Shown here: in pieces, positions 1 to 64,000 of the stretch
Numbering within the stretch: the stretch's first letter is position 1
Layout of the letters: each line of letters opens with the position of its first letter
The notes under the pieces: generated by a model
Seen by the model: the letters and a program-made list of their open reading frames with translations, nothing else
What the model was told of the DNA's origin: nothing
Databases searched by the model: none
Position numbers and translations under genes: made by a program
Sequence record: OL310488.1
Direction: 5' to 3' (one strand)
DNA length: 64,000 nucleotides
Source of the DNA: Escherichia phage EC101

Positions 1-10
1 TGAGGAAATT

Positions 11-2188
11 ATGATTATCACCACTGAAAAAGAAACAATTCTTGGCAATGGTTCTAAATCAAAAGCATTTAGCATCGCAGCAAATCCTAAAGTATTTAAA
101 ATTCTATCATCTGATTTGTATACAAACAAGATTCGCGCAGTGGTCCGTGAATTAATTACTAACATGATTGATGCCCATGCTCTCAATGGAAATCCTGAAA
201 AATTTATCATTCAAGTTCCAGGACGATTAGACCCGCGATTTGTTTGTCGAGATTTTGGTCCGGGTATGAGTGATTTTGATATTCAGGGTGATGATAATTC
301 TCCTGGGTTGTATAATTCATACTTCAGTTCATCTAAAGCTGAATCTAATGACTTTATTGGCGGATTTGGTTTAGGTTCTAAATCTCCGTTTAGTTATACT
401 GATACGTTTAGTATTACTTCGTATCATAAAGGTGAAATTCGTGGTTATGTAGCTTACATGGATGGTGATGGCCCACAGATTAAACCTACATTCGTAAAAG
501 AAATGGGTCCAGATGATAAAACTGGTATTGAAATCGTAGTTCCAGTTGAAGAAAAAGACTTTAGAAACTTTGCTTATGAAGTTTCTTATATCATGCGACC
601 GTTCAAAGATTTGGCTATCATTAATGGTCTTGACCGCGAAATTGATTATTTTCCGGATTTTGATGATTATTATGGCGTAAATCCAGAAAGATACTGGCCA
701 GATCGTGGTGGATTATATGCTATCTATGGCGGTATTGTTTATCCTATCGATGGTGTTATTAGAGACCGTAACTGGCTAAGCATTCGCAATGAAGTGAATT
801 ACATTAAGTTTCCAATGGGTTCACTTGATATTGCTCCATCTCGCGAGGCTCTTTCACTGGATGATCGCACTCGTAAAAATATTATTGAACGAGTTAAAGA
901 ACTCAGTGAGAAAGCATTTAATGAAGATGTAAAACGATTTAAAGAATCTACATCTCCTCGTCATACATATCGCGAATTAATGAAGATGGGGTATTCTGCT
1001 CGAGATTATATGATTAGTAATTCAGTCAAATTCACGACTAAAAATCTGTCATATAAGAAGATGCAGAGTATGTTTGAACCTGATAGTAAGTTATGCAACG
1101 CGGGAGTTGTGTATGAAGTAAATCTTGACCCTCGACTGAAACGCATTAAGCAAAGCCATGAAACTTCAGCCGTTGCATCAAGTTATCGTCTGTTTGGTAT
1201 TAATACAACAAAAATTAATATCGTTATTGATAATATTAAAAATCGTGTTAATATTGTCCGTGGATTAGCACATGCGTTAGATGATAGTGAATTTAATAAC
1301 ACTTTGAATATTCATCACAACGAACGCCTTCTGTTTATTAATCCAGAAGTAGAATCGCAGATTGATTTGCTTCCTGATATTATGGCGATGTTTGAAAGTG
1401 ATGAAGTTAACATTCATTATTTGTCAGAAATTGAAGCTTTAGTTAAAAGCTATATTCCAAAGGTAGTTAAAAGTAAAGCTCCTCGTCCTAAAGCTGCTAC
1501 AGCATTTAAGTTTGAAATTAAAGACGGGCGCTGGGAAAAAGAGGAATTATTTACGCTCACATCAGAAGCAGATGAAATTACTGGGTATGTAGCGTATATG
1601 CATCGTTCTGATATTTTCTCTATGGATGGTACTACATCTCTTTGTCATCCATCTATGAATATTTTGATTCGTATGGCTAATCTTATTGGCATTAATGAGT
1701 TTTATGTTATTCGTCCGCTTTTGCAGAAAAAGGTAAAAGAACTCGGTCAGTGCCAATGTATTTTTGAAACTTTGCGTGATTTATATGTAGATGCTTTTGA
1801 TGATGTAGATTATGATAAGTACGTAGGTTATTCAAGTTCAGCTCAACGATATATTGATAAAATTATCAAGTATCCTGAGTTAGATTTTATGATGAAGTAC
1901 TTCAGTACAGATGAAGTTTCTGAAGAATATACACGACTCGCTAATATAGTTAGTTCATTGCGCGGTGTATATTTTAATGGTGGAAAAGATACCATTGGTC
2001 ATGACATCTGGACAGTAACTAATCTTTTTGATGTATTATCAAATAATGCTTCAAAAAACAGTGATAAAATGGTTGCTGAGTTTACCAAGAAATTCCGCAT
2101 TGTTTCCGACTTCATCGGTTATCGCAACTCTTTAAGTGATGATGAAGTTTCTCAAATCGCTAAAACTATGAAGGCCCTTGCGGCCTAA
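11..2188 (+). CDS. rIIA: rIIA protein (membrane-associated, N-terminal GHKL-type ATPase-like region)
   Basis: 725-aa ORF with SD GAGGAAATT before ATG; length and sequence match T4 rIIA as recalled; rIIB follows 12 nt downstream. Confidence 0.95.
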
Positions 2189-2199
2189 TAAGGAAAATT

Positions 2200-3138
2200 A
2201 TGTACAATATTAAATGCCTGACCAAAAACGAACAAGCTGAAATTGTTAAACTGTATTCAAGCGGTAATTATACCCAACAGGAATTGGCTGATTGGCAAGG
2301 TGTATCGGTTGACACAATCCGTCGTGTTTTGAAAAATGCCGAAGAAGCTAAACGCCCTAAAGTTACTATTAGTGGTGATATTACAGTTAAAGTTAATAGC
2401 GATGCAGTTATTGCTCCAGTTGCTAAATCTGACATTATTTGGAATGCATCTAAAAAATTCATTTCAATTACTGTTGACGGTGTAACTTATAACGCAACTC
2501 CTAATACTCATTCAAACTTCCAGGAAATTCTTAATCTGCTTGTAGCGGATAAGCTGGAAGAAGCAGCACAAAAAATTAATGTTCGTCGCGCTGTTGAAAA
2601 ATATATTTCCGGCGATGTTCGAATTGAAGGTGGAAGCTTGTTCTATCAAAATATTGAATTGCGATCTGGTTTGGTTGATCGTATTCTTGACTCGATGGAA
2701 AAAGGCGAAAACTTTGAATTTTATTTTCCGTTCTTGGAAAATCTGCTGGAAAACCCAAGCCAAAAAGCGGTATCTCGACTCTTTGATTTCTTGGTAGCAA
2801 ACGATATTGAAATTACAGAAGATGGCTACTTCTATGCTTGGAAAGTAGTTCGCAGCAATTACTTTGACTGTCACTCAAATACCTTTGATAACAGTCCAGG
2901 TAAAGTAGTTAAAATGCCACGTACTCGTGTGAATGACGATGATACACAAACTTGTTCTCGTGGTCTGCATGTGTGTTCTAAATCTTATATTCGTCACTTT
3001 GGCAGTTCAACCAGCCGAGTCGTAAAAGTTAAAGTGCATCCTCGCGATGTGGTATCAATTCCGATTGATTACAACGACGCTAAAATGCGTACCTGCCAAT
3101 ACGAAGTAGTTGAAGACGTTACTGAACAATTTAAATAA
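2200..3138 (+). CDS. rIIB: rIIB protein
   Basis: 312-aa ORF, AAGGA SD; length and sequence as recalled for T4 rIIB; synteny with rIIA. Confidence 0.95.
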   Translation: MYNIKCLTKNEQAEIVKLYSSGNYTQQELADWQGVSVDTIRRVLKNAEEAKRPKVTISGDITVKVNSDAVIAPVAKSDIIWNASKKFISITVDGVTYNATPNTHSNFQEILNLLVADKLEEAAQKINVRRAVEKYISGDVRIEGGSLFYQNIELRSGLVDRILDSMEKGENFEFYFPFLENLLENPSQKAVSRLFDFLVANDIEITEDGYFYAWKVVRSNYFDCHSNTFDNSPGKVVKMPRTRVNDDDTQTCSRGLHVCSKSYIRHFGSSTSRVVKVKVHPRDVVSIPIDYNDAKMRTCQYEVVEDVTEQFK

Positions 3139-3166
3139 GGGCTTCGGCCCTTAACTAAGGAAAATT

Positions 3167-3361
3167 ATGTTAGGTTATCAAGCACGAGTAAAAGAAGAAT
3201 ACGATCAATTAATGCTTAAAATTAATGCACTGAGTAAATTTTTAGAAAGCGCAAAGTTTCTAACAGTTAGTGTAGTTGAGCAAGAACTGCTACTTTCACA
3301 GTTCATCTCAATGAAATCTTATGCTGAATGTCTAGAGAAAAGAATTGCACAATTCAAGTAA
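3167..3361 (+). CDS. hypothetical small protein
   Basis: 64-aa ORF with AAGGA SD, flanked by GC hairpins; no recognisable domain. Confidence 0.5.
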   Translation: MLGYQARVKEEYDQLMLKINALSKFLESAKFLTVSVVEQELLLSQFISMKSYAECLEKRIAQFK

Positions 3362-3366
3362 AATAA

Positions 3367-3388
3367 AGGGCTTCGGCCCTTTTGTTTT
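3367..3388 (+). terminator. intrinsic terminator (AGGGC-TTCG-GCCCT stem-loop followed by TTTTGTTTT)
   Basis: perfect 5-bp GC stem with UUCG tetraloop and downstream T-run, seen directly in sequence. Confidence 0.6.
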
Positions 3389-3399
3389 AAGGAAAAATT

Positions 3400-3729
3400 A
3401 TGATTTATTGTATGAATATCGGTGATTCCGACATAAAAGAGATTAAACTGCACGGAAATCATCACGCTAATATTGTGTACTGTAATAAATTTGAGTTTGG
3501 TCACGAAAAACTTGGGTTTCTTTACTGTAATGATGTTATAGTCATGGATAAAAAGGAGCTCGATGAACTTGACCGCGAGTCTTTAGATGAAAATGACCGA
3601 ATTTATTACGGCACTCTTAAAGTATATAACGCTTATCTCAGTGGTAAAAAGGAAAGTCTAAATGCAGAAAACGAATCCGGGTTTACAGAGACTATTTCAG
3701 ATTCCGACATTTACCCTATCGAACAGTGA
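3400..3729 (+). CDS. hypothetical protein (109 aa), 3' end overlaps denB start by 68 nt
   Basis: ORF with AAGGAAA SD; no recognisable domain. Confidence 0.45.
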   Translation: MIYCMNIGDSDIKEIKLHGNHHANIVYCNKFEFGHEKLGFLYCNDVIVMDKKELDELDRESLDENDRIYYGTLKVYNAYLSGKKESLNAENESGFTETISDSDIYPIEQ

Positions 3730-4219
3730 CTTGACTAGCGAAATGAAGGTCAAAATTGCTGATACTGCAAGATACTCTTTAAAACAAAACCCGAACCAGG
3801 ATAAAGCAGAAGTTATTGAAAGATGTCGTATTGCTGTATACGCAGAGTTTTTTGTAGCAGATTGGCTAAGCGGGTATGTTAATAAAGGTCAAGAAGATGT
3901 CGATGATCCATATACATACGCGTGGGATGTTTTAGCACATCCAAAATACTGTGGGCTTCGTGTAGAAGTTAAGACACATCAAACTGGCTCACGTTGGATT
4001 TCTGTAACAACAGGATGCAGCGGAGAGTATCCATACGGTTCTGGAATAAATCTAGGGCCCATTCTAAATCATCAAGTCGCTGACTGTATAATTATATTCA
4101 ACACTAAAGAAATTCATCCAGGTGTTATCCAGTACACTCCGAAGTTCATCGGTGACAGAGAAGACCTTCGTAAGGTTGTAAGAAAAAGCAACTACAATGG
4201 ATGGTATCTTTCCATTTAA
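3662..4219 (+). CDS. denB: endonuclease IV (ssDNA endonuclease specific for cytosine-containing DNA)
   Basis: 185-aa ORF, same length as T4 DenB; AAGGAAAG SD; position between rIIB and ndd as in T4. Confidence 0.6.
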   Translation: MQKTNPGLQRLFQIPTFTLSNSDLTSEMKVKIADTARYSLKQNPNQDKAEVIERCRIAVYAEFFVADWLSGYVNKGQEDVDDPYTYAWDVLAHPKYCGLRVEVKTHQTGSRWISVTTGCSGEYPYGSGINLGPILNHQVADCIIIFNTKEIHPGVIQYTPKFIGDREDLRKVVRKSNYNGWYLSI

Positions 4220-4236
4220 AAAATTTTCACAAAACA

Positions 4237-4268
4237 GTTTACATACCACAAGGACCGTGGTACTATAC
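4237..4268 (+). promoter_or_regulatory. T4-type early promoter (-35 GTTTAC, -10 region TACTATAC, A-rich upstream element)
   Basis: GTTTACA then about 18 bp then GGTACTATAC; same architecture recurs upstream of several early genes in this window. Confidence 0.55.
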
Positions 4269-4293
4269 AACTATCAGCTACGGAGGAGTAAAA

Positions 4294-4557
4294 ATGAAAT
4301 TTAAATTTTATTATGCTAAACATAAAATTACCGGTGAATTTATTGCATTTACGACTTCAACTACAGATGAAGGAGATATTTTTACTGCAGTATTTTTATC
4401 AAAATGGGAATCAGATCAACCTTACTTATCATCACGTGAAGATCTCCAACGATTAGTTAATGGAGAATATAATGATTCATGGTCATATTTAGTCCATGAT
4501 TGTGTTAAAAAGGCAATAAAACAAAAACACTTGGAAATCGTTGAGATTGAACTATGA
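4294..4557 (+). CDS. hypothetical protein (88 aa; ndd.x-class early gene)
   Basis: ATG preceded by GGAGGAG SD and an early promoter; the track ORF 4201..4557 trimmed to the first SD-supported ATG. Confidence 0.5.
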   Translation: MKFKFYYAKHKITGEFIAFTTSTTDEGDIFTAVFLSKWESDQPYLSSREDLQRLVNGEYNDSWSYLVHDCVKKAIKQKHLEIVEIEL

Positions 4558-4742
4558 GTTCATTATGTTGGTGTTTTGTTTGGTTAATTAGTATTCCAGT
4601 AATTTGTTTAACATTTACTTTTGTGATGAGGTTATTATGAAAATTTTGAATTCTGTACTTATTGCGTGTGCATGGTGGGTTGCACAAGTTTCGGCAGTAG
4701 TGATTGGTATTCACATTTATTACGAATATTTTTAAAAAAGTT

Positions 4743-4774
4743 GTTTACAAGACTGTTCTTCCGTGGTACTATTA
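4743..4774 (+). promoter_or_regulatory. T4-type early promoter
   Basis: GTTTACA ... GGTACTATTA motif followed by GGAGG SD. Confidence 0.5.
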
Positions 4775-4800
4775 CCCTATCAACTACGGAGGAACAGAAA

Positions 4801-4914
4801 ATGAAAAAGATTGTTAAAGCTATATGGAATGTAGTTATAATACTAATAGTTTTGAGTATATTCCCAATCGTTTTAATGATTGATGTATTAAACGTTTACT
4901 TTGGATTTATGTGA
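4801..4914 (+). CDS. small hydrophobic membrane peptide (37 aa)
   Basis: GGAGGAACAGAAA-ATG; almost entirely hydrophobic (single predicted TM helix). Confidence 0.4.
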   Translation: MKKIVKAIWNVVIILIVLSIFPIVLMIDVLNVYFGFM

Positions 4915-4921
4915 GGAAAAT

Positions 4922-5119
4922 ATGAAGCGTAAACGCAGTGCTTTTACATTTATTGAATGGTTTTTCGATAATATTTTTCCGGCTTTATTCATTTTCATGC
5001 TGATTTTTGCCTTAGGTTCAGTTGTAGTTGGAATCTATTTGATGGCAGTAGTCGGAATGGATATTCATCAAAATGGTTTAAAATCTGTGGTTGAAACAAT
5101 TTGGAACGGTGTAAAATGA
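4922..5119 (+). CDS. small membrane protein (65 aa)
   Basis: GAGGAAAAT-ATG; long hydrophobic segment FPALFIFMLIFALGSVVVGIYLMAVVG. Confidence 0.5.
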   Translation: MKRKRSAFTFIEWFFDNIFPALFIFMLIFALGSVVVGIYLMAVVGMDIHQNGLKSVVETIWNGVK

Positions 5120-5234
5120 TGAATTTGCTGAGCGGTTGGTTTTATATTCTTATGTTTTACATTGGTGCAAATTTCCCATATTGGATGGGATGGTCAACAA
5201 CTGCATTTGGATTTTATACTCCCTGAGGTGAATT

Positions 5235-5450
5235 ATGAAAATCTTTAAAGATGTAAAAGTTGGTGAAATTTTCTGTTTAGATAACGGTGATCAGTTAATT
5301 CGTATTTCACCTCTTAAGAGCACTAGCGAGAAACCGACAGTTAATGCTACTTTAGCAAATAACAGTAATGAACGTTTCTGTATTGAAAATGATACTGAAA
5401 CTTATACCGTAGAAGAGTTTTGGGAATTGAGCGTCGACTGCGACGATTAA
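5235..5450 (+). CDS. hypothetical protein (71 aa)
   Basis: GAGGTG SD before ATG; no recognisable domain. Confidence 0.5.
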
Positions 5451-5508
5451 TTTAATGGCCGCGTATTCATGCGGCCATGGAGTAGAAAATAATTTAGAGG
5501 AAATTAAT

Positions 5509-5967
5509 ATGAAATACATGACTGTTACTGATCTGAACAACGCAGGCGCTACTGTTATTGGTACAATCAAGGGTGGTGAGTGGTTTTTGGGAACTCCGCA
5601 TAAAGATATTTTATCTAAACCTGGATTTTACTTTTTAGTAAGTAAATTAGATGGTCGTCCATTTAGTAATCCATGCGTGTCTGCACGATTTTATGTAGGT
5701 AATCAGCGTTCTAAGCAAGGATTCAGTGCAGTTCTAAGTCATATTCGTCAACGTCGGTCTCAGCTTGCACGTACTATTGCAAATAACAATGTTCCATACA
5801 CAGTATTTTATCTTCCTGCTTCTAAGATGAAACCTCTGACGACAGGATTTGGAAAAGGTCAGTTAGCTTTGGCGTTTACTCGTAACCATCATTCTGAGTA
5901 TCAAACACTTGAAGAAATGAACCGTATGTTGGCTGATAATTTTAAATTCGTTTTGCAGGCATATTAA
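5509..5967 (+). CDS. ndd: nucleoid disruption protein
   Basis: about 152 aa from the SD-supported ATG (GAGG 8 nt upstream); sequence [18 protein letters not shown]... matches T4 Ndd as recalled. Confidence 0.8.
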
Positions 5968-6047
5968 TGAGTAATTTCCATAACGAACATGTGATGCAGT
6001 TCTATCGTAACAATCTTAAAACTAAAGGCGTCTTCGGACGCCAGTGA
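5967..6047 (+). CDS. stp: Stp peptide (26 aa; in T4 it activates the host PrrC anticodon nuclease)
   Basis: translation [26 protein letters not shown] matches T4 Stp as recalled; start overlaps ndd stop (TAATG); below ORF-track length threshold. Confidence 0.8.
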
Positions 6048-6054
6048 GGAAAAT

Positions 6055-6213
6055 ATGAATATTGCAAAATTATTAGGAGTTATTTCATTTATTTGTTGGA
6101 TAGTAGCATGTGTTTTAACTATCTGTATTGATGCCAGCAGTGTGTTTTCGCAAGCTTTAGCTCAGGGTATGTGTGCATATTTAACATTTGTGTTGTTATC
6201 TACTAATGATTAA
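6055..6213 (+). CDS. small membrane protein (52 aa), possible ac (acridine sensitivity) equivalent
   Basis: GAGGAAAAT-ATG; hydrophobic; T4 ac is a 51-aa membrane protein lying between stp and gene 52, but I cannot verify its sequence from memory. Confidence 0.4.
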   Translation: MNIAKLLGVISFICWIVACVLTICIDASSVFSQALAQGMCAYLTFVLLSTND

Positions 6214-6346
6214 GAAAATCTTGGGCTATTCATTAGCCCTTGCTATTTTATTGATAGCATTATATTACGGAATAATGTTCGGATTAATTCAAGTCGTGCT
6301 TTTCATTTCTGATGTTATTATGGCACTACATTCACTAGTATGGTAA
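6206..6346 (+). CDS. small hydrophobic peptide (46 aa)
   Basis: ATG overlapping the preceding ORF end; ends 4 nt before the gene 52 start; entirely hydrophobic. Confidence 0.3.
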   Translation: MIKKILGYSLALAILLIALYYGIMFGLIQVVLFISDVIMALHSLVW

Positions 6347-6350
6347 ATTT

Positions 6351-7679
6351 ATGCAACTGAATAATCGTGATTTAAAAAGTATCATTGATAATGAAGCATT
6401 GGCTTATGCTATGTACACGGTTGAAAATCGTGCCATTCCAAATATGATTGACGGATTTAAGCCAGTTCAACGATTTGTTATTGCTCGAGCTCTTGATTTG
6501 GCACGAGGAAATAAAGATAAGTTTCACAAACTCGCTTCTATCGCAGGCGGTGTAGCGGACCTTGGATATCATCATGGTGAAAACTCTGCGCAAGACGCAG
6601 GTGCTTTGATGGCTAACACTTGGAATAATAACTTTCCTCTGTTAGACGGTCAAGGAAACTTTGGTTCTCGTACTGTCCAAAAGGCGGCAGCAAGTCGTTA
6701 TATTTTTGCTCGTGTAAGTAAAAATTTCTATAACGTATATAAAGATACTGAATATGCTCCAGTACATCAAGATAAAGAACACATTCCGCCTGCTTTCTAT
6801 TTGCCTATTATTCCTACTGTTCTTCTTAATGGCGTTTCCGGTATTGCAACTGGTTATGCAACTTACATTCTTCCTCATAGTGTTTCTTCTGTCAAGAAAG
6901 CTGTACTGCAAGCTCTTCAAGGAAAGAAAGTAACTAAACCGAAGGTAGAATTCCCAGAATTTCGTGGTGAAGTCGTTGAAATTGATGGGCAATATGAAAT
7001 TCGTGGAACATATAAGTTTACTTCACGAACTCAAATGCATATCACTGAGATTCCATATAAGTATGATCGTGAAACTTATGTGAGTAAAATCTTAGACCCG
7101 CTTGAAGATAAAGGCTTCATTACATGGGATGATGCTTGTGGTGAGCATGGCTTTGGCTTCAAAGTTAAATTCCGAAAAGAATACTCTTTGAGCGATAATG
7201 AAGAAGAACGCCATGCAAAAATTATGAAAGACTTCGGGTTGATTGAGCGTCGTTCCCAGAATATTACCGTCATTAATGAGAAAGGAAAGCTGCAAGTTTA
7301 CGATAATGTAGTTGATTTAATCAAAGACTTCGTTGAAGTTCGTAAAACTTATGTCCAAAAACGAATTGATAACAAAATCAAAGAAACTGAATCAGCATTT
7401 CGTTTAGCTTTTGCCAAGGCACATTTCATTAAGAAAGTAATTTCAGGTGAAATTGTTGTACAAGGTAAAACTCGCAAAGAACTGACCGAAGAACTTTCTA
7501 AAATTGATATGTATTCTTCTTATGTTGATAAACTAGTTGGAATGAACATTTTTCATATGACTTCCGACGAAGCAAAGAAACTTGCTGAAGAAGCTAAAGC
7601 CAAAAAAGAAGAAAACGAATATTGGAAAACTACTGATGTAGTTACAGAATACACCAAAGATTTAGAGGAAATCAAATGA
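6351..7679 (+). CDS. 52: DNA topoisomerase II medium subunit
   Basis: 442-aa ORF, length and sequence consistent with T4 gp52; gyrase A-like breakage-reunion region. Confidence 0.95.
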   Translation: MQLNNRDLKSIIDNEALAYAMYTVENRAIPNMIDGFKPVQRFVIARALDLARGNKDKFHKLASIAGGVADLGYHHGENSAQDAGALMANTWNNNFPLLDGQGNFGSRTVQKAAASRYIFARVSKNFYNVYKDTEYAPVHQDKEHIPPAFYLPIIPTVLLNGVSGIATGYATYILPHSVSSVKKAVLQALQGKKVTKPKVEFPEFRGEVVEIDGQYEIRGTYKFTSRTQMHITEIPYKYDRETYVSKILDPLEDKGFITWDDACGEHGFGFKVKFRKEYSLSDNEEERHAKIMKDFGLIERRSQNITVINEKGKLQVYDNVVDLIKDFVEVRKTYVQKRIDNKIKETESAFRLAFAKAHFIKKVISGEIVVQGKTRKELTEELSKIDMYSSYVDKLVGMNIFHMTSDEAKKLAEEAKAKKEENEYWKTTDVVTEYTKDLEEIK

Positions 7680-7822
7680 GTCCATTCATTGGTATCACAA
7701 GCGCTGCATTAGTATCTGGTGGCATTTTACTGGCGGGTTTAGGTGTTGTTCCTGCCGTAGCAGGAGGTCTTCTTGCGTTCGGAATTCAACGTGTTATCAT
7801 GACAGTTATCACAGTCATGTAG
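7676..7822 (+). CDS. small membrane peptide (48 aa)
   Basis: ATGA overlap with the gene 52 stop; GAGGAAATCAA SD; Gly/Ala-rich hydrophobic sequence. Confidence 0.3.
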   Translation: MSPFIGITSAALVSGGILLAGLGVVPAVAGGLLAFGIQRVIMTVITVM

Positions 7823-7830
7823 TAATTTTA

Positions 7831-7858
7831 GGGAGAGCCTCGGCTCTCCCTTTTTTAT
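7831..7858 (+). terminator. intrinsic terminator (GGGAGAGCC/GGCTCTCCC stem followed by T6)
   Basis: GC-rich inverted repeat followed by TTTTTTATTT. Confidence 0.8.
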
Positions 7859-7881
7859 TTCAAAAATTTTTTCACAAAACG

Positions 7882-7914
7882 GTTTACAACCAAAGCATAC
7901 TGTGGTACTATACA
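7882..7914 (+). promoter_or_regulatory. T4-type early promoter
   Basis: AAAAATTTTTTCACAAAAC upstream element, GTTTACA, then GTGGTACTATAC. Confidence 0.55.
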
Positions 7915-7960
7915 ACTATCAAATAAATGAACTGAAACAAACAACCCGGAGATACAAAAA

Positions 7961-8188
7961 ATGAAATTTAAAATCGAAAACGAAATCGTTAAAGCTAAAA
8001 ATGCTCTGACTGCTAACAAACTGGTTGTAGATGGTATTGAATATGATATCTGTGGAGTTCGTGAAGAAAAACCTGGTGTTCTGACTTTCTTCACAATGAT
8101 TTTTAAATTTAAAGGTGACACAGAATTCAAACAGTTTGATTTTGCCCATGAAGACGAAATCGAAGTTCGTAATCTGAACATTAAGTAA
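7961..8188 (+). CDS. hypothetical protein (75 aa)
   Basis: ORF downstream of an early promoter with GGAG SD. Confidence 0.6.
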   Translation: MKFKIENEIVKAKNALTANKLVVDGIEYDICGVREEKPGVLTFFTMIFKFKGDTEFKQFDFAHEDEIEVRNLNIK

Positions 8189-8227
8189 GTACTTTATTAG
8201 AGCTCTTGAAAAAGAGTGCAAAAAAGT

Positions 8228-8258
8228 GTTTACTTCTGCTTTAAACATGATACTATAG
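8228..8258 (+). promoter_or_regulatory. T4-type early promoter upstream of motA
   Basis: GTTTAC ... GATACTATAG motif. Confidence 0.5.
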
Positions 8259-8293
8259 ACCTATCAAATAAATGAACTGAAACGGAGATTAAA

Positions 8294-8929
8294 ATGTCTA
8301 AAGTAACTTACATCATCAAAGCTTCTAACGATGTTCTGAATGAAAAAACTGCTGCGATTTTAATTACCATTGCTAAGAAAGATTTCATTACAGCTGCAGA
8401 AGTTCGTGAGGTGCATCCAGATTTAGGTAACGCAGTAGTTAATAGTAATATTGGGGTATTGATTAAAAAAGGCCTGGTGGAGAAATCTGGTGATGGATTA
8501 ATCATTACAGGTGAAGCTCAAGATATTATTTCAAACGCAGCAACTTTATACGCGCAGGAAAATGCTCCGGAACTACTGAAAAAACGAGCAACTCGTAAAG
8601 CTCGTGAGATTACTTCTGATATGGAAGAAGATAAAGACCTCATGTTAAAACTTTTAGATGAAAATGGATTTGTTCTTAAAAAGGTTGAAACTTATCGTAG
8701 TAATTATCTTGCCATTTTAGAAAAACGCACTCACGGAATTCGTAATTTTGAAATTAACAATAATGGAAATATGCGAATTTTTGGATACAAAATGATGGAA
8801 CATCATATTCAGAAATTTACTGATATCGGAATGTCATGTAAAATCGCTAAAAACGGTAATGTGTATCTTGACATTAAACGCTCGGCAGAAAACATTGAAG
8901 CTGTAATCACTGTAGCATCTGAACTGTGA
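8294..8929 (+). CDS. motA: MotA, activator of middle-mode transcription
   Basis: 211-aa ORF; length and sequence match T4 MotA as recalled. Confidence 0.9.
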   Translation: MSKVTYIIKASNDVLNEKTAAILITIAKKDFITAAEVREVHPDLGNAVVNSNIGVLIKKGLVEKSGDGLIITGEAQDIISNAATLYAQENAPELLKKRATRKAREITSDMEEDKDLMLKLLDENGFVLKKVETYRSNYLAILEKRTHGIRNFEINNNGNMRIFGYKMMEHHIQKFTDIGMSCKIAKNGNVYLDIKRSAENIEAVITVASEL

Positions 8930-8939
8930 GGAATAAATA

Positions 8940-9269
8940 ATGAACAAGTTAGAAATTGTCAATGAACTTCGTCGCTGTGTAGAACCTACTCAAGAGGGTT
9001 GGGACATCTGGTACCATGGAGCTTATCTTGGAACTATCGTAAAGATTAAGACTGGTAAATACATGATTATTCGTGAAAGTAAAGATGCTCCAGTAGGTAT
9101 TCGCAATAATTTTATGGCAGCGATAAGTTCATTTACGGATGCAGCTTACGAAATTTACCTTGCTGATTATAAAGAATTTCAGGAATCTCAACCAGTTATT
9201 CGTTCAATTGGTGTTAACAAAGCTCAACAGAAAACTTTATGGCAACGTATTAAAGGATGGTTTAAATGA
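8940..9269 (+). CDS. hypothetical protein (109 aa)
   Basis: ORF in a tightly packed early operon; no recognisable domain. Confidence 0.6.
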
Positions 9270-9727
9270 ACCCATTTATTAATCGTTTAAAAATGCTGAA
9301 TGTTCCTTTATGTCGTGAAACTCCAGAAAGTCTTGTTGAAAAATTTAAAGCGCATGGTTATAAATGCACAGAAGAAGATATTCTAAAAGAAGTTCCTGAA
9401 ATCTGTTGGCAGACCGCATACTGGGATGAAAACCAAAAGTATCAACGACGAATTGTTTGTGCCGCCAACCGTTTTAAATTAAAAGATGGACGAACTCTTG
9501 TTATTCCAGGTGCTCGTCATTATTCTAAAGATATGGCAGAAGTTTTAGATGTAGTTAAACCCCAATTAGTTACTCAGCAAGTTTGTGATGATGACCAAGG
9601 GTTTATTGATCAGTATAGCAATTACTGGACACGTGAAGAAGCAATGATTATTGCAACTTACGCCGGACAAGTACGTATTGAACGCGGTGGTAGTGAAAAA
9701 GAACTTTACTCTGAGGACCTTTACTAA
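9266..9727 (+). CDS. hypothetical protein (153 aa)
   Basis: ATGA-overlapped start; no recognisable domain. Confidence 0.6.
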
Positions 9728-10023
9728 TGAATATTAAAAAGTTTCAAATTGATGGAATTAAGAATCAAATCCAGGCGTTGGAATATGCCAATAAAATGAT
9801 GTCAACTAATTGGGGAATTTATGCCAATGAACCGGCATTTCAGTTCTGTGATATGGAATTCACCAAAAAGCTCGTAGGAAAAGATTATGTATGTCCATTT
9901 AGTTCTCCAGTAAATGGAATGTTAAAACCTGCTTTACGCGATCTTTATATTGCGATGAACGAAGAAATGATAAAAGAACTAAAACGTCAACTGAAGGTGA
10001 TTCAATTTGGCCAGGGAAATTAA
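9727..10023 (+). CDS. hypothetical protein (98 aa)
   Basis: ORF with overlapping stop/start. Confidence 0.6.
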   Translation: MNIKKFQIDGIKNQIQALEYANKMMSTNWGIYANEPAFQFCDMEFTKKLVGKDYVCPFSSPVNGMLKPALRDLYIAMNEEMIKELKRQLKVIQFGQGN

Positions 10024-10231
10024 TTCAAAATCCGATTATTTTAATTCTCTCAATGATAAAGATAAAAATCTAATAAGACATTTTATTGTTGAGATGGGAT
10101 ATACTGACACACGTGATTTAAGAGAACATATATTTGAATGTGGTGTAGCTAAAAAGTTTTCATTCACATGCAAGTGTTTGAGAGAGGTAATTCAGCACTA
10201 TGAACAATTTAGTCGCAAAACACAATTTTAA
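10007..10231 (+). CDS. hypothetical protein; start uncertain
   Basis: track ORF begins at TTG; first ATG (10094) would give only 45 aa. Confidence 0.35.
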   Translation: MAREINSKSDYFNSLNDKDKNLIRHFIVEMGYTDTRDLREHIFECGVAKKFSFTCKCLREVIQHYEQFSRKTQF

Positions 10232-10308
10232 TAAAGCTTCTGTCCATAAGGATAAGAAGAAAGCGTTTAAAGAATCTAATCGCAAACAGAAACATAAGGG
10301 GAAGGTCT

Positions 10309-10587
10309 ATGATTATTGATTCTCAGTCCGTGGTTCAATACACAATCAAAATTGATATTCTAGAAAAGCTATATAAGTTTCTACCAAACCTATACCATTC
10401 AATTGTCAATGAATTAGTTGAAGAGTTACATCTTGAGAATAATGATTTCTTGATTGGAACTTATAAAGACCTCTCAAAAGCAGGATATTTTTACGTAATT
10501 CCAGCTCCAGGAAAAAGTATTGATGATGTATTAGAAACTATAATGATTTATGTCCATGATTACGAAATTGAAGATTATTTCGAATGA
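10309..10587 (+). CDS. arn: Arn, anti-restriction nuclease (inhibitor of McrBC)
   Basis: 92-aa acidic ORF, length and sequence consistent with T4 Arn. Confidence 0.85.
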   Translation: MIIDSQSVVQYTIKIDILEKLYKFLPNLYHSIVNELVEELHLENNDFLIGTYKDLSKAGYFYVIPAPGKSIDDVLETIMIYVHDYEIEDYFE

Positions 10588-10736
10588 GTCATAATCTTGA
10601 AAAGGTAATCGAGCATAATGTAGCTCAGGAACGCGAGTCGTTCAAGGAATTCGTAGAAAAAATTTTTGAAGAAAATAACACAGACCAGTTTACAAATCAA
10701 GCGTCTGATGATATTATAACAAAGTCAACTAATTGA
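10584..10736 (+). CDS. hypothetical small acidic protein (50 aa)
   Basis: ATGA overlap with arn stop; below ORF-track threshold. Confidence 0.4.
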   Translation: MSHNLEKVIEHNVAQERESFKEFVEKIFEENNTDQFTNQASDDIITKSTN

Positions 10737-10748
10737 GTGGTATAGTTA

Positions 10749-11021
10749 ATGAATAAAAACATTGATACAGTTCGTGAAATTATTACTGTTGCATCTATTT
10801 TGATTAAATTTTCCAGAGAAGATATTGTTGAGAATCGTGCTAATTTTATTGCATTTCTTAATGAGATTGGAGTAACGCATGAAGGTAGAAAGTTAAATCA
10901 GAATTCATTTCGTAAAATTGTTTCTGAATTAACTCAAGAAGATAAGAAAACCCTCATCGATGAATTCAACGAGGGTTTTGAGGGTGTATATCGATATCTA
11001 GAAATGTATACGAACAAATAA
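10749..11021 (+). CDS. asiA: AsiA anti-sigma70 factor
   Basis: 90-aa ORF; sequence MNKNIDTVREIITVASILIKFSRED... matches T4 AsiA as recalled. Confidence 0.9.
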   Translation: MNKNIDTVREIITVASILIKFSREDIVENRANFIAFLNEIGVTHEGRKLNQNSFRKIVSELTQEDKKTLIDEFNEGFEGVYRYLEMYTNK

Positions 11022-11678
11022 TTATTTAGCCCTTCCTAATATTCTGGCCGCCTGAGCACATATTGATTCAAGGCGGTCATTACTTATATGATCATTTCTA
11101 TACCAGTACATGGTTATCGTTCCAGCATAGATATTATCCAAATTAAAATATGGACAACTGTACATGTAGTTTATTTCGGGAGTAGGCTTTTTAGTTGGTA
11201 AAAAAGCAAATTTTGAGTCGGAATAATAATGACGTCCATTTAAATGAACTGTATATTCATCCATAGTTTTATCAACAGGATATCCTCCAAGTGATTTTTC
11301 ACTTATTGTTGAAGGTAATTTTCCTTCATATGCTATAATATCAACAAAATAGTTTAAGTTTTTAGGGCGGAAAGAATACACCGCACTAAAGTCTGCCTCA
11401 GATGATATGTGAACTATCTGGAGTTGTTCCAGGGCGACAGATTCAAAGCGTGCATTTCTTTCCTTTTCAATAATTTCACTGTATGTTTCATACTTTGATT
11501 GCTTATAGTACTCAAAGAAACTATCTCCCCTATACCAAACAATCGCCATCATAAACAAAAGAATTACGACAGCTACCCGGGAAGCAAGAACTTTCCCGGT
11601 AGCGTTATCTTTGAACAAGCGATCTAGAACACCAAATAGAATATCAGAGGGCGAAAATGATATTCTAGGTGCTGCCAT
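11022..11678 (-). CDS. t: holin T (lysis timing, lysis inhibition)
   Basis: 218-aa ORF, single N-terminal TM segment and large periplasmic domain; matches T4 T; AAGGAGGG SD. Confidence 0.95.
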   Translation of the reverse strand: MAAPRISFSPSDILFGVLDRLFKDNATGKVLASRVAVVILLFMMAIVWYRGDSFFEYYKQSKYETYSEIIEKERNARFESVALEQLQIVHISSEADFSAVYSFRPKNLNYFVDIIAYEGKLPSTISEKSLGGYPVDKTMDEYTVHLNGRHYYSDSKFAFLPTKKPTPEINYMYSCPYFNLDNIYAGTITMYWYRNDHISNDRLESICAQAARILGRAK

Positions 11679-11709
11679 AGACCCTCCTTTTAGGGGTATT
11701 TATTCAAAA

Positions 11710-12507
11710 TTATACTCTTGGACCATATATTACTCCAACATTTTGCCAAGTTGGAGCAGATCCTATGACAGCATAACCTGCTGCTCCTCCTGCACCAACC
11801 TTTAGAACTTTACCACCATCAGACCAGGCATTTTGTCCATTTCCTCCGGCATCGCCGCCCTGGCCAGAGTGAGCATTTCCGTATTGGTAACCACCTCCTG
11901 GGGCGACGTATGAAGCTGCGCCACCTGAGTAACCACCGCCACCACCTGGGCCAAATGGTCTTCCGCCGCCACCACCAATATCTTGCCAGTTTGCCCCTGA
12001 GTGAACACGGTAAGCAATGCCGCCACCACCGCCTCCGCCACCACAGATTACTCCACCATTGTTAATTCTTAATCGTCCACCAATGTCGTTTTGAATACAA
12101 TGCCCGCCTTGTTGTCCATTACCATCTCCACCGGAATGAGTCCATCCACCTTGTCCACCTCTACCCCACATATGAGCGCCAATAATATTTAACTGAACAT
12201 ATTCATTTGGTGTATCTCCGTACATGAAGAATAAAGGAACATCTTTAGAATATGATACTAAATCACCTGTAATATTAAACACTATAGGTGCATTACCTGC
12301 CTCAAAACATCTATCTCGGAACCATTGACCATTGAAGTTATGGTCTGCTCCAAGCGTGTGAATAATTTCTCGTGAGCGACCTGCAAATTGACTCATCCAG
12401 CAAGGAACACCCAATCTTAATTGACCAGCCGCTTGACTCATCCAGCGCTGACCCGTTTCATTTACGGATGAACTTCCAATCCAACCGGGAACACCAACTA
12501 CTGCCAT
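11710..12507 (-). CDS. 38: gp38 distal tail fibre adhesin, T2/T6 type with glycine-rich motifs
   Basis: 265 aa from the first ATG (GGAG SD 7 nt upstream); N-terminus [13 protein letters not shown]...; several poly-Gly runs (GGGGGGGG) separated by variable segments. Confidence 0.8.
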
Positions 12508-12539
12508 AATTATCTCCAAAGGGGCAAAGCCCCTTGTTG

Positions 12540-15524
12540 TTAGAATTTAAAATAATTACTAATTTTGCGAGCAATTTTAGTGAAGAAAGGCGTTTTTAAT
12601 TCTTTAATTTCTTCGCTCATTTCTTGGATAGCCTTAATTAAAAGAGCATTTACAGCGGAGTTAGAAATTGTCAGAACATCAGAACCATCAACTTCAACTT
12701 TAGACACAGCTTCCGGTAATTCCTTTTCAAGGTCCTGAGCAATAATACCAACTTCGCGTTTAATAACACTACGGTCTTTAATAGACTTAACCTTATCGTA
12801 AATATAAACTTTCAGTCGGCATACTTTTTCAAGTGCTCCGTTTTCTAGCTCTTTTTTATTAATCTTAAGACGACCATCGGAACGAATATACACATCGTTA
12901 AAGTTACCATTACCAGGAGAATAGAAAGTACCGTCGTAATGAAATTCAAATACCGCGTTAGGGTGTCCAGTCGCTGGCGATGCCTCTGCAGATCCAACAC
13001 GAATAATTGCTTGCCCCCAATTGTTAGGGACACGACGAATACCAAGATCGACGGCAGTTACAAACCCTTGATTGGTGATTACACTTTTTCCTTTAATAAT
13101 TGGATAATAACAATCCTGTGAAACATAACCATGATCGACGAATAATGGAGCTTCTACTCGCCATTGGTTGCCCCAATCACCCGGTTGTCTAGCAATCCAT
13201 CCAGAACCGTTAATGTGTACACGATCGCGGTTAACGTTAACCATTGCGATATTTTGTGGATTTAGCGAAATCTCACCATTGTTTGTGATATGTACTGCCG
13301 CCTGAGTAGCATAGCTATAAAATGCTAGCGAATTATCAGCACCACCCTTACCAATATACCAGTTACCACTCCCGTCTACGTCACCACGAATATGCAAAGC
13401 ATTACCAGCAGTTGTTGATAATACAATAGAATCACCCGGACGTTTAATAATCAATCTACCTTCGGATTCAACTTCACCAAAGAATTTAGTTTTAATTGCA
13501 CCAGTCGCTAAAGTACGTTCAGTGGAAAAATGAACGCCTTTGCTGTCTTCTAACTGAATAATGTTATCGCGCGCATTATTACTATCACCCCAATGGTTAA
13601 ATTTAAAATAATCTCGTGATCCTAAACGTCCGGCATCAAAAGTCATCAAGCCTTTTATATTAATATCACCACCAAAAAATGCGGTGAGAGAATCGCGTTT
13701 TAATTTTAAAACGTTAGCACCACTAGTACCACCCAAAGTAACATCACCAGTTCTTAATTCATAACGGAAAGGTCTATTTGTATTAAAGTTTCCATCTTGA
13801 TCATTTTCGTCGGTGGAAAGAATATAAAGACTCTCTCCATCATTACGGAAAATTGTACCAAATTTTCCGCCATACATACGGAATGCATTAGATGAGCGGA
13901 ATTTAACTTCTGTTTTAAATGTGGTAGTGTTATTAAGGTTAACAGTAGAGTTAAAATTGGTAGGAGCACCGAAGTTAACAGCACCATTAAAATCTTGTTG
14001 AGCTGTCCATGTGTGGCGACCATCTTCAAGAACAACACGGCGGACTGTGCAAGTTCTATTTCCAGAATTACCGAACACACGAACGACAAAATAACGGTAG
14101 TTTGTCTGGGATACAGTACCGCGCCAAACCTGAACAGTACGCCCTGTGCTAGTGTGTTCACTAGGACCAACGGAAAACATAACCAGGTTTCCGTCAATCG
14201 TCCCCCAATCCATATTTGCTGGCATGTTCTTTATTTTGTTCAAAGGAACGCTAAACATACTACCAGGAACAAAATCAAAGGTTTGCCAATCTAACTCCGC
14301 TAATTGAGCTTTAATACCACCCATACCCAAAGTAATTGGAAGAGAATAAGATGTATATACTTCGTTCCATGCACCCCACGCACCACCAGTATATGCACGC
14401 TCAAAAATACGATCGCGAGTAGTTGCACCCGTTCCGGCAGTAGTAAATTTTTGGAAAATAGCACCACCAGAAGCACGCTGTTTAACTTCCAGCAAACCAA
14501 CAATAACGGCTGGTAAACCTTCACCAGTAGGACAGTTAATAACGGCATCAGTGCCTAAAATGTTATATAACCCAGGAGTTTTAAAATCATTCAGATCTCC
14601 ATCATAGAAAGTCGCTGGTGTGCCATGACCAACCTGCTTCCATTCCTCCCACTTAGGTGCACTAGCATCCCATGCAGCAGCGAGACAACGAGTATAAACC
14701 ATACCCATGCGGGTAGTATAACGCTGCGTTCTTGTGTATAAACCACCTTCAAATATTTCTAAAAATCCTTGTGCGGCTGATCCTTCTTCTGGATAATGGC
14801 GATCAAATGATGCGATTGCGCTTGAACTGTTTCTCCATAAGCCACAATGTTCTAATTCTCCCAAGCTATCAAGGTCAATCGTTTGTGAAAGTGGACGAGT
14901 TGACGCTTGAACATTACGCCACACACCCCATGGACCATCGACGCCATTCCATTTAGCAGATAAGGAACGAATATAGACGTTACCAGATCTTACAGTATAA
15001 CGCTGAGTGCCAGCAAATTGGCCGGCCACAAATACTTCTAGTACACCTACGGCATTTTCTTCTGGGAATTTATTTGCTGGTTGCGCATTTGTTGAAGTAG
15101 ATTTCGACCAAACACCAAGATATTCTTCAATGGGCCCATACGTATCTAAATTAGCATCAGTAGGTAATTCGCCATTATTTTTTATAAATGTTGTGCTATT
15201 GACATTTATGTCAGATGGAGTTAAGGTAATGTCCTTTGACCCATCAAAAGATATACCATTAATTTTCCTAGGTGTTTGCAATTTAGTAGCTGTGCTAGAA
15301 TTTCCAATTAAAGTTCCAGTTATATTTTCTGTAACCTCTAAAGACCCATTTATAGTTCCTCCATATTTTAAACCTAATTCTATAACACTACCTGAGTCAT
15401 CTTTTGTGAAAATTGTTTTATCTTTTAAGTTTATAGCCAATTCACCTTCGGCTAATACTGAAGCAGCAGGACGTTGACCTGCAGTTTTGCTTCTTTTAAA
15501 TTGTATTTGTTTTAAAGTAGCCAT
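12540..15524 (-). CDS. 37: gp37 long tail fibre distal subunit
   Basis: 994-aa ORF immediately upstream of gp38 and downstream of gp36; fibrous repeat-rich sequence. Confidence 0.9.
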
Positions 15525-15532
15525 AAGTCCTC

Positions 15533-16183
15533 TTAATAATAGCCGAAATCTTGAACAGAATCCTTCATTACGATTTGGTCAAATCGTGGAACGTGTGAAG
15601 GTTGAGATGCAGGATTCTGTGAAAAAAGGTTTGGCGCAGTTAAATTTCCTGTCATAGTGTCTCCAGAGCGTAATACCCTAGAGTTTGCATTTGCTGTAAC
15701 AGTATTTATTGCTCCATCAACATAATCTTTACGAGTAACATCAGATGCTGCGGAAGGAGTAGATGTAACAGTTACAGATGGAGCCGTTACAGCTTTGGTA
15801 AATGTTGTCAAACCTTCTGGCGTAATCGTAATTTGTCCAGTAGTGATTTCACTACCTGCTGGTCTAAAACTAATACCGCCAGAAGAGCCACCAACTACAA
15901 GAGTATTACCAGTGCCGCCACCAGAACGAATTCGGATGGGGGTTTCATTATTACTTAATTGAAGATAACTATTTACCCCGTAATTAATAGTAATTGGACC
16001 GGTGTAAGTACCACCATTAGCTTTAGAAACGAAATCGTTATCAGCTGCCTGCGGTTTATTATATTCTGAATATATTTTAAATGATTTGTAGAGTACATCG
16101 TCACCGGCTGAATTCAATGGAAAATTTCCTTGATGCCAAATGACAGATCCACCCACAGTTGAACCTACTTTTAAATCAGCCAT
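15533..16183 (-). CDS. 36: gp36 long tail fibre distal connector (hinge) protein
   Basis: 216-aa ORF between genes 35 and 37; T4 gp36 is 221 aa. Confidence 0.85.
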
Positions 16184-16206
16184 TATATGCCCCTTTATTT
16201 TAATAT

Positions 16207-16214
16207 TATTTATA
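16207..16214 (-). promoter_or_regulatory. late promoter TATAAATA (minus strand) upstream of gene 36
   Basis: plus-strand TATTTATA about 25 nt upstream of the gene 36 start, after a UUCG hairpin. Confidence 0.6.
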
Positions 16215-16245
16215 AAGAAAAAGGGAACCCGAAGGCTCCCTCAGT

Positions 16246-17361
16246 TTAAACTTCTCTAAATTCCTGTCCAAACACTTTGCCAGTTTTAGAAGAGGCTTGT
16301 GTAGGAAGTACCATTATATCTGGAGGTGAAGCCGATTCACAGACATAATTAACGCGAATACCGTTGACGCCAAATTCGGCAGGTTTTGAAATGCCGCCAT
16401 TTCTTGATACTTCAGAAAAACTTAAATTTCTCATGCCGCCTTGACCTGCTTGAGCAGTTCTTTGTGCATATATCGTAAATCCTACTGCATTTTCAGGAAC
16501 AACTACATAATCTTCTTTTAATTCCCAAGACCCAGCTTGCCCAGTAAACTCAGCTTGGGTCGAGGAAATATATCCATTTGATGCATCATAAAAACGAATA
16601 GATATATTTGTAGTTCCAAGATCAAGTAAATCAGCATCAGCATATAGTTGTGCTTTAAGATAAAGAACATCACCAGGAATTAAATTGTAGTCAGAAAGTT
16701 TACTTATAGCAGCTGAAGTTGGCAATCGCGCAATTTCATTATTAGTTCCTCCAACCGCAGACATAAATTGCTCAACGCTTTCGTATGTTCTTTTAGGAAA
16801 TCCTGTAGCTCCGACGTCTTCTAAACTATCAAATACAACATCTAAAATAGTTTGATAATCATCTGTGCTTTTTCTATTACTTAGTTTAACATGCTCTAAT
16901 GCAATAGCTCTTTTAGAAGAAGTATAAAAAGCAGCATATGACACGTCAAATCTTGACAATACTGAATCTGATGGAAAAACTGAAGTTCCTGCTCCCCTTA
17001 ACCAAGATACCACTTCAGGAGGAAAATTAACCTTTCCGCTAGTTAATATAGCAACAAGTCTATTGTTTGACAAAGAATTCATGAAACTGACAAAAGCGGC
17101 AGATGTTGTATTGTTTGAAGCAGAAAAAGCATATGACTTACTATCAACTAATGCTCCCGTAGAAGGGTCAAAAACTCTTAAATGAAGACCTGCACTAAAT
17201 GTTTGATTTCCAACGGGATTATCCTGAAATTTAACATACGGTCCTGCGGTAGAAAGCGGGCAAGAACCCGCTATGCTTATTTTATATCTTACTGAATTGC
17301 TTTCCGATAAAAATGGCGTTTGGACATATCCTTGTCCAAACTCTGCCATAAATTTTTCCAT
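16246..17361 (-). CDS. 35: gp35 long tail fibre proximal connector (hinge) protein
   Basis: 371-aa ORF; T4 gp35 is 372 aa; synteny. Confidence 0.85.
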   Translation of the reverse strand: MEKFMAEFGQGYVQTPFLSESNSVRYKISIAGSCPLSTAGPYVKFQDNPVGNQTFSAGLHLRVFDPSTGALVDSKSYAFSASNNTTSAAFVSFMNSLSNNRLVAILTSGKVNFPPEVVSWLRGAGTSVFPSDSVLSRFDVSYAAFYTSSKRAIALEHVKLSNRKSTDDYQTILDVVFDSLEDVGATGFPKRTYESVEQFMSAVGGTNNEIARLPTSAAISKLSDYNLIPGDVLYLKAQLYADADLLDLGTTNISIRFYDASNGYISSTQAEFTGQAGSWELKEDYVVVPENAVGFTIYAQRTAQAGQGGMRNLSFSEVSRNGGISKPAEFGVNGIRVNYVCESASPPDIMVLPTQASSKTGKVFGQEFREV

Positions 17362-17369
17362 AATACCTC

Positions 17370-20300
17370 TTATTCAACCCATTCAAATTTAACAGTTTTA
17401 TTCACTGGGTCAGGAATAATGCGAACATTACCAATTCGCAAGAAATCGCGAATAGTAAGATTACCTATTATTCCATTATCAGATGGGATCGCTCCTATAT
17501 CTGAAGGTTGAGGAGGGTTACCTCCGTCAAATACCTGAACAAAACTTGACCAAGAGTTTTTGGTTTTCTGCCATGTACGTGTCCAGCGAGTGGTACGTGC
17601 TTCTGGGGTCGTTGGATAAGTAATCCAATCTTGGTAAAGTGAATCAAGTGTGTTACCAAACTGAGTCAATGTACCAGGAGATTTAACTTCTTCACCACGT
17701 TCTAAGTATGGAAGTCCAGTCACTTCATTAGTTTTTTCAACCATTTTAAAATAACCCGGGAACTGGTTATAAGTGGCTGAATCATTAATATCGATTGACC
17801 AGAATCCTACTGTATCAGATGTTGGCGCACGGGTATATAAATCAGAGGTTTTAGTACCCTGAGAACGAATTCTCGAGTTAACAGTCAAACCACCCGAACT
17901 TATAGTAGCACCTTTTGCAATGATTAAGCTTTCACCAATCGTTACTTGGCCAGATGCATTATTAATAGCTAAAGGACGCAATCCATTAAATCCGCCAGTT
18001 TGATCACCCGATGCAGTAAGCATAAAATTCGTTACTGACCCGTCATTGCGAACAATGAAACCATAATTTCCGCTAATAGCACGGAAAGCATTTGCGCTTC
18101 GAGAAATAATTTCACCAGTTGCAGTGACTGAATTACCAAATGTTGCTACACCATTTGCATTCAATGTTCCTGAAGCATTAACATTTATCGGTGTTACTGT
18201 ACCGTTGATATTAAATGTTATATTTCCAGCTTTATTACGCTGAGAATAAAAATGACTAGACGTTTCATCACTAACTTCAAATACGGTAGAACGTGTTGTG
18301 TCTGATTCCCCACTAAACTGATTTCCCCACACTCTGACTGTCATCGTTTGAGCTGGGTTTGTTCCAGTTTGAGATCCTTTCTCAAAAATCAGACGAGTTG
18401 CCGTTCCAGTATTAGAAATAGTTAATGTACTATTTGCTGAAACTGATCCACCGAATGTAGCAGTACTAGATGATACAAGAGGGGCACTCAGATTCGTTTG
18501 TTGGGTTAAGGTTAGTGAACCATTAACTGTTTGTGCAATGTCCCTACGAATGAACTGGAGCGAATCTAGACCATCTAATAAATTACTATCTACAGCTTTT
18601 GCTTTTAATGGCAAATAATTTGCTAATACGCGATTTAATTCATATGGTGATACTGCATAACCATTTTTCTCATATGATTCTAATGGCTGTGTTGAACCTA
18701 CCGTATCATTACCAACAAACGTTAATGAACCAGAAGAAGTTTTAACAAACCCTCTTATCAGAGTAGTTGCTGCCCAAGTTGGTTCACTCTGCACAATCCA
18801 TTTTAAATTTTTTGGAGATACAGCAGTATTTGCTGACGTTCCAGTCACAGTTTCAGACTGAGTTGCAACTTTAATAACACCTTCTTGCGATTCGGTAGAT
18901 TTAGTACCTAAAAGCTTTTTAGGAGTTATTAAAACATTATCTAATGTTCCTGCAGCAGCTTCAACTTGTGTAGCTACACGAAGTGTACCACGCTGTGTCT
19001 CATTTGCTTCAAGAATATTAAGGGTATAATGGTCCCAGAGAGTTCCTGATTCAACTAATCCAGATAGAGCAACAACAGAAGTACGATCAGTACTATTAAA
19101 TCTGGTTTTAATTTTTAATGGTGTAGAGATACGAGTATCGTCGACGCCTGCGTCGAATTCAACCTGTGTAGCAATTTCAGCTATACCACTTAAACTTTCA
19201 GTTGCTCTACGGTCATTTAAAGTTTTAGGAGTGACTGCACGAGTATAGTCAGTTCCTGTATTAACTTCACTTTGCGTAGCAATTTCAATTAAACCAATTC
19301 TTCCATCAGTTGATGTCTTTTTATGTAACGTTTCTGGCGTTACAACCGCATTTGCCCATCCTTCTTGGCTTTGTCCAGCAATTACTTCACTTTCAACTGC
19401 TAAAATTACTGCGCCTTGTTGCGTTGGAGTAGCTTTATACTGATCCAAAGCTTTAGGTGAAACAACTAAATTATTAGTGTTTTTATTATAAACATTCGTA
19501 CCATTTAATTCACGACTAGAAGCTGGAGTAGCTCCTGCGGTAGATACAAAAGTTACAATACCCGATAATGTTTCAGAACCTTGACGAGCTTGAAGCTTTT
19601 TAGGAGTGATGATTGTAGTATCATCGATACCTGTATTAGTTTCCTGCTGCGTAGCAATTTCAGCAACACCTCTGCGAGTTTCTGTAGCAGTTCTTTCATT
19701 CAGCTTTTTAGGAGTGATGATAAGGTCATCAGCAAAAGAGAATGTAGTGTTCTGATTTACTTGAGCAGTAGTTGCTATTCTTGCGATACCTCTGCGAGTT
19801 TCTGTAGCAGTACGATTAGCTAACGTTTCTGGAGTAATTGCCAATTCTTTTTGCGGAGAATTTTCTAAATCAGCATTTGCTTGAGCTTGCGTAGCTAAAG
19901 CAATTACGCCTAATCTTGCTCTAGTAGAAGCATTTAAAGAGTCTACTCTTTCTACAGTTGGAACGTTTTGCTGTACAACCCAGTATTTTCCATCAGAATC
20001 TTCTATATAAGCAAGTTGTAAAACTGGAACATAATTAGTTTCACCGTTAAAAACTAATTCTTGAACTGTTACCCATTCAGCTTCAGGCGGATATTCTGAA
20101 CGTTTTGGGAATTGCAGCAATTGAACTGAAGAAGCAATTTTATCTTCACCAGCAGCTTTGATTTTAACTGTTTGTCCTTTTCTCATGTAATTCATGGAAA
20201 TTTTAACAGTATCACCAACAGAAATATCAGTCGGAAGCTGAAGTTCAATTGTTTGGGTTGTTCCATTATTCGCGCCAAATACCATGACTTCTTCATTTGG

Positions 20301-21239
20301 ACGAATATTTGAATTAGTTGTTATAATGCGTAAACGTGCTTTACTATCCCCGTCAAACAATCTCCACAATTTCTCATTATCGTCAAACATCAAGAAACCG
20401 TCAATCGATGTACGGCCTTCAATGGAATGAGTTCCAACTTCTTGCACTGACGTTGTTTCATCATATGTCGTAACAATTGTATGATAAAGTGGATTCAGTT
20501 TATCTAAATCAACGAAATTAATAATATCGCCATGATTAGCAAATCTCGGAAGTTTAACATTAATTGGTGCAGCAGAAGTAAATCTACGTACGATAAAATC
20601 ATTAGATTGTGCTTGATACGCAGTCGATGGAGTAACAATCGCAGCTTCTCTGCTATAATCAGCAATATACATTTGCCACAAACGATTATTAAAAATGAAT
20701 ACCATCTGTGACTTTGGATGAGTCATTAAAACTGAACGTACCTGTTCACCTCTAAAATTGACAATACTCTGATTTGAAGAATTTATTTTAACCTGATTTA
20801 TGCCAGGTTTTCCACCGATATCTTGAATTATTACGGTTTCTCCATCAAGCGGAGAAGGTGGTAAAGTAAACTCAATGTCATTGCCAACTGATGTATCTAC
20901 TGAAATTGCTTCTCCGGATTTTAATTGATATGGTCCAGATGATACAGTTGTATATACGGCATCAGTACGTAATGCTTTCCAACGAATTCTATTAAAATTT
21001 CCAGCAGGTTTTGGAATATTATCCGTTGCTGCCCAAAAACGATTATTATAAATGATTACAAAATCTTTTAAATATCCACGAGTTGGATCATATTGCTGAA
21101 CTGTGTTTTCTTGAATTAAGTAATCAACGTTAACACCGTCAGTTCCTACGGTACGATCAGCTAAAGCTACGTTGATTATTTTATCGCCACCTGCGTCCAG
21201 ACCATCTTCTGCTCTGAACTTTCTTTTAATCTCGGCCAT
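17370..21239 (-). CDS. 34: gp34 long tail fibre proximal subunit
   Basis: 1289-aa ORF, identical in length to T4 gp34; internal repeat motifs. Confidence 0.95.
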   Translation of the reverse strand: MAEIKRKFRAEDGLDAGGDKIINVALADRTVGTDGVNVDYLIQENTVQQYDPTRGYLKDFVIIYNNRFWAATDNIPKPAGNFNRIRWKALRTDAVYTTVSSGPYQLKSGEAISVDTSVGNDIEFTLPPSPLDGETVIIQDIGGKPGINQVKINSSNQSIVNFRGEQVRSVLMTHPKSQMVFIFNNRLWQMYIADYSREAAIVTPSTAYQAQSNDFIVRRFTSAAPINVKLPRFANHGDIINFVDLDKLNPLYHTIVTTYDETTSVQEVGTHSIEGRTSIDGFLMFDDNEKLWRLFDGDSKARLRIITTNSNIRPNEEVMVFGANNGTTQTIELQLPTDISVGDTVKISMNYMRKGQTVKIKAAGEDKIASSVQLLQFPKRSEYPPEAEWVTVQELVFNGETNYVPVLQLAYIEDSDGKYWVVQQNVPTVERVDSLNASTRARLGVIALATQAQANADLENSPQKELAITPETLANRTATETRRGIARIATTAQVNQNTTFSFADDLIITPKKLNERTATETRRGVAEIATQQETNTGIDDTTIITPKKLQARQGSETLSGIVTFVSTAGATPASSRELNGTNVYNKNTNNLVVSPKALDQYKATPTQQGAVILAVESEVIAGQSQEGWANAVVTPETLHKKTSTDGRIGLIEIATQSEVNTGTDYTRAVTPKTLNDRRATESLSGIAEIATQVEFDAGVDDTRISTPLKIKTRFNSTDRTSVVALSGLVESGTLWDHYTLNILEANETQRGTLRVATQVEAAAGTLDNVLITPKKLLGTKSTESQEGVIKVATQSETVTGTSANTAVSPKNLKWIVQSEPTWAATTLIRGFVKTSSGSLTFVGNDTVGSTQPLESYEKNGYAVSPYELNRVLANYLPLKAKAVDSNLLDGLDSLQFIRRDIAQTVNGSLTLTQQTNLSAPLVSSSTATFGGSVSANSTLTISNTGTATRLIFEKGSQTGTNPAQTMTVRVWGNQFSGESDTTRSTVFEVSDETSSHFYSQRNKAGNITFNINGTVTPINVNASGTLNANGVATFGNSVTATGEIISRSANAFRAISGNYGFIVRNDGSVTNFMLTASGDQTGGFNGLRPLAINNASGQVTIGESLIIAKGATISSGGLTVNSRIRSQGTKTSDLYTRAPTSDTVGFWSIDINDSATYNQFPGYFKMVEKTNEVTGLPYLERGEEVKSPGTLTQFGNTLDSLYQDWITYPTTPEARTTRWTRTWQKTKNSWSSFVQVFDGGNPPQPSDIGAIPSDNGIIGNLTIRDFLRIGNVRIIPDPVNKTVKFEWVE

Positions 21240-21273
21240 TCTCCCGGGCTCCTATTGTGTTTTCAATAATAAG

Positions 21274-21281
21274 TATTTATA
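21274..21281 (-). promoter_or_regulatory. late promoter TATAAATA (minus strand) for gene 34
   Basis: plus-strand TATTTATA 35 nt upstream of the gene 34 start. Confidence 0.6.
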
Positions 21282-21284
21282 CCT

Positions 21285-21314
21285 GTTTACTTTAAGATTT
21301 AGATAGTATATAAT
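21285..21314 (+). promoter_or_regulatory. sigma70-type early promoter for rnh
   Basis: GTTTAC, 18 bp, TATAAT; divergent from the gene 34 late promoter. Confidence 0.5.
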
Positions 21315-21343
21315 AGAAATCTCACTAATTGAACGAGGTTCAT

Positions 21344-22261
21344 ATGGATTTAGAAATGATGCTGGATGAAGATTACAAAGAAGGAATTTGCTTTATTGAC
21401 TTTAGTCAAATTGCTCTTTCAACTGCTCTGGTAAACTTCCCAGATAAAGAAAAAATTAATTTATCAATGGTTCGTCATTTGATATTGAACTCAATTAAGT
21501 TTAATGTCAAAAAAGCAAAAACGCTTGGATACACTAAAATTGTACTGTGTATTGATAACGCGAAATCTGGATACTGGCGTCGTGATTTCGCTTATTATTA
21601 TAAGAAAAACCGTGGAAAAGCACGAGAAGAATCTACTTGGGACTGGGAAGGTTATTTTGAATCCAGTCATAAAGTTATAGATGAATTGAAAGCTTATATG
21701 CCATACATTGTTATGGATATTGATAAGTATGAAGCAGATGACCACATTGCTGTTCTTGTTAAAAAGTTCTCTTTAGAAGGACATAAGATTTTAATCATTT
21801 CATCGGATGGTGACTTTACACAGCTTCACAAATATCCAAATGTTAAGCAATGGTCACCGATGCATAAGAAATGGGTTAAAATTAAAAGCGGTTCTGCTGA
21901 AATTGATTGTATGACTAAAATTCTTAAGGGTGACAAAAAGGATAATGTTGCTTCAGTTAAAGTACGATCTGACTTTTGGTTTACCAGAGTTGAAGGTGAA
22001 CGAACTCCTTCAATGAAAACTTCAATCGTTGAAGCTATTGCTAATGACCGTGAGCAAGCTAAGGTGCTTCTCTCAGAATCTGAGTATAATCGTTATAAAG
22101 AAAATTTAGTTCTAATTGATTTTGATTATATTCCTGATAATATTGCTTCAAACATTGTGAATTACTATAATTCATATAAATTACCACCGCGTGGCAAAAT
22201 TTATTCATATTTTGTAAAAGCGGGTCTTTCTAAATTAACTAATAGCATTAATGAATTTTGA
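21344..22261 (+). CDS. rnh: RNase H (5'-3' exonuclease, FEN-1 family)
   Basis: 305 aa from the ATG with GAGG SD; sequence MDLEMMLDEDYKEGIC... matches T4 RNase H as recalled. Confidence 0.95.
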   Translation: MDLEMMLDEDYKEGICFIDFSQIALSTALVNFPDKEKINLSMVRHLILNSIKFNVKKAKTLGYTKIVLCIDNAKSGYWRRDFAYYYKKNRGKAREESTWDWEGYFESSHKVIDELKAYMPYIVMDIDKYEADDHIAVLVKKFSLEGHKILIISSDGDFTQLHKYPNVKQWSPMHKKWVKIKSGSAEIDCMTKILKGDKKDNVASVKVRSDFWFTRVEGERTPSMKTSIVEAIANDREQAKVLLSESEYNRYKENLVLIDFDYIPDNIASNIVNYYNSYKLPPRGKIYSYFVKAGLSKLTNSINEF

Positions 22262-22269
22262 GGTGAATA

Positions 22270-22539
22270 ATGGCTAAAAAAGAAATGGTTGAATTTGATG
22301 AAGCTATCCATGGCGAAGACTTGGCTAAATTTATTAAAGAAGCATCTGATCATAAACTGAAAATTTCCGGTTATAATGAATTGATTAAAGATATTCGAAT
22401 TCGTGCCAAAGATGAACTTGGCGTTGATGGTAAGATGTTTAATCGTCTATTAGCTTTGTATCATAAAGATAACCGTGATGTGTTTGAAGCTGAAACTGAA
22501 GAGGTAGTTGAACTTTATGACACAGTTTTCTCTAAATGA
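22270..22539 (+). CDS. dsbA: DsbA double-stranded DNA-binding protein (late transcription enhancer)
   Basis: 89-aa ORF; length and sequence consistent with T4 DsbA. Confidence 0.85.
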   Translation: MAKKEMVEFDEAIHGEDLAKFIKEASDHKLKISGYNELIKDIRIRAKDELGVDGKMFNRLLALYHKDNRDVFEAETEEVVELYDTVFSK

Positions 22540-22855
22540 CATTCGTCCGGTCGATGAGACCGGTCTTTCAGAAAAAGAACTTTCAATCAAGAAAGAAAAG
22601 GATGAAATAGCAAAGCTTCTTGATCGTCAAGAAAATGGATTTATTATTGAAAAAATGGTAGAAGAGTTTGGAATGAGTTATCTTGAAGCTACAACAGCAT
22701 TCTTAGAAGAAAACTCTATTCCTGAAACTCAATTTGCTAAATTTATTCCTTCGGGTATAATTGAAAAAATTCAGTCAGAAGCCATTGACGAAAATCTTTT
22801 ACGTCCTTCTGTTGTTCGTTGTGAAAAAACTAATACATTAGATTTTCTACTATGA
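22517..22855 (+). CDS. 33: gp33 late transcription co-activator
   Basis: 112 aa from the internal ATG; sequence MTQFSLNDIRPVDETGL... matches T4 gp33. Confidence 0.9.
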   Translation: MTQFSLNDIRPVDETGLSEKELSIKKEKDEIAKLLDRQENGFIIEKMVEEFGMSYLEATTAFLEENSIPETQFAKFIPSGIIEKIQSEAIDENLLRPSVVRCEKTNTLDFLL

Positions 22856-23505
22856 TTAAACTCCGCATGCCTGCTGGTGGTGAAAGATATATTGATGGTA
22901 AATCAGTTTATAAATTATACTTAATGATAAAACAGCATATGAATGGAAAGTATGATGTAATTAAGTATAATTGGTGCATGCGGGTGTCTGATGCCGCTTA
23001 TCAAAAGCGAAGGGATAAGTATTTTTTCCAGAAGTTATCAGAAAAATATAAATTAAAGGAACTTGCTTTAATCTTTATAAGCAATCTTGTTGCTAACCAA
23101 GATGCTTGGATTGGCGACATCTCTGACGCTGATGCACTTGTGTTTTATCGTGAATATATCGGACGCTTAAAGCAAATTAAATTTAAGTTTGAAGAAGATA
23201 TTCGCAATATTTACTATTTTAGTAAAAAAGTTGAAGTTTCTGCTTTTAAAGAAATCTTTGAGTATAATCCAAAAGTTCAATCAAGTTATATTTTTAAACT
23301 ACTTCAATCGAATATAATTTCGTTTGAAACGTTTATCTTGCTTGATTCGTTTTTAAATATAATTGATAAACACGATGAACAGACTGATAATTTAGTCTGG
23401 AATAATTATTCTATAAAGTTAAAGGCTTATAGAAAAATTTTAAATATTGATTCACAGAAAGCTAAAAATGTTTTCATTGAAACTGTGAAATCTTGCAAGT
23501 ATTAA
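22852..23505 (+). CDS. 59: gp59 helicase loader
   Basis: 217-aa ORF; matches T4 gp59 in length and sequence as recalled. Confidence 0.9.
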   Translation: MIKLRMPAGGERYIDGKSVYKLYLMIKQHMNGKYDVIKYNWCMRVSDAAYQKRRDKYFFQKLSEKYKLKELALIFISNLVANQDAWIGDISDADALVFYREYIGRLKQIKFKFEEDIRNIYYFSKKVEVSAFKEIFEYNPKVQSSYIFKLLQSNIISFETFILLDSFLNIIDKHDEQTDNLVWNNYSIKLKAYRKILNIDSQKAKNVFIETVKSCKY

Positions 23506-23506
23506 T

Positions 23507-23530
23507 TGCTTATTATAAATAGATTATAAT
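23507..23530 (+). promoter_or_regulatory. gene 32 middle promoter (MotA box TGCTTA, 12 bp, TATAAT) overlapping a late promoter TATAAATA at 23514..23521
   Basis: motifs read directly; T4 gene 32 is known to have middle and late promoters. Confidence 0.55.
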
Positions 23531-23538
23531 TATCTCAC

Positions 23539-23604
23539 TGACCAGCTATGAGGTCATACATCGTCATAGCACCAACTGTTAATTAAATTAAAAAGGAAAT
23601 AAAA
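23539..23604 (+). promoter_or_regulatory. gp32 translational operator (H-type pseudoknot plus unstructured A/U-rich leader)
   Basis: stems GACC/GGTC and GCTATGA/TCATAGC interleaved, followed by TTAATTAAATTAAAAAGGAAATAAAA-ATG; corresponds to the known autoregulatory site of T4 gene 32. Confidence 0.7.
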
Positions 23605-24510
23605 ATGTTTAAACGTAAATCTACTGCTGAACTTGCTGCACAAATGGCTAAACTGAATGGCAATAAAGGTTTTTCTTCTGAAGATAAAGGCGAGTGGAAA
23701 CTGAAACTCGATAATGCGGGTAACGGTCAAGCAGTAATTCGTTTTCTTCCGTCTAAAAATGATGAACAAGCACCATTCGCAATTCTTGTAAATCACGGTT
23801 TCAAGAAAAATGGTAAATGGTATATTGAAACATGTTCATCTACCCATGGTGATTACGATTCTTGTCCAGTATGTCAGTACATCAGTAAAAATGATCTGTA
23901 CAACACTGACAATAAAGAGTACAGTCTTGTTAAACGTAAAACTTCTTACTGGGCTAATATTCTTGTTGTAAAAGACCCAGCTGCTCCAGAAAATGAAGGT
24001 AAAGTATTTAAATATCGTTTCGGTAAGAAAATCTGGGATAAAATCAACGCGATGATTGCGGTTGATGTTGAAATGGGTGAAACTCCGGTTGATGTAACTT
24101 GTCCGTGGGAAGGTGCTAACTTTGTACTGAAAGTTAAACAGGTTTCTGGATTTAGTAACTACGACGAATCTAAATTCCTGAATCAATCTGCGATTCCAAA
24201 CATTGACGATGAATCTTTCCAGAAAGAACTGTTCGAACAAATGGTTGACCTTTCTGAAATGACTTCTAAAGATAAATTCAAATCGTTTGAAGAACTGAGC
24301 ACTAAATTCGGTCAAGTTATGGGAACTGCTGCAATGGGTGGTGCCGCTGCAACTGCCGCTAAGAAAGCTGATAAAGTTGCTGATGATTTGGATGCATTCA
24401 ATGTTGATGACTTCAAAACAAAAACTGAAGATGATTTTATGAGCTCAAGCTCTGGCAGTTCATCTAGTGCTGATGACACGGACCTGGATGACCTTTTGAA
24501 TGACCTTTAA
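23605..24510 (+). CDS. 32: gp32 single-stranded DNA-binding protein
   Basis: 301-aa ORF; sequence matches T4 gp32 as recalled, including the acidic C-terminus. Confidence 0.95.
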
Positions 24511-24533
24511 TAGATTATATTACTAATTAATTG

Positions 24534-24563
24534 GGGACCCTAGAGGTCCCCTTTTTTATTTTA
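24534..24563 (+). terminator. intrinsic terminator (GGGGACC-CTAGA-GGTCCCC followed by T-run)
   Basis: 7-bp GC stem followed by TTTTTTATTTT. Confidence 0.8.
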
Positions 24564-24581
24564 AAAATTTTTCACAAAACT

Positions 24582-24614
24582 GTTTACATCCTTGTTCTTC
24601 CATGGTACTATACA
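24582..24614 (+). promoter_or_regulatory. T4-type early promoter
   Basis: AAAAATTTTTCACAAAAC, GTTTACA, then ATGGTACTATAC. Confidence 0.55.
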
Positions 24615-24654
24615 ACTATCGGCAATACTGCTGATGATTAAAGAGGAAAACAAT

Positions 24655-24882
24655 ATGGCTAAAGTTGATATTGACATCGTTGATTTTGAATATATTGAAG
24701 AGATTATTCGTAATCGTTATCCTGAACTTAGTATCACAAGCGTGCAAGATTCTAAGTTTTGGAGTATTCAAATCGTTATTGAAGGTCCTCTTGAAGACCT
24801 CACCCGCTTTATGGCTAATGAATATTGTGATGGTATGGATGCTGAAGACACAGAATTTTACATGGGAATGATTGAACAATAA
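24655..24882 (+). CDS. hypothetical acidic protein (75 aa)
   Basis: AAGAGGAAAACAAT-ATG; track ORF trimmed to the SD-supported ATG. Confidence 0.6.
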
Positions 24883-24927
24883 TTATCAAGGGGCTATTAA
24901 GCCCCTATTAAAATGAGGAAAATCAAA

Positions 24928-25314
24928 ATGGAAATCGGCAAAAAATACGAGTTAAATCCACACCGTATTAAATCTTTCATTGATATTAGTTCATCAAATG
25001 CTAATATGGTCGGCATCATTCAAGAAAATGGTGGTTGGTTTGAAGTTAAATCAATATCAAGTTTAGATGGCTTTGATTATGTAACCGAAATCATTTGTGC
25101 TAATGGTGAAATCTATAATGATGATGGTATGGGTGATGATTATTTTGAACTTAGTGAAGAAGAGTTTTATTGTTTCCGCGAATATAAAGAACCGACTTCT
25201 GAAGAAGATGAAGTCAAAGACAAGGTTTCTGGCGTAACAAAAATTCACTGCATTGTTGACGAAAACAATGTAGATGAAATCATTGAACTTTTGCGAAAAA
25301 CTTTCAAAAAGTAG
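24928..25314 (+). CDS. hypothetical acidic protein (128 aa; alternative start at 24913)
   Basis: GAGGAAAATCAAA-ATG; no recognisable domain. Confidence 0.6.
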   Translation: MEIGKKYELNPHRIKSFIDISSSNANMVGIIQENGGWFEVKSISSLDGFDYVTEIICANGEIYNDDGMGDDYFELSEEEFYCFREYKEPTSEEDEVKDKVSGVTKIHCIVDENNVDEIIELLRKTFKK

Positions 25315-25345
25315 TTTACATAGGGTTTTAGTTGTGATACTATTA
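25314..25345 (+). promoter_or_regulatory. T4-type early promoter
   Basis: GTTTACA ... GTGATACTATTA. Confidence 0.5.
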
Positions 25346-25373
25346 CCCTATCAAAACTAATGGAGAAAAGAAA

Positions 25374-25442
25374 ATGTTAGCACCTTATATTATGGCAGCA
25401 GTTATGTTGGTTTGTTTATATCTTTTGATTAAAGCTTGCTAA
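25374..25442 (+). CDS. mini-ORF encoding a 22-aa hydrophobic peptide (MLAPYIMAAVMLVCLYLLIKAC)
   Basis: GGAGAAAAGAAA-ATG directly downstream of an early promoter; the stop is followed by AAGGAG SD of the next gene. Confidence 0.35.
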   Translation: MLAPYIMAAVMLVCLYLLIKAC

Positions 25443-25452
25443 GGAGAATAAA

Positions 25453-25695
25453 ATGAGATTACAACGTCAGAGCATTAAAGATTCGGAAGTTAGAGGTAAA
25501 TGGTATTTTAATATCATCGGTAAAGATTCTGAACTTGTTGAAAAAGCTGAACATCTTTTACGTGACATGGGATGGGAAGATGAATGTGATGGATGCCCTC
25601 TTTATGAGGATGGAGAAAGCGCAGGATTTTGGATTTACCATTCTGACGTCGAGCAGTTTAAAGCTGATTGGAAAATTGTGAAAAAGTCTGTTTAA
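25453..25695 (+). CDS. hypothetical protein (80 aa)
   Basis: AAGGAG SD; no recognisable domain. Confidence 0.6.
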   Translation: MRLQRQSIKDSEVRGKWYFNIIGKDSELVEKAEHLLRDMGWEDECDGCPLYEDGESAGFWIYHSDVEQFKADWKIVKKSV

Positions 25696-25705
25696 GGAAA
25701 ATAAT

Positions 25706-26061
25706 ATGTCTGACATTCGTGTAGCTGGAATTGCTCGAGTAAGTATTCGTTGCCAACTTAAAACTGCACCTGGGACGGCTTATATTAATTTATCACACGA
25801 CCTATGTTCTAGTGAAAGACAGTTAACAGGTGTAATTACATTTTACGCTGGATTTGGCGGAAACGAATTTACTGTAGGCGAATTTGTTGGCTGTAAATTA
25901 AAAGTTCAGAAGAACGTATTAGAACTTTTTAATGACCTTTACGATGATAGTGATGAAGTTTTTGATGAAATCGCACAAGCAGTTAACAGAGGAATGGTAA
26001 CTTTAGTTAAAATGATTAAAGATAGCGGATTTGCTTCTGGCCCCTTTCAGTGGGAGGTAAT

Positions 26062-26065
<4 letters not shown>
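25706..26065 (+). CDS. hypothetical protein (119 aa)
   Basis: AAGGAAAATAAT-ATG. Confidence 0.6.
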
Positions 26066-27090
<1,025 letters not shown>

Positions 27091-27091
<1 letters not shown>

Positions 27092-27639
27092 TGAAACAAT
27101 ACCAATTTTTAATTAAAGATATCCTGGAAAATGGCTACGAAACCGATGACCGAACAGGCACAGGAACAATTGCTTTGTTCGGTACTAAATTACGCTGGGA
27201 TTTAACTAAAGGTTTTCCTGCAGTAACAACTAAGAAGCTCGCCTGGAAAGCTTGCATTGCTGAGCTGCTTTGGTTTTTATCGGGAAGCACAAATGTCAAT
27301 GATTTGCGATTAATTCAACATGATTCGTTAATCCAAGGCAAAACAGTTTGGGATGAAAATTACGAAAATCAAGCAAAAGATTTAGGATACCATAGCGGTG
27401 AACTTGGTCCAATTTATGGAAAACAGTGGCGTGATTTTGGTGGTGTAGACCAAATTATAGAAGTTATTGATCGTATTAAAAAATTGCCAAATGATAGGCG
27501 TCAAATTGTTTCAGCATGGAATCCAGCTGAACTCAAGCAGATGGCATTACCGCCTTGTCATATGTTCTATCAGTTTAATGTGCGTAATGGCTATTTGGAT
27601 TTGCAGTGGTATCAACGATCAGTAGATGTTTTCTTGGGT
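27091..27639 (+). CDS. td: thymidylate synthase, exon 1
   Basis: sequence MKQYQFLIKDILENGYETDDRTGTGT...; exon ends ...CTTGGGT at the group I 5' splice site. Confidence 0.9.
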
Positions 27640-28655
27640 TAATTGAGGCCTGAGTATAAGGTGACTTATACTTGTAATCTATCTAAACGGGGAACCTCTC
27701 TAGTAGACAATCCCGTGCTAAATTGTAGGACTGCCCTTTAATAAATACTTCTATATTTAAAGAGGTATTTATGAAAAGCGGAATTTATCAGATTAAAAAT
27801 ACTTTAAACAATAAAGTATATGTAGGAAGTGCTAAAGATTTTGAAAAGAGATGGAAGAGGCATTTTAAAGATTTAGAAAAAGGATGCCATTCTTCTATAA
27901 AGCTTCAGAGGTCTTTTAACAAACATGGTAATGTGTTTGAATGTTCTATTTTGGAAGAAATTCCATATGAGAAAGATTTGATTATTGAACGAGAAAATTT
28001 TTGGATTAAAGAGCTTAATTCTAAAATTAATGGATACAATATTGCTGATGCAACGTTTGGTGATACATGTTCTACGCATCCATTAAAAGAAGAAATTATT
28101 AAGAAACGTTCTGAAACTGTTAAAGCTAAGATGCTTAAACTTGGACCTGATGGTCGGAAAGCTCTTTACAGTAAACCCGGAAGTAAAAACGGGCGTTGGA
28201 ATCCAGAAACCCATAAGTTTTGTAAGTGCGGTGTTCGCATACAAACTTCTGCTTATACTTGTAGTAAATGCAGAAATCGTTCAGGTGAAAATAATTCATT
28301 CTTTAATCATAAGCATTCAGACATAACTAAATCTAAAATATCAGAAAAGATGAAAGGTAAAAAGCCTAGTAATATTAAAAAGATTTCATGTGATGGGGTT
28401 ATTTTTGATTGTGCAGCAGATGCAGCTAGACATTTTAAAATTTCGTCTGGATTAGTTACTTATCGTGTAAAATCTGATAAATGGAATTGGTTCTACATAA
28501 ATGCCTAACGACTATCCCTTTGGGGAGTAGGGTCAAGTGACTCGAAACGATAGACAACTTGCTTTAACAAGTTGGAGATATAGTCTGATCTGCATGGTGA
28601 CATGCAGCTGGATATAATTCCGGGGTAAGATTAACGACCTTATCTGAACATAATG
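27640..28655 (+). mobile_element. group I self-splicing intron (td intron, 1016 nt) carrying the I-TevI ORF
   Basis: intron starts TAATTGAGGCCTGAGTATAAGGTGACTTATACTTGTAATCTATCTAAACGGGGAACC... and ends ...TAAGATTAACGACCTTATCTGAACATAATG, as in the T4 td intron; splicing restores a 286-aa TS reading frame. Confidence 0.9.
27771..28508 (+). CDS. I-TevI: I-TevI GIY-YIG homing endonuclease (intron-encoded)
   Basis: 245-aa ORF inside the intron; N-terminal GIYQIKN...YVGSAKDF...R motif (GIY-YIG); zinc finger CKCG...CSKC; AAAGAGG SD. Confidence 0.9.
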   Translation: MKSGIYQIKNTLNNKVYVGSAKDFEKRWKRHFKDLEKGCHSSIKLQRSFNKHGNVFECSILEEIPYEKDLIIERENFWIKELNSKINGYNIADATFGDTCSTHPLKEEIIKKRSETVKAKMLKLGPDGRKALYSKPGSKNGRWNPETHKFCKCGVRIQTSAYTCSKCRNRSGENNSFFNHKHSDITKSKISEKMKGKKPSNIKKISCDGVIFDCAADAARHFKISSGLVTYRVKSDKWNWFYINA

Positions 28656-28967
28656 CTTCCATTTAATATTGCATCATATGCTGCGTTAGTTCATATTGTA
28701 GCTAAGATGTGTAATCTTATTCCGGGAGATTTGATATTTTCCGGTGGTAATACTCATATCTATATGAATCACGTAGAACAATGTAAAGAAATTTTGCGTC
28801 GTGAACCTAAAGAGCTTTGTGAACTGGTAATAGGCGGATTGCCTTATAAATTCCGCTATCTTTCTACTAAAGAACAATTGGAATACATTCTTAAACTCAG
28901 GCCTAAAGATTTCGTTCTCAAAGATTATCAGTCCCACGGCGTCTTGAAAGGAAAAATGGCGGTGTAA
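28656..28967 (+). CDS. td: thymidylate synthase, exon 2
   Basis: LPFNIASYAALVHIVAKMCNLIPGDLIFSGGNTHIYMNHV... continues the TS frame directly after the intron. Confidence 0.9.
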   Translation, partial: LPFNIASYAALVHIVAKMCNLIPGDLIFSGGNTHIYMNHVEQCKEILRREPKELCELVIGGLPYKFRYLSTKEQLEYILKLRPKDFVLKDYQSHGVLKGKMAV

Positions 28968-28990
28968 TTTTAATTTAATTGTGAGGATTT

Positions 28991-29254
28991 ATGATTTTAC
29001 GATTTAAAGATACTTCTGGTGTAGTTCTTTTTACACTTCCTAACCCAAGTGAGTTAGAAGTTCCAGGACCAAATCAGCCTATTATCATTTATGGCAAAAA
29101 ATATTATACTCATAAAATGACTCGTGAGTATTTTGATAATAAAATTTCCACAGTTAAAACTTCTTCTGACTGTTACTACGATATTACTGTTTTAACGGAA
29201 AAACAATATGCCGAATTATCACCGCGCGGGCCGTCTATGTCGGGTAGTGAATAA
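28991..29254 (+). CDS. hypothetical protein (87 aa)
   Basis: GTGAGGATTT-ATG; no recognisable domain. Confidence 0.55.
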
Positions 29255-29534
29255 ATACAAATCCGACTTTGATGTGAATATTCACCGTGGTACATTTTGG
29301 GGAAATTACGTCGGTAAAGATGCTGGCAGCCGGGAGGCTGCCATTGAATTATTCAAAAAAGATTTTATACGTCGAATTAAATCCGGAGAAATAACTAAAG
29401 CACATTTAGAGCCTTTACGTGGAATGAGGCTAGGATGCACATGTAAACCAAAGCCGTGTCATGGTGATATAATAGCTCATATAGTTAACCGACTGTTTAA
29501 AGACGATTTTCAAGTTGAGGACTTATGCAATTAA
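29208..29534 (+). CDS. hypothetical protein (108 aa) with C-terminal GCTCKPxPCHGD motif
   Basis: ORF overlapping the previous one by 47 nt; start uncertain; the Cys/His motif suggests a small metal-binding domain. Confidence 0.5.
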
Positions 29535-31789
29535 TTAATGTTATCAAAAGTAGTGGTGTTTCTCAGAGCTTTGACCCGCAAAAAATTATTAAAGTTTTAT
29601 CTTGGGCATCTGAGGGAACATCAGTAGATCCTTATGAATTATATGAAAATATTAAATCATATCTCCGTGATGGAATGACAACTGATGACATTCAGACTAT
29701 TGTCATTAAGGCTGCTGCGAATTCTATTTCGGTTGAAGAGCCTGATTATCAATATGTAGCTGCACGCTGTTTAATGTTCGCTCTTCGTAAGCATGTTTAT
29801 GGGCAGTATGAACCACGTTCATTTATTGACCATATTTCTTACTGTGTAAATGAAGGTAAATATGACCCTGAATTATTGTCAAAATATTCAGCAGAAGAAA
29901 TTACATTTTTAGAATCAAAAATTAAGCACGAGCGGGATATGGAATTTACTTATTCCGGGGCGATGCAATTAAAAGAAAAATATCTAGTTAAAGATAAAAC
30001 CACTGGTCAAATTTATGAAACTCCACAGTTTGCATTTATGACTATTGGAATGGCATTGCATCAAGATGAACCTGTTGATAGATTAAAACATGTTATCCGT
30101 TTTTATGAAGCGGTATCTACTCGACAGATTTCATTACCAACTCCTATTATGGCTGGTTGCCGTACTCCAACTCGGCAGTTTAGTTCATGCGTTGTTATTG
30201 AGGCAGGCGATTCACTGAAGTCTATCAATAAGGCTTCTGCTTCAATTGTTGAATATATCTCTAAACGCGCTGGAATTGGTATTAACGTTGGTATGATTCG
30301 TGCTGAAGGTTCTAAGATTGGCATGGGTGAAGTACGCCATACTGGTGTTATTCCTTTTTGGAAACATTTTCAGACTGCTGTTAAATCATGCTCACAGGGT
30401 GGAATTCGTGGCGGCGCTGCTACTGCTTATTATCCTATTTGGCATTTGGAAGTTGAAAATCTTCTTGTTTTGAAAAATAACAAAGGCGTAGAAGAAAACC
30501 GTATTCGTCATATGGATTATGGTGTTCAACTGAATGATTTGATGATGGAACGTTTTGGAAAGAACGATTACATTACTTTGTTCAGTCCCCATGAAATGGG
30601 CGGAGAGCTTTATTATTCTTATTTTAAAGACCAAGACCGTTTCCGTGAATTATACGAAGCAGCAGAAAAAGACCCTAATATTCGTAAAAAGCGTATTAAA
30701 GCCCGTGAACTATTTGAATTGCTCATGACTGAACGCTCAGGAACAGCAAGAATTTATGTACAGTTCATTGATAATACGAATAACTATACTCCGTTTATTC
30801 GTGAAAAGGCACCTATTCGTCAGAGTAACTTGTGCTGTGAAATTGCTATTCCAACAAATGATGTGAATAGTCCTGATGCTGAAATTGGATTGTGTACTCT
30901 CTCTGCATTCGTACTAGATAATTTTGACTGGCAAGACCAAGATAAAATTAATGAATTGGCAGAAGTTCAAGTTCGTGCTCTTGATAATCTGTTGGATTAC
31001 CAAGGATATCCAGTTCCTGAAGCAGAAAAAGCTAAAAAGCGTCGTAACCTCGGTGTAGGTGTTACCAACTATGCAGCTTGGCTGGCAAGTAACTTTGCTT
31101 CTTATGAAGATGCTAATGATTTAACACATGAACTATTTGAGAGATTACAGTATGGACTCATTAAAGCATCCATTAAGCTCGCCAAAGAAAAAGGACCTTG
31201 CGAATATTATTCAGACACTCGTTGGTCTCGAGGCGAATTACCTATCGACTGGTACAATAAAAAGATTGACCAAATCGCAGCTCCAAAATACGTTTGTGAC
31301 TGGTCGGCGCTGCGGGAAGACCTTAAGCTCTTTGGCATCCGTAATAGCACATTATCAGCACTTATGCCATGTGAGTCATCTTCCCAAGTTTCTAACAGTA
31401 CAAACGGTATCGAGCCTCCACGTGGACCAGTCTCTGTTAAAGAATCAAAAGAGGGTTCCTTTAATCAAGTCGTGCCCAATATTGAGCATAACATAGACCT
31501 TTACGACTATACATGGAAATTAGCTAAGAAAGGTAATAAACCTTATCTTACGCAGGTAGCTATTATGCTGAAATGGGTTTGTCAATCAGCTTCGGCGAAT
31601 ACATATTATGACCCGCAGATTTTTCCAAAAGGAAAGGTTCCAATGTCTGTAATGATTGATGACATGCTATACGGATGGTATTATGGCATTAAAAACTTCT
31701 ACTATCATAATACTCGTGATGGTTCCGGTACTGATGATTATGAAATAGAAACTCCAAAAGCCGATGATTGCGCAGCGTGTAAATTGTAA
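29525..31789 (+). CDS. nrdA: aerobic ribonucleoside-diphosphate reductase, alpha subunit
   Basis: 754-aa ORF, identical in length to T4 NrdA; ATP-cone N-terminus and class I RNR catalytic motifs. Confidence 0.95.
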   Translation: MQLINVIKSSGVSQSFDPQKIIKVLSWASEGTSVDPYELYENIKSYLRDGMTTDDIQTIVIKAAANSISVEEPDYQYVAARCLMFALRKHVYGQYEPRSFIDHISYCVNEGKYDPELLSKYSAEEITFLESKIKHERDMEFTYSGAMQLKEKYLVKDKTTGQIYETPQFAFMTIGMALHQDEPVDRLKHVIRFYEAVSTRQISLPTPIMAGCRTPTRQFSSCVVIEAGDSLKSINKASASIVEYISKRAGIGINVGMIRAEGSKIGMGEVRHTGVIPFWKHFQTAVKSCSQGGIRGGAATAYYPIWHLEVENLLVLKNNKGVEENRIRHMDYGVQLNDLMMERFGKNDYITLFSPHEMGGELYYSYFKDQDRFRELYEAAEKDPNIRKKRIKARELFELLMTERSGTARIYVQFIDNTNNYTPFIREKAPIRQSNLCCEIAIPTNDVNSPDAEIGLCTLSAFVLDNFDWQDQDKINELAEVQVRALDNLLDYQGYPVPEAEKAKKRRNLGVGVTNYAAWLASNFASYEDANDLTHELFERLQYGLIKASIKLAKEKGPCEYYSDTRWSRGELPIDWYNKKIDQIAAPKYVCDWSALREDLKLFGIRNSTLSALMPCESSSQVSNSTNGIEPPRGPVSVKESKEGSFNQVVPNIEHNIDLYDYTWKLAKKGNKPYLTQVAIMLKWVCQSASANTYYDPQIFPKGKVPMSVMIDDMLYGWYYGIKNFYYHNTRDGSGTDDYEIETPKADDCAACKL

Positions 31790-32520
31790 TGAATTATCAA
31801 AAAATCTATAACGACCTAATTTCCCGAGCTCAGGCTCGGGAATCTTTACTAGAATATAAAGAGACACATCATATAATCCCTAAATGTATGGGAGGTTCTG
31901 ATGATAAGGAAAATTTAGTTGAATTAACAGCCAGAGAACATTTTATAGCTCATCTATTACTATGTAAGATAAATGAAGGCCATTTTGGTCTTGCCTCTGC
32001 GTTAACGTTAATGGCAACAGATAAAGCTGGCAATAGAATTAATAACAGATTGTACAGCTTACACAGAAAATTATTTGCTAAAGCTAATTCTGAGTTCTTT
32101 AAGAAATATTGGAAAAATAATCCTCATCCTAAAGGGATGCTAGGCAAGCATCATAAAAACGAAACTAAACAGCATGTATCTAACGTGAATAGATATGCGT
32201 GCCCATCTGTAGAAATACATAAATTCTCATTAGATGGGGATTTCATAGAAACCTTTCACTCTATTGCGGCAGCGTCCCGGTCAGTTAATGGAAACGGGTC
32301 AAATATCAAATATTGTGCCGAGGGTAAATTTCAATATGCTTATGGATTTAGATGGTCATATCAACTTGATGCAAAGTTTGACAAAATAAAACCAAGAGAT
32401 TATAAAGGAATCCGCGGTAAGAAATGGATTAATAATGGAAGTGAATGCACGCTTATAGGTAAAGATGATATTATACCGCTAGGTTGGAAACACGGCAGAA
32501 TTTTAAAGAGGAAAAATTAA
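31789..32520 (+). CDS. mobE: free-standing HNH homing endonuclease (MobE-like)
   Basis: 243-aa ORF between nrdA and nrdB with overlapping start and stop codons; HNH motif HHIIPKCMGGSDDKENLVELTAREHFIAH. Confidence 0.8.
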   Translation: MNYQKIYNDLISRAQARESLLEYKETHHIIPKCMGGSDDKENLVELTAREHFIAHLLLCKINEGHFGLASALTLMATDKAGNRINNRLYSLHRKLFAKANSEFFKKYWKNNPHPKGMLGKHHKNETKQHVSNVNRYACPSVEIHKFSLDGDFIETFHSIAAASRSVNGNGSNIKYCAEGKFQYAYGFRWSYQLDAKFDKIKPRDYKGIRGKKWINNGSECTLIGKDDIIPLGWKHGRILKRKN

Positions 32521-33698
32521 TGTCTACAGTTTTTAATACAAATCCAGTTGATGTTTTAAAAGAACCTATGTTTTTTGGTTCAGGTCTTGGTATTGCGCGT
32601 TATGATATTCAACGTCATAAAGTTTTTGAAGATTTAACCGAAAAGCAATTATCATTTTTCTGGCGTCCTGAAGAAGTAAACTTGATGATGGATGCTGCAC
32701 AGTTTAATAAGCTTCCTCAGTACCAGCAAAATATTTTTACTAACAACCTGAAGTATCAATCACTTTTAGATAGCATTCAGGGTCGTGCGCCGTCTGCTGT
32801 ACTTATGTCATTAATTTCAGACCCAAGTCTTGATACATGGGTTGCTACATGGACTTTTAGTGAAACTATTCACAGTCGTTCATATACTCATATCATGCGA
32901 AATCTTTATACTGATCCATCGAAGGTATTTGATGAGATTGTATTAGATGAAGCTATTATGAAACGTGCTGAATCCATTGGACGTTATTATGATGATGTTC
33001 TGATTAAAACTCGTTATTGGGAAAACGCTAAAGCTGATATCGAATACCAAAAAGAAATTAATGCAGACGAAGACGTTATTGAAGATGCTATTGAGCATGA
33101 GACATATTGGAAGCGTGAGCTAATGAAATCTCTTTACCTCTGTTTGCATGTAATCAACGCATTGGAAGCTATTCGTTTTTATGTATCTTTTGCATGTACC
33201 TTTAACTTCCATAAGAACATGGAAATCATGGAAGGTAATGCCAAGATTATGAAGTTCATTGCACGCGATGAACAGCTTCACCTTAAAGGCACCCAATATA
33301 TTATTCGTCAACTTCAATCTGGTACTGATGGCGATCAATGGGTTAAAATTGCTCAAGAGTGTGAACAAGAAGCAGTTGATATTTTCATGGAAGTTAACCG
33401 CCAAGAAAAAGATTGGGCAGTTCATTTATTTAAAGATGGAGATGTTCCTGGATTAAATACAAATAGCATGTGGAGCTTTATTGATTACTTAACTGTATCT
33501 CGTATGAAACAGTGTGGTCTTCCATGCCCAATTACCGATGCTCCGGTTAAACATCCATATCCTTGGATTCGTGAATATCTTAATTCTGATAATGTTCAAT
33601 CCGCGCCACAAGAAGTAGAACTGTCATCTTATCTTGTTGCACAGATTGATAATGATGTTGATGATAAAGTTATGATGAGTTTTAAAAAATACTTTTAA
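32520..33698 (+). CDS. nrdB: aerobic ribonucleoside-diphosphate reductase, beta subunit (uninterrupted, no intron)
   Basis: 392 aa from the ATG overlapping the mobE stop; sequence MSTVFNTNPVDVL...; continuous reading frame. Confidence 0.95.
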   Translation: MSTVFNTNPVDVLKEPMFFGSGLGIARYDIQRHKVFEDLTEKQLSFFWRPEEVNLMMDAAQFNKLPQYQQNIFTNNLKYQSLLDSIQGRAPSAVLMSLISDPSLDTWVATWTFSETIHSRSYTHIMRNLYTDPSKVFDEIVLDEAIMKRAESIGRYYDDVLIKTRYWENAKADIEYQKEINADEDVIEDAIEHETYWKRELMKSLYLCLHVINALEAIRFYVSFACTFNFHKNMEIMEGNAKIMKFIARDEQLHLKGTQYIIRQLQSGTDGDQWVKIAQECEQEAVDIFMEVNRQEKDWAVHLFKDGDVPGLNTNSMWSFIDYLTVSRMKQCGLPCPITDAPVKHPYPWIREYLNSDNVQSAPQEVELSSYLVAQIDNDVDDKVMMSFKKYF

Positions 33699-33703
33699 GG
33701 AGT

Positions 33704-33719
33704 GGGCCGCAAGGCCCAT
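33704..33719 (+). other. GC-rich hairpin (TGGGCC-GCAA-GGCCCA) between nrdB and denA, followed by TTTTATT
   Basis: perfect 6-bp stem with GNRA loop sitting between an AAGGAG SD-like element and the denA ATG. Confidence 0.6.
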
Positions 33720-33725
33720 TTTATT

Positions 33726-35313
<1,588 letters not shown>

Positions 35314-35316
35314 GTT

Positions 35317-35346
35317 GTTTACAAGTCCCTCGTGTTGTGTTATAGT
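35317..35346 (+). promoter_or_regulatory. T4-type early promoter for alc (copy 1 of a 54-bp repeated promoter-leader module)
   Basis: GTTTACAAGTCCCTCGTGTTGTGTTATAGTAG; the 54-bp module is repeated exactly at 51092..51145. Confidence 0.5.
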
Positions 35347-35377
35347 AGTCTTACTGACATAACATGAGGACTTTATG

Positions 35378-35881
35378 ATGGATTTGCAGCTTATTACTAC
35401 TGAAATGGTCGTTGAAGCATACGGTGATACTACAGATGGGATTTCTGTATTCAAAGGAAATCGTCGAGTTGGATATATCACCGATCTTAAGAAAGATTTA
35501 GCTAAGCAAGTCAAGCGGAAAACGACCATTAAAGAATATCGAAATCGTCGTCTTGAGCAAGCCCGTGACATGCTTCCTGATGCGGTTGAGGAGATGAAAG
35601 TCTTTTTAGAAAATCAACTCGCTAAGTATGAGTGTGAAGTATTCATTAATCAGACTCAGCCTAATGTTCATATCAATAGCTGTAAATGCTATATCATCGT
35701 TAATCCTTTGACGGGAAAACATCGTCTTGGAATTAGTAATCCAAATCGTAGTGCATCGGATATGGCAGAAGATGTTGAGGCATGCTTTAAAATTTCTAAA
35801 TCTCCAGCTGAACATCATATTTTAATTAACGGTCTTTCTCAAGACGATATTGTAGAGGTTATTAAAACTTTATGCATGTAA
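35378..35881 (+). CDS. alc: Alc (terminates host transcription on cytosine-containing DNA)
   Basis: 167 aa from the second ATG; sequence MDLQLITTEMVVEAYG... consistent with T4 Alc. Confidence 0.9.
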   Translation: MDLQLITTEMVVEAYGDTTDGISVFKGNRRVGYITDLKKDLAKQVKRKTTIKEYRNRRLEQARDMLPDAVEEMKVFLENQLAKYECEVFINQTQPNVHINSCKCYIIVNPLTGKHRLGISNPNRSASDMAEDVEACFKISKSPAEHHILINGLSQDDIVEVIKTLCM

Positions 35882-36225
35882 GTAATTTTACAGCTGGATT
35901 GCTATTACTTGTAATAGCATTTGGCGGAACATCTATTATTTTAAAAAATAAGGTAGAAAGATTAGAAACATCAGTTACTGAAATTACAAAAACAGCCAAT
36001 GAAAACGCTTTAGCATTAAATAATTTGCGAATTCAGTATAATTATATTGATGCGATGAATAATAAAAATCGTGAGGCAATTGCTGCTATTGAGCGTGAAA
36101 ATGAAAAACTGCGCAAAGATGCAAAGAAGGCGGATGTGGTGGCTTATAAGCCAGGATTGGTTGAAAAACAAATCAACAACTCCTTCAACAAGTTCGCAGA
36201 AGACATCCAGGACCTTTCTAAATGA
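35872..36225 (+). CDS. pseT.3: i-spanin (inner-membrane spanin subunit; T4 PseT.3 equivalent)
   Basis: 117-aa ORF with an N-terminal TM helix and a coiled-coil periplasmic domain; directly followed by a lipoprotein ORF. Confidence 0.75.
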   Translation: MHVSNFTAGLLLLVIAFGGTSIILKNKVERLETSVTEITKTANENALALNNLRIQYNYIDAMNNKNREAIAAIERENEKLRKDAKKADVVAYKPGLVEKQINNSFNKFAEDIQDLSK

Positions 36226-36521
36226 TTAAACTATCGGCAGTAATATTATCTATTGGTCTTCTAGTTGGTTGTTCGACAAAGCCTCTAGAAGTAAAGAAAG
36301 AAACAGTTCATCCCAATTGGCCTGTGCAAATAAAGTCATATGATGAAGCTAAACTATCTTGGCAAGTTAAAGTTATCGATGGTAAAGCTTGGGTCGGTAT
36401 GCCATTTGAAGATTCTCAGGAATTTCGTATTTGGCTTAATGATGTAAAACGATATGTACATGATCAGAAAACTATGATATGTTATTATCGTCAAGAGTTA
36501 AAAGAGGATAAATGCAAATGA
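36222..36521 (+). CDS. pseT.2: o-spanin (outer-membrane lipoprotein spanin subunit; T4 PseT.2 equivalent)
   Basis: 99-aa ORF; signal peptide with lipobox LVGC (MIKLSAVILSIGLLVGCS); ATGA overlap with the i-spanin. Confidence 0.75.
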   Translation: MIKLSAVILSIGLLVGCSTKPLEVKKETVHPNWPVQIKSYDEAKLSWQVKVIDGKAWVGMPFEDSQEFRIWLNDVKRYVHDQKTMICYYRQELKEDKCK

Positions 36522-36744
36522 TTTCATGGCATCAATTTGAGCATCTCAAAGGATTGATTTATGAATCCGAGATGGCTGCAATGATTTATGGACGCCAGAT
36601 TCAGCGATTAGAATCTTTACCTCCAACTAATGATGTTTTATTAGCTCAATCACGTGCTAATCTTAAAAATGAATACCAAAATAAGTGGGGCAAAGCATCT
36701 AAAGACCTGCATGATTATATTCAATCATTGGTTGAGAAAAATAA

Positions 36745-36748
<4 letters not shown>
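36512..36748 (+). CDS. hypothetical protein (78 aa)
   Basis: overlapping start and stop codons within the operon. Confidence 0.6.
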
Positions 36749-37966
<1,218 letters not shown>

Positions 37967-37967
<1 letters not shown>

Positions 37968-38164
37968 TGGCTTGGCACCATGAAACTTGGGCTATTGTTA
38001 TTGTAAATAGCAGTTTAGTTGGTACTAGTAATGGGCAATTTTGTGTATTTACTAGTGAAAATAGAGCATGGGAGGAATGCCTTAAATTAAGAGAAAAGAA
38101 TCCTGATGTTGAACTAGTAGTAAAGAAAACTAAACTGCCTTTACCATGGAAAACGTATGAATAA
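37967..38164 (+). CDS. hypothetical protein (65 aa)
   Basis: ATG overlapping the pseT stop (TAATG); track ORF trimmed. Confidence 0.5.
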
Positions 38165-38357
38165 CCTAGAAAAGATTTATCGTCTTTGTGATAAAATTGA
38201 AAAAGAAAAGAAATATCTATTTTGTCTATGGCCTATTGTTGACGGAAGAGTAGGCCTAGATGTTCTTGATTATGAAACAGAAGACAAAGTAGATGGCGCA
38301 ACTTTTGATAACGCTTTGGATGTTATTGATTGGCTTGAAGAAAATTATGTGAGGTAA
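38157..38357 (+). CDS. hypothetical protein (66 aa)
   Basis: ORF with overlapping start. Confidence 0.55.
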   Translation: MNNLEKIYRLCDKIEKEKKYLFCLWPIVDGRVGLDVLDYETEDKVDGATFDNALDVIDWLEENYVR

Positions 38358-38359
38358 AT

Positions 38360-38635
38360 ATGTTTCCGACTTACTCTAAAATCGTAGAAGTAGTGTTTAG
38401 CCAAATTATCGCTAATAATATGTTTGAAAAACTTGATAACGCAGCTGAGCTTCGAATCCATGCTCAAGTGACTCATGTATTGAACACTTTGCTTCCAGAC
38501 CAGGTGGATTCTGTTGCCATCACGTTGTATCCAGGTTCCGCGCATATCATTGTCGTATTCGGTCTTGATGCTGAGCTAGTCATCAAAGGCGATATTCGCT
38601 TTGAATCACAGACATCAGAATTCAAAGCAATTTAA
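38360..38635 (+). CDS. hypothetical protein (91 aa)
   Basis: GAGG SD. Confidence 0.55.
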   Translation: MFPTYSKIVEVVFSQIIANNMFEKLDNAAELRIHAQVTHVLNTLLPDQVDSVAITLYPGSAHIIVVFGLDAELVIKGDIRFESQTSEFKAI

Positions 38636-38636
38636 A

Positions 38637-38666
38637 GTTTACTTTACGGTAGAGTTGTGATATTAT
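38637..38666 (+). promoter_or_regulatory. T4-type early promoter
   Basis: GTTTAC ... GTGATATTATAG. Confidence 0.5.
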
Positions 38667-38696
38667 AGCTCTACCAAAACAAACGAGGAAATTGAA

Positions 38697-39224
38697 ATGA
38701 GCGAATGGTTTGAAGAAGATAAGGTTTATCGCTTTAAAACTGGGTATAAAGATATTTTTAATGAAACTTGCGGGGCTAATAAACGAATTGCCCAGTTTAT
38801 TGGGGAAAATTCATTTAAAGTAAAAATAGATCCTGCGAAAAATGTTATTAGCATTAAACGCGAAATTGATGATTGTTGGTATAAAGCTGTTGATGTAATG
38901 GGTGAATCCTATAAAGTTAGCCCGTTATTTTCAATTGCTTATATGTTAGAATATTCTTTTTTCGAAGAAGTTCAAAAAGATGATTCTGTAAGTAAATTTG
39001 AAATTAAAACTGATAAAGAAATTAAGTGGAAAGTAGTAGGTATTACTGGTTGTATGTTCTATATCTATGCTCAAACTGATACGAAGGAAGAAGCTAAAAA
39101 GAAAGCTCTAGAATATCTTGAAGAGCATGAAGAAGGCCCGGTAATGATTACCCAAGATGCTGAATTAGTTTCTGTCAAATTAGTTAAAAACGTTGAAAGT
39201 AAGGAGCTGGGATCAACATGCTAA
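38697..39224 (+). CDS. hypothetical protein (175 aa)
   Basis: GAGGAAATTGAA-ATG; no recognisable domain. Confidence 0.65.
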   Translation: MSEWFEEDKVYRFKTGYKDIFNETCGANKRIAQFIGENSFKVKIDPAKNVISIKREIDDCWYKAVDVMGESYKVSPLFSIAYMLEYSFFEEVQKDDSVSKFEIKTDKEIKWKVVGITGCMFYIYAQTDTKEEAKKKALEYLEEHEEGPVMITQDAELVSVKLVKNVESKELGSTC

Positions 39225-39454
39225 GTGAAAAACCAATTACTGTTAAAGAATTCCAAGAAAAAGTTAAACTATTTGCGCAGGAATTAGTAAATAAGGTTTC
39301 TGAACGATTTCCCGAAACATCGGTTCGTGTTATTACCGAAACTCCTCGTTCAGTATTAGTAATTGTGAATCCAGGTGATGGTGACCAAATAACACATCTC
39401 AAATTGGATTTTGATGGATTAGTTGAAGCACAAAGGGTGTATGGCGTACTATGA
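39218..39454 (+). CDS. hypothetical protein (78 aa)
   Basis: ORF with overlapping start. Confidence 0.6.
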   Translation: MLSEKPITVKEFQEKVKLFAQELVNKVSERFPETSVRVITETPRSVLVIVNPGDGDQITHLKLDFDGLVEAQRVYGVL

Positions 39455-39789
39455 TGAATTTAACTGATATAATTGATAATTGTCTTGAAAATGATACTGG
39501 CGATCATAGAGCGCTTGACTCTGAAACAGCAAAGTTCATTAGAATAACTTTAATGAATGATACTTTGGTGAATAGTATTCATCCTTCTGTGTATGATGCT
39601 ATTATTGTGACGAAGTATCCGGTTGAGCTTCACAAAAAGATGGTTGGCGCAATTTTTATTGATAAGAAAAACCGCTTTAAAGATGGGCAGAATATAATTA
39701 GTTCTGTTATTAAAAGTATAACTAAACTTCGTCACGAAATTTATCGTGTTGAAACTGCTAAATCTGCTTATCTGGTGATTATGAAATGA
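39451..39789 (+). CDS. hypothetical protein (112 aa)
   Basis: ATGA overlaps at both ends. Confidence 0.6.
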   Translation: MMNLTDIIDNCLENDTGDHRALDSETAKFIRITLMNDTLVNSIHPSVYDAIIVTKYPVELHKKMVGAIFIDKKNRFKDGQNIISSVIKSITKLRHEIYRVETAKSAYLVIMK

Positions 39790-40367
39790 AAGCGAGTACA
39801 GTACTTCAAATTGCATATTTAGTATCACAAGAATCAAAATGTTGCTCCTGGAAAGTAGGAGCAGTAATTGAAAAGAATGGACGTATTATTTCTACTGGAT
39901 ATAATGGTTCACCTGCAGGTGGTGTGAACTGTTGTGATTATGCTGCTGAGCAAGGTTGGTTGCTGAATAAACCTAAACATACTATCATTCAAGGTCATAA
40001 GCCTGAATGTGTATCGTTTGGTTCAACTGATCGTTTTGTATTGGCGAAAGAACATCGTAGCGCGCACTCTGAATGGTCGTCTAAAAATGAAATTCATGCT
40101 GAACTAAATGCGATTTTGTTTGCTGCACGAAACGGTTCTTCAATTGAAGGTGCTACTATGTATGTAACACTTTCTCCTTGCCCAGATTGTGCAAAAGCAA
40201 TAGCTCAATCTGGAATTAAAAAGCTGGTTTATTGTGAAACATACGATAAAAATAAACCTGGCTGGGATGATATTCTGCGAAATGCAGGTATTGAAGTGTT
40301 TAATGTTCCTAAGAAAAACTTGAATAAGTTAAACTGGGAAAATATCAACGAATTCTGTGGTGAATAA
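39786..40367 (+). CDS. cd: dCMP deaminase
   Basis: 193-aa ORF; zinc-binding motifs HAE...PCxxC (HAELNAILFAA, SPCPDCAKAIA); matches T4 Cd. Confidence 0.95.
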   Translation: MKASTVLQIAYLVSQESKCCSWKVGAVIEKNGRIISTGYNGSPAGGVNCCDYAAEQGWLLNKPKHTIIQGHKPECVSFGSTDRFVLAKEHRSAHSEWSSKNEIHAELNAILFAARNGSSIEGATMYVTLSPCPDCAKAIAQSGIKKLVYCETYDKNKPGWDDILRNAGIEVFNVPKKNLNKLNWENINEFCGE

Positions 40368-40603
40368 TGAAATTTCGTTTGGTACAGCTCACAGCAATTA
40401 GTTCTTATTCTAATGAGAATATTTCATTTGCTGTAGAGTATAAGAAATATTTTTTCTCTAAATGGAAGCAGTATTATAAGTCAGAATGGGTTTGTATTGA
40501 TAGACCATATAGTTGGAAATCTGATTTAGAAAAATGCCAAAAATTACTTTCCACTCTTAAAGAACGTGGAACAACTCATATTAAAACTGTAATAGGTAAA
40601 TAA
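40367..40603 (+). CDS. hypothetical protein (78 aa)
   Basis: ORF with overlapping start and stop. Confidence 0.6.
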   Translation: MKFRLVQLTAISSYSNENISFAVEYKKYFFSKWKQYYKSEWVCIDRPYSWKSDLEKCQKLLSTLKERGTTHIKTVIGK

Positions 40604-40912
40604 ATGAAACTGACGACTGAACAAAAAGTAGCAATTCGTGAAATTTTGAAAACTAAATTGTCCATGGGTGTTTCAAACGTAGTTTTTGAAAAGTCTGACG
40701 GTACTATTCGTGTTATGAAAGGTACTCGCGACGCGGACTTTATGCCAACCATGCAAACTGGCAAATTGACTGAATCTACTCGGAAAGAATCTACTGACAT
40801 GATTCCGGTATTTGATGTTGAGCTTGGTGCATGGCGAGGTTTTTCTATTGACAAATTGATTTCCGTTAATGGTATGAAAGTTGAGCATTTGCTCCAATTT
40901 ATTGGTAAATAA
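40604..40912 (+). CDS. hypothetical protein (102 aa)
   Basis: ORF immediately after the preceding stop. Confidence 0.6.
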   Translation: MKLTTEQKVAIREILKTKLSMGVSNVVFEKSDGTIRVMKGTRDADFMPTMQTGKLTESTRKESTDMIPVFDVELGAWRGFSIDKLISVNGMKVEHLLQFIGK

Positions 40913-40968
40913 ATGCTTTAAGAATTATTTGTTATTATTAATTCATCTGTTAACAAAAAGGAAAAACG

Positions 40969-41304
40969 ATGTCTGAAGTACAACAGCTACCAATTCGTGC
41001 TGTCGGTGAATATGTTATTTTAGTTTCTGAACCTGCACAAGCCGGTGATGAAGAAGTTACAGAATCAGGACTTATTATCGGTAAACGTGTTCAAGGTGAA
41101 GTTCCTGAACTGTGTGTAGTTCACTCTGTCGGTCCTGATGTTCCTGAAGGTTTCTGCGAAGTTGGCGATTTGACTTCTCTTCCAGTTGGTCAAATTCGAA
41201 ATGTTCCGCATCCTTTTGTAGCTCTGGGTCTTAAGCAGCCAAAAGAAATTAAACAAAAATTCGTTACCTGTCACTATAAAGCTATTCCGTGTCTTTATAA
41301 GTGA
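40969..41304 (+). CDS. 31: gp31 co-chaperonin (GroES analogue required for capsid protein folding)
   Basis: 111-aa ORF; sequence [22 protein letters not shown]... matches T4 gp31. Confidence 0.9.
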
Positions 41305-41451
41305 TATAAATAATAATATGAATTGGGTGTCGGAATAATAAGTTAACCGAACAATTCTATGTGGTAGTCTACAACTGAGAGATCTGTCGAAAGAAGATGA
41401 AATTCAGAAGAACGTGACTACCGAGTTTTAATCTCTAACGAGAATTTTTAA

Positions 41452-41700
41452 ATGATTAAACAATTACAACACGCTCTTGAACTGCAACGAAACGCATGGA
41501 ATAATGGTCACGAAAACTATGGCGCATCTATTGATGTTGAAGCCGAAGCTCTTGAAATCCTGCGTTATTTCAAACATCTGAATCCTGCTCAAACTGCATT
41601 AGCTGCTGAGCTTCAGGAAAAAGATGAACTTAAATATGCTAAGCCTTTGGCTTCTGCTGCGCGAAAAGCAGTTCGTCACTTTGTGGTAACATTGAAGTAA
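41452..41700 (+). CDS. rIII: rIII lysis inhibition accessory protein
   Basis: 82-aa ORF; sequence matches T4 RIII as recalled. Confidence 0.9.
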   Translation: MIKQLQHALELQRNAWNNGHENYGASIDVEAEALEILRYFKHLNPAQTALAAELQEKDELKYAKPLASAARKAVRHFVVTLK

Positions 41701-41944
41701 TTTATTGGAGATTCACTGCCTTAGTGTGAGCTAAATCGAGGAGCCGTCGAACTGTCTGATTAATGATTTGCGAATCATTATAGTTTTAAGACCCCGGCAG
41801 TTTTACGGTGTACCTCTTGAATGTGAATGATGACGGGTTTATGGTTATCCTGGTCGTTAAATATCCAAAAACCTATGTTCCCCTTGAGGGCTTGCGCAGG
41901 CAATGCCAATAAGTCCTGCATTTTCATTTAAAAGAGAATTTATA

Positions 41945-42121
41945 ATGGCAAAACAAGCTAAAGCAAAGAAAGCAGTTGAAAAGAAAGTTGGTGATTCTAA
42001 ACGCGCTGGCTACAAGCGTGGGTCGAACTCTCGTATCAATCAAACTGTTGAGAAGATCATGCGCCGAGCACGTGCGGTTCTTCGAGATGATGCTTCTCGT
42101 TTTGGTAAGCAGAAAGCATAA
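41945..42121 (+). CDS. small highly basic protein (58 aa; track ORF extends upstream to 41903)
   Basis: MAKQAKAKKAVEKKVGDSKRAGYKRGS...; Lys/Arg-rich; followed by a strong terminator. Confidence 0.5.
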   Translation: MAKQAKAKKAVEKKVGDSKRAGYKRGSNSRINQTVEKIMRRARAVLRDDASRFGKQKA

Positions 42122-42126
42122 GTTGA

Positions 42127-42155
42127 GGACTCCTTCGGGAGTCCTTTTTTATTTT
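42127..42155 (+). terminator. intrinsic terminator (GGACTCC-TTCG-GGAGTCC followed by T-run)
   Basis: 7-bp stem, UUCG loop, TTTTTTATTTT. Confidence 0.85.
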
Positions 42156-42174
42156 CCAAAGATTGCATAAAGTT

Positions 42175-42207
42175 GTTTACAGTATGGTTCCTTTGTGATA
42201 GTATTAT
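42175..42207 (+). promoter_or_regulatory. T4-type early promoter
   Basis: GTTTAC ... GTGATAGTATTAT. Confidence 0.5.
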
Positions 42208-42231
42208 CTTACACAAACAAAGGAGAATAAA

Positions 42232-42564
42232 ATGAAAACGATTAATCTGAACGCTGCAGTTAAAACTAAATGCTTCAATGGTAAATATGATGAAACTATG
42301 TGGTTCTTAATGGCAGTTGAAGGTGATATTATTGAAGTAGAAACAACAGAAGGTATGGGAACAGATTTCACCTTTACAATTCAAGTTCATAATTTCTTTA
42401 TTGGTTGGATTTATGAATTGAATACAGTAATCGTTGGAAAAATTGAACAAAATGAATTAGGTGAATGGTATTATGTTACAGCTCGCCAACGTGCCGAACG
42501 CTTAATTGAGAAGATGAAAAAAGTTGGTAAACTTGACATGCAGCATTGGAAAGTAGTAAAATAA
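42232..42564 (+). CDS. hypothetical protein (110 aa)
   Basis: AAGGAG SD. Confidence 0.6.
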   Translation: MKTINLNAAVKTKCFNGKYDETMWFLMAVEGDIIEVETTEGMGTDFTFTIQVHNFFIGWIYELNTVIVGKIEQNELGEWYYVTARQRAERLIEKMKKVGKLDMQHWKVVK

Positions 42565-42566
42565 TT

Positions 42567-42595
42567 GTTTACTTTGGTACAGGATATGATATTAT
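42567..42595 (+). promoter_or_regulatory. T4-type early promoter
   Basis: GTTTAC, 17 bp, TATTAT. Confidence 0.5.
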
Positions 42596-42632
42596 ATACC
42601 TGTACCGCAATTAAACATCTTGGAGAATAAAA

Positions 42633-42998
42633 ATGAACTACATCAACTTTGAACGTAAATATGTTTCTAATGGTATTGCAGGTTCTATTGATACTATTTG
42701 CCTTTGGAAACATCAAAATGGATCAGTATGCGAAATTGAGCAGTATATGACTCCTAATTACGTTTATATGCGATTTGAAAACGGTATCACGGTTTCAATC
42801 ACGATGGAAGGTTCCAACTTTAAAATCGCTCTGGATGATGATTTCCGTGAACGCGATTTAGGGACTCATCCTTGCTGGAATGGCGTTAATCGCAAGCTTT
42901 TGGTTAAAACTTGGATTCGTCATATTCTGAGTAACAGAGCTAAACCTGAGCATCTTGAAGCAATCTTTGATGTAGTTCTTAACGAATTTGATATTTAA
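42633..42998 (+). CDS. hypothetical protein (121 aa)
   Basis: GGAGAATAAAA-ATG. Confidence 0.6.
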   Translation: MNYINFERKYVSNGIAGSIDTICLWKHQNGSVCEIEQYMTPNYVYMRFENGITVSITMEGSNFKIALDDDFRERDLGTHPCWNGVNRKLLVKTWIRHILSNRAKPEHLEAIFDVVLNEFDI

Positions 42999-43038
42999 AA
43001 TAAATGAGGGGCTTTGGCCCCTTACTGAGGAAAATGTT

Positions 43039-43326
43039 ATGTTTATGACTACTTATTTTGATACCCGTAAAAACTTCTGCGAAGTAGTTTTCTCAAAGGC
43101 GCCTAAAGACCTTCCTGCACATTTGCAACCTACTAGCGAATCGATTAAAAACTACGTTGATGTGGTTTGTCCTTTAGAGTTTCGTACTGTAAATGGGCGC
43201 GATACTTTAGCTATCACTAAACTCAATCGCGAAATTGACATTGACCCTTCAATTGCGCGTGAAATTAATAGTTCTGATATTAATGGCGGTAATGTTAAAT
43301 CGCACGGTTTTCAGATGAGGTTTTAA
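43039..43326 (+). CDS. hypothetical protein (95 aa)
   Basis: GC hairpin then GAGG SD 8 nt before the ATG; track ORF trimmed. Confidence 0.6.
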   Translation: MFMTTYFDTRKNFCEVVFSKAPKDLPAHLQPTSESIKNYVDVVCPLEFRTVNGRDTLAITKLNREIDIDPSIAREINSSDINGGNVKSHGFQMRF

Positions 43327-43523
43327 TGAAATTCTTTTTAGGTCAAACTGTTGAATTAAAGGGAGTTGGTATACCTGGATTAATTTCTAAGGTTCTACCT
43401 TCGTTTAAATGGAGTGGTATTCAAATAAAAGAGGCTTATATTGTTTCTTGGGTAGATGGAAATGAAGACCTTCGTATGGGCGATGAATTATCTCCTATCT
43501 ACGGATTAAAGGAATTAGTATGA
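43326..43523 (+). CDS. hypothetical protein (65 aa)
   Basis: TAATG overlap. Confidence 0.55.
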   Translation: MKFFLGQTVELKGVGIPGLISKVLPSFKWSGIQIKEAYIVSWVDGNEDLRMGDELSPIYGLKELV

Positions 43524-43726
43524 ATATAATTAATAAGATTTTTGGAATTCAGTACATTAAGGTCACATATAAAGTAACAGATAAAAATCCATATACCGAT
43601 GAACATGAAGAACCACAAATTGAGTCTATTATATTAGAAAAAGGCAGTGACTGGCCAGTTGAATTTCGTCTACCAAACTATGGTCATTGGGCTGATGTTG
43701 AAATTATAAGCATTGAAAATGTCTGA
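43520..43726 (+). CDS. hypothetical protein (68 aa)
   Basis: ATGA overlap. Confidence 0.55.
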   Translation: MNIINKIFGIQYIKVTYKVTDKNPYTDEHEEPQIESIILEKGSDWPVEFRLPNYGHWADVEIISIENV

Positions 43727-44177
43727 GTTAGAGATTAGAAGTAATTTTAGGTGGCCATCATGTGCATTAAGTAATTTCGCCCATTGGCCTTTCGTTATGG
43801 ATGGTATTCAATTTGGAGGTCTTGAAGGATTCCTCCAAGGATGCAAGGTGAAAAACGTTGAACAACAACGTCGTATATTTGGGTTATCCGGGCTTGCCGC
43901 TCAACAAGCTGGAAGGTCTTATGCTAGAGCTCAGGACCGTGGGACCCTCTTCTGGCTTGGAGTTCCATTTTCAAGATACTCCCCGGCGTGGAAAGAATTA
44001 TACACAAATGCATATTTTGAAGCAGCGATTCAAAACAAGGGCTTTCGTGATGCATTACAAGCCTCGAAAGGAAAAGTTTTGAAGCACAGCATGGCTAGTG
44101 GTCTAACAAAAGATGATACAATACTAACCGAAGCTGAATTTATTGATGTGTTAAACCTATTAAGAGACTCTCTATGA
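43713..44177 (+). CDS. NADAR-domain (YbiA-like) protein, putative ADP-ribose processing enzyme
   Basis: 154-aa ORF with LSNFAHWPFVMDG...GLEGFLQGCK motif resembling the NADAR/YbiA signature; position corresponds to the T4 30.x genes. Confidence 0.6.
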   Translation: MKMSELEIRSNFRWPSCALSNFAHWPFVMDGIQFGGLEGFLQGCKVKNVEQQRRIFGLSGLAAQQAGRSYARAQDRGTLFWLGVPFSRYSPAWKELYTNAYFEAAIQNKGFRDALQASKGKVLKHSMASGLTKDDTILTEAEFIDVLNLLRDSL

Positions 44178-45010
44178 AGCCTACTATTTTAACTGATATT
44201 GATGGAGTATGTTTAAGCTGGCAATCAGGTCTTCCTTATTTTGCTCAGAAATATAATCTTCCGTTAGAACATATTTTAAAAATGATCCAGGATGAGAAAT
44301 TTATTTCTCCAGGTAAACTCTTTAATTGTGACGAAGAACTTGGCGTCAAGCTAATTGAAAAATACAATCGTTCAGATTTTATTCGTTACTTGTCTCCATA
44401 TAAAGATGCTCTGTGTGTAATTAACAAATTAAAAGAAGATTATAATTTTGTAGCTGTTACAGCATTGGGTGATTCTATTGACGCTCTGCTGAATCGTCAA
44501 TTTAATTTAAACGCTCTTTTTCCTGGTGCCTTCTCAGAAGTACTGATGTGTGGTCATGATTCTTCAAAAGAAGAGTTGTTTAAAAAGGCAAAAGAGAAAT
44601 ATAACGTGATTTGTTATATTGACGATCTCGCTCACCATTGCGATCATGCGAGTGAAATATTAAATGTTCCTGTTTATTGGATGGCTCGAGGAGAGCGTGA
44701 CAATATTCCAAAAACTGCTCAGCGAGTTTATACATGGAATGATGTAGAAAATAAGCTTTTTTCACCGAAGGAAAATAAAGAAAGTTTTGATAGTGAAAAA
44801 GCTATAAAAGATGTAATTGAAAAGATGATTAAAAACGATTCTTTTCCTTGGAACACTACCTGGAGAACTCCTGGATTTAATCCTTATAATCCATATCATC
44901 CATATCAGACGCATCCGTTTCAGACATGGAACTATATTAAACCCGGTGGCATAGAGTATTTGTATAATAGACCTACTGGTGCTAATAATATTTTCCAAGG
45001 AGCATTCTAA
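44174..45010 (+). CDS. HAD-like hydrolase family protein (278 aa)
   Basis: N-terminal motif ILTDIDGV (DxDG, HAD motif I); synteny with the T4 30.x block. Confidence 0.55.
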   Translation: MKPTILTDIDGVCLSWQSGLPYFAQKYNLPLEHILKMIQDEKFISPGKLFNCDEELGVKLIEKYNRSDFIRYLSPYKDALCVINKLKEDYNFVAVTALGDSIDALLNRQFNLNALFPGAFSEVLMCGHDSSKEELFKKAKEKYNVICYIDDLAHHCDHASEILNVPVYWMARGERDNIPKTAQRVYTWNDVENKLFSPKENKESFDSEKAIKDVIEKMIKNDSFPWNTTWRTPGFNPYNPYHPYQTHPFQTWNYIKPGGIEYLYNRPTGANNIFQGAF

Positions 45011-45279
45011 TGTTTGTTGTTCACACTATTTATGAAAATGAAGGTAATACTACACGTGATTACGGTCACGTAAATCAATTTTTTAGATGCAATCCAGAAT
45101 TCCGAGCTCAAAAAGACGAACGAATTTTTAAAAAATGCGTAGAGCAAGGTTTCATTTACGTCAAGCACTGGATGCAAGGAAATAAAGTTAGAACCACGTA
45201 CCACAGGTCTTTGACTGAGCTTAATGATGAATTGATTTATAATAGAGCTGTAAACCAAACTCTAAAGGATGAACAATGA
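45010..45279 (+). CDS. hypothetical protein (89 aa)
   Basis: TAATG overlap with the upstream gene, ATGA overlap with the downstream gene. Confidence 0.6.
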   Translation: MFVVHTIYENEGNTTRDYGHVNQFFRCNPEFRAQKDERIFKKCVEQGFIYVKHWMQGNKVRTTYHRSLTELNDELIYNRAVNQTLKDEQ

Positions 45280-46739
45280 TTCTTAAAATTCTGAACGAAA
45301 TAGCATCTATTGGTTCAACTAAGCAGAAGCAAGCAATTCTTGAAAAGAATAAAGATAATGAATTGCTTAAACGAGTATATCGTCTGACTTATTCTCGTGG
45401 GTTACAGTATTATATCAAGAAATGGCCTAAACCTGGTATTGCTACCCAGAGTTTTGGAATGCTGACTATTACTGATATGCTTGACTTCATTGAATTTACA
45501 TTAGCTACTCGAAAATTGACCGGAAATGCGGCAATTGAGGAATTAGTAGGTTATATTACTGACGGTAAAAAAGATGATGTTGAAGTTTTGCGTCGAGTGA
45601 TGATGCGAGACCTTGAATGTGGTGCTTCAGTATCTATTGCAAACAAAGTTTGGCCAGGTTTAATTCCTGAACAACCTCAAATGCTCGCAAGTTCTTATGA
45701 TGAAAAAGGCATTAATAAGAATATCAAATTTCCAGCCTTTGCCCAGTTAAAAGCTGATGGAGCTCGGTGCTTTGCCGAAGTCAGAGGTGATGAATTAGAT
45801 GACGTTCGTCTTTTATCACGAGCTGGTAATGAATATCTAGGATTAGATCTTCTTAAGGAAGAATTAATCAAAATGACCGCTGAAGCCCGCCAGATTCATC
45901 CAGAAGGCGTGTTAATTGATGGCGAATTGGTATACCATGAGCAAGTTGAAAAGGAGCCAGAAGGCCTAGATTTTCTTTTTGATGCTTATCCTGAAAACAG
46001 TAAAGCTAAAGAATTCGCCGAAGTAGCTGAATCACGTACTGCATCTAATGGCATCGCCAATAAATCTTTAAAGGGAACCATTTCTGAAAAAGAAGCACAA
46101 TGCATGAAGTTTCAGGTCTGGGATTATGTACCGTTGGTAGAAATATACGGTCTTCCTGCATTTCGTTTGAAATATGATGTACGTTTTTCTAAACTAGAAC
46201 AAATGACATCAGGCTATGATAAAGTAATTTTAATTGAAAACCAGGTAGTAAATAACCTAGACGAAGCCAAGGTAATTTATAAAAAGTATATTGACCAAGG
46301 TCTTGAAGGTATTATTCTCAAAAATATCGATGGATTATGGGAAAATGCTCGTTCAAAAAATCTCTATAAATTTAAAGAAGTAATTGATGTTGATTTAAAA
46401 ATTGTAGGAATTTATCCTCACCGTAAAGACCCTACTAAAGCAGGTGGATTTATTCTTGAGTCAGAGTGTGGAAAAATTAAAGTAAATGCTGGTTCAGGCT
46501 TAAAAGATAAAGCCGGTGTAAAATCGCATGAACTTGACCGTACTCGCATTATGGAAAACCAAAATTATTATATTGGAAAAATTCTAGAGTGCGAATGCAA
46601 CGGTTGGTTAAAATCTGATGGCCGCACTGATTACGTTAAATTATTTCTTCCGATTGCGATTCGTTTGCGTGAAGATAAAACTAAAGCTAATACATTCGAG
46701 GATGTATTTGGTGATTTTCATGAGGTAACTGGTTTATGA
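45276..46739 (+). CDS. 30: ATP-dependent DNA ligase
   Basis: 487-aa ORF; adenylation motif KADGAR (FAQLKADGARCF); matches T4 gp30. Confidence 0.95.
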   Translation: MILKILNEIASIGSTKQKQAILEKNKDNELLKRVYRLTYSRGLQYYIKKWPKPGIATQSFGMLTITDMLDFIEFTLATRKLTGNAAIEELVGYITDGKKDDVEVLRRVMMRDLECGASVSIANKVWPGLIPEQPQMLASSYDEKGINKNIKFPAFAQLKADGARCFAEVRGDELDDVRLLSRAGNEYLGLDLLKEELIKMTAEARQIHPEGVLIDGELVYHEQVEKEPEGLDFLFDAYPENSKAKEFAEVAESRTASNGIANKSLKGTISEKEAQCMKFQVWDYVPLVEIYGLPAFRLKYDVRFSKLEQMTSGYDKVILIENQVVNNLDEAKVIYKKYIDQGLEGIILKNIDGLWENARSKNLYKFKEVIDVDLKIVGIYPHRKDPTKAGGFILESECGKIKVNAGSGLKDKAGVKSHELDRTRIMENQNYYIGKILECECNGWLKSDGRTDYVKLFLPIAIRLREDKTKANTFEDVFGDFHEVTGL

Positions 46740-46924
46740 AAGCTTACTTAGAAACAATTGTCATTGCTCAAAAAGAAGGTGGAGATGTTTCTACTTCTGT
46801 ATCACAAGTCATTCTCGAATTTGTAGATGCATACGCTTATAATAAATTCACAGAAACATTTGATGCCTATGAAAAAGGTCCAAAGTTTGAAATATACCGT
46901 ACTCTCTTACCACTAGATTATTAA
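46736..46924 (+). CDS. hypothetical protein (62 aa)
   Basis: ATGA overlap with the ligase stop. Confidence 0.55.
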   Translation: MKAYLETIVIAQKEGGDVSTSVSQVILEFVDAYAYNKFTETFDAYEKGPKFEIYRTLLPLDY

Positions 46925-46948
46925 AGGCCTTCGGGCCTTTAATTTTAT
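46924..46948 (+). terminator. probable intrinsic terminator (AAAGGCC-TTCG-GGCCTTT followed by AATTTT)
   Basis: 7-bp stem with UUCG loop; weak T-run. Confidence 0.5.
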
Positions 46949-46976
46949 AAATAGAATAAACACTAGAGAGGCTATG

Positions 46977-49031
46977 ATGGAACTTATTACAGAATTATTT
47001 GACGAAGATACTACTCTTCCGATTACAAACTTAAATCCAAAGAAGAAAATACCGCAAATTTTTTCAGTTCATGTTGATGATGCAATTGAACAACCAGGCT
47101 TTCGTTTATGTACCTATACATCTGGAGGTGATACTAATCGCGATTTAAAGATGGGCGATAAAATGATGCATATTGTTCCTTTTACATTAACTGCTAAAGG
47201 TTCAATTGCTAAATTAAAAGGTCTTGGTCCAAGCCCAATTAATTATATCAATTCAGTTTTTACTGTTGCGATGCAAACAATGCGTCAGTATAAAATTGAT
47301 GCCTGTATGCTTCGTATTCTTAAGTCTAAAACCGCTGGTCAAGCTCGACAAATTCAAGTTATTGCTGATAGACTTATCCGTAGTCGTTCAGGTGGCAGAT
47401 ACGTCCTTCTTAAGGAACTCTGGGATTACGATAAAAAGTATGCATATATTCTTATACATCGCAAAAATGTATCACTAGAAGACATTCCGGGAGTTCCGGA
47501 AATTAGTACTGAGCTCTTTACTAAAGTTGAATCGAAGGTCGGTGATGTTTATATCAATAAAGATACTGGAGCTCAAGTAACTAAAAATGAGGCAATTGCA
47601 GCATCTATTGCGCAAGAAAATGATAAACGTTCTGACCAAGCTGTAATCGTTAAAGTTAAAATTTCCCGTAGAGCAATTGCGCAAAGTCAATCATTGGAAT
47701 CTTCTAGATTTGAAACGCCGATGTTTCAAAAATTTGAGGCTTCAGCAGCAGAATTAAATAAACCTGCTGACGCTCCTTTAATTTCTGACGCTAATGAATT
47801 AACTGTTATTTCTACTTCAGGATTTGCATTAGAGAATGCTCTTAGTAGTGTTACAGCTGGAATGGCATTCAGAGAAGCTTCTATAATTCCTGAAGATAAA
47901 GAATCTGATGTTAATGCAGAAATAAAAAATAAAGCTTTAGAAAGATTACGAAAAGAATCTATTACTTCAATAAAAACTTTAGAAACTATTGCTTCTATAG
48001 TTGATGATACTTTAGAAAAATATAAAGGTGCTTGGTTAGAAAGAAACATTAACAAGCATTCGCATTTAAATCAAGATGCTGCGAATGAGTTAGTACAAAA
48101 TTCTTGGAATGCAATAAAAACAAAGATTATTCGAAGAGAATTGCGTGGATATGCTCTTACCGCTGGATGGTCACTACATCCTATAGTCGAAAATAAAGAT
48201 TCATCTAAATACACACCGGCACAAAAACGCGGAATTCGTGAATACGTAAGTTCAGGATATGTAGACATAAATAACGCTCTTTTGGGATTATATAATCCAG
48301 ATGAGCGTACAAGTATTTTGACAGCATCTGATATAGAAAAAGCTATTGATAATTTAGATTCTGCCTTTAAAAATGGTGAACGATTACCAAAAGGTATTAC
48401 TTTGTATCGTTCACAACGAATGTTACCTTCAATATATGAAGCACTGGTAAAAAATCGAGTTTTTTATTTTAGAAACTTTGTGTCAACATCATTATATCCA
48501 AATATTTTTGGTACCTGGATGACTGATTCATCTGTGGGTGTTTTACCAGACGAAAAGCGTTTAAGTGTTTCTATTGATAAAACTGATGAAGGACTAGTAA
48601 ATTCTAGCGATAATTTAGTTGGAATTGGATGGGTTATTACTGGGGCTGATAAAGTCAATGTTGTTTTACCAGGTGGAAGTTTAGCACCTTCAAATGAAAT
48701 GGAAGTCATTTTGCCACGTGGATTAATGGTCAAAGTTAATAAAATAACCGATGCATCTTACAATGATGGAACAGTTAAAACTAACAACAAGCTTATTCAA
48801 GCTGAAGTTATGACCACAGAAGAACTCACCGAATCGGTAATTTATGACGGTGACCGTCTAATGGAAACCGGCGAAGTAGTTGCAATGACAGGTGATATTG
48901 AAATAGAAGACAGAGTTGACTTTGCATCATTTGTTTCATCAAACGTTAAACAGAAAGTAGAATCATCTCTTGGAATTATTGCGTCTTGTATAGATATTGC
49001 AAACATGCCTTACAAGTTCGTTCAAGGATAA
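46977..49031 (+). CDS. alt: Alt ADP-ribosyltransferase (virion-packaged; modifies host RNA polymerase alpha subunit)
   Basis: 684 aa from the ATG with GAGAGG SD; sequence matches T4 Alt as recalled; C-terminal R-S-E ADP-ribosyltransferase motifs (LYRSQ, FVSTSL, EVILPRG). Confidence 0.9.
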   Translation: MELITELFDEDTTLPITNLNPKKKIPQIFSVHVDDAIEQPGFRLCTYTSGGDTNRDLKMGDKMMHIVPFTLTAKGSIAKLKGLGPSPINYINSVFTVAMQTMRQYKIDACMLRILKSKTAGQARQIQVIADRLIRSRSGGRYVLLKELWDYDKKYAYILIHRKNVSLEDIPGVPEISTELFTKVESKVGDVYINKDTGAQVTKNEAIAASIAQENDKRSDQAVIVKVKISRRAIAQSQSLESSRFETPMFQKFEASAAELNKPADAPLISDANELTVISTSGFALENALSSVTAGMAFREASIIPEDKESDVNAEIKNKALERLRKESITSIKTLETIASIVDDTLEKYKGAWLERNINKHSHLNQDAANELVQNSWNAIKTKIIRRELRGYALTAGWSLHPIVENKDSSKYTPAQKRGIREYVSSGYVDINNALLGLYNPDERTSILTASDIEKAIDNLDSAFKNGERLPKGITLYRSQRMLPSIYEALVKNRVFYFRNFVSTSLYPNIFGTWMTDSSVGVLPDEKRLSVSIDKTDEGLVNSSDNLVGIGWVITGADKVNVVLPGGSLAPSNEMEVILPRGLMVKVNKITDASYNDGTVKTNNKLIQAEVMTTEELTESVIYDGDRLMETGEVVAMTGDIEIEDRVDFASFVSSNVKQKVESSLGIIASCIDIANMPYKFVQG

Positions 49032-49034
49032 ATC

Positions 49035-51092
49035 ATGGAACTTATTACAGAATTATTTGACGGCGCTTCGGCGCCGGTTGTTAACTTAAATCCTAAGCAT
49101 AAAATACCACAAATTTTTGCTATTCAAGCCGGCGAAGAAAGCGTGCTTCCTGGATTTAGATTTTGTACATATACCTCTGGTGGTGATACGAATAAAAACG
49201 TTAAGCCAGGCGATAAAATGATGCATATCGTAATGATAGGTGTTAATGAGAAACTATCATTAGTTAAGCTTAAAAACTTGGGTGGAAATCCAATTGGTGT
49301 CATTAATGCCGTTTTTGATACTGCTCTTCAAACAATGAAACAGTATAAAATCGACGCATGCCTATTCCGCGTACTAAAAAGTAAAACAAATGGCGCAGCT
49401 CGTCAAATGCAAGTTATTGCTGACCGTTTAGTACGTACTAAAGGAGCAGGTCGATATGTTCTTTTAAAGGAAATCTGGGACTATGATAAGAAATATGCAT
49501 ATATTATGGTTTACCGTAAAAATGCCAATTTAGAAGACATTCCAGGTGTACCTCCTATTTCAACTGAGTTATTCACAAAAGTTGAATCAAAGGTTGGTGA
49601 TGTTTATGTAGATGTTAAAACAGGTAATGCTGTTCCTAAAGCTGTTGCTGTTGCTGCTTCTATTGCTTTAGAAAATGATAAGCGCACGGACCAAGCTGTT
49701 ATTCAGAAAACTAAAATTAGTCGTCGATTAGCAGCACAAGCTCAATATTCTACTGTTGATGCTTCACTTCAGGGTGATAGCTTCGCTGCTAAGAAATATC
49801 AAGAGTTTGAATCTAAAGTTCCGGTATATAAAGCAGAAGGTCCGATGAACTCTGGCGTTATCCAGATTGGTTCAAACTTCAGCAAAGGAGCTATCGGTGG
49901 TATGAGAAGTGCTTCTCGTTTTAAATCTAACGATTATGAACTAGAAAGCTTCCGAAATCATATTGCATTGGCCCATGCACGTTTACGTGATCCATCTATC
50001 AAGTTGCAGAGCGATATAACATATCAAGGTTCTCAAGAATATTTAAAGAATAAAGAATTCTTTGATTATAAAACTGATAAAATTTTAAGCGATCTTGCTG
50101 ACATTAATATTTCTAATAGCTTTGATGTTATTAAGAAAATTATTAATGATTTAGTTAAAGGTTCTAAAACCACACCAGATGAAAAGACAGCTATTATTCA
50201 ATTTGTCATGAATGGCATTTATAAATTGATTAATGAATCTGCTGCCCAGGCATATGAATACGCAAGCACCGAAGTAGCTCCAAAAGGACTGACTCAGGCT
50301 GAATCTGATGTAATTGAAGATTATTGTGCAGATTCATATGTTGAAATGAACTCGTTCCTTTTGGGTAAACCAGATTCTACCCGTGAAGAATATATGGAAC
50401 GAGCTATTAAGCACATCGAGACGTTGGATTCTGCATTCGCTAAAGGTTCAGTTCTTCCTCCAGGAACTACGCTTTATCGTGGACAAGAAGTTACCTTTAA
50501 AACTTTGCGTCATAACATTGAAAACAAAATGTTCTATTTCAAGAACTTCGTATCCACATCGCTTAAACCAAATATATTCGGTGAGCATGGTAAAAACTAT
50601 ATGGCTCTAGATGATTCTGGCGCAGTATTTTCTGGCGAAGGAGAAGGTTCCGTTGATGCAGAAGATTTGATGCATATGGGTAGTCATTCTACATATGCTA
50701 ATGAAGATGCTGAAACTAGCGTGGGTATGGTAATTAAAGGAGCTGAGCGAATCAAAGTTATCGTTCCAGGTCATTTATCAGGATTTCCATCAGAAGCTGA
50801 AGTTATTCTACCACGTGGAATTTTACTGAAGATTAATAAAGTAAGTACTTACTTTATGAAAGAAACTGCTTATAACAAGTATCTAATCGAAGGTACAATC
50901 GTTCCTCCTTCTGAACAATTAGAAGAATCAGTATATGATGGAGACCATCTAATGGAAACTGGTGAAGTTCGTCCAATGGCTGGATTTAATCAATTCCTTG
51001 TAGAAGAATCAAAAGAAGAGGAAAATGAAGTTTCTCAAATCTTAGCTTCTTTGGTTAACATCAACGGAATGTCTAAAAAGTTCAAAATGTAG
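49035..51092 (+). CDS. Alt-like ADP-ribosyltransferase paralog (second copy, divergent central region)
   Basis: 685-aa ORF 3 nt after alt; N-terminal about 210 aa and C-terminal ART core (LYRGQ, FVSTSL, EVILPRG) are clearly homologous to Alt; the middle is diverged. Confidence 0.85.
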   Translation: MELITELFDGASAPVVNLNPKHKIPQIFAIQAGEESVLPGFRFCTYTSGGDTNKNVKPGDKMMHIVMIGVNEKLSLVKLKNLGGNPIGVINAVFDTALQTMKQYKIDACLFRVLKSKTNGAARQMQVIADRLVRTKGAGRYVLLKEIWDYDKKYAYIMVYRKNANLEDIPGVPPISTELFTKVESKVGDVYVDVKTGNAVPKAVAVAASIALENDKRTDQAVIQKTKISRRLAAQAQYSTVDASLQGDSFAAKKYQEFESKVPVYKAEGPMNSGVIQIGSNFSKGAIGGMRSASRFKSNDYELESFRNHIALAHARLRDPSIKLQSDITYQGSQEYLKNKEFFDYKTDKILSDLADINISNSFDVIKKIINDLVKGSKTTPDEKTAIIQFVMNGIYKLINESAAQAYEYASTEVAPKGLTQAESDVIEDYCADSYVEMNSFLLGKPDSTREEYMERAIKHIETLDSAFAKGSVLPPGTTLYRGQEVTFKTLRHNIENKMFYFKNFVSTSLKPNIFGEHGKNYMALDDSGAVFSGEGEGSVDAEDLMHMGSHSTYANEDAETSVGMVIKGAERIKVIVPGHLSGFPSEAEVILPRGILLKINKVSTYFMKETAYNKYLIEGTIVPPSEQLEESVYDGDHLMETGEVRPMAGFNQFLVEESKEEENEVSQILASLVNINGMSKKFKM

Positions 51093-51121
51093 TTTACAAG
51101 TCCCTCGTGTTGTGTTATAGT
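51092..51121 (+). promoter_or_regulatory. T4-type early promoter (copy 2 of the 54-bp repeated promoter-leader module)
   Basis: identical to 35317..35370 over 54 bp. Confidence 0.5.
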
Positions 51122-51152
51122 AGTCTTACTGACATAACATGAGGAACACAAA

Positions 51153-51443
51153 ATGAAATCTTCTTTACGCTTTTTAGGCCAAGAGCTCGTCGTTGAAGGC
51201 GTTATTCCTGCTGATAATGCTTTTAATGAAGCAGTTTACGATGAATTTATTAAAATTTTTGGAACAGATAAAAAGTTCGGAATTTTTCCTTCTGAAAATT
51301 TTTCAAAGCCAGAACAGACTGAAAGTATTTTTCAGGGTGTAGTAACAGGTAAATTTGAGTCAGAAGCTCCGGTAAAAATTGAAGTTTATATTGAAGACAG
51401 TTTAGTTGCTTCAGTTTCTGCTTTCATTTCATTCCGTAAATAA
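51153..51443 (+). CDS. hypothetical protein (96 aa)
   Basis: GAGGAACACAAA-ATG downstream of the repeated promoter. Confidence 0.6.
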   Translation: MKSSLRFLGQELVVEGVIPADNAFNEAVYDEFIKIFGTDKKFGIFPSENFSKPEQTESIFQGVVTGKFESEAPVKIEVYIEDSLVASVSAFISFRK

Positions 51444-51449
51444 AAATAT

Positions 51450-51467
51450 GGGGACCGAAAGGTCCCC
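51450..51467. terminator. bidirectional terminator hairpin (GGGGACC-GAAA-GGTCCCC) between convergent genes
   Basis: 7-bp GC stem flanked by A-run upstream and T-rich downstream; sits between the plus-strand 51153 ORF and minus-strand gene 54. Confidence 0.7.
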
Positions 51468-51471
51468 ATTG

Positions 51472-52437
51472 TTATATTGCTCCTAATATTTTACTCTGCG
51501 AATTGACAATTCCTGTCATAGTATTAATATTTGAAATGCTTCCTGCATTTCCCCCTAATCTACTAAGTCGTGAAAGCGAATTAGATAGTCCAGTAACACC
51601 TCCACTATTTCCGAGAACGCTTTGAATACCATTTATAGTAGCAGATTCAAGCCATTCAAGGGCAGCTTGTCTATCAACTGCTCCAGCCTGCATCACTCTA
51701 TACGCAAAAGTAACATCAAATGTAGTTATTTGGTTATCTCCATCATATGATAACTCAGGAGCGCTTACGGACACTGGAATGCATCCAGTGAACATCACCG
51801 CAGTATGTGGTAATCCATTGCGAGAATGAAGATTAACCTGAATATCTGCCTCGACATCTTGCGGCAAAGCACGCAATCCAGTTACTGGGTCTTGAACAGC
51901 GTTAACCCAGTCTTGCATTGCACGATAGTTACAAGCTTCTGAATCCATTCTGAATGAAATAACCAAAGGGTCTAATTCTCTCCCAGTTATACGAATATTA
52001 GGAGAATTATAGTTCCAGTCAGTTTCATAGGATAATCTATTCTCTGGCATTTTTACAGAGTATATCATCAATCCAGATGAGTTATATGCCACGTTAAAGA
52101 AGTCAATTAAATATGTACCAACTGTAAATGAGCCTAATAAACTTTGAACTGTACGTTGACTCATGGCACCAATAAGATATTTACTAACCCCTGATTTTCT
52201 TATCAGTTTTTGTGTGCCAGCTGTAATTAGCGTAGTAATTCCATGATTAATATCGCCTTGAGTTAATCCTAACCAATCTGAATTTAGGCCCAAGTTATTA
52301 TAAGAAAAGTTGCTAATTGAACTTATCAACGAAGAGCTTTTAGTTGATGGAGTTGTAGCAAAAACACAGCTGAACATATTATTACGTTGGAAATCTGCGT
52401 TTATTGCTTGATTATTAAATTCCTCTAAAGAATACAT
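51472..52437 (-). CDS. 54: gp54 baseplate tail tube initiator
   Basis: 321-aa ORF; T4 gp54 is 320 aa; synteny 29-48-54. Confidence 0.9.
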   Translation of the reverse strand: MYSLEEFNNQAINADFQRNNMFSCVFATTPSTKSSSLISSISNFSYNNLGLNSDWLGLTQGDINHGITTLITAGTQKLIRKSGVSKYLIGAMSQRTVQSLLGSFTVGTYLIDFFNVAYNSSGLMIYSVKMPENRLSYETDWNYNSPNIRITGRELDPLVISFRMDSEACNYRAMQDWVNAVQDPVTGLRALPQDVEADIQVNLHSRNGLPHTAVMFTGCIPVSVSAPELSYDGDNQITTFDVTFAYRVMQAGAVDRQAALEWLESATINGIQSVLGNSGGVTGLSNSLSRLSRLGGNAGSISNINTMTGIVNSQSKILGAI

Positions 52438-53531
52438 TAAAAAGTCCCCGCATATAAAGAAGCACGGTTTAACGTGATAATTTCTCTCATAGTAATCTCG
52501 AGAGTAAATGTACTAGGGAGATTTGGAGCAATAGCTAATCCGTTAAAGTTACCATTAGGTGTTTTATCAAATCTGATACTCTGGATTTGACATGGACCGA
52601 ATATTTCCGTTTTTCCATCAAACTTAGATGTTGCACCAAAGTTTTTCACCATCCAAATTGTCGGGTTTGAAACTACAAGAACGTTAGTTAAACTCGATGT
52701 CATTTTCTCAAATAACGTCTTATTTTTAACTGCATCTTCTGGAGTTAACGGCTCAATAAAAGTAGAACGGTACCACTCATCTAAATATCCTTTTATTTCA
52801 GCAGCATATTGAGATTTACCAGTTTCACCGTAAGAAAAATAGTTAAAATACTGATAGATATTAATAATAGCCATTAAATCTTCTGTTGAGCGCGGAGTCA
52901 AATCCCAAGTGAACACTTTAGTTCTATTTTCAGCACCGCCGTACATGCTTCTGGCTGTCGTATAAATCTGTTCATTATTATCAGCCATTATACCTTGTGT
53001 TATACTTTCCAGCGCTCCAAATACTGCGGTTGAAGCCATATTGCTTAGCACACCAGTAGCAGTACCTCCACCTTTTGTAATAAGACTATCTTGAACATCA
53101 TTAAATCTATGTGATGACGTATCGACGTCAGATTTAGATCTAGGTAAAAGAATATTTGCAACAGGAACTTTACTTATTGCTCCTGAATTATTATCTGATA
53201 TTAGTCCATTTGATAGTTTTGATACTGTATTACTGATAGTGTTTCTGGCTGTACGTAAAATACTCGAAGATGAAGAAGAGTAGTTAGATCTCATCGTTCT
53301 AAGACTTCCAGAATCCCTAGATGACATATTGTATGCAGTAAATAATAATCCATTCTTATATAGATCTGTTACCTGGAAGTCCCCTGTAGTGTCATTACCA
53401 CTAGCACGCCCAGTTGGAAACTGGGCTGTGTATGTTTTAGTTCCTACTTCTGATTTAGTACTCTGTCCGGCTGAAATTGTTTCACCGGACTTTTTAATTA
53501 AATCAGCAGTTATTTCTTTAACAATTGCCAT
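52437..53531 (-). CDS. 48: gp48 baseplate tail tube cap
   Basis: 364-aa ORF, identical in length to T4 gp48; synteny. Confidence 0.9.
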   Translation of the reverse strand: MAIVKEITADLIKKSGETISAGQSTKSEVGTKTYTAQFPTGRASGNDTTGDFQVTDLYKNGLLFTAYNMSSRDSGSLRTMRSNYSSSSSSILRTARNTISNTVSKLSNGLISDNNSGAISKVPVANILLPRSKSDVDTSSHRFNDVQDSLITKGGGTATGVLSNMASTAVFGALESITQGIMADNNEQIYTTARSMYGGAENRTKVFTWDLTPRSTEDLMAIINIYQYFNYFSYGETGKSQYAAEIKGYLDEWYRSTFIEPLTPEDAVKNKTLFEKMTSSLTNVLVVSNPTIWMVKNFGATSKFDGKTEIFGPCQIQSIRFDKTPNGNFNGLAIAPNLPSTFTLEITMREIITLNRASLYAGTF

Positions 53532-53539
53532 ATTATTCC

Positions 53540-55312
53540 TTAATTAACTCCCGTCGCACCAAATACACCAGGAGCAGTTGTGCTTGTGACAGGTGTCATA
53601 TTATGAACGACAGTATTTTTCTTAATAACATTATTAGTATTATTGATTGAAGGAGATGCTTGTTGAACAGGAGCTTGTTGTGCTTTGTTCTTTTCAATCA
53701 CCTGGACCTGTTTTGCTTCTGGTGATTTAGCAGAAGTTTCAGGTTTTGCTTCAGGTTGATTTTTCTTGAGCTCTTGATAAGTGGCATCAATTTTAGCAAA
53801 TCTAGAAGCAAGTTCTTTTTTAACTGCTGGTGAATTATTTAAATCCGGATCATTCATTCGTTTTTTAAGGTCTTCATGAGCAGCTTCAATTGATTTAACT
53901 GTCGAGTCTTTGCTCATATCAGCTGAATCAGCATATTTTTCAAAACGAATCATCGCAGCACGAGCTTCATTAGCTTTCATTAAAGCATTTTTTCTTTCTT
54001 CCGGTGAAAGTTGTTTTAATTTTTCTTCTTCTGCTGCACGTTCTTCGTCAGTAGTCAATGCTTCTTTATTATCTACACCACGAATCCAGTTAGATGCACG
54101 AGTTTTCCAGTTCGCAATTTTGTCTAATCCTTTTGCTATTGGGCCAAGATCATCATTCATTCGTTTATCTTGATAATTTGCTACTTTTTCTTGGTCTTCT
54201 TTATTAAGAGATGCTCCAGTAGAATTTTGGAAATTTTCTAATGCTCTTCCTTCTACTTCATCAGCAGTATCCTTCATGCCAGGAATGACTCGAAGAATTG
54301 CTGCAGATAATTTAGCCATACCTAATTGAATAAGCTCTCCTAAATTATAAAGAACACTTCCAAGCCCTTCAACAATAGCTACTGTTAATCCGCCCCAATC
54401 TCCAGCTTCCCAGAACTTTTTAATTTCATCAATAGATTCAAAGATGCTTTGTAATAAAGGGCCCCAAGTTCCTGTTTCGCTTGAGAAAGTTTTAAAATCA
54501 GTGCTAAATAAATCCCAGGCTTTTGAAAATTTATCTGACCAGTATTTAAAATGAACCATCAGCAGGTCTATTCCAATAACAACAGCCATTATCAATGCAA
54601 CCATTTTAGCAGCTTCAATAGCAGCACTGACGGTATACTTAAATAGCATGCTAGATATTTTATCAGTAATTGAAATAGATTTCTTAAATCCGAAATCAAC
54701 TGTCTTTGTTAATTTATCTAAAGCTTGAGATAATTTTAAGTTAAATGCGTCTCTTTTTTGCTTCTCTTCTGGAGACTCTTGTTTTGGTTCAATTGGCTGA
54801 GGAGTAGGGAAAAAATCAGCATCAGGATCATTATTAACTGCTTCAGGAGCCGGTAATAAAGGACCCACAGATTCAGCTGTATCATCCTCGACGACTTTAA
54901 CAGGAATAGCATTTTCGACTACTGCTAAACTCGTTCCAGTCTGTTGAATTCCAGCTGTTTGAATTTTTTGTTCTAATAAACTCGTTAATTTATCTAATTT
55001 GCTTCCGAGTGATTCGCCTATTTCTTTATTGATATTATTGCCAATTTCAACAGTCTCGGCAATTAACTCAGAACCGGCAGTAGTATCACTCACTGCGCTT
55101 TCAACGTTATCAATTGCTCCAACTATTTCATTTGATTTTTCTTCAACAGTCTGAGCTATTAATTCAGAGACAGCTTGAGCATCATCTAATTTTGTAGAAA
55201 TGTCATTAAGACCAGATAAAGTATTAGAAGCGGATTTAGCCGCTTCCTGTGTTGGTTTATTATCTGAAATAACTTTTCTACGCATCGTTTGCATTTCTTG
55301 TGGCTTTTTCAT
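53540..55312 (-). CDS. 29: gp29 baseplate hub / tail length determinator (tape measure)
   Basis: 590-aa ORF, identical in length to T4 gp29; Ala/Lys/Glu-rich helical sequence. Confidence 0.9.
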   Translation of the reverse strand: MKKPQEMQTMRRKVISDNKPTQEAAKSASNTLSGLNDISTKLDDAQAVSELIAQTVEEKSNEIVGAIDNVESAVSDTTAGSELIAETVEIGNNINKEIGESLGSKLDKLTSLLEQKIQTAGIQQTGTSLAVVENAIPVKVVEDDTAESVGPLLPAPEAVNNDPDADFFPTPQPIEPKQESPEEKQKRDAFNLKLSQALDKLTKTVDFGFKKSISITDKISSMLFKYTVSAAIEAAKMVALIMAVVIGIDLLMVHFKYWSDKFSKAWDLFSTDFKTFSSETGTWGPLLQSIFESIDEIKKFWEAGDWGGLTVAIVEGLGSVLYNLGELIQLGMAKLSAAILRVIPGMKDTADEVEGRALENFQNSTGASLNKEDQEKVANYQDKRMNDDLGPIAKGLDKIANWKTRASNWIRGVDNKEALTTDEERAAEEEKLKQLSPEERKNALMKANEARAAMIRFEKYADSADMSKDSTVKSIEAAHEDLKKRMNDPDLNNSPAVKKELASRFAKIDATYQELKKNQPEAKPETSAKSPEAKQVQVIEKNKAQQAPVQQASPSINNTNNVIKKNTVVHNMTPVTSTTAPGVFGATGVN

Positions 55313-55842
55313 TCAAATAATCCAATAATATTGCCAATTCCGGTTATTGGACCATTAGGGCCAGGAATTGCTAAAGTTGTAGAAATATCATTTGCCCATT
55401 TTAAAACAAATGCTGGCATCTCAAGAAAATTAATTTCTTTAACTTCATCATTGACCTTAAGCAAGCATTTGGATAACATATCGCTTACAGTTAAAAATTG
55501 TTCAAATTTTCCAGGAGGTCTAAAATAAAATGTATTTCCTTGGTATTGAAATTCCAATCTTTGACATACATAAACGTCATTAATATCATAAGTATAACCA
55601 TCTATTTCTTTACGAGATTTAATCTTTCCATTAAATTCCAATAAATGAATAGAAACGAAATCAACTTCTGCCGGTGATAAATTCGGACAAATAGAATCAA
55701 TAAGAAGTTTTAAATTTTCATCAGGACCTTTAACATCTTTTAAAATGTTATAATGTTTAAGACCCATCTTAGGAATAGAAACTTCTTTATTACTTATTGG
55801 AAGAACTACTTTCTTCAGTGGTAGTATCAGATTTAAATTCAT
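55309..55842 (-). CDS. 28: gp28 baseplate hub distal subunit
   Basis: 177-aa ORF, identical in length to T4 gp28; its start overlaps the gene 27 3' end by 53 nt. Confidence 0.85.
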
Positions 55843-56962
55843 TTTTAACCTTAACTGGGTCTATTGTTTCCAGTTTCGTCGCATTAGTGAACATATATAG
55901 ATGAGTTACTGAATTATTATTTGATAATTCATGGATAACTTCATCAACGTAAAATTCTGTTTTAAATTGGTTTTTACTATCATTAAAAATAATTTTAACA
56001 CCAGGAGTCAAGTTAAAATTACCGACAGTAGAACATTTAGCATAGCCATCATATTGCGCCATAGTTTGAAGACGAATAGCTTCTTCATAGCCATTTCTAT
56101 AAGTCATTTCAGAATAAGCACCTGACCTTGACACTACAATAGAGTTTTCACCCTTTCCTGTAGTAATCATTGGCAGTGAAGAATCTAAAAACGAATGAGC
56201 ATAGATAGTAGCATTTTTCATTGGATCACGTTTATGCGGGTTTGATTTAGTCAACCAAACAAAATCATATGCTAATGGATATTTCAATTCTTGGACGAAT
56301 TGACCTATTAAAGTTGGCTCACCTACAATCATTGGATATGGTTCTTGATTTATCATCATATCATAGTCCATCATGTTAACTCCCATGATGTCTTGCCATA
56401 CAAATACGAACTTATCGCTTCCTACCGCTAGAGCAACTTCTCTTACATAGGACAAATAATTTTCAAATGTACTAGTCCATGGAATATCAGGAACATAAGC
56501 ATTTATAGCATTTATTGCTGGAGTTAATAATGTGCGGTCTTGATAAATGACACCAAGCATTTCTTTTATAGATTCACCTGCATCAGGGAAAAATGGTCTA
56601 CCAAATTTAAGATTTTCTATAGAATGAATAGTTCCCAATTCAATAGCAATGATGTTATCGCCTTTTGAATCTACTGACACGGAAAAATGCTTACATCCAT
56701 AAATTCGTGTTTTAACATTATTAATATCATTTGCATTAGCTACAGAAATCTGAATTATTTCATTTCCATCCATTTTTGTATGGATGTTTTTAGAATCATA
56801 AAATTGTAGCATTCCTTCATTTCGACCATAAAGAGAGTCACGCATAGTTAATGTGGTAATAGTAGCAGCTAATTCAACAAATCTATTATTACTCCAAGCG
56901 TCATAACTCTCAAATAATTTAACGCTGAGATTTGGATATCCAGGACGTTGTAACATACTCAT
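55790..56962 (-). CDS. 27: gp27 baseplate hub subunit
   Basis: 390-aa ORF; T4 gp27 is 391 aa. Confidence 0.9.
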
Positions 56963-57711
56963 TGATGTTTATCCTTCTCAATCAGTTTTAATACGAATCC
57001 GCGCTCGGCAGGAATCATTTTCATTATTGAATTTAAGCTATAATTACTTTTTACAAGCGTGTGATTAATTTGATAAAAAGTAAATATCTCATCTGGATTA
57101 ACTAATAGCTTAAACACATCTACTATATCAGTGTATTTTTTAATGTACTTATCACAACACGACATGTGCAATGTTAAATTAATAGGATTCATTGCATCGA
57201 GAATTTTTTCTAATGTTTCTATCTCGATGGCGTCAACTAGTTCTATTTGACTGGACTCGCTAATTTCCTTCCAATCATACCATATTTCATCTACTTGAAC
57301 AGAATGAATATTTTCAGTAATCATCTTTGCTTTATTTTCATAAAACTCAGAAGGAAACTTTAATTTAATTTTAACATTAGCTACATCAAAAACAGGTTCC
57401 TTTAATTCTTTTTGATATATTTCAAATGGAACTGTCTTTTCTTTTTTACATTTTGGACATACAAATGTGACCGGTACTTTAGTTTTACCTATTGAACCTA
57501 CAAATACCTGCAAAAATATAAATGGTTGCCAAGTCTTTGGATAGTCTCCAAAATAATCAGCAATTAAATCAGCAATTACTTCTTTTTGTTCTTGTGGTGA
57601 CCGATGTTCTATATCGTTTCGAACTAACAAAAAATCTCGATAATCTTCTACCGTAAATGGTTTAAAACGATGAACACCATCTGGTAATTTACAACGAATA
57701 ATGTTTGCCAT
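56959..57711 (-). CDS. 51: gp51 baseplate hub assembly catalyst
   Basis: 250-aa ORF; T4 gp51 is 249 aa; synteny. Confidence 0.9.
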
Positions 57712-57728
57712 AGATGCTCCTTTTATTC

Positions 57729-57740
57729 TATTTATAAATA
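57729..57740. promoter_or_regulatory. divergent overlapping late promoters (palindrome TATTTATAAATA) for gene 51 (minus) and gene 26 (plus)
   Basis: TATAAATA readable on both strands within 12 bp, between divergent late genes. Confidence 0.65.
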
Positions 57741-57761
57741 TGATAAATAAAGGAGCTAAAT

Positions 57762-58388
57762 ATGTATGAATACAAATTTGATGTGAGAGTTGGTTCTAAA
57801 ATAATCAACTGTCGCGCATTTACTCTTAAAGAATATCTAGAACTTATTACTGCTAAAAAGAATGGTTCAGTAGAAGAGATTGTTAAAAAGCTAATCAAAG
57901 ACTGTACAAATGCAAAAGATTTAAACCGCCAAGAATCAGAACTATTACTGATTCATTTATGGGCGCATTCTCTTGGAGAAGTTAATCACGAAAACTCCTG
58001 GAAGTGCACCTGTGGAACTGAAATACCAACCCATATAAATCTATTACATACACAAATAGATGCACCAGAAGACCTCTGGTATACACTGGGTGACATTAAA
58101 ATTAAATTCCATTACCCTAAAATTTTTGATGATAAAAATATAGCCCACATGATAGTATCATGTATAGAAACGATTCATGCTAACGGTGAAAGCATTCCAG
58201 TTGAAGACTTAAATGAAAAAGAACTGGAAGATTTATATTCTATCATCGCAGAGTCAGATATTGTAGCTATAAAAGATATGCTTTTAAAGCCTACTGTTTA
58301 TTTGGCTGTTCCAATTAAATGTCCAGAGTGTGGAAAAACTCACGCTCATGTAATAAGAGGACTCAAAGAATTCTTTGAGCTATTGTAA
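57762..58388 (+). CDS. 26: gp26 baseplate hub subunit
   Basis: 208-aa ORF, identical in length to T4 gp26. Confidence 0.9.
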
Positions 58389-58786
58389 TGGCAAATATTA
58401 ATAAGCTTTATTCTGATATTGACCCAGAGATGAAAATGGATTGGAACAAAGACGTTTCAAGATCACTTGGATTAAGGTCAATTAAAAATAGTCTTTTAGG
58501 AATTATTACAACAAGAAAAGGTTCAAGACCGTTTGACCCTGAATTTGGATGCGATTTATCTGACCAACTTTTTGAGAATATGACTCCTCTTACTGCTGAC
58601 ACGGTTGAGCGTAATATCGAAAGCGCAGTAAGAAACTATGAGCCACGTATTGATAAATTAGCAGTTAATGTAATACCGGTTTATGATGATTATACTTTGA
58701 TAGTAGAAATACGCTTTTCAGTCATCGATAACCCTGATGATATTGAGCAAATAAAACTACAACTGGCTTCCAGTAATAGAGTATAA
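58388..58786 (+). CDS. 25: gp25 baseplate wedge subunit (sheath initiator)
   Basis: 132-aa ORF, identical in length to T4 gp25; TAATG overlap with gene 26. Confidence 0.9.
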   Translation: MANINKLYSDIDPEMKMDWNKDVSRSLGLRSIKNSLLGIITTRKGSRPFDPEFGCDLSDQLFENMTPLTADTVERNIESAVRNYEPRIDKLAVNVIPVYDDYTLIVEIRFSVIDNPDDIEQIKLQLASSNRV

Positions 58787-58812
58787 TGCTTCACGTATAA
58801 ACGTGGTATAAT
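58787..58812 (+). promoter_or_regulatory. MotA-dependent middle promoter upstream of uvsY (MotA box TGCTTCA, 13 bp, TATAAT)
   Basis: motifs read directly; in T4 the uvsY middle promoter is part of the replication origin ori(uvsY). Confidence 0.55.
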
Positions 58813-58852
58813 GAATCTAAGTCCATCCAATAACAATTGAATAGAGAACAAT

Positions 58853-59266
58853 ATGAGATTAGAAGATCTTCAAGAAGAATTGAAGAAAGATGTATTTATA
58901 GATTCGACTAAATTACAGTATGAAGCAGCTAATAATGTGATGTTATATAGTAAATGGCTTAATAAGCATTCAAGTATTAAAAAGGAAATGCTTAGAATTG
59001 ATGCACAGAAAAAAGTTGCTCTTAAAGCTAAATTAGACTACTACTCGGGACGAGGAGATGGTGATGAATTTAGTATGGATCGTTACGAGAAATCAGAAAT
59101 GAAGACAGTTCTATCAGCTGATAAGGATGTTTTAAAGGTTGATACCTCGTTACAGTATTGGGGGATTTTATTAGATTTCTGTAGCGGAGCTCTTGATGCT
59201 ATTAAATCACGTGGATTTGCTATTAAGCATATTCAAGACATGCGGGCATTTGAGGCTGGAAAATAA
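58853..59266 (+). CDS. uvsY: UvsY recombination mediator protein
   Basis: 137-aa ORF, identical in length to T4 UvsY. Confidence 0.9.
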   Translation: MRLEDLQEELKKDVFIDSTKLQYEAANNVMLYSKWLNKHSSIKKEMLRIDAQKKVALKAKLDYYSGRGDGDEFSMDRYEKSEMKTVLSADKDVLKVDTSLQYWGILLDFCSGALDAIKSRGFAIKHIQDMRAFEAGK

Positions 59267-59490
59267 TGAGATATAGCATTGATGATGCTTTTAATTATGA
59301 AGAAGAATTTGAAACGGAAATTCAATTCTTAATGAAAAAGCATAATCTTAAGCGTCAGGATATTCGTATCCTGGCCGACCACCCGTGCGGTGAAGATGTT
59401 CTTTATATTAAAGGAAAATTTGCCGGATATCTTGATGAATATTTTTATTCTAAAGATATGGGCATTGATATGCATATGAGAGTTGTATAA
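59266..59490 (+). CDS. hypothetical protein (74 aa; uvsY.-1 position)
   Basis: ATGA-overlapped ORF following uvsY. Confidence 0.7.
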   Translation: MRYSIDDAFNYEEEFETEIQFLMKKHNLKRQDIRILADHPCGEDVLYIKGKFAGYLDEYFYSKDMGIDMHMRVV

Positions 59491-59518
59491 ATAGATATAT
59501 AATTCAGAGGAGACAATC

Positions 59519-59686
59519 ATGTCAGATAAGATTTGTGTTGTCTGTAAAACTCCAATCGATTCTGCATTGGTTGTTGAAACAGACAAAGGTCCTGTACATC
59601 CTGGGCCTTGCTATAATTACATTAAAGAACTACCAGTTTCAGAAAGTTCGGAAGAACAATTAAATGAAACGCAACTTTTGCTATAG
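59519..59686 (+). CDS. hypothetical small protein (55 aa; uvsY.-2 position), possible zinc ribbon
   Basis: GAGGAGACAATC-ATG; CVVC...PGPC spacing; below ORF-track threshold. Confidence 0.5.
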   Translation: MSDKICVVCKTPIDSALVVETDKGPVHPGPCYNYIKELPVSESSEEQLNETQLLL

Positions 59687-59709
59687 TGTGACCTTTAGTC
59701 TATAGTTTT

Positions 59710-59740
59710 GGCCCTTCCTTTTTGGTTGGGCCTTTTTTAA
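59710..59740 (+). terminator. possible intrinsic terminator (GGCCC/GGGCC stem with long loop, followed by T6)
   Basis: short stem and a 13-nt loop make this weak; T-run on the plus strand only. Confidence 0.4.
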
Positions 59741-59741
59741 T

Positions 59742-59984
59742 TTAAAAGCTTTCTTCTACTTCATCGTCTGAATCTTCTAATTCAGCTCTTTTTCCTGCCA
59801 AAGCATCTCTGACTGAGATGTCATCAGTATCTTTTAATTCAGTTTCTTTAACTCTTTTCTTATAATAAGCTTCAAGTTCTTCTAAACCTTCTAATGTTTG
59901 ACAAGAGGCAATTTTACCCATAAATTCATCAATAGAAGCTTCATAAAGAAATTGTTTAAATTCTAGTAACATCTTTTTCTCCAA
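59742..59984 (-). CDS. uvsW.1: UvsW.1 small acidic protein
   Basis: 80-aa ORF immediately downstream of uvsW on the same strand, as in T4. Confidence 0.7.
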   Translation of the reverse strand: MEKKMLLEFKQFLYEASIDEFMGKIASCQTLEGLEELEAYYKKRVKETELKDTDDISVRDALAGKRAELEDSDDEVEESF

Positions 59985-59997
59985 AGGGCCGAAGCCC

Positions 59998-61509
59998 TTA
60001 TAAATTAACTGTTTTCATTACGTAATTAAATTTTTCATCTGCGTAGCGCTGAATACGATCAATGCCGTGTTTTAAAAGATAGTTCAAGTGAACATATTTC
60101 TTTTTAGTATTAGCAGATTTTGGCTTGACACCACAGTCATCTATGAGGTCCCAGACTGTTGCGATTGTTTTAGAACCATGTTTACGTAATACGCGACCTA
60201 TTGTTTGCAATACAATAATTTTAGATTTAACACCGTGTGCTAAAACAACGTGATGCAGATTTTTAACTGAAATACCAGTAGAAAATACACCATAACTAGC
60301 TACTATAATTATTCCTTTACCGTTTTCAGCTAAGGTTTTCATTATATTGCGGGTTTCGGTATCAACTTCCCCTGATACGTAATAAACTTTATCGTATTCA
60401 TTTTTAATTAAATCGAAAATAGCTTTACCGTGCGATACGTGTTTAAACATGACAAAAGCGTTTTCATCTTTTTGTGCAAGCTTAATAGCTAATTTAGCGA
60501 TCCATTTATTTCTTTTACTAAGCCCAGTAATAATTTTTATTTCTTCTTGGTAAGTTTTTCCCTTTAATTTAGTAGTGAACTCATCGGGATAGCGAAGAAA
60601 AATACTATTAATTTTTAACTCAGTTACTTGTCCATCTTCCATTAATTTAGAGGTCGTTACTGGCTTAAATATTTCACCGAACATTCCAACATACTGCATG
60701 ATATTAGCTTTGCCATCACGTAATGAACCAGACAAACCGAATTTGAACATGCAGTTATTTAAACCTGATATGATGGATGAAATACTTTTTCCTGTAGCAA
60801 GATGGCATTCATCATTCATCATCATTCCAAACTGTGAGAACCATTCTTTCGGTTGTTTTACTACAGTTTGCCATGTACCAACAACGACCGGTGCATCATT
60901 TTTATATTTATCATCTTTTGATGCTCCACCACCGATTTTCTTTATCATTGCATGACTGAATAAACGATAGTCAACAAAGTCATCAGCCATCTGAGTTGTC
61001 AGAGCAGTTGTTGGAACAATAATAAGAATTTTGCCTTCATAATTTTCCAAATAATACCGAGCAAGCAAAGCTTGAATTAAAGATTTACCTGCGGATGTTG
61101 GAAGATTAAGAATTCTACGACGATTAACTAATCCTTCGAACACTGCATCTTTTTGATACCAGTGTGGTTCAATTCTTTTATTTCCTGAATAGATTTCTAA
61201 TTTAGAAAGCCATTCATCAAAATCTTTTCTTGATAATTCTTCTTTTTCGTTAATTTGTGGGTCAATCCAGGCTTTATAGCCAAAGTTATCACAGAACTTT
61301 TTAATTTGCCCGACTAAGCCGAATGGAAGAAGACGATTATAATCTAACAGACGGATTCGTCCATCCCAGTGGCCATATCTGTACTTCGGATTAAAACGAT
61401 ACCCATCAGCTTCAAAGCTAAAGAAATCACGGAGTTCATGAAATGTACTTTCTTCACAATCAATTCTCACGTGACTAAAATCATAAAAATGTACTTTAAT
61501 GTCAGTCAT
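59998..61509 (-). CDS. uvsW: UvsW DNA/RNA helicase (SF2)
   Basis: 503-aa ORF; Walker A GKS (LPTSAGKSL), DECH box (MMNDECH); T4 UvsW is 502 aa. Confidence 0.95.
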   Translation of the reverse strand: MTDIKVHFYDFSHVRIDCEESTFHELRDFFSFEADGYRFNPKYRYGHWDGRIRLLDYNRLLPFGLVGQIKKFCDNFGYKAWIDPQINEKEELSRKDFDEWLSKLEIYSGNKRIEPHWYQKDAVFEGLVNRRRILNLPTSAGKSLIQALLARYYLENYEGKILIIVPTTALTTQMADDFVDYRLFSHAMIKKIGGGASKDDKYKNDAPVVVGTWQTVVKQPKEWFSQFGMMMNDECHLATGKSISSIISGLNNCMFKFGLSGSLRDGKANIMQYVGMFGEIFKPVTTSKLMEDGQVTELKINSIFLRYPDEFTTKLKGKTYQEEIKIITGLSKRNKWIAKLAIKLAQKDENAFVMFKHVSHGKAIFDLIKNEYDKVYYVSGEVDTETRNIMKTLAENGKGIIIVASYGVFSTGISVKNLHHVVLAHGVKSKIIVLQTIGRVLRKHGSKTIATVWDLIDDCGVKPKSANTKKKYVHLNYLLKHGIDRIQRYADEKFNYVMKTVNL

Positions 61510-61538
61510 GTCTAAATACCATGTAATAAATATATCTA

Positions 61539-61546
61539 TATTTATA
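61539..61546 (-). promoter_or_regulatory. late promoter TATAAATA (minus strand) upstream of uvsW
   Basis: plus-strand TATTTATA 30 nt upstream of the uvsW start. Confidence 0.55.
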
Positions 61547-61559
61547 CTGAGGAAATATT

Positions 61560-62240
61560 ATGATAGATAAAGATTATATTGCAGAGCTGAAGGCTCTTGA
61601 TGATAACAAAGAAGCTAAAGCTAAATTAGCTGAATATGCTGAACAGTTTGGTATAAAGGTCAAAAAGAATAAATCTTTTGATAATATCGTTGTTGATATT
61701 GAAGAAGCCCTCCAGAAGCTCGCTAGTGAACCTATGCCGGAGACTGATGGGTTATCTATTAAAGACTTAATTGATGCTGCTGATGCTGCAGAGGGGTTAA
61801 AATATGACGATGAAGAAGTCAATCCAGAAGCAGCACTTTTGATTGATTCTCCGGTTAAATCTGACATTAAAATTGAAGTAGTAGAAACAGATAAAATTCC
61901 TGAAAATACCACTGTTTTAATTGAAGATACTCCTTTTGTTGAAGAAAAATTCGAACAGGCTGTAGCTGAGATTATTGAATCTGAAAAGCCGTCTGTATTT
62001 ACTCTTCCGGAAAACTTTAGCCCGAATCTTCAGTTGATTGGAAAAAATCCAGGATTCTGTACTGTTCCTTGGTGGATTTATCAATGGATTGCTGAAACTC
62101 CTGATTGGAAATCTCACCCAACTAGTTTTGAACATGCGTCAGCACACCAAACTTTATTTAGCTTAATTTATTACATTAACCGTGACGGATCAGTTTTAAT
62201 TCGTGAAACACGCAACTCTTCTTTCGTAACATTAAAATAA
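61560..62240 (+). CDS. inh: Inh, inhibitor of the prohead protease
   Basis: 226-aa ORF adjacent to hoc; length and synteny as in T4. Confidence 0.8.
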   Translation: MIDKDYIAELKALDDNKEAKAKLAEYAEQFGIKVKKNKSFDNIVVDIEEALQKLASEPMPETDGLSIKDLIDAADAAEGLKYDDEEVNPEAALLIDSPVKSDIKIEVVETDKIPENTTVLIEDTPFVEEKFEQAVAEIIESEKPSVFTLPENFSPNLQLIGKNPGFCTVPWWIYQWIAETPDWKSHPTSFEHASAHQTLFSLIYYINRDGSVLIRETRNSSFVTLK

Positions 62241-62249
62241 GGATAACTT

Positions 62250-63956
62250 ATGACTTTTACAGTTGATATAACTCCTAAAACACCGACAGGGGTTATTGAT
62301 GAAACTAAGCAGTTTACTGCTACACCCAGTGGTGAAACTGGAGGCGGAACTATTACATATGCTTGGACTGTAGATGATGCTCCACAAGATGGAGCTGAAG
62401 CAACTTTTGATTATGTATTAAAAGGACCTGCTGGACAAAAGACTATTAAAGTAGTTGCAACAAATACAGTTCCAGATACTGATGCTGAAACAGCAGAAGC
62501 TACTACAACTATCACAGTTCAAAATAAGACACAAACAACTACTTTAGCTGTAACTCCTGGTAGCCCTGATGCTGGAGTGATTGGAACTCCAATTGAATTT
62601 ACCGCTGCCTTAGCTTCACAGCCATCAGGTGCAAACGCTACGTATCAATGGCACGTTGACGGTTCTCCTGTAGACGAAGCAACTGACGCTACATTCAATT
62701 ACACTCCTGACACAAGCGGAGTTAAAAAAATCAAGTGTGTAGCTCAAGTAACTGCGGCAGATTATGATGCACTAAGCGTTACTTCTAATGAAGTATCATT
62801 GACTGTTAATAAAAAGACGCAGACGACTACCTTGGCAGTAACTCCTGATAGTCCTCCAGCTGGAGTGATTGGAACAGCCGTTGAATTTACTGCTGCCTTA
62901 GCTTCTCAACCTGATGGGGCATCTGCTACGTATCAGTGGTATGTAGATGATTCTCAAATTGGTGAAGCGACTTCTGCTACATTTAGCTATACTCCAACTA
63001 CAAGTGGAGTAAAAAGAATTAAATGCGTAGCGCAAGTAACAGCAACAGATTATGACGCAAAAACAGTTACTTCTAATGAAGTATCATTAACAGTTAATAA
63101 GAAGACACAGACAACTACGTTAGCCGTAACTCCTGCTAATCCTGCTGCCGGAGTAATTGGAACCCCAGTTCAATTTACTGCTGCCTTGGATTCACAGCCA
63201 CCAGGAGCGTCTGCTACGTATCAGTGGTATGTTGACGGTTCTCTGGTCGATGGAGAAACTACTACTACATTTAACTATACTCCTACCACAGTTGGAGCTA
63301 AAACAGTTAAGTGTGTAGCGCAAGTAACTGCAGAAAATTACAATGAAAAGGAAGTTACTTCTAATGAAGTATCATTGACTGTTAATAAGAAAACAATGAA
63401 TCCACAGGTTACATTGACTCCTCCTTCTATTAACGTTCAGCAAGATGCTTCGGCTACATTTACGGCTAATGTTACGGGTGCTCCAGAAGAAGCACAAATT
63501 ACTTACTCATGGAAGAAAGATTCTTCTCCTGTAGAAGGGTCAACTAACGTATATACTGTCGATACCTCATCTGTTGGAAGTCAAACTATTGAAGTTACTG
63601 CTGTCGTTACTGCAACTGATTACGATAGCAAAACTATTACAGCAGAAGGTCAAGTTCAGGTAACTGATAAAGTTGCTCCAGAACCAGAAGGTGAACTACC
63701 TTATGTTCATCCTCTTCCACATCGTACTTCAGCTTATATCTGGTGCGGTTGGTGGGTTATGGATGAAATCCAAAAAATGACCGAAGAAGGTAAAGATTGG
63801 AAAACTGAAGATCCAGACAGTAAATACTACCTGCATCGTTACACTCTTCAGAAGATGATGAAAGACTATCCAGAAGTTGATGTTCAAGAATCACGCAATG
63901 GATACATCATTCATAAAACTGCTTTAGAAACTGGTATCATCTATACCTATCCATAA
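62250..63956 (+). CDS. hoc: Hoc highly immunogenic outer capsid protein, expanded (five Ig-like domains plus capsid-binding C-terminal domain)
   Basis: 568-aa ORF; N- and C-terminal regions match T4 Hoc as recalled; internal near-identical 96-aa Ig-like modules. Confidence 0.85.
   Translation: MTFTVDITPKTPTGVIDETKQFTATPSGETGGGTITYAWTVDDAPQDGAEATFDYVLKGPAGQKTIKVVATNTVPDTDAETAEATTTITVQNKTQTTTLAVTPGSPDAGVIGTPIEFTAALASQPSGANATYQWHVDGSPVDEATDATFNYTPDTSGVKKIKCVAQVTAADYDALSVTSNEVSLTVNKKTQTTTLAVTPDSPPAGVIGTAVEFTAALASQPDGASATYQWYVDDSQIGEATSATFSYTPTTSGVKRIKCVAQVTATDYDAKTVTSNEVSLTVNKKTQTTTLAVTPANPAAGVIGTPVQFTAALDSQPPGASATYQWYVDGSLVDGETTTTFNYTPTTVGAKTVKCVAQVTAENYNEKEVTSNEVSLTVNKKTMNPQVTLTPPSINVQQDASATFTANVTGAPEEAQITYSWKKDSSPVEGSTNVYTVDTSSVGSQTIEVTAVVTATDYDSKTITAEGQVQVTDKVAPEPEGELPYVHPLPHRTSAYIWCGWWVMDEIQKMTEEGKDWKTEDPDSKYYLHRYTLQKMMKDYPEVDVQESRNGYIIHKTALETGIIYTYP
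62520..63383 (+). repeat. three tandem near-identical 288-bp coding repeats (Ig-like domain modules) inside hoc
   Basis: each unit begins AA(T/A)AAGAC(A/G)CA(A/G)AC(A/G)ACTAC(T/C)TT(A/G)GC(T/A)GTAACTCCTG and ends ...TCTAATGAAGTATCATT(G/A)AC(T/A)GTT. Confidence 0.85.
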
Positions 63957-63960
63957 TCAT

Positions 63961-63990
63961 AAGGGGCTTCGGCCCCTTTCTTCATTTTGA
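63961..63990 (+). terminator. intrinsic terminator (AAGGGGC-TTCG-GCCCCTT followed by T-rich tract)
   Basis: 7-bp stem with UUCG loop after the hoc stop. Confidence 0.7.
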
Positions 63991-64000
63991 AAGCACACAA

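Follow-up and report, generated by a model that had tools for sequence, protein, structure and literature searches.

T4 is the phage in which the conflict between Stp, PrrC, Pnk and Rnl1 was unraveled, starting in the 1980s. T4 mutants in pnk or rli do not grow on prr+ hosts, and suppressors of these mutants define the gene stp (PMC3014915). The gene for the nuclease, PrrC, belongs to the host and lies within hsdM-hsdS-prrC-hsdR, the EcoprrI type IC locus, and the tRNA cut by PrrC is healed and sealed by Pnk and Rnl1 (PMC3014915). Stp relieves restriction by type IC enzymes (EcoprrI, EcoR124I) and not by type IA enzymes. Its loss-of-function mutations are clustered in residues 4–14, and deletion of the last 8 stp codons leaves both activities only moderately lower (PMC3014915). 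In a 2025 review, the way in which Stp inhibits EcoprrI was described as 'unknown, perhaps through physical interaction' (PMC12707154).

The window analyzed here, that is, the whole stretch of 64,000 nucleotides, contains a locus of this kind, with the following features:

ndd, 5509..5967, + strand: nucleoid disruption protein; PF06591 (Phage_T4_Ndd) at 317.8 bits; stop codon TAA at 5965..5967

stp, 5967..6047, + strand: 26-amino-acid peptide; identity with T4, PF08133, phrog_6763

C(UUCG)G tetraloop hairpin GGCGTCTTCGGACGCC, 6027..6042, + strand: six Watson-Crick pairs, in stp codons 21–26

ac, 6055..6213, + strand: acridine resistance membrane protein; phrog_2501 at E 3.7e-25; the equivalent place is occupied by ac in T4 and RB27

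The stp frame runs on the + strand from the ATG at 5967 to the TGA at 6045..6047 (26 codons), and the A of its ATG, at 5967, is also the last base of the ndd stop codon (TAATG). An earlier reading made from the sequence only had taken the peptide overlapping the ndd stop for T4 Stp and had proposed an alignment with T4 stp as the check. This match proved exactly right: the window peptide is 100% identical to T4 Stp (NP_049878) over all 26 residues. At the DNA level, 80 of the 81 nucleotides are the same as in T4, the sole change being synonymous (His8, CAC to CAT), and the flanks align without gaps. In the T4 record (NC_000866.4), stp lies at 165505..165585 and carries the product name 'activator of host PrrC lysyl-tRNA endonuclease'.

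Membership in the family PF08133 (Nuclease_act) was judged by a score above the curated gathering threshold across the full 26-position model. The window peptide scores 75.3 bits against a cut-off of 25, with residues 1–26 on model positions 1–26, and it is also matched by PHROG 6763, which bears the same name (E 4.4e-21). Its N-terminal 18 residues are kept, including positions 4–14, the region of the suppressor mutations (PMC3014915), and the comparison with T4 Stp found neither a frameshift nor a substitution in residues 4–14. Every defining feature of the Stp family that can be tested in sequence is present here. We are nearly certain that 5967..6047 is stp, carried by a T4-like phage (Tequatrovirus) and unchanged from T4 at the protein level; no evidence speaks against this identity.

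The length of 26 codons alone is no evidence for a gene, because 31 open reading frames of at least 20 amino acids overlap the same 2.2 kb (5000..7200). This abundance of short frames, together with the omission of stp from most public annotations, would fit a reading in which the frame is an untranslated chance frame and the conserved sequence matters at the RNA level alone, as hairpin and ac ribosome-binding site. The behavior of the peptide in unrelated siphoviruses speaks against it, since there the peptide is kept while the codons drift. Comparison of the window stp with the copy in K1ind2 gives synonymous-only differences in 11 of 25 codons and 2 amino acid changes; comparison with the copy in Rtp gives 9 synonymous-only codons and 5 replacements. 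Both siphovirus copies are without the hairpin and lie in another genomic context. Additionally, missense suppressors inside the same frame defined stp in T4 genetics (PMC3014915).

Read from these codon comparisons, the balance of synonymous and replacement changes over a long divergence marks purifying selection on the Stp peptide. Because selection at the peptide level is seen with different neighbors and without the hairpin, the chance-frame and RNA-only readings are ruled out. The chance frame was rejected on the synonymous and replacement counts together with the published T4 genetics, and we give it practically no weight. The peptide is also widespread: a tblastn search of a phage collection finds it in 817 records, 422 of them at at least 99% identity.

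The first 25 kb of the window are 99.3% identical to Yersinia phage PYps35T (Tequatrovirus). The annotation of PYps35T passes from an ndd homologue to the acridine-resistance gene, and stp is absent from it. The gene is annotated in the records of T4, RB27, RB68 and ACG-C40. Sampling of the tblastn ranking in even steps gave 31 rows with full coverage of the peptide and at least 96% identity, of which 2 name stp; of the best 30 DNA matches, 3 name it. The earlier reading had called the peptide unannotated. This holds for the nearest public record, PYps35T, and for most sampled Tequatrovirus records, and it is a fair description of common practice because stp is named in so few of the sampled rows (2/31 and 3/30).

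The window stp is an already known T4 gene, and the case is one of an annotation gap and not of a discovery. With its 26 codons, stp is missed by gene callers in most Tequatrovirus records, including the nearest relative of the window. Surveys of anti-restriction factors or defense triggers that start from deposited annotations therefore undercount it. PF08133, used in a pass that is aware of short open reading frames, recovers the gene reliably. No new biology is added by this locus, as Stp, PrrC, Pnk and Rnl1 make up a textbook phage-host conflict.

The gene order ndd-stp-ac-52.1-52, in which the last gene, 52, encodes a topoisomerase subunit, is common to the window, T4 and RB27, and the records of both phages name stp. 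The stop codon of stp (TGA) overlaps the ac ribosome-binding site TGAGGAAAATATG. Translation of stp may be coupled to that of ndd, because the overlap TAATG is common to both. The start of ndd can be placed as in T4, at 5509 (152 amino acids), or at the upstream in-frame ATG annotated in RB27, which here lies at 5455 (170 amino acids). A perfect 8-bp inverted repeat, ATGGCCGC-GTATTCAT-GCGGCCAT, is located at 5455..5478 between ndd.1 and ndd, and the upstream ATG falls within it. Another inverted repeat, GGGCTA-TTCAT-TAGCCC, lies at 6223..6239 inside the overlap of ac and 52.1 and is flagged as terminator-like on both strands.

Hairpins of the C(UUCG)G type in T4 mRNA are typically intercistronic. 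T4 mRNA is where this tetraloop was discovered, and it attracted notice for its extraordinary stability (Tuerk et al. 1988, as cited in PMC4371310). The strong hairpin that the sequence-only reading had placed at 6027..6042, overlapping the 3' end of stp, has exactly these coordinates. Folded alone, GGCGUC-UUCG-GACGCC reaches −10 kcal/mol with six Watson-Crick pairs and accounts for 97% of the ensemble, and the same stem is recovered when 86 nt of context are folded. The UUCG loop is closed by a C:G pair on this stable stem, and the hairpin ends 3 nt upstream of the ac Shine-Dalgarno sequence GAGG (6046..6049). Thus the stp hairpin is a member of the known class. It resembles the C(UUCG)G hairpins of T4 mRNA in its C:G-closed UUCG loop, its G+C-rich stem and the adjoining ribosome-binding site, and differs from them in lying inside a coding sequence (stp codons 21–26). 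In the literature covered, we found no statement of this placement of the stp hairpin within a coding sequence.

Hairpins of this kind are frequent in the window. For TTCG loops on stems of 6 or more pairs the count is 12 against 1.5 expected, and CTTCGG occurs 32 times against 13.6 expected. C(UUCG)G hairpins were located at 3143, 3372, 6033, 42134, 46930, 49067 and 63968 on the + strand and at 59993 and 16233 on the − strand. Those at 3143, 3372 and 6033 (+) and 59993 (−) stand just before Shine-Dalgarno-like sequences; terminator-like T runs follow those at 42134 and 46930 (+) and 16233 (−). The covariance models of Rfam 15 identified no family in 5000..7000, the sole match being a chance-level one to TarB (6169..6250; 20 bits against a gathering threshold of 80).

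It is conceivable that the stp hairpin is an intrinsic terminator, either of the early + strand transcript after stp or of antisense transcripts on the − strand. A consensus scan does find a terminator-like arrangement on the − strand, GGCGTCCGAAGACGCC then TTTAGTTTTA, and the − strand version of the hairpin folds to −9.1 kcal/mol. However, the T tract on that strand is weak and interrupted, the scan is permissive (5 sites against 1.5 expected in 2.5 kb), and the specially stable UUCG loop exists on the + strand only. On the + strand, the tail after the stem is AGUGAGGAAAAUAUG, which has no U tract, and the next gene begins 13 nt downstream. An intrinsic terminator on that strand was sought as a U tract right after a G+C-rich hairpin; the stem is followed instead by AGUGAGGAAAAU, and the scan has no + strand entry here. 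Because no U tract follows the stem, the reading as a + strand intrinsic terminator was rejected. The same type of hairpin also precedes other + strand ribosome-binding sites. Taking both strands together, we consider termination a very unlikely role for this hairpin.

With degenerate DNA patterns we picked out 40 further loci in IMG/VR and in metagenomes that encode the Stp N-terminus. All 20 distinct T4-like haplotypes that have the GVFGR tail retain the six pairs. The adjacent residues vary across them: position 19 is T, L or I, position 20 is K, T or I, and position 26 is Q, P, L or a stop. Residues 1–11 are invariant in these 20 haplotypes, which were themselves picked by a pattern spanning residues 3–11. 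Three stem variants occur, namely GGC to GGT, GGA to GGG, and a C-to-T change in the final base of the stem. Each turns a Watson-Crick pair into G·U, so that all the changes are one-sided (GC to GU, UA to UG) and pairing is preserved. The loop is UUUG in one lineage. Across 11 distinct T4-like variants, 66 of 66 pair cells are paired, in a closely related sample in which shuffled columns give the observed values. Synonymous diversity in the haplotype sample is low along the entire stp gene.

A stronger argument than covariation comes from the codon choice in the stem. The stem codons GGC, GUC, UUC and CGC make up 14%, 9%, 27% and 16% of their synonymous families, respectively, in the 32 long open reading frames of the window. 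Given the peptide and the codon usage of the window, the probability of six Watson-Crick pairs is 6.5e-4, and that of the pairs with the UUCG loop (the exact sequence) is 1.75e-4; both values are supportive only, because the test was devised after the hairpin had been seen.

These observations bear on whether the hairpin might be a mere by-product of the GVFGR codons, with no role of its own. Such an origin would agree with the finding that no compensatory double change in the stem occurs among the 20 closely related T4-like haplotypes, a sample in which shuffles do not separate structure from chance, and with the T2-type stp genes, which do without the hairpin. Yet siphoviruses encode the same GVFG stem-free (GGR GTG TTT GGA; 0 kcal/mol), whereas the T4 version combines four codons that are each 9–27% of their family, with the low probability of pairing given above. 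All three observed stem variants, moreover, retain pairing. We regard a by-product of the codons as an unlikely explanation, though one that deserves some weight.

On the preferred reading, the hairpin is probably a lineage-specific mRNA element under selection that is laid over a less constrained Stp tail. Its probable effect is to stabilize or organize the transcript right in front of the ac ribosome-binding site. It might act by making the mRNA more stable, by nucleating folding so that the region of ac initiation stays open, or as a barrier to processing. To a joint reading we give slightly less than even confidence. In it, the hairpin would be a selected RNA element, acting on mRNA stability or at the ac ribosome-binding site, and the rare-codon GVFGR tail of T4-type phages would be fixed by this RNA constraint and not just by what the peptide does; as a separate point, Stp would have spread horizontally.

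Further downstream, the window carries the genes of tRNA repair:

rnlA, 34189..35313, + strand: RNA ligase 1 (tRNA-Lys repair, sealing step); matches 2c5u and 5tt6; RNA_lig_T4_1 and T4_Rnl1_C domains

pseT, 37062..37967, + strand: polynucleotide 5'-kinase/3'-phosphatase (tRNA-Lys repair, healing step); matches 1ltq; AAA_33 and HAD_PNKP domains

Both genes had been described earlier as intact, and full-length matches to the solved T4 proteins bear this out. Between the pseT product and T4 Pnk (1ltq), the match extends over 300 of 301 residues (E 1e-190). The gene begins with tandem ATGs, of which the second, at 37065, is the start equivalent to that of T4. Its assignment as Pnk was based on the P-loop GxxGxGKS, on Asp35, Arg38 and Arg126, and on the phosphatase motif DxDGT, all of which are present. 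When aligned to 1ltq, the motifs read GCPGSGKS (P-loop), NRDDYR, KRNSKRG and FDVDGT (phosphatase), and we take Asp35, Arg38 and Arg126, with this assignment of motifs, to be the catalytic residues of T4 Pnk. Compared with T4 Pnk, the kinase domain of the window protein has a cluster of substitutions (about residues 44–110) and a one-residue deletion; the phosphatase domain is almost identical, and the catalytic motifs are unchanged.

The rnlA product matches T4 Rnl1 (2c5u, 5tt6) over all 374 residues with 5 substitutions (E 1e-253). For RNA ligase 1 we looked for motif I (KxDG) and for the Rnl1-specific C-terminal domain. The protein contains KEDG at residues 99–102 (LTKEDGS, 97–103) and the C-terminal domain at 135.3 bits (Pfam T4_Rnl1_C). 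In T4 Rnl1, Lys99 belongs to this nucleotidyl-transferase motif I. The sequence AAGAGGA is found 6 nt upstream of the rnlA ATG. ARAGORN found no tRNA gene in the whole window, and therefore no phage substitute for tRNA-Lys is provided there.

Because the two sequences are identical, the properties of T4 Stp can be carried over to the window peptide, which is predicted to be an inhibitor of type IC restriction and an activator of host PrrC, as in T4. By the mechanism established in T4, Stp would be made early in infection and would inhibit EcoprrI and other restriction enzymes of type IC. Where the host is prr+, this inhibition would unmask PrrC, the latent anticodon nuclease associated with EcoprrI, and PrrC would then cut tRNA-Lys 5' of the wobble base. 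The pseT enzyme would heal the ends of tRNA-Lys and RNA ligase 1 (rnlA) would reseal them, allowing infection to go on.

Two statements of the earlier reading need to be adjusted. It had credited the window with a full set for tRNA scission and repair. The trigger and the repair enzymes are indeed present; since PrrC is encoded by the host, however, the window holds these parts and not the full scission set. It had also presented Stp as the trigger of PrrC. This activation is known in T4, but Stp is better seen as a peptide directed against type IC restriction and sensed by PrrC than as a factor meant to set off the nuclease. If prrC is absent from the natural hosts of the window phage, as it may be, the anti-restriction role would be the only one of importance there.

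Relatives of Stp beyond the T4 type place the window copy in a wider setting. T2-type Stp (T2, TOPO13) has identical residues 1–18, occupies the same position between ndd and ac, and scores 53.7 bits on PF08133. It differs in its tail, NFGILGFKK or NFGILGSKNS, in its length of 27–28 amino acids, and in having no hairpin (0 kcal/mol). The siphovirus homologues are likewise above the PF08133 threshold, at 52.6 bits for rtp6 of Rtp and 67.4 bits for Kagunavirus K1ind2. The K1ind2 copy (NC_041898, 40077..40154; positions 1501–1578 of locus L007) is unannotated and agrees with the window peptide at 23 of 25 residues. In Rtp, the Stp part of the gene rtp6 (positions 1483–1575 of locus L008) follows a short leader. 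Compared with the window, these two phages have unrelated genomes and neighboring genes, the hairpin is absent, and the tail ends in GVFGK.

Both siphoviruses also encode a protein with a HAD_PNKP phosphatase domain (gp20 in K1ind2, rtp4 in Rtp), and no annotated RNA ligase was found in either genome. In these unrelated siphoviruses, a near-identical Stp is accompanied by a Pnk-like phosphatase alone, with no RNA ligase annotated. This is a hint that Stp moves horizontally between phages as a peptide of general use against type IC restriction and that some phages tolerate or repair the damage done by PrrC in other ways.

Several metagenome loci extend the range of forms. In a siphovirus-type contig of about 4 kb (L017, from 226; L038), stp is fused in frame to the downstream open reading frame, and in relatives of this contig the stop of the one frame and the start of the other overlap in ATGA. 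Three other loci (L029, L032, L048) keep the first 11 residues of Stp and have unrelated tails, for example WYRKRIKEQMLSRKE and WWRHRVKNFEKYRHEWKFSE. As these loci keep the N-terminal residues with unrelated tails, the comparison suggests that the extreme N-terminus of Stp may be the conserved core of a wider family.

The same logic is found in the Ronin model, in which an abortive-infection effector is silenced by type I restriction-modification subunits and is freed when these are bound by a phage anti-restriction protein (10.1101/2023.04.06.535777). The effectors differ between Ronin and Stp-PrrC, and none of the Ronin-type parts is found in the window. The closest described system is that of T4 itself. 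T4 stp encodes the same 26 amino acids, lies in the same position between ndd and ac, overlaps the ndd stop in the same way, and has the same 3' hairpin. The window copy differs from it in nothing of substance and is carried by another Tequatrovirus species, whose nearest relative is PYps35T.

Follow-up and report, generated by a model that had tools for sequence, protein, structure and literature searches.

Structurally described relatives of the protein treated here are the gp38 tip adhesins of phages S16 (PDB 6f45) and PP01 (PDB 9v85), the latter entry being the PP01 gp38 receptor-binding domain fused to sfGFP (PMC12892980). In both proteins Gly-rich motifs build the core of a polyglycine-II (PGII) sandwich. 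For PP01, loop A comprises W119-I124 and loop E is described as the main specificity determinant (PP01 crystal structure paper). Conserved Trp 'prongs' of gp38 insert into the gp37 tip (PMC7917993). The same name is carried in T4 by a protein of 183 aa (NP_049864; the length given in an earlier, sequence-only reading of this DNA was correct), which is an assembly factor outside the virion. The T4 GenBank record itself calls the 'gp38' of the T2 subfamily unrelated to T4 gp38.

The window, i.e. the whole stretch of DNA analysed, comprises 64,000 nucleotides of Escherichia phage EC101 (OL310488.1). Its g38 gene (11710..12507, minus strand) runs from an ATG at 12507 to a stop codon ending at 11710. 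The product of 265 aa was assigned as the long-tail-fibre tip adhesin (receptor-recognising protein gp38) from the open reading frame together with Pfam, PHROG and PDB matches. The sequence-only reading had pointed to a Gly-rich frame of this length after gp37, which the coordinates and the Gly runs confirm; the strand, which it had not given, is minus. In the open reading frame listing an alternative TTG start is found at 12519, resulting in 269 aa. This start was dropped and the ATG was used, because the TTG overlaps a GGAG Shine-Dalgarno sequence located 6 nt before the ATG and because Gp38_N already matches from the first residue of the product read from the ATG. The protein carries one run of eight glycines (G8, residues 156-163), two runs of five (G5, residues 178-182 and 188-192) and 12 shorter runs (11 GG and one GGG). 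Glycine makes up 40% of residues 115-245 compared to 11% of residues 1-114.

The long-tail-fibre operon is complete in the window and is read from the minus strand in the order g34-g35-g36-g37-g38-t. The positions of g34 (17370-21239), g35 (16246-17361) and g36 (15533-16183), all on the minus strand, rest in part on the annotation of Shigella phage vB_SsoM_JK08 (Tequatrovirus), which is 99.9% identical at the DNA level over window positions 9000-20000 and has the same gene order. The JK08 record annotates its g38 homologue (CAD2273060) as 'tail fiber adhesin'. Gene g37 (12540..15524, minus strand) encodes the T6-type distal long-tail-fibre subunit, for which the earlier figure of 994 aa holds. 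Directly downstream of g38 lies t, encoding the holin (11022..11678, minus strand; PF11031, E=1.9e-117). The order g37-g38-t is also found in T4, T2, T6, AV119, RB32 and Ox2.

A late-promoter-like TATAAATA motif shortly precedes each of g34 and g36 on the minus strand, the one before g36 lying at 16207..16214. The motif is absent from the gap between g37 and g38, and a promoter belonging to g38 itself was not found there. Because no such motif lies directly before g38, the one before g36 likely serves g36, g37 and g38, which on this weak evidence are likely co-transcribed. The motif occurs 11 times in the window against 9 +/- 3 expected by chance, which is not above chance, and it is the intergenic placement alone that is suggestive. 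The same gap holds a GC-rich hairpin, GGGGC-uuu-GCCCC (GGGGCuuuGCCCC; 12513-12529, minus strand), which follows the stop codon of g37 and immediately precedes the GGAG sequence of g38. AV119 retains a similar hairpin (GGGGCttcGGCCC) despite divergent flanks. The folding energy of the GGGGCuuuGCCCC hairpin is indistinguishable from that of shuffled sequences (z=-1.18).

Elsewhere in the window, two tandem open reading frames of 685 aa each (46974-49031 and 49035-51092, plus strand) are 41% identical to each other, and both match the ADP-ribosyltransferase exoenzyme family PF03496 (E=5.6e-35 and 4.4e-20). They resemble Alt-like paralogues arranged in tandem, with DNA ligase (gene 30) on one side and the baseplate genes on the other. 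A search with ARAGORN over the 64-kb window (1-64000) gave no tRNA genes, and the T-even tRNA cluster therefore lies outside of it.

Residues 47-265 of gp38 match the full Pfam GP38 profile (PF05268, profile positions 1-218) with E=1.3e-66 and 225 bits against a cut-off of 25, a value that puts the Gly-run architecture far beyond chance. Residues 1-42 match Gp38_N (PF21721) with E=3.2e-19 and 69.1 bits, the cut-off again being 25. Additionally, the full-length protein matches PHROG 2056 ('tail fiber protein; host specificity') with E=9.8e-111, and among the known structures it matches 9v85 (E=6.8e-73) and 6f45_D (E=7.5e-52, residues 5-262). Identity is 76% to T6 gp38 and 49% to T2 gp38. Judged by these matches, the gene product is an ordinary and already annotated gp38 tail-fibre tip adhesin of the T2/T6 family, and the family membership proposed by the sequence-only reading stands.

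As a T4-type gp38, the protein would instead be a non-structural chaperone of gp37 assembly, absent from the virion, which would leave receptor binding to the tip of gp37. What the two proteins have in common is the gene name and the place after g37 and before t. The alignment which the earlier reading had named as the one that could overturn its assignment was carried out, and BLASTP against T4 gp38 gave no similarity, the best hit having E=0.8 over 20 aa. T4 gp38 matches neither of the two Pfam families, the gp37 of the window lacks the C-terminal region of T4 gp37 and ends in a predicted Peptidase_S74 intramolecular chaperone (IMC) instead, and the homology of the window protein to crystallised tip adhesins is strong. 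We rejected the T4-type identity on the BLASTP result and on the lack of common Pfam families, and give it practically no credence. A chaperone-like extra role of an adhesin is possible, as T2-type gp38 is reported to aid gp37 assembly before staying attached (PMC7917993).

The anatomy of the adhesin was drawn from an alignment of gp38 with its counterparts from AV119, RB32, Ox2, LHE83, T6 and T2 (seven sequences), using conservation to place the boundaries, which are approximate. All segments lie on the minus strand. The docking (attachment) domain, which is of the T6/Ox2 allele, covers residues 1-45 (12373..12507) and corresponds to PF21721; all seven adhesins share its W9, W22 and W37. The N-terminal part of the beta-helix domain, named after the PP01 and S16 structures, follows at residues 46-114 (12166..12372). 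The remaining C-terminal region has the plan described by Trojet 2011, in which five Gly-rich motifs (GRM) separate four hypervariable segments (HVS). On conservation, GRM1 was placed at residues 115-121 (12145-12165), GRM2, which includes the G8 run, at 134-163 (12019..12108), GRM3 at 178-192 (11932-11976), GRM4 at 215-224 (11836-11865), and GRM5 with the C-terminus at 240-265 (11713-11790).

Between these motifs, HVS1 (residues 122-133, 12109..12144) corresponds to loop A and is 100% identical to AV119 and RB32, 83% to Ox2 and 17% to T6. HVS2 (residues 164-177, 11977..12018) corresponds to loop B and contains R167; here the identity is 100% to AV119 and LHE83, 86% to RB32 and Ox2, and 7% to both T6 and T2. 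HVS3 (residues 193-214, 11866..11931) holds loops C and D, with 100% identity to AV119, 82-86% to the other OmpA phages and 27% to T6 and T2. HVS4 (residues 225-239, 11791..11835) corresponds to loop E and is 93-100% identical to the OmpA phages, 12% to T6 and 20% to T2.

The Gly columns are invariant across the seven aligned adhesins in spite of their different receptors. Identity to T6 is 93-96% in GRM2 and GRM5 and 50-71% in the short GRM1, GRM3 and GRM4, in every case above that of any HVS, while the HVS segments fall to 7-33% identity to T6 and T2. In the alignment with 9v85, loops A to E of PP01 map to approximately W122-D128, Y166-D176, G190-Y193, Y207-A212 and W228-V234 of gp38, and by this alignment they fall inside HVS1 to HVS4. 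The variable segments between the Gly motifs had been suggested as likely receptor-contact loops, and their match to the loops of the PP01 crystal structure agrees with this. The S16 and PP01 proteins are homologous to the window gp38 over nearly its whole length and serve as structural template for a beta-helix, a PGII sandwich and distal loops A-E, but loop sequences and lengths differ, with loop C of the window protein being 2 aa shorter in the 9v85 alignment. From homology to 6f45_D and 9v85 we infer that gp38 has the PGII-sandwich fold. A single-sequence AlphaFold2 model, computed without an MSA, had a pLDDT of 31, too low to bear on the fold.

Identical gp38 proteins are encoded by JK08, Yersinia phage PYPS2T and Escherichia phages a15 and ECML-123-2, none of which differs from the window protein at any residue. 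At least five GenBank records hold the identical protein; nine phage records match at 99% or above and 32 more at 95-99%. Although the family is that of T2 and T6, as the earlier reading had it, the closest characterised adhesins are neither of these two but those of Ox2, RB32, AV119 and LHE83. RB32 gp38 (ABI95068) is 95% identical over its full length, the 14 differences being 13 substitutions and one single-residue gap, and Ox2 gp38 (CAA29158, 266 aa) is 88% identical over its full length, with 33 differences (32 substitutions and one single-residue gap). The docking domains of these two are 98-100% identical to that of the window gp38. Their differences in HVS2 and HVS3 (V168P, N173K, V201D/E, A202G and Q208N/D) may tune which OmpA variants are recognised. 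T6 gp38, which uses Tsx, and T2 gp38, which uses FadL/OmpF, share the family and the modular plan, and T6 gp38 is in addition equally long, with an identical docking domain and a gp37 partner of 92% identity; the HVSs of both T6 and T2 are nevertheless essentially unrelated to those of the window protein, and a different receptor is therefore expected.

AV119 gp38 (WPK36299) is related in another manner. Over 954 bp (window 11410-12363) there are zero nucleotide mismatches to AV119, in a block that takes in g38 from codon 49 to codon 265, continues through the intergenic gap and ends ~270 bp into t. Residues 49-265, and with them all GRMs and HVSs, are thus encoded by the same nucleotides throughout. 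Downstream of the block the identity to AV119 is ~98%, and upstream of 12364 the mismatches are dense. The junction, at ~12364-12385, coincides with the boundary between the Gp38_N and GP38 domains, i.e. the 5' edge of the beta-helix part. The docking domain upstream of it is 100% identical to those of T6 and Ox2 but 51% identical to that of AV119, which is 2 aa shorter. The gp37 tip behaves likewise: it is 88% identical to Ox2 in the C-terminal 250 aa and ~37% identical to AV119, with a 96-aa indel, and AV119 gp37 comprises 1104 aa with a different tip.

From this pattern, 11410-12363 is read as a recombination patch with its upstream edge at the gp38 domain boundary, and gp38 as a natural mosaic, in which a docking domain and gp37 partner of T6/Ox2 type are combined with an OmpA head of the Ox2/RB32/AV119 'type 1'. 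Docking-domain and gp37-tip alleles vary together, and the mosaic agrees with the known rule by which a docking domain has to suit its gp37 tip whereas the head is exchangeable. Tentatively, and with somewhat more doubt than confidence, we suggest a very recent natural 'head swap' of an OmpA-binding head between backbones of T6/Ox2 type and AV119 type. By the same tentative suggestion the head might be an unusually polyvalent, portable broad-host-range module, because the same head is found in phages from E. coli, Shigella and Yersinia and, in near-identical form, from Salmonella.

The receptor was approached by comparing the specificity region to that of adhesins with assigned receptors. Considering the HVSs only, identity to the window gp38 is 100% for AV119 (OmpA), 92% for LHE83 (OmpA), 90% for RB32 (OmpA and LPS) and 87% for Ox2 (OmpA), against 17% for T6 (Tsx) and 22% for T2 (FadL). 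A tblastn search with the specificity region only places AV119 on top with 100%, followed by RB32 (95.6%), LHE83 (92.6%) and Ox2 (83.8%). Since the phages with high HVS identity are all OmpA-dependent and the T6 and T2 segments are so distant, OmpA is most probably the receptor, and the LPS core may be needed to some extent; this prediction follows from identity to the AV119 receptor-binding domain and differs from the OmpC of S16 and PP01. The sequence-only reading was right in regarding the locus as the host-range determinant, but the mutants it listed for adsorption assays (OmpC/OmpF/FadL/Tsx/LPS) omit OmpA.

Several experimental results on the related phages bear on this prediction. Plating of AV119 is lost on MG1655 delta-ompA by more than 3 logs, its 'type 1' adhesin tolerates all eight OmpA variants tested, and a salt bridge between R165 and OmpA loops has been predicted in silico (Lutz 2025). 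The type 1 residues R165, R181, D217 and R262 of AV119 correspond to R167, R183, D219 and R264 here, the offset of +2 resulting from the longer N-terminus; the contacts of these residues with OmpA in Lutz 2025 are in silico predictions. RB32 needs OmpA and is LPS-sensitive, and a 400-bp HVS segment carries its specificity over to RB5 by recombination (Trojet 2011). For LHE83 an ompA frameshift leads to resistance, adsorption lowered by ompA knockout is restored by complementation, and anti-gp38 serum blocks adsorption. In T6-like phages a swap of gp38 turns the use of Tsx into the use of OmpA (2026 preprint). Identical or near-identical adhesins occur in phages from E. coli, Shigella, Yersinia pseudotuberculosis and Salmonella, a spread that fits a conserved receptor such as OmpA (cf. 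Trojet 2011). For the present phage and for JK08, PYps2T, a15 and ECML-123-2, which have the identical protein, no receptor experiments were found in the papers searched, the PYps2T paper reporting none, and JK08 is absent from a 255-phage receptor screen. The stock named 'Ox2' in this screen (bioRxiv 10.64898/2026.04.02.716166, supplement) is a 51-kb Drexlerviridae siphovirus assigned to BtuB; it differs from the T-even Ox2 of GenBank X05675, and its data are for this reason not usable for Ox2 gp38.

An adhesin that uses the Tsx of T6, or the FadL/OmpF of T2, would be in accordance with the 92% identity of gp37 to that of T6 and with the 93-100% identity to T6 in the docking domain, GRM2 and GRM5. 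Furthermore, phages binding OmpA and those binding Tsx are evolutionarily close, and PST uses both (Trojet 2011, Lutz 2025). Receptor class does, however, track the HVS alleles, and it is in the HVSs that T6 and T2 are distant; on a panel that included tsx, fadL and ompF mutants, AV119 with its identical head scored as dependent on OmpA and on none of those three (Lutz 2025). We consider a receptor shared with T6 or T2 very improbable. Against a direct transfer of the OmpA assignment from AV119 counts the fact that in AV119 the head is carried by another docking domain and another gp37, and the N-terminus of gp38 might also influence OmpA recognition (Trojet 2011).

Dependence on OmpA is not always exclusive, as the additional dependence of RB32 on LPS and the behaviour of LHE83 demonstrate: knockout of ompA in BL21 (delta-ompA) cuts LHE83 adsorption by ~50%, and about half of it remains. 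Such results could also mean that the primary receptor is the LPS core or another outer-membrane protein (OMP) resembling OmpC, with OmpA as accessory, and that the receptor might differ between E. coli and Yersinia. Host-range mutants of Ox2 are reported to move from OmpA to OmpC and on to LPS via single substitutions in gp38 (Drexler et al.). RB32 does respond to LPS composition, but effects of LPS may be indirect, via OMP assembly (Trojet 2011), and the plating loss of AV119 on the ompA deletion was obtained with an identical receptor-binding domain. A merely accessory role of OmpA is in our view unlikely, if less so than a receptor shared with T6 or T2, and OmpA is kept as the predicted receptor.

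The fibre partner, gp37, shows 92% identity to its T6 counterpart along the full 994 aa. It is strongly T4 gp37-like in the N-terminal 64 aa only and has no homology to the C-terminus of T4 gp37. A predicted IMC covers residues 882-994 (12540..12881, minus strand), of which residues 882-940 match Peptidase_S74, and the region aligns to the IMC of S16 gp37 in 6f45_A. DVYIR at residues 877-881 leaves 113 aa behind it and is part of a DVYIR^SDGRLKI motif (877-888), which has been discussed for the fPS phages (PMC7917993). By homology we infer that the IMC is autocleaved after R881, exposing the face on which gp38 docks.

The mechanism proposed for the complete tip transfers, by homology, what the literature describes for S16, PP01 and the T2 family. 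gp37 would trimerise with the aid of its own C-terminal IMC (882-994), which would then cleave itself after DVYIR881. One gp38 would dock on the exposed tip of the trimer via residues 1-45, using W9, W22 and W37. The five GRMs would pack into a polyglycine-II sandwich displaying the four HVSs, as five structural loops, at the distal end, and these loops would bind the extracellular loops of an outer-membrane beta-barrel protein. As a whole, we hold it to be highly probable that gp38 acts as a tip adhesin on matured gp37, with the HVS loops binding and OmpA most probably as the receptor.

The feature itself is already known: it is a textbook gp38 adhesin, annotated as such, and holds no new biology. 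What is added here is only the presence of an Ox2/RB32/AV119 OmpA-binding allele on a T6-type fibre, together with a clean mosaic junction. For work with this phage, or with therapeutic phages of the JK08 kind, adsorption through the long tail fibre is most probably OmpA-dependent. If so, resistance would be expected via loss of ompA or variation in its loops, and the other phages of a cocktail should be directed at different receptors. With its mosaic junction, the gene is a clean case, made by nature, of the modular exchange that is already exploited in the engineering of gp38.

Follow-up and report, generated by a model that had tools for sequence, protein, structure and literature searches.

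Does the interrupted thymidylate synthase gene (td) of Escherichia phage EC101 hold a working mobile group I intron, and does the uninterrupted nrdB gene of the same phage offer that kind of element a ready target? Both parts of this question were addressed within a single window, the whole 64,000-nucleotide stretch of DNA analysed here (record OL310488.1), and all of the features described below lie on its plus strand. The td intron of the T-even phages, which the literature assigns to subgroup IA2, is the most thoroughly studied of all mobile group I introns.

The td gene and its splice boundaries

Exon 1 of td (27091..27639, 549 nt) ends in TTCTTGGGT and is colinear with the td genes of T4, RB27 and T2. 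It is followed by the intron (27640..28655, 1016 nt), which starts with TAATTGAGG and ends with ACATAATG. The first codon of the intron, directly after TTC TTG GGT, is an in-frame TAA (27640-27642), and the reading frame resumes at 28656 (CTT CCA TTT AAT) in exon 2, which starts with CTTCCATTTAAT and runs to the end of the gene (28656..28967, 312 nt including the stop codon). Joining 27091-27639 to 28656-28967, which is the correct td model for annotation, yields an 861-nt ORF encoding a thymidylate synthase of 286 aa plus stop. The joined exons align without gaps to the spliced td of T4 and to the uninterrupted td of T2 and RB27, and the encoded protein differs from T4 Td at 14 amino acids. 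Translation starts at the ATG at 27091, not at the TTG at 27079 given in the mechanical ORF list. A preliminary description of this DNA had placed a 1016-nt intron between 27639 and 28656; that split proved to be exact, with a spliced frame colinear with intron-less alleles, and both the CTTGGGT given as the end of exon 1 and the ACATAATG given as the end of the intron are found where it had put them. In many deposited relatives, td is annotated as two 'thymidylate synthase' genes together with a 'hypothetical protein'.

The ribozyme core

Helix P1 is formed by the exon bases UUGGGU (27634-27639) and the internal guide sequence GCCUGA (27648..27653), with a U27639/G27648 wobble at the 5′ splice site; the pairing was read directly from the sequence and from L004, whose identical 5′ part was aligned to the Rfam model. 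At the other end the intron closes with CAUAAUG, placing a G at 28655, as for the terminal G of group I introns. The remainder of the core was folded by minimum free energy (MFE) and centroid methods, using the ORF-less intron of a sister phage and a construct of the window intron from which the ORF had been removed. Helices P2, P3, P4, P5, P6/P6a, P8 and P9 were recovered in the folds of these ORF-less forms. The 5′ half of the core (27654..27731) contains, from the folds, the P2 hairpin (27654-27671), the 5′ strand of P3 (UCUAUC, 27678-27683), P4 (27687-27692 with 27711-27716), P5 (27697-27699 with 27705-27707) and the 5′ strands of P6 (27717-27718) and P6a (27724-27731). The 3′ strands of P6 (28503-28504) and P6a (28489-28497) lie inside the last codons of the intron ORF, which encodes I-TevI; the T4 element has been described with this same overlap. 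The 3′ half (28509..28655) contains the 3′ strand of P3 (GAUAGA, 28549-28554), P8 (28555-28574) and J8/7 (28575-28581), all placed by the Rfam alignment of the window as well as by folding, then the 3′ strand of P7 (AGUC, 28582-28585) and P9 with its GUGA loop (28590-28607), after which come the peripheral P9.1 and P9.2. The Rfam model omits the P7 pseudoknot helix, so P7 is a putative assignment, with GACU at 28539-28542 as the probable partner strand.

A chance find on a metagenomic phage contig (L013) provided a homologous intron that is only 69% identical. By eye, from its alignment and folds, paired substitutions in this intron keep P2, P3, P8, P9 and P9.2, with compensatory changes such as UCUAUC/GAUAGA to CUAUCC/GGAUAG and CAACUUG/CAAGUUG to GCCCUU/AAGGGU.

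The preliminary description had suggested a covariance-model search for group I introns, and this gave a sub-threshold match locally and none at the scale of the window. An Rfam scan of the whole 64 kb returned no family at the gathering threshold, nor at E <= 0.01. When only the 1.3 kb at 27500-28800 were scanned, Intron_gpI (RF00028) matched below threshold (42.5 bits, E=3.5e-9; cut-off 50), in an alignment where only the 3′ half of the td intron is properly placed. The 320-nt intron of Yersinia phage PYps55T, an ORF-less sister with the same core, scored 66.9 bits over the full Intron_gpI model (cut-off 50). We attribute the lower score of the window intron to the 757-nt ORF-bearing loop in P6a, which splits the core, and the covariance-model evidence for the window intron leans partly on this sister copy. 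The earlier assignment to group I stands on the near-identity to the T4 td intron, P1, the terminal G and the core folds. More generally, the lack of an Rfam hit is not to be read as the lack of an intron when that intron carries an ORF.

I-TevI and its regulatory signals

The ORF looped out of P6a (27771..28508) encodes I-TevI, a protein of 245 aa. It is identical to T4 I-TevI (NP_049849) at 245/245 residues and contains three Pfam domains, all scoring over their cut-offs: GIY-YIG (residues 3-90), I-TevI_ZnF (149-179) and I-TevI_DNA-bd (192-242). Solved structures of I-TevI are matched as well, 1mk0 and 1ln0 by residues 1-97 and 1i3j by residues 130-245. With no residue changed from T4 and all three diagnostic domains present, the intact 245-aa GIY-YIG homing endonuclease claimed in the preliminary description is confirmed.

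Signals that may control this gene lie just ahead of it. One is an operator-like site, TAGGACTGCCCTTTAATAAA (27725-27744), which in the best ungapped alignment agrees with the td homing site at 14/20 positions. It overlaps a late-promoter-like AATAAATA (27740-27747; joint span 27725..27747), which we take to be a late promoter from its likeness to the T4 late consensus TATAAATA. A hairpin is predicted at 27744..27769, where AAUACUUCU pairs with AGAGGUAUU (RNAfold of 27735-27780, -13.0 kcal/mol), and would bury the I-TevI ribosome-binding site (RBS) GAGG at 27762-27765. The RBS hairpin and the operator-like site of T4 are the same as those of the window. For T4, the operator, autorepression by I-TevI and the RBS hairpin in long early and middle transcripts have been described (PMC2988022). 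According to the same source, cleavage of intron-less td by I-TevI falls at a CNNNG motif, 23 and 25 nt upstream of the point where the intron inserts (PMC2988022). Exon 1 of the window has such a motif, CAACG, at 27613..27617 (-27 to -23 relative to the insertion point). CAACG occupies this position in the intron-less td of T2 and RB27 also; a check of intron-less alleles of relatives for an I-TevI site was among the suggestions of the preliminary description.

Judging from its sequence, the element at 27640-28655 is almost certainly the canonical mobile group I intron of T-even td genes, and belongs to the T4/T6 family. Its boundaries, intact core, intact endonuclease, putative regulatory motifs and signature of horizontal spread (see below) can all be read from the DNA, and its function is deduced from near-identity to the experimentally studied T4 element. 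By analogy, the intron would be transcribed within the td pre-mRNA and would fold into a P1-P9 ribozyme, which would excise itself through two guanosine-initiated transesterifications at U27639|U27640 and G28655|C28656 and so restore the 286-aa thymidylate synthase. As in T4, I-TevI would be kept silent early by the RBS hairpin; late in infection it would be expressed from the intron-internal promoter, and, following the work on T4, I-TevI itself would repress that promoter at the overlapping operator. During mixed infection with an intron-less phage, I-TevI would bind the empty td site and cut at CAACG, 23/25 nt upstream, and repair from the intron-bearing genome would then copy the intron across, and with it some of the neighbouring exon sequence.

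The nrdB locus

The nrdB gene (32520..33698) is one uninterrupted ORF of 392 aa, in which the T4/RB3 intron site is empty at 33195/33196 (TCTTTTGCAT/GTACCTTTAAC). The T4/RB3-type nrdB intron, which carries I-TevIII (an active enzyme in RB3), is absent from this gene; alignment with T4 shows just one clean gap of 598 nt at 33195|33196, in agreement with the earlier reading of nrdB as continuous. The flanks of the empty site match the T4 exon junction at 39/40 positions. The window therefore differs from T4 in the way the preliminary description had said, since T4 has both introns and the window that of td only; T4 also has segG and segE, which, like the nrdB intron, are missing from the window.

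However, the noteworthiness that the description implied for this td+ nrdB- state does not survive comparison with other phages. T6 (MH550421) has the same layout, with a 1016-nt td intron encoding I-TevI, mobE between nrdA and nrdB, and an nrdB with the same intron-less junction as the window. The closest sequenced relatives of the window, fFiEco06 and PYPS2T, are also td+ nrdB-, and are without mobE. In the phage collection, the full td intron is present in 196 records and the nrdB intron in 118 (>=80% coverage), so at least 78 records must be td+ nrdB-, a state that makes up a large share of deposited T4-like genomes. In the literature, the entries for T6 and LZ2 each give a single GIY-YIG endonuclease encoded in an intron and none of the HNH type (Table 5, PMC2993671), and T2 is without the nrdB intron (PMC2790892). 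Intron occurrence among T-even phages has been described as variable since 1987-89, and this variability was the first hint that the introns are mobile (references 11 and 12 of PMC2988022). The td+ nrdB- observation is thus correct, already known and ordinary, and its biological weight is small because the arrangement was already known from T6. nrdB simply lacks the other intron of T4, a state found also in T6 and many further relatives.

The description had also said that this intron complement gives a clean natural substrate for intron homing. This is plausible, with an nrdB junction that matches that of T4, but it overlooked a mobE-family gene and the divergent 5′ part of nrdB. The former is a free-standing gene for an HNH endonuclease (31789..32520, 243 aa) between nrdA and nrdB. 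Residues 1 to about 60 of its product are near-identical to the MobE proteins of T4 and T6, and BLASTP aligns it with T4 MobE at 62% identity over 110 aa and with T6 MobE at 65% over 103 aa. Past about residue 105, BLASTP found no similarity to T4 or T6 MobE; a Pfam NUMOD1 domain (147-177) stands in place of the T4/T6-like C-terminus. The T6 protein has 213 aa against 243 aa in the window, and only the N-terminal ~100 residues are common to both. A weak Pfam HNH match (19.8 bits against a cut-off of 21.4) and a PHROG homing-endonuclease family (E=4.8e-57) were also found. The window protein thus does not share the C-terminal (DNA-binding) region of T4 or T6 MobE, and hence would not share their target.

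In two patches, at 32580-32700 and 33000-33120, nrdB diverges sharply from its T4 and T6 counterparts. In the first of these, identity to T4 is 72-82%, against ~97% elsewhere in the gene. T4 MobE acts on the nrdB of T2 within its first 189 nt (PMC2790892). The patch at 32580-32700 falls in this MobE-acting region, and the idea of a clean substrate therefore has to be tempered. Might nrdB, then, not be a gene that was never invaded, but one that lost its intron precisely, or one that is protected and hence no ready substrate for homing? The mobE-family gene lies directly upstream, and the first patch resembles the outcome of a past endonuclease-driven exchange or of target-site immunity. However, nrdB contains no remnant of intron sequence, its junction is that of T4 at all positions but one, and nothing in the sequence hints at resistance to I-TevIII. 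We regard precise loss or protection as unlikely, albeit deserving of consideration, and prefer the reading in which nrdB merely lacks the T4 intron. Even so, the nrdB locus is no simple naive recipient.

Comparison with T4 and T6, and spread of the intron

The window intron and the T4 td intron (NC_000866) occupy the same site in the same gene and share the ORF-in-P6a architecture. They differ at 3/1016 positions (99.7% identity): at 27731/27732 the window has one T fewer than this T4 record, 27902 within the ORF shows a synonymous G/A difference, and 28588 an A/C difference. The last of these lies between P7 and P9, and the window carries the base of the Rfam consensus. That the shorter intron (1016 against 1017 nt) has an altered operator was considered and rejected, because T6 and other T4 records have the 1016-nt form and the extra T is peculiar to NC_000866.4. 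Compared with the td intron of T6 (MH550421), only 1/1016 positions differs, at 27902.

These comparisons bear on whether decay has reduced the intron or its endonuclease to a relic, with td inactive or poorly spliced, or I-TevI dead. Decay is known in this lineage, the I-TevI ORF having been lost in PYps55T, C2-3, UPWr_E2, MLP2 and Shinka, and the truncated I-TevIII of the T4 nrdB intron is a parallel case of a decayed endonuclease. However, the ORF of the window is complete and encodes the active T4 enzyme without a single amino-acid change, and of the three nucleotide differences from T4 one is synonymous, one a consensus base and one specific to a single T4 record. A relic is accordingly very improbable, and an active element is the reading that we retain.

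In the exons the differences are far greater. Exon 1 differs from that of T4 at 29/549 positions (5.3%), -22 among them, and exon 2 at 37/312 (11.9%), with +3 and +6 among these; relative to T6, 119/861 exon positions differ, mostly towards the 3′ end. Among phage records, 289 match the td intron; of these, 196 hold the full element and 193 match at >=99% identity. Copies that are 100% identical are found in many deposited phages, and the exons of the intron-bearing records span a wide range of identity. An intron that differs by 0.1-0.3% across phages whose exons differ by 5-12% fits horizontal spread by homing. One alternative is that the T4-like intron (~99.7%) came to lie in non-T4 exons (88-95% identical to T4) through a chimeric assembly or through laboratory T4 DNA as a contaminant. 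This has next to no credibility: the intron is nearer to T6 than to T4, at least nine independent records from different laboratories (PYPS2T, fPS-90, PYps11T and a15 among these) share all 2001 bp of exon, intron and exon at 100% identity, and homing is expected to leave just such a conserved intron between divergent exons. A group I intron encoding a GIY-YIG endonuclease, I-BmoI, has been reported at the equivalent insertion site in thyA of Bacillus mojavensis; it differs from the window element in its bacterial host and in the sequences of both intron and endonuclease.

Exon-end bases and a possible homing cycle

In the intron-bearing alleles of the window, T4, T6 and PYps55T, exon 1 ends in TTC TTG GGT (TTCTTGGGT). 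The corresponding bases of the intron-less alleles are TTT CTT GGT in T2 (TTTCTTGGT) and TTT CTC GGC in RB27 (TTTCTCGGC), which are synonymous. From base pairing, the exon ends of T2 and RB27 would weaken P1, as they would pair less well with the guide sequence. The exon bases that pair with the guide belong to the 22 nt that separate the insertion site from the I-TevI cut, and would normally be replaced in the course of homing. Moreover, since the intron-less ends would make for a weaker P1, natural homing must presumably carry over 7 nt or more from the end of exon 1 by co-conversion. The difference from T4 at -22 (27618, A in the window and C in T4) was considered as a sign that a co-conversion tract stops, on its left, exactly at the I-TevI cut; this was rejected because T6, T2, RB27 and PYps55T all have A and T4 is the odd one out. 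The edge of the tract cannot be placed between -43 and -7.

The ORF-less sister phages PYps55T (MT515756), C2-3, UPWr_E2, MLP2 and Shinka have a 320-nt td intron from which the I-TevI ORF is deleted, within exons that are 99.5-99.8% identical to those of the window. PYps55T has 2 exon differences from the window in 861 nt, at the same insertion site and with the same ribozyme core sequence. Such ORF-less introns cannot promote their own homing. The exon allele of the window is found with the full mobile intron in the window itself, PYPS2T and fPS-90, and in the phage collection all of the closest exon alleles (99.5-100% identical) have either the full or the ORF-deleted intron. An empty copy of this exon allele was not found in that collection, where the nearest intron-less allele is 96.5% identical. 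It is conceivable, and we suggest it tentatively, that the window represents one stage of a homing cycle that runs within a single td allele lineage. If so, cleavage at some distance from the insertion site would ensure that, whenever the intron moves, the exon bases required for splicing move with it.

Genomic setting

The window is syntenic with ~110,100-168,903 of T4 plus the start of the T4 record; nrdD, from its place on the T4 map, presumably falls outside the matching range. For the nrdA-nrdB segment, identity to deposited records reaches 99.0% at most, and no deposited genome is an exact match for td plus nrdA-nrdB. Relative to T4, the window also contains several small ORFs of unannotated PHROG families, an alt-like extra segment and a replaced tail-fibre tip.

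A mobE-like endonuclease gene beside an nrdB with divergent patches

The interval between nrdA and nrdB (window 31789-32520, plus strand) is occupied by a free-standing HNH endonuclease gene encoding 243 aa. The first ~60 aa of the protein are near-identical to MobE of both T4 and T6. However, its C-terminal part is unrelated to that of either protein and contains a NUMOD1 motif. With a MobE-like N-terminus joined to an unrelated, NUMOD1-bearing C-terminus, this gene looks, from its sequence, like a domain-swapped mobE variant. A query spanning 31400-33900, which includes the mobE variant, is covered to at least 80% in at least 57 phage records. Among the matches listed, most records label the variant merely as a 'homing endonuclease'.

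The adjacent, intron-less nrdB contains two patches that diverge sharply from both T4 and T6. Identity falls to 72-82% in the first (32580-32700) and to 53-63% in the second (33000-33120), which also contains indels, compared to ~97% across the rest of the gene. T4 MobE is known to nick T2 nrdB within the first 189 nt (PMC2790892), and the first patch falls within this same region. Judged from these alignments, this patch may reflect target-site immunity or exchange tied to the mobE variant.

Variation in the td intron

The td intron in the T4 reference record (NC_000866.4) is 1017 nt in length because it reads GGACTTGCCC at intron positions 93-94 (window 27731/27732) in place of the GGACTGCCC shared by the window and T6. 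The extra T is located in the operator region of I-TevI, and may be either a sequence error or a strain variant of that record. In Yersinia phage PYps55T the td intron is only 320 nt (1501-1820), I-TevI having been deleted, and this shortened form is found in sister phages whose td exons are nearly the same as those of the window. In phages FL18 and vB_EcoM-G28, only ~45% of the T4-type sequence was matched in the td intron and yet a homing endonuclease is still annotated there, which suggests that these two phages carry a different ORF within the same intron.

A more distant homologue was found in a T4-like metagenomic contig (IMGVR_UViG_3300001091_000001), where td contains an ORF-less group I intron of 265 nt (9155-9419). 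This intron shares 69% identity with the td intron of the window, shows compensatory changes in its helices and has the same terminal sequence, ...GAACATAATG. It interrupts td directly behind ...WHQR, at a point that lies 21 nt upstream of the insertion site used in T4 and 2 nt downstream of where I-TevI cuts the top strand. The guide sequence of the intron is altered to fit its new exon (GCGC against exon GCGU). No report of this td insertion site was found in the literature searched.

Routine covariance-model scans are blind to ORF-bearing introns. An Rfam scan of the full 64-kb window gave no match at the gathering threshold, despite the presence of a bona fide group I intron, and likewise none with E values up to 0.01. 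The intron was picked up only by a local scan of 1.3 kb, with a score below threshold.

Other differences from T4 and a close relative

Both segG, which lies between 59 and 32 in T4, and segE, which adjoins uvsW, are missing from the window, where just ~20-36 nt are found at the corresponding positions (23506-23542 and 61503-61523). Across the compared stretch, the endonuclease genes of the window phage number two, namely I-TevI and the mobE variant, against five in T4. For ~1.7 kb of the window (49382-51073), T4 offers no direct counterpart. This segment is ~69% similar to the alt gene and is apparently a second gene of the alt type, at a place where T4 has only the short remnants alt.-1 and alt.-2. 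The T4 comparison gave no T4-like match at 11703-15370, the segment equivalent to gene 38 and the end of gene 37, which encode the distal tail fibre. This is a host-range cassette replacement of the kind usual among T-even phages.

Small ORFs also separate the two genomes. Between frd and td the window has a 68-aa ORF (26885-27091, plus strand), its stop overlapping the td start (TAATG). T4 lacks this ORF, and its frd and td run directly into each other, with 4 nt in common by their annotated CDS coordinates. The 68-aa ORF matched no Pfam family and was assigned to PHROG 9550, a family of unknown function. Three further small plus-strand ORFs, with no equivalent at the same places in T4, lie between frd.1 and frd (25706-26307), adjoining pseT (36745-37065) and between cd.2 and cd.3 (38697-39224). 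PHROG places all three in families of unknown function, and none of them resembles an endonuclease.

Lastly, nrdA is intact in the window (29525-31789). In the close relative Yersinia phage PYPS2T (11526-13917), the annotation splits the gene into two overlapping CDS, and its span exceeds that of the window gene by ~127 nt, suggesting an insertion or frameshift in PYPS2T nrdA.

Follow-up and report, generated by a model that had tools for sequence, protein, structure and literature searches.

An RB3-type mobE gene between nrdA and nrdB of Escherichia phage EC101

In phage T4, the junction between nrdA and nrdB harbours mobE, whose 141-aa product (NP_049844) was studied by Wilson & Edgell 2009 and whose start is coupled to nrdA by the sequence UAAUG. 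T4 MobE nicks nt 122–126 of T2 nrdB, and its gene contains a terminator located 27 nt past the start codon, which was mapped experimentally and is ~30–50% efficient (PMC2790892). Both MobE and Hef have nrdB as their target (review, PMC2988022). The Hef gene of phage U5 and others found between nrdA and nrdB share their intergenic site with the gene described here, but encode unrelated proteins. In two phages (L026 and L035), the gap is filled by an ORF of 519–530 aa with weak PD-(D/E)XK-like similarity. SegH/Hef as well as the distribution of mobE were reportedly covered by Sandegren et al. in 2005.

Here, we analysed a 64,000-nt stretch of the Tequatrovirus EC101 (OL310488.1), referred to as the window. 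Its nrdA-nrdB junction carries a gene that is already known under the GenBank name mobE (phage RB3) or as ‘homing endonuclease’, and no functional study of this RB3-type allele was found in the literature examined.

Gene junctions and regulatory signals

The locus comprises the following features:

29525..31789, + strand: nrdA, RNR large subunit, 754 aa; equivalents are annotated in RB3, T4 and KMB26
31789..32520, + strand: endonuclease gene, RB3-type mobE, free-standing HNH, 243 aa, ATG start
31821..31848, + strand: putative internal intrinsic-terminator hairpin with a 9-bp stem TTCCCGAGC/GCTCGGGAA and loop TCAG, followed by TCTTTA (z=-4.35)
32450..32474, + strand: candidate MotA-type middle promoter for nrdB, CGCTTA-N13-TATTAT (relaxed scan, weak)
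32507..32522, + strand: nrdB Shine-Dalgarno sequence AGAGGA (32507–32512) and TAATG stop/start overlap, inside the last endonuclease codons
32520..33698, + strand: nrdB, intron-less, 392 aa, a single 1179-nt ORF
27771–28508, 3.3 kb upstream: I-TevI ORF within the td group I intron

The initial annotation had described a 243-aa ORF with an HNH motif whose two ends overlap the stop of nrdA and the start of nrdB, which agrees in full with our data. HHIIPKCMGG...ENLVELTAREHFIAH occupies aa 27–55, the last base of the nrdA stop codon TAA (31787–31789) is the first base of the endonuclease ATG (AAATTGTAATGAAT; TAATG, 1-nt overlap), and the mobE stop and the nrdB start are joined in the same manner (AAAAATTAATGTCT; TAATG, 1-nt overlap). 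The true start of nrdB is the ATG at 32520, as in annotated relatives, and not an upstream TTG proposed by a program-made ORF list. A chance ORF was rejected as well, since the frame is conserved, intact in ~55 phage records at at least 90% aa identity, and exhibits a dN/dS of ~0.1 across the whole protein. The gene is under purifying selection. No paralogue of the endonuclease was found elsewhere in the 64-kb window.

Absence of an intron from nrdB, which had likewise been claimed, follows from the continuity of the ORF, whose uninterrupted 1179 nt match the length of the intron-less nrdB genes of RB14 and RB68, and from the identity of its 392-aa product to the intron-less NrdB of KMB26, from which it shows no differences. 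An Rfam search of 25–37 kb with gathering thresholds produced no matches and missed even the td group I intron, making it unusable as an intron test. The endonuclease had also been called the only mobile element at this locus. This holds for the nrdA-nrdB pair, but not for the gene cluster, in which the td group I intron with I-TevI is located upstream.

The hairpin itself (31821–31842) begins 29 nt past the end of the ATG codon and is identical in T4 and the window, and from this identity we infer that it would act as an attenuating terminator. As regards promoters, the strict MotA middle-promoter pattern had no match inside the ORF, and no late promoter TATAAATA was detected. In T4, nrdB is preceded by a MotA promoter (TGCTTTA); the window offers only the weak candidate listed above. 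The stretch 32507..32522 is homologous to the ribosome binding site of empty-site spacers and represents the right edge of the insert. At this edge, phage G2540-3 has a recombinant junction.

Domain structure and relation to T4 MobE

Within the protein and its gene, the following elements can be distinguished:

31867..31953, + strand: HNH catalytic motif H27 H28 ... N42 ... H51 ... H55, modelled as beta-beta-alpha
31950..31970, + strand: mosaic breakpoint relative to T4; at least 90% identical on the left, unrelated on the right until nrdB
32227..32319, + strand: NUMOD1 DNA-binding module, aa 147–177, within a well-modelled beta-beta-alpha-alpha unit (aa 143–190)
32401..32508, + strand: small C-terminal beta-hairpin domain, KKWINNG...IPLGWKHGR, kept in full-length homologues and without Pfam assignment

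Profile searches, which the initial annotation had suggested as a check, gave a match to PHROG 655 ‘homing endonuclease’ (E=4.8e-57) and a NUMOD1 match exceeding the Pfam gathering score (E=1.1e-5). The Pfam HNH model (PF01844) scored 19.8 bits (E=9e-4) relative to a gathering score of 21.4, and with the same model the founding member T4 MobE attains only 21.5 bits and ECO4 MobE 23.4 bits. H27/H28, N42, H51 and H55 are invariant across 45 homologues, providing the general-base His, the Asn and the metal-binding His of an HH...N...H motif, and the motif aligns with its counterpart in a group II intron maturase. In the predicted structure, the motif is contained in strands 25–28 and 43–46 and helix 48–61 (pLDDT 96–97). 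Because a sequence search of the PDB yielded only a marginal HNH match, to the group II intron maturase (E=0.09), structural relatives were reached through structure prediction and fold search. Two methods returned I-HmuI (PDB 1U3E), an HNH nicking endonuclease encoded by an intron of Bacillus phage SPO1, as the top and best structural match, with further HNH nucleases lower in the lists. The protein begins with an HNH head of beta-beta-alpha fold, to which DNA-binding modules that include NUMOD1 are attached. The NUMOD1 match above the Pfam cutoff as well as the concordant fold matches place it among the I-HmuI-like modular HNH + NUMOD endonucleases, in which the HNH domain precedes helix-turn-helix modules of the NUMOD type. 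The C-terminal beta-hairpin domain presumably makes additional contacts with DNA.

The protein had been described as MobE-like. This is borne out by the insertion site at the nrdA/nrdB junction, the TAATG coupling and the terminator hairpin, but not by full-length orthology, as only aa 1 to ~61 align with T4 MobE. The HNH heads (aa 1 to ~55–61) are 90% identical, whereas the remaining ~185 residues are unrelated: the T4 type has NUMOD3 repeats and a Cys-rich tail where the window protein has NUMOD1 and a beta-hairpin tail. The same picture is seen at the DNA level. The nrdA 3' flank, the hairpin region and the head share ~95% DNA identity with T4, and the T4-like segment (at least 90% identical; nrdA 3' end and first ~160 nt of mobE) drops to background at ~31955. 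The gene thus belongs to the 243-aa ‘RB3-type’ lineage and is not a full-length T4 MobE orthologue, so that the T4 target (nrdB nt 122–126) is not simply transferable.

Presence and absence of the gene among relatives

The RB3 type is the more widespread of the two mobE types. Carriers make up 57 of 649 records. Comparison of the intergenic region across relatives, as had also been proposed, revealed the site occupied or empty in near-identical genomes and a co-converted flank in the occupied ones:

31606..31786, + strand: recoded nrdA 3' end, the left co-conversion tract, which travels with the endonuclease gene

In the closest backbone relative, vB-Eco-KMB26 (99.2% identity over 24 kb), the site is empty. 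Apart from the insert, it differs from the window only in a recoded tract with sharp limits within the final 181 nt of nrdA and at 4 nrdB bases. The tract has 33 mismatches to KMB26, as compared to 0–3 in every 200 nt of the 7.6 kb before it. Carriers of the gene have ~180 nt at the end of nrdA exchanged for a version that is ~19% diverged. Empty-site twins of carriers comprise KMB26 and a second phage, L033, and the edges of the diverged tracts are sharp. A comparison of 7 insert-bearing with 8 empty Tequatroviruses yielded 18 fixed sites, which fall into 31664–31690 and 31762–31786. The former cluster stops a few bases upstream of the codons for the FYYHNTRDG block (31697–31723), which we take to encode the radical-transfer Tyr-Tyr pair. 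Amino-acid changes (G/I versus F/G) are included in the linked tract. As a universal immunity signature these changes were rejected, for they are absent from homologue-bearing phages of other genera. Across diverged backbones, gene copies are only 0–2 nt apart while the backbone flanks differ by 2–12%. The endonuclease gene is 10–30 times less diverse than its own flanks, which would be consistent with super-Mendelian inheritance through site-specific cleavage. The comparison with relatives thereby supports the view that the gene is mobile.

It is conceivable that the gene has become stagnant or domesticated, i.e. that homing was lost and the ORF is kept for the nrdB signals it contains (Shine-Dalgarno sequence, possible promoter, attenuating terminator), with deletions being counter-selected. 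The nrdB Shine-Dalgarno sequence does reside in the last ORF codons, the insert has replaced an ancestral spacer with a TATAAT box and a hairpin, one distant phage (L010) has a copy with a frameshift, and Wilson & Edgell argue likewise for retention of mobE in T4 (PMC2790892). However, the low dN/dS and the lack of variation in the catalytic residues speak for the protein itself being under selection, and presence or absence among 99.2%-identical genomes, like the near-identity of the copies on diverged backbones, points to horizontal spread in the recent past and not to passive retention by vertical descent. We regard domestication as very improbable. Alternatively, the enzyme could mainly be a nuclease for competition or exclusion, which damages co-infecting relatives and favours the nrd-region markers of the carrier, homing being a by-product. 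Marker exclusion is documented for free-standing T4 endonucleases (review, PMC2988022), and the amino-acid changes in the nrdA tract would fit, but the mechanism, a site-specific break followed by carrier-templated repair, is the same as in homing and sequence alone cannot separate the two. This option appears improbable to us, too.

Very probably, the ORF is an RB3-type mobE allele, namely a promoter-less, free-standing and modular HNH homing-endonuclease gene whose insertion point lies precisely between the stop codon of nrdA and the ribosome binding site of nrdB. Judging from the work on T4 (PMC2790892, PMC2988022), it would be transcribed from promoters upstream of nrdA and translated at a low level through termination-reinitiation at UAAUG, with the internal hairpin attenuating mobE. 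In mixed infections, again by analogy to T4, the enzyme would nick or cut the endonuclease-less allele near the insertion site, and repair by recombination with the donor would transfer the gene, together with neighbouring flank, to the recipient.

Target site and comparison with known systems

Where such an enzyme might act can be approached through the nrdB region that corresponds to the T4 nick site:

32633..32650, + strand: counterpart of the region around the T4 MobE nicks (nrdB nt 114–131), identical to empty-site KMB26, to which nrdB nt 31–700 show no mismatch

Here, the window differs from three other empty-site alleles at 0–2 synonymous positions and is not T4-like. While T4 nrdB has many changes around the nick site, the T4-type protective changes expected there were not found in the window nrdB. 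It could be that the protein is in practice the same enzyme as T4 MobE and places its nick in the non-coding nrdB strand around nt 122–126 of endonuclease-less, possibly even its own, genomes, its different tail reading the conserved FFWRPEE-coding block or a neighbour. The common catalytic head (90% aa identity over aa 1–61) and the identical insertion site and regulation speak for this. Moreover, Wilson & Edgell put RB3 among the mobE-containing phages, some of which keep Lys AAG at codon 42, as does the window (PMC2790892), and in a second natural pair, co-conversion extends to some degree into nrdB nt 63–393. On the other hand, the DNA-binding region is unrelated, nrdB nt 31–990 are identical to the empty-site twin KMB26, so that self and target are indistinguishable there, and nrdB nt 1–450 contain no carrier-specific site (7 insert-bearing versus 8 empty Tequatroviruses), whereas T4-type alleles are heavily diverged exactly in this region. 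We consider functional equivalence to T4 MobE rather unlikely.

The different tail, the identity of nrdB to empty-site alleles at the nick site and the confinement of all insert-linked polymorphism to the nrdA 3' end suggest, tentatively, that the enzyme may recognise or cleave the 3' end of nrdA or the spacer before nrdB, and not nrdB nt 122–126. A more speculative and somewhat doubtful extension is that RB3-type and T4-type mobE are competing alleles with common flank and head but swapped tails, the RB3 type having exchanged a target in nrdB, close to the Trp48 codon, for one at the nrdA 3' end, beside the block taken to encode the Tyr-Tyr pair. If true, this would be a case of natural domain-swap retargeting between two subunit genes of one enzyme. 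Near-isogenic carrier/empty pairs, e.g. the window phage and vB-Eco-KMB26, provide a ready-made system for mapping the target of the 243-aa type and for testing domain-swap retargeting.

The annotation is unchanged by these findings, as the gene is an ordinary one already present in GenBank. RB3 ‘mobE’ (YP_009098612, 243 aa) is 96% identical to the window protein over the full length, and copies annotated as ‘homing endonuclease’ in other phages (~55 Tequatrovirus genomes) reach up to 99.6% aa identity; their junctions with nrdA and nrdB are as in the window, without any difference of substance. RB3 differs in that its nrdB contains an intron with intact I-TevIII, both of which are missing from the window nrdB. 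The window protein and I-HmuI have the same modular architecture, in which the HNH domain is N-terminal and elongated NUMOD-type modules for DNA binding make up the C-terminal part. The name mobE hides two enzymes at the nrdA/nrdB site that possess a common catalytic head and unrelated DNA-binding tails, of which only the T4 type has been studied.

The locus and its endonuclease gene

The window is part of a Tequatrovirus (T4-like) genome that, over 24 kb around the ORF, shares 99.2% identity with Escherichia phage vB-Eco-KMB26 and 99.0% with the Yersinia PYPS2T group. The gene order is as follows.

Genes around the endonuclease ORF
Upstream of nrdA: td, split by a group I intron encoding I-TevI (intron-borne I-TevI ORF, 27771-28508)
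Between td and nrdA: nrdA.2 and nrdA.1
29525-31789 (+): nrdA
31789-32520 (+): endonuclease ORF, 243 aa
32520-33698 (+): nrdB, with its ATG at 32520
After nrdB: denA and rnlA

As the initial annotation had described, the 243-aa ORF overlaps both the nrdA stop and the nrdB start; a single base is common at each end, as the ORF ATG overlaps the nrdA stop and the nrdB ATG the ORF stop by 1 nt (TAATG in both cases). A search of window 25000-37000 with Rfam at gathering thresholds yielded no family, although the td group I intron (27643-28652) lies there, probably because the model fails on an intron that holds a large ORF.

The HNH motif named in that annotation is present at aa 27-55 of the ORF, and the profile search it had proposed as a check supported the assignment in one part and fell just short in another. 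That is, Pfam NUMOD1 (aa 147-177) exceeded its gathering score, whereas Pfam HNH reached 19.8 bits (E=9e-4), slightly below the cutoff of 21.4; the founding member, T4 MobE, scores no more than 21.5 bits on this model. PHROG 655 ('homing endonuclease') matches the product with E=4.8e-57. Residues H27, H28, P31, G36, N42, E50, H51 and H55 are invariant across 45 aligned homologues, and in an AlphaFold2 model built from this alignment (mean pLDDT 90) a beta-beta-alpha unit surrounds the HNH motif. We consider the HNH/NUMOD assignment secure.

The ORF is an already known gene and had been recognised correctly. Its product is 96% identical over the full length to the product annotated mobE in RB3 and the sibling phages RB5-RB10, and copies with 97-99.6% identity, labelled 'homing endonuclease' or 'hypothetical protein', occur in many Escherichia, Shigella, Yersinia, Salmonella and Hafnia phages. 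The complete cassette was found in 57 of 649 phage records matching the flanks, and the majority of the others have an empty site. For each of the six full-length homologues with examined neighbourhoods (48-73% identity), nrdA is the gene directly upstream, and for four, one of which belongs to a 246-kb Vibrio phage, nrdB was seen to follow directly.

Other occupants and states of the site were also observed. In a Salmonella-type phage (IMGVR_UViG_2706796257, L010:3275-4003) the homologue is frameshifted past ~aa 134, an instance of the gene decaying at its usual site; it is intact in the close relative L011. In two further phages (L035:2409-3998, L026:2440-3996) the nrdA-nrdB gap (~1.6 kb) is filled by a 519-530-aa ORF whose similarity to PD-(D/E)XK-type nucleases is no more than weak (MTES_1575, E=1.5e-4; DUF559); it is a different occupant, possibly a relative of the Hef published for phage U5. 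Gaps of 110-510 nt with small ORFs of unknown function occur in other phages. In a Logan contig (SRR15237818, L050:4001-7716), a 48%-identical homologue is followed by an nrdB that appears to be broken into two parts of 235 and 127 aa. Unannotated ORFs of 245-253 aa lie between and ahead of these parts, which suggests several further insertions in this nrdB.

Presence, absence and diverged flanks

Comparison of nrdA-nrdB regions in T4-like genomes supported the proposed mobility, be it current or recent, revealing a gene present or absent at one site and flanked by diverged tracts. KMB26 has an empty site with a 51-nt spacer. When 16 kb were aligned and mismatches counted per 200 nt, the 7.6 kb left of the insert showed 0-3 mismatches per 200 nt, followed by 33 in the final 181 nt of nrdA (31606-31786) and then the insert. 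To the right, nrdB differs only at nt 4, 5, 6 and 30, with no further difference for ~960 nt, and the NrdB proteins are identical. A second, independent pair from another T4-like lineage, L015 with a 65%-identical homologue and L033 with an empty site, has 79 mismatches in nrdA -505 to -1 and 15 in nrdB nt 63-393 against a near-identical background.

The insert extends from the nrdA stop codon to the nrdB Shine-Dalgarno sequence. Homology to the end of the empty spacer, AGCGGAAAATTT, covers the final 13 nt of the ORF, AGAGGAAAAATTA, and at this right edge a recombinant junction is present in G2540-3. The spacer replaced by the insert contains a TATAAT box and a hairpin, GACTCACGGACGAGTC.

Among the window, L007, IsaacDaniel, SH7 and G2540-3, the gene differs by 0-2 nt in 732, with flanks differing by 2-4% in nrdA and up to 12% in nrdB. 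Window-type and RB3-type sub-alleles show dS=0.16 and dN=0.017; the resulting dN/dS of ~0.1 indicates purifying selection on the gene. We also compared combinations of the td intron, RB3-type mobE and the nrdB intron (with I-TevIII), all within 5 kb, in G2540-3, RB3, L038, L039, L041 and L043. Some carriers have both introns, others have neither, and the window has mobE and the td intron; other combinations among close relatives are the td intron only (KMB26), the nrdB intron only (WilhelmHis) and absence of all three elements. Since many of the possible combinations thus occur among close relatives, the three elements assort independently. In combination, these results fit a still functional and spreading homing-endonuclease gene.

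Divergence from KMB26 is also concentrated, with sharp limits, in a second stretch at 35600-36000 (40 mismatches in 400 nt, background near-identical), which spans the end of an alc-like ORF (35375-35881) and the first part of the ORF after it (35872-36225). It represents a further mosaic exchange, here with no neighbouring endonuclease gene.

Relation to T4 MobE

Of the two types, T4 mobE is the one that has been studied: it lacks a promoter, is co-transcribed with nrdA and has an internal hairpin terminator, 27 nt past its AUG, that attenuates it (Wilson & Edgell 2009, PMC2790892). The window shares with T4 the UAAUG junction with nrdA, the hairpin in identical form (31821-31842; 9-bp stem, 4-nt loop, short U tract, z=-4.35), nearly the same final ~300 nt of nrdA and, from the start of the gene, ~160 nt at 90% DNA identity or more. 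Homologues at 52-65% aa identity (L011:3276, L015:3279, L047:4001) have a strong hairpin of wholly different sequence at the same position, ~30 nt into the ORF; there is none at that position in the homologues of a Vibrio phage (L049) and L050. The enterobacterial lineage seems to have conserved the attenuator. In T4, the effect of the terminator is offset by a MotA-type promoter (TGCTTTA) that lies upstream of nrdB. A strict MotA pattern gave no match in the window allele, which has one weak candidate (32450-32474), and nrdB transcription may therefore rely on read-through of a leaky terminator.

Directly past the H55 codon, at ~31955, identity to T4 drops to background up to nrdB, and the proteins align only over aa 1-61 (90%). 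The T4-type tail consists of NUMOD3 repeats and a Cys-rich end, whereas the ORF product has NUMOD1 and a small beta-hairpin domain. The initial interpretation, including the term 'MobE-like', therefore holds for site, regulation and catalytic head, but not for the DNA-binding tail, which usually determines target choice.

T4 MobE (141 aa) and the downstream NrdB.1 (83 aa; NC_000866 139716-140416) resemble a split version of an enzyme that is intact, with 213 or 232 aa, in other Tequatroviruses such as ECO4 (L046:3900-4598) and HY03 (P0035), so that the studied T4 enzyme may be a truncated form. NrdB.1, which bears a NUMOD3 motif, matches the last 83 aa of the 213-aa HY03 protein at 100% identity, and T4 MobE matches ECO4 to ~aa 117 before diverging into a short tail.

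The side of cleavage

Linked polymorphism of the RB3-type insert is entirely on the nrdA side. Between seven carriers and eight empty-site Tequatroviruses there are 18 fixed differences, all in nrdA 31664-31690 and 31762-31786, and none in nrdB nt 1-450. The first cluster stops a few bases 5' of the FYYHNTRDG codons (31697-31723), which we take to encode the radical-transfer Tyr-Tyr region of the class Ia RNR large subunit. Double-strand-break repair necessarily co-converts whatever DNA separates the break from the endonuclease gene, and the pattern is therefore as expected for a break in nrdA, ~100-180 nt upstream of the insert. Such a break would be the mirror image of T4, but we consider it somewhat short of an even chance: the linked tract may persist by mere proximity, T4 itself bears the same nrdA tract, and conversion in the L015/L033 pair extends to some degree into nrdB. 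Moreover, free-standing phage endonucleases reportedly may cut their own genomes, which likewise weakens the case for a break in nrdA.

In T4 x T2 crosses, mobE is inherited at high frequency in an HNH-dependent manner, and mobE causes a strand-specific nick at T2 nrdB nt 122-126; changes in T4 nrdB were proposed to protect the carrier (PMC2790892). T4 nrdB differs heavily from T2-like alleles at ~nt 100-140. The same region of the window is identical to KMB26, with 0-2 synonymous positions relative to three other empty-site alleles, and T4-type and RB3-type carriers differ in nrdB nt 1-150 by d=0.14-0.34. It is conceivable, if rather doubtful, that the two mobE types represent competing alleles with swapped DNA-binding tails that would direct them to different target genes.

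Follow-up and report, generated by a model that had tools for sequence, protein, structure and literature searches.

Why should two unrelated genes of a lytic phage, with 15.8 kb between them, be preceded by the same 54 nucleotides? The sequence GTTTACAAGTCCCTCGTGTTGTGTTATAGTAGTCTTACTGACATAACATGAGGA occurs as an exact direct repeat at 35317–35370 and 51092–51145, on the + strand in both cases and with 0 mismatches, in the window, by which we mean the whole 64,000-nt stretch of DNA that was analysed. The first-pass annotation had reported this repeat, and the exact match bears it out. The further search for copies that it had suggested found exactly two in the window, against 0 expected from 100 dinucleotide shuffles; the repeat family to which they belong (D8) extends to 57 nt if one mismatch is allowed. 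Elsewhere the 54-mer matches 448 phage records at 740 places and is found genus-wide in Tequatrovirus, and the source of the window is itself a T4-like phage (Tequatrovirus). In T4 (NC_000866) both copies are present, copy 1 in identical form and the counterpart of copy 2 with the substitution G40A.

Copy 1 occupies the intergenic region between the stop codon of the ORF containing rnlA (RNA ligase 1; 34153–35313, + strand) and the ATG at 35375 of alc, the gene for the inhibitor of host transcription (35375–35881, + strand; PF17527 ALC, E = 2.5e-92; T4 annotation). Copy 2 is bounded by the stop codon of the second of two tandem alt paralogues (46974–49031 and 49035–51092, together 46974–51092, + strand; PF03496 in both) and the ATG at 51153 of alt.-3, which encodes a DUF5498 protein of 96 aa (51153–51443, + strand; PF17602, E = 5e-64; T4 annotation). 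The block between the repeats had been described as running from alc to alt; it contains two alt paralogues, and the gene downstream of it is alt.-3. The alt region is variable among relatives, which carry either one or two alt copies. A terminator scan found no terminator-like site between rnlA and alc, and the alt.-3 transcription unit is closed by a bidirectional terminator-like hairpin (51448–51469, both strands; 9 pairs, 6 GC).

Each copy carries an early-type promoter together with the Shine-Dalgarno (SD) sequence of the unrelated gene that follows, as had been proposed. Both promoters score as TTTACA-17-TATAGT with an upstream TG (TGn), a 10/12 match. In copy 1 (35318–35346, + strand) the -35 element TTTACA at 35318–35323 is followed by the 17-nt spacer, the TG and the -10 element TATAGT at 35341–35346, and in copy 2 (51093–51121, + strand) the same two elements lie at 51093–51098 and 51116–51121. 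The SD sequence GAGGA is found at 35366–35370 for alc and at 51141–51145 for alt.-3, on the + strand in both. The repeat is a single regulatory cassette present twice, spanning exactly the -35 element to the SD; the A/T-rich UP region is not part of the repeated unit, and the copies differ in it. Judged by its sequence, the cassette promoter is a strong sigma-70 'early' promoter. With the T4 early ('uber') promoters of the Pe class (Hinton 2010, PMC2988021) it shares the -35 region GTTTACA, the 17-nt spacer, the TGn and a -10 element, from which it differs in reading TATAGT rather than TATAAT, and it fits the PST/T4 consensus TTTACW-N17-TAYWAT (PMC4122927). In some genomes the -10 element is TATAAT in both copies. 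T4 alc and alt.-3 both belong to the early RNA class and to the early protein class (PMC9697503 supplement). No promoter feature is annotated at these sites in GenBank AF158101 or NC_000866, and Rfam gave no family match anywhere in 34000–53000. Our literature search found neither a named T4 promoter for the two sites (the names Pe136 and Pe123 included) nor the repeat sequence itself, nor any paper on gene 63/alc/pseT promoters.

Predicted hairpin and its place relative to the promoter

The sense strand of the repeat is predicted to fold into an 18-bp hairpin of -22 kcal/mol (z = -5.4; 0 of 200 shuffles as stable), in which repeat positions 12–25 pair with positions 40–53 and a further 4 bp form apically. 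The left arm is the promoter spacer CCUCGUGUUGUGUU and the right arm is the leader with the SD, GACAUAACAUGAGG. In copy 1 the hairpin spans 35328–35369 (+ strand), with the left arm at 35328–35341, the apical pairs at 35344–35347/35351–35354 and the right arm at 35356–35369; in copy 2 it spans 51103–51144 (+ strand), with the arms at 51103–51116 and 51131–51144. The GAGG of each SD pairs with CCUC, and this pairing is present in all context folds. The stem of copy 1 is lengthened by AAGUCC/GGACUU in its genomic context, and the hairpin of copy 2 is retained in context folds of 94 and 144 nt (z = -4.25 and -1.9, respectively). The fold is sense-specific because it contains three G·U pairs, the antisense strand reaching -12.8 kcal/mol only. 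The near-palindrome TGTTAT...ATAACA, noted earlier as a possible hairpin in the leader, turns out to be the core of this structure, but the stem is much longer than that core and its left arm would not be in the 5' UTR predicted for the promoter.

From the usual distance between -10 and +1, transcription is predicted to start near 35353 in copy 1 and near 51128 in copy 2. The -10 element corresponds to repeat positions 25–30 and the predicted +1 lies near position 37, within the loop or right arm of the hairpin. The left arm overlaps the spacer and the -10 element, upstream of the predicted start, and would therefore be absent from the promoter's own 5' UTR; on this ground we rejected the reading of the structure as a 5'-UTR hairpin of the mRNA that the promoter itself makes. 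The leaders that begin at the predicted +1 have folding energies of -3.5 to -4.8 kcal/mol with z about 0. The identical 5' UTR of the two genes, on which the first-pass annotation had remarked, would be only ~18 nt long and is predicted to be essentially unstructured. The hairpin is predicted to be able to form only in transcripts arriving from upstream, in which it would bury the SD.

We propose the following mechanism. RNA polymerase recruited by the cassette promoter would start inside the hairpin, near repeat position 37, and the resulting mRNA, lacking the left arm, would leave the SD free, so that Alc and Alt.-3 are made early. Transcripts initiated upstream would hold both arms, fold, and have the SD masked. 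At copy 1 such read-through would come from the rnlA operon, and at copy 2 from late alt transcripts begun at TATAAATA (46946). The translation of alc and alt.-3 would thereby be tied to initiation at the early promoter. Both the masking and the start site are predictions from modelled folds and promoter spacing, and they translate into a testable statement on how Alc, which shuts off host transcription, and Alt.-3, whose mutants escape the CmdTAC defence, might be confined to the early period in T4-like phages. Taken as a whole, with the cassette, SD masking, copying from alc to alt.-3 and conversion between the copies as its parts, this is the best explanation that we can offer, and we consider it probable rather than secure. 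The late-promoter motif (46946–46953) follows a GC hairpin at 46921–46944, the two together (46921–46953, + strand; repeat family D7) ending ~20 nt before alt. In phage G28, a terminator is annotated at the homologous place.

Hairpins that sequester the ribosome binding site and have an internal promoter are known from the T4 genes e (lysozyme), soc, 49 and I-TevI (review PMC3014915). As in those genes, the SD is buried in a helix of the long transcript (here in silico), the design is conserved in relatives, and the promoter lies within the region coding for the 5' arm and gives short transcripts without the inhibitory arm (here predicted). The internal promoter of e, soc, 49 and I-TevI is a late one (TATAAATA), and the hairpin silences early and middle read-through, whereas the cassette has an early sigma-70 promoter in this position and would silence later or upstream-initiated transcripts. 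The cases of SD sequestration listed in PMC3014915 do not include alc and alt.-3, for which masking is predicted here.

The stem-loop upstream of alc in other lineages and in known cassettes

Sequences upstream of alc were compared in a set of 34 unique sequences drawn from 39 IMG/VR loci and from GenBank genomes; a scan of IMG/VR for the exact pattern of the repeat returned no more than 7 loci, which is not enough for a census. In Karam-, Moon-, Jiaoda-, Dhaka- and Marfavirus and in several other lineages, a hairpin embedded in the promoter and including the SD is present upstream of alc. Among genera of the Tevenvirinae at least nine different stem sequences retain the pairing of spacer with SD. 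For most lineages the right arm coincides exactly with the SD, and the left arm is CCUC or UCUCC, which resembles an anti-SD. A single consensus structure of the alc leaders based on a MAFFT alignment was given up, since the positions of the arms do not line up from one genus to the next, and was replaced by duplex energies for self versus non-self partners with permutation. The spacer and its own SD region have a mean duplex energy of -14.0 kcal/mol versus -7.8 kcal/mol for permuted partners, and none of 20,000 permutations reached the observed value. The stem variants C15T, G16A and G40A found in Tequatrovirus preserve pairing. SD pairing upstream of alc is missing in Mosigvirus and in four of the loci (L063–L065 and L067), and at three more (L045, L050 and L062) a hairpin surrounds the -10 element and leaves the SD free; with such lineages in existence, SD masking cannot be the sole function of these stem-loops. 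In the window, the same promoter-in-hairpin design is found at two other early promoters, at 4743 and 42175, and three other promoters have a hairpin without the SD.

The cassette is not a new type of element but belongs to a known class, the promoter-early stem-loop cassettes (PeSLs) of T4-type phages (Arbiol et al. 2010, PMC2839356; Comeau et al. 2014, PMC4122927). Like PeSLs in general it is intergenic, follows the stop codon of the upstream gene, and has a sigma-70-type early promoter ahead of the downstream gene's SD and start codon. Its stem-loop overlaps the -10 element (here the spacer, the -10 and the leader), which places it with one described PeSL subclass. Copies of PeSLs recombine with each other, and exchange between the two copies here is supported. 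Published PeSL stem-loops are described as terminators or attenuators, typically with stems made of a G-run and a C-run, and SD pairing and translation are not discussed for them; the cassette stem is AU/GU-rich, is without a U-tract, and pairs the spacer to the SD.

These features bear on an alternative function for the stem-loop, in which it would act on transcription or RNA stability by attenuating or terminating rnlA and alt transcripts, or by protecting 3' ends, in keeping with the original view of PeSLs as a promoter plus terminator that insulates neighbouring units. A terminator does not require the SD and anti-SD arms that most lineages have, and neither in this phage nor in other genera is the hairpin followed by a U-tract. 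Its stem is AU/GU-rich, and the terminator scan passes over it while finding true terminators nearby; the hairpin is not a canonical terminator. An action on transcription would nevertheless accommodate the hairpins without SD at the three alc loci and the three other promoters of the window, and the PeSL stem-loops of RB49/phi1 cut lacZ expression in the manner of a strong terminator (PMC2839356). On balance we consider this alternative unlikely and prefer SD masking.

Copying to alt.-3 and exchange between the copies

The promoter of alt.-3 appears to have a different history. In Dhaka-, Marfa-, Karam-, Moon-, Mosig- and Gaprivervirus, the early promoter that precedes alt.-3 is another, ordinary one; its spacer has a CACCACAAGGAYGTGG stem, and the SD is not paired. 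With the hairpin design recurrent at alc and an ordinary promoter at alt.-3 in the other genera sampled, the cassette of alt.-3 is most simply read as an alc-type module copied in within Tequatrovirus; as one part of the overall explanation and with the same confidence, we regard the promoter-hairpin design as probably ancestral at alc. The alc-type module would have replaced the ordinary alt.-3 promoter in an exchange probably bounded by motifs that both promoters already had, TAGTTTACAA and AACATGAGGA. At its end the right arm has AACATGAGGA, which elsewhere is a typical motif of the leaders of alt.-3. The Tequatrovirus module may therefore be chimeric, and the direction of copying appears secure only for the part comprising the left arm and the -10 element.

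Three distinct non-reference haplotypes are each common to the two copies of a single genome: G29A+G32A (PP01 and G28), G32A+C34A (MLP2) and G16A (Ac3). In a set of genomes partly picked for both copies being non-reference, this sharing within genomes has a permutation P of about 1e-4, or 8e-4 if G28 is left out. That the same non-reference haplotypes are common to both copies indicates ongoing ectopic gene conversion, by which copies 13–16 kb apart still appear to exchange sequence. The two copies are identical in 7 of 14 genomes and differ by 1–5 nt in the other 7, and homogenisation is therefore intermittent. A Dhakavirus-like contig, in which the leaders of alc and alt.-3 have 30 nt that are identical, provides a second, independent exchange. 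Concerted evolution of dispersed repeats by ectopic gene conversion is a general phenomenon, and the cassettes resemble it in that rare variants are common to both copies within a genome and differ between genomes; they depart from it in the shortness of the tract (54 nt), in the lytic lifestyle of the phage and in the incompleteness of homogenisation. What is suggested is a whole promoter/leader module transplanted between unrelated genes of a lytic phage and then kept similar by conversion.

A broader proposal, which we put forward tentatively and as somewhat short of probable, is that early-promoter-embedded SD-masking hairpins are a general 'origin-of-transcript gate' in T-even phages, portable by ectopic conversion (alc to alt.-3 in Tequatrovirus, alt.-3 to alc in the Dhakavirus lineage) and re-timing the translation of the recipient gene. 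If so, a gated gene would be translated only from mRNAs of its own early promoter and be silent on middle and late read-through transcripts. Such a gate would invert the lysozyme (e) paradigm, and would assign PeSL stem-loops a role in translation, which those who described them had not considered.

The repeat could instead be mainly a recombination substrate, at which exchange would delete the 15.8-kb alc-to-alt block, excise it as a circle or duplicate it, and so drive genome rearrangement. The block contains gene 31, for the GroES-like co-chaperonin (40969–41304, + strand; ORF, Cpn10; T4 map), and gene 30, for DNA ligase (45276–46739, + strand; ORF, DNA_ligase_A_M; T4 map), both essential in T4 according to textbook T4 genetics, and its duplication would, by our own estimate, exceed the headful. 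Neither the deletion junction rnlA-repeat-alt.-3 nor the reciprocal junction alt-repeat-alc expected of a duplication is present in 499 related records. The deletion of the block that the first-pass annotation had envisaged thus finds no counterpart in these records, and would remove gene 30 and gp31. A 151.8-kb T4 record (MZ375356.1) was considered as an inter-repeat deletion and rejected, since it is an engineered or mutant clone that retains the whole block. The one record that does lack the block, PP500713.1, looks like an assembly artefact. Recombination of this kind is nevertheless in keeping with the conversion evident between the copies, with the mini-circles formed by PeSL pairs in RB49/phi1 (PMC2839356), and with the sufficiency of homology patches under 50 bp for T4 recombination (Singer et al. 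1982, as cited in PMC2839356). We judge rearrangement improbable as the main role of the repeat. The copies also differ from published PeSLs in this respect: they lie 15.8 kb apart around essential genes, where the published cassettes border small ORFans of a hyperplastic region, and the outcome of their exchange is conversion, not insertion or deletion. No insertion or deletion bounded by cassettes was found in the 499 related records, in which the cassettes flank conserved essential genes.

Convergence, in which both sites would merely be strong early promoters held to one consensus, is very improbable. T4 early promoters do have an extended consensus beyond the -35 and -10 elements (PMC2988021), and there is resemblance among other early promoters of the window (families D2 and D3), but they are 60–80% alike rather than identical at 54 of 54 positions, and the two cassettes agree even at spacer and leader positions that no consensus covers. 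Moreover, the promoters of alc and alt.-3 clearly differ within the genomes of six other genera, and rare variants are common to both copies within genomes. Together these findings refute convergence. Least credible of all is an assembly artefact in which one sequence was wrongly placed twice, a general risk with repeats and nothing more, which is refuted by the T4 reference and hundreds of independently sequenced genomes that carry both copies in the same two contexts; the repeat is no mis-assembly.

The conversion between the copies and one falsely circularised GenBank record are the visible effects of their homology. The record in question, PP500713.1, deposited as a 'complete genome', begins and ends on the repeat, as is characteristic of an assembly artefact, and is without the block (16 kb including the ligase gene). 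In short-read assemblies an exact repeat of 54 bp can lead to false circularisation, as in this one deposited genome.

The repeat and its two sites

The 54-nt direct repeat occurs exactly twice in the window, both times on the + strand, and the two copies were recovered at 35317–35370 and 51092–51145, where the first-pass annotation had placed them; no second exact occurrence would be expected by chance. Allowing one mismatch extends the repeat to 57 nt (family D8), and the sequence outside it is unrelated between the copies. Copy 1 fills the gap from the rnlA stop codon to the alc ATG (35375), and copy 2 that from the stop of the second alt paralogue to the ATG of a 96-aa ORF (51153), which is alt.-3 by its Pfam assignment to DUF5498. 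Pfam also returned ALC for alc, T4 RNA ligase 1 for rnlA and two ADP-ribosyltransferases for the alt paralogues, as well as Cpn10 (gene 31) and ATP-dependent DNA ligase (gene 30) inside the 15.8-kb block that separates the copies. The alt paralogues are both full-length and lie in tandem (46974–49031 and 49035–51092), with 72–78% identity in stretches (families D5, D12, D19); of the second, T4 has kept only the remnants alt.-1/alt.-2. Two other repeat families are a set of three tandem ~300-nt copies at 62514–63389 (D1; period 288 nt, 76–79% identical), presumably a repeated protein domain, and a 68-nt unit present four times with irregular spacing at 18862–19838 (D4; 65–72% identical), probably an internal repeat of a coding region.

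The window belongs to Tequatrovirus, with 97–99.9% identity to RB27, PYPS2T, T4 and others, and its + strand corresponds to the T4 minus strand. A database search matched the 54-mer at 740 places in 448 phage records. T4 itself has both copies, the one at alc exact and the one at alt.-3 with G40A (repeat numbering) and overlapping the end of alt.-2, so that mis-assembly of the repeat, named earlier as something that would refute the observation, is excluded. Where a record gave a single megablast match, the other copy is often present but with a mismatch near its centre (T27C, for example); the 28-nt seed is thereby lost and the copy missed.

Promoter and hairpin

Both copies contain TTTACA, a 17-nt spacer, TG and TATAGT, which is the T4 early-promoter pattern (PMC2988021) and likewise fits the PST/T4 consensus (PMC4122927) for promoter-early stem-loop (PeSL) cassettes. 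By sequence, the cassette promoter is a T4 early promoter, and T4 alc and alt.-3 are each classed as early at the RNA and the protein level (PMC9697503 supplement). The literature search yielded no 5′-end mapping at the two copies; from the usual spacing between –10 and +1, transcription would start near repeat position 37.

When the 54-mer is folded as sense RNA, positions 12–25 (CCUCGUGUUGUGUU) pair with 40–53 (GACAUAACAUGAGG) in a predicted hairpin topped by an apical stem AGUA/UACU, with an energy of –22 kcal/mol (z –5.4) that 0 of 200 shuffles equalled. The near-palindrome TGTTAT...ATAACA, noted earlier as a potential hairpin or binding site, is the core of this much larger fold. The hairpin is retained at both sites in 94- and 144-nt contexts, where the copy 1 stem is longer by AAGUCC/GGACUU. 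The stem contains three G.U pairs and the antisense strand folds with only –12.8 kcal/mol, indicating a role at the RNA level. In the predicted fold the Shine-Dalgarno (SD) sequence GAGG pairs with CCUC, and the –10 falls in the left arm and internal loop, placing the predicted start inside the hairpin; leaders from this start fold with –3.5 to –4.8 kcal/mol (z ~0). No Rfam match was obtained in the repeat region.

The region upstream of alc was compared in GenBank genomes of other genera and 39 IMG/VR loci, giving 34 unique sequences. Most lineages have the same order: GTTTACA, immediately after it a left arm that resembles an anti-SD and lies within the spacer, TGn, –10, loop, and the SD itself as the right arm. 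The stem sequences are wholly different, in at least nine versions, among them UCUCCAUUUGGUU/AACCAAAUGGAGA in Karam- and Moonvirus, UCCUCAUCAG/CUGAUGAGGA in Jiaodavirus, UCUCCUCAU/AUGAGGAGA in Dhakavirus, and CCUCUCGUUUUUG/CAAAAACGAGAGG and CCUCGUUUGUU/AACAAACGAGG in further lineages. The mean pairing energy is –14.0 kcal/mol between each spacer and its own SD region and –7.8 when partners are permuted; a value as low as the observed one arose in 0 of 20,000 permutations. Exceptions are Mosigvirus and a few others without spacer-SD pairing, three lineages in which the hairpin surrounds the –10 and the SD is free, and Gaprivervirus, where the arrangement is different. Within Tequatrovirus, the stem variants C15T, G16A and G40A preserve pairing, and G40T and C12A break terminal pairs. 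The comparison shows the predicted hairpin to be conserved by covariation.

Origin and exchange of the copies

An ordinary early promoter, unlike the alc module of the same genome, stands before alt.-3 in Dhaka-, Marfa-, Karam-, Moon-, Mosig- and Gaprivervirus; its spacer stem is of the CACCACAAGGAYGTGG type, and the SD is unpaired. Since among the genera compared only Tequatrovirus has an alc-type module at alt.-3, copying of the module to this site within the Tequatrovirus lineage is the simplest interpretation. Each end of the repeat falls on a motif that the two promoters have in common in other genera (5′, TAGTTTACAA(G); 3′, AACATGAGGA), which would explain the sharp boundaries, and because AACATGAGGA is typical of alt.-3 leaders in other genera the Tequatrovirus module may be a chimera. 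An independent partial exchange between the two modules, opposite in direction, is apparent in the Dhakavirus-like contig IMGVR 2706795356 (loci L051, L074), whose alc and alt.-3 leaders have an identical 30 nt (ACCTTACACAAACATGAGGAGAACATTATG) absent from other Dhakavirus alc leaders.

Both copies were read in 14 genomes and were identical in seven; they differed by 1 nt in three, 2 nt in one and 4–5 nt in three. Three distinct non-reference haplotypes were each shared by the two copies within a genome, namely G29A+G32A (PP01 and G28), G32A+C34A (MLP2) and G16A (Ac3). Permutation of partners over 13 genomes (without RB27) gave P ~1e-4, or 8e-4 if G28 is dropped, for a small sample partly picked for non-reference sequence in both copies. 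These data are consistent with ectopic gene conversion that acts intermittently between the copies. T4 replication is recombination-driven. Together with the short homology that suffices for T4 recombination according to Singer et al. 1982, as cited in PMC2839356, this makes such conversion plausible. In vB_EcoM-G28 (NC_054916; locus L007, 4135–4539), a 351-bp tandem duplication covers the 3′ end of rnlA, the cassette and the 5′ part of alc; it adds a further cassette copy, the third, together with an alc ORF that is truncated.

The suggestion that the repeats could drive deletion of the alc-to-alt block found no support in the records searched. The block holds genes 30 and 31, essential by established T4 genetics, and in 499 records neither the deletion junction rnlA-repeat-alt.-3 nor the reciprocal junction alt-repeat-alc gave a contiguous match to a chimeric query; by estimate, the reciprocal 15.8-kb duplication would be too large for a headful. 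GenBank PP500713.1 (loci L003, L004), a "complete genome" of 152,184 bp, is without the whole block, including DNA ligase and gp31, and starts with the 54-mer then alt.-3 and ends with rnlA then the 54-mer. It is most likely an artefact of false circularisation on the repeat and not a viable deletion, since a short-read assembler yields such a record from a contig with identical ends.

Proposed role of the hairpin

We infer that mRNAs begun at the internal early promoter would lack the left arm and be translated, and that read-through transcripts entering from upstream would carry both arms and have the SD masked. For copy 2, the source of read-through would be late transcripts from the late-promoter motif TATAAATA at 46946–46953, ~20 nt upstream of alt, whose product is packaged in the phage head (PMC2988021); the terminator scan found no terminator-like site between alt and alt.-3. 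The motif directly follows a GC-rich hairpin, the two spanning 46921–46953, and this hairpin belongs to a family with four members, GGGCTTCGGCCC / GGCCTTCGGGCC (D7). SD masking with an internal promoter is established for T4 e, soc, 49 and I-TevI (PMC3014915), where, however, that promoter is late, whereas in the cassette it is early.

The main rival explanation is that the stem-loop attenuates upstream transcription, as the PeSL authors hold for such structures (PMC2839356); translation and SD pairing go unmentioned in the PeSL papers (PMC2839356, PMC4122927). However, there is no U-tract 3′ of the hairpin, and the terminator scan of the window did not report it, though a strong terminator at 51448–51469 was reported. 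Attenuation and SD masking are compatible and not mutually exclusive. The hairpin at 51448–51469 is bidirectional-terminator-like (perfect 9 bp, GC-rich, T-runs on both sides) and separates the convergent genes alt.-3 and 54.

With its promoter, overlapping stem-loop, SD plus start codon and intergenic position, the cassette has the structure that defines a PeSL and belongs to this known kind. Less familiar are the predicted SD masking by a hairpin that embeds an early promoter, and a module apparently transplanted between two genes and then converted. The design recurs in the window at 4743 and 42175. Promoter-in-hairpin sites with early-type promoters lie on the + strand at 4743–4803, 42175–42234, 25314, 38637 and 42567. 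At the first two the SD is paired to the promoter spacer, and the pairing is complete at 4743, where the fold has –22.7 kcal/mol (z –5.8). In the remaining three the –10 is enclosed by the hairpin but the SD stays free.
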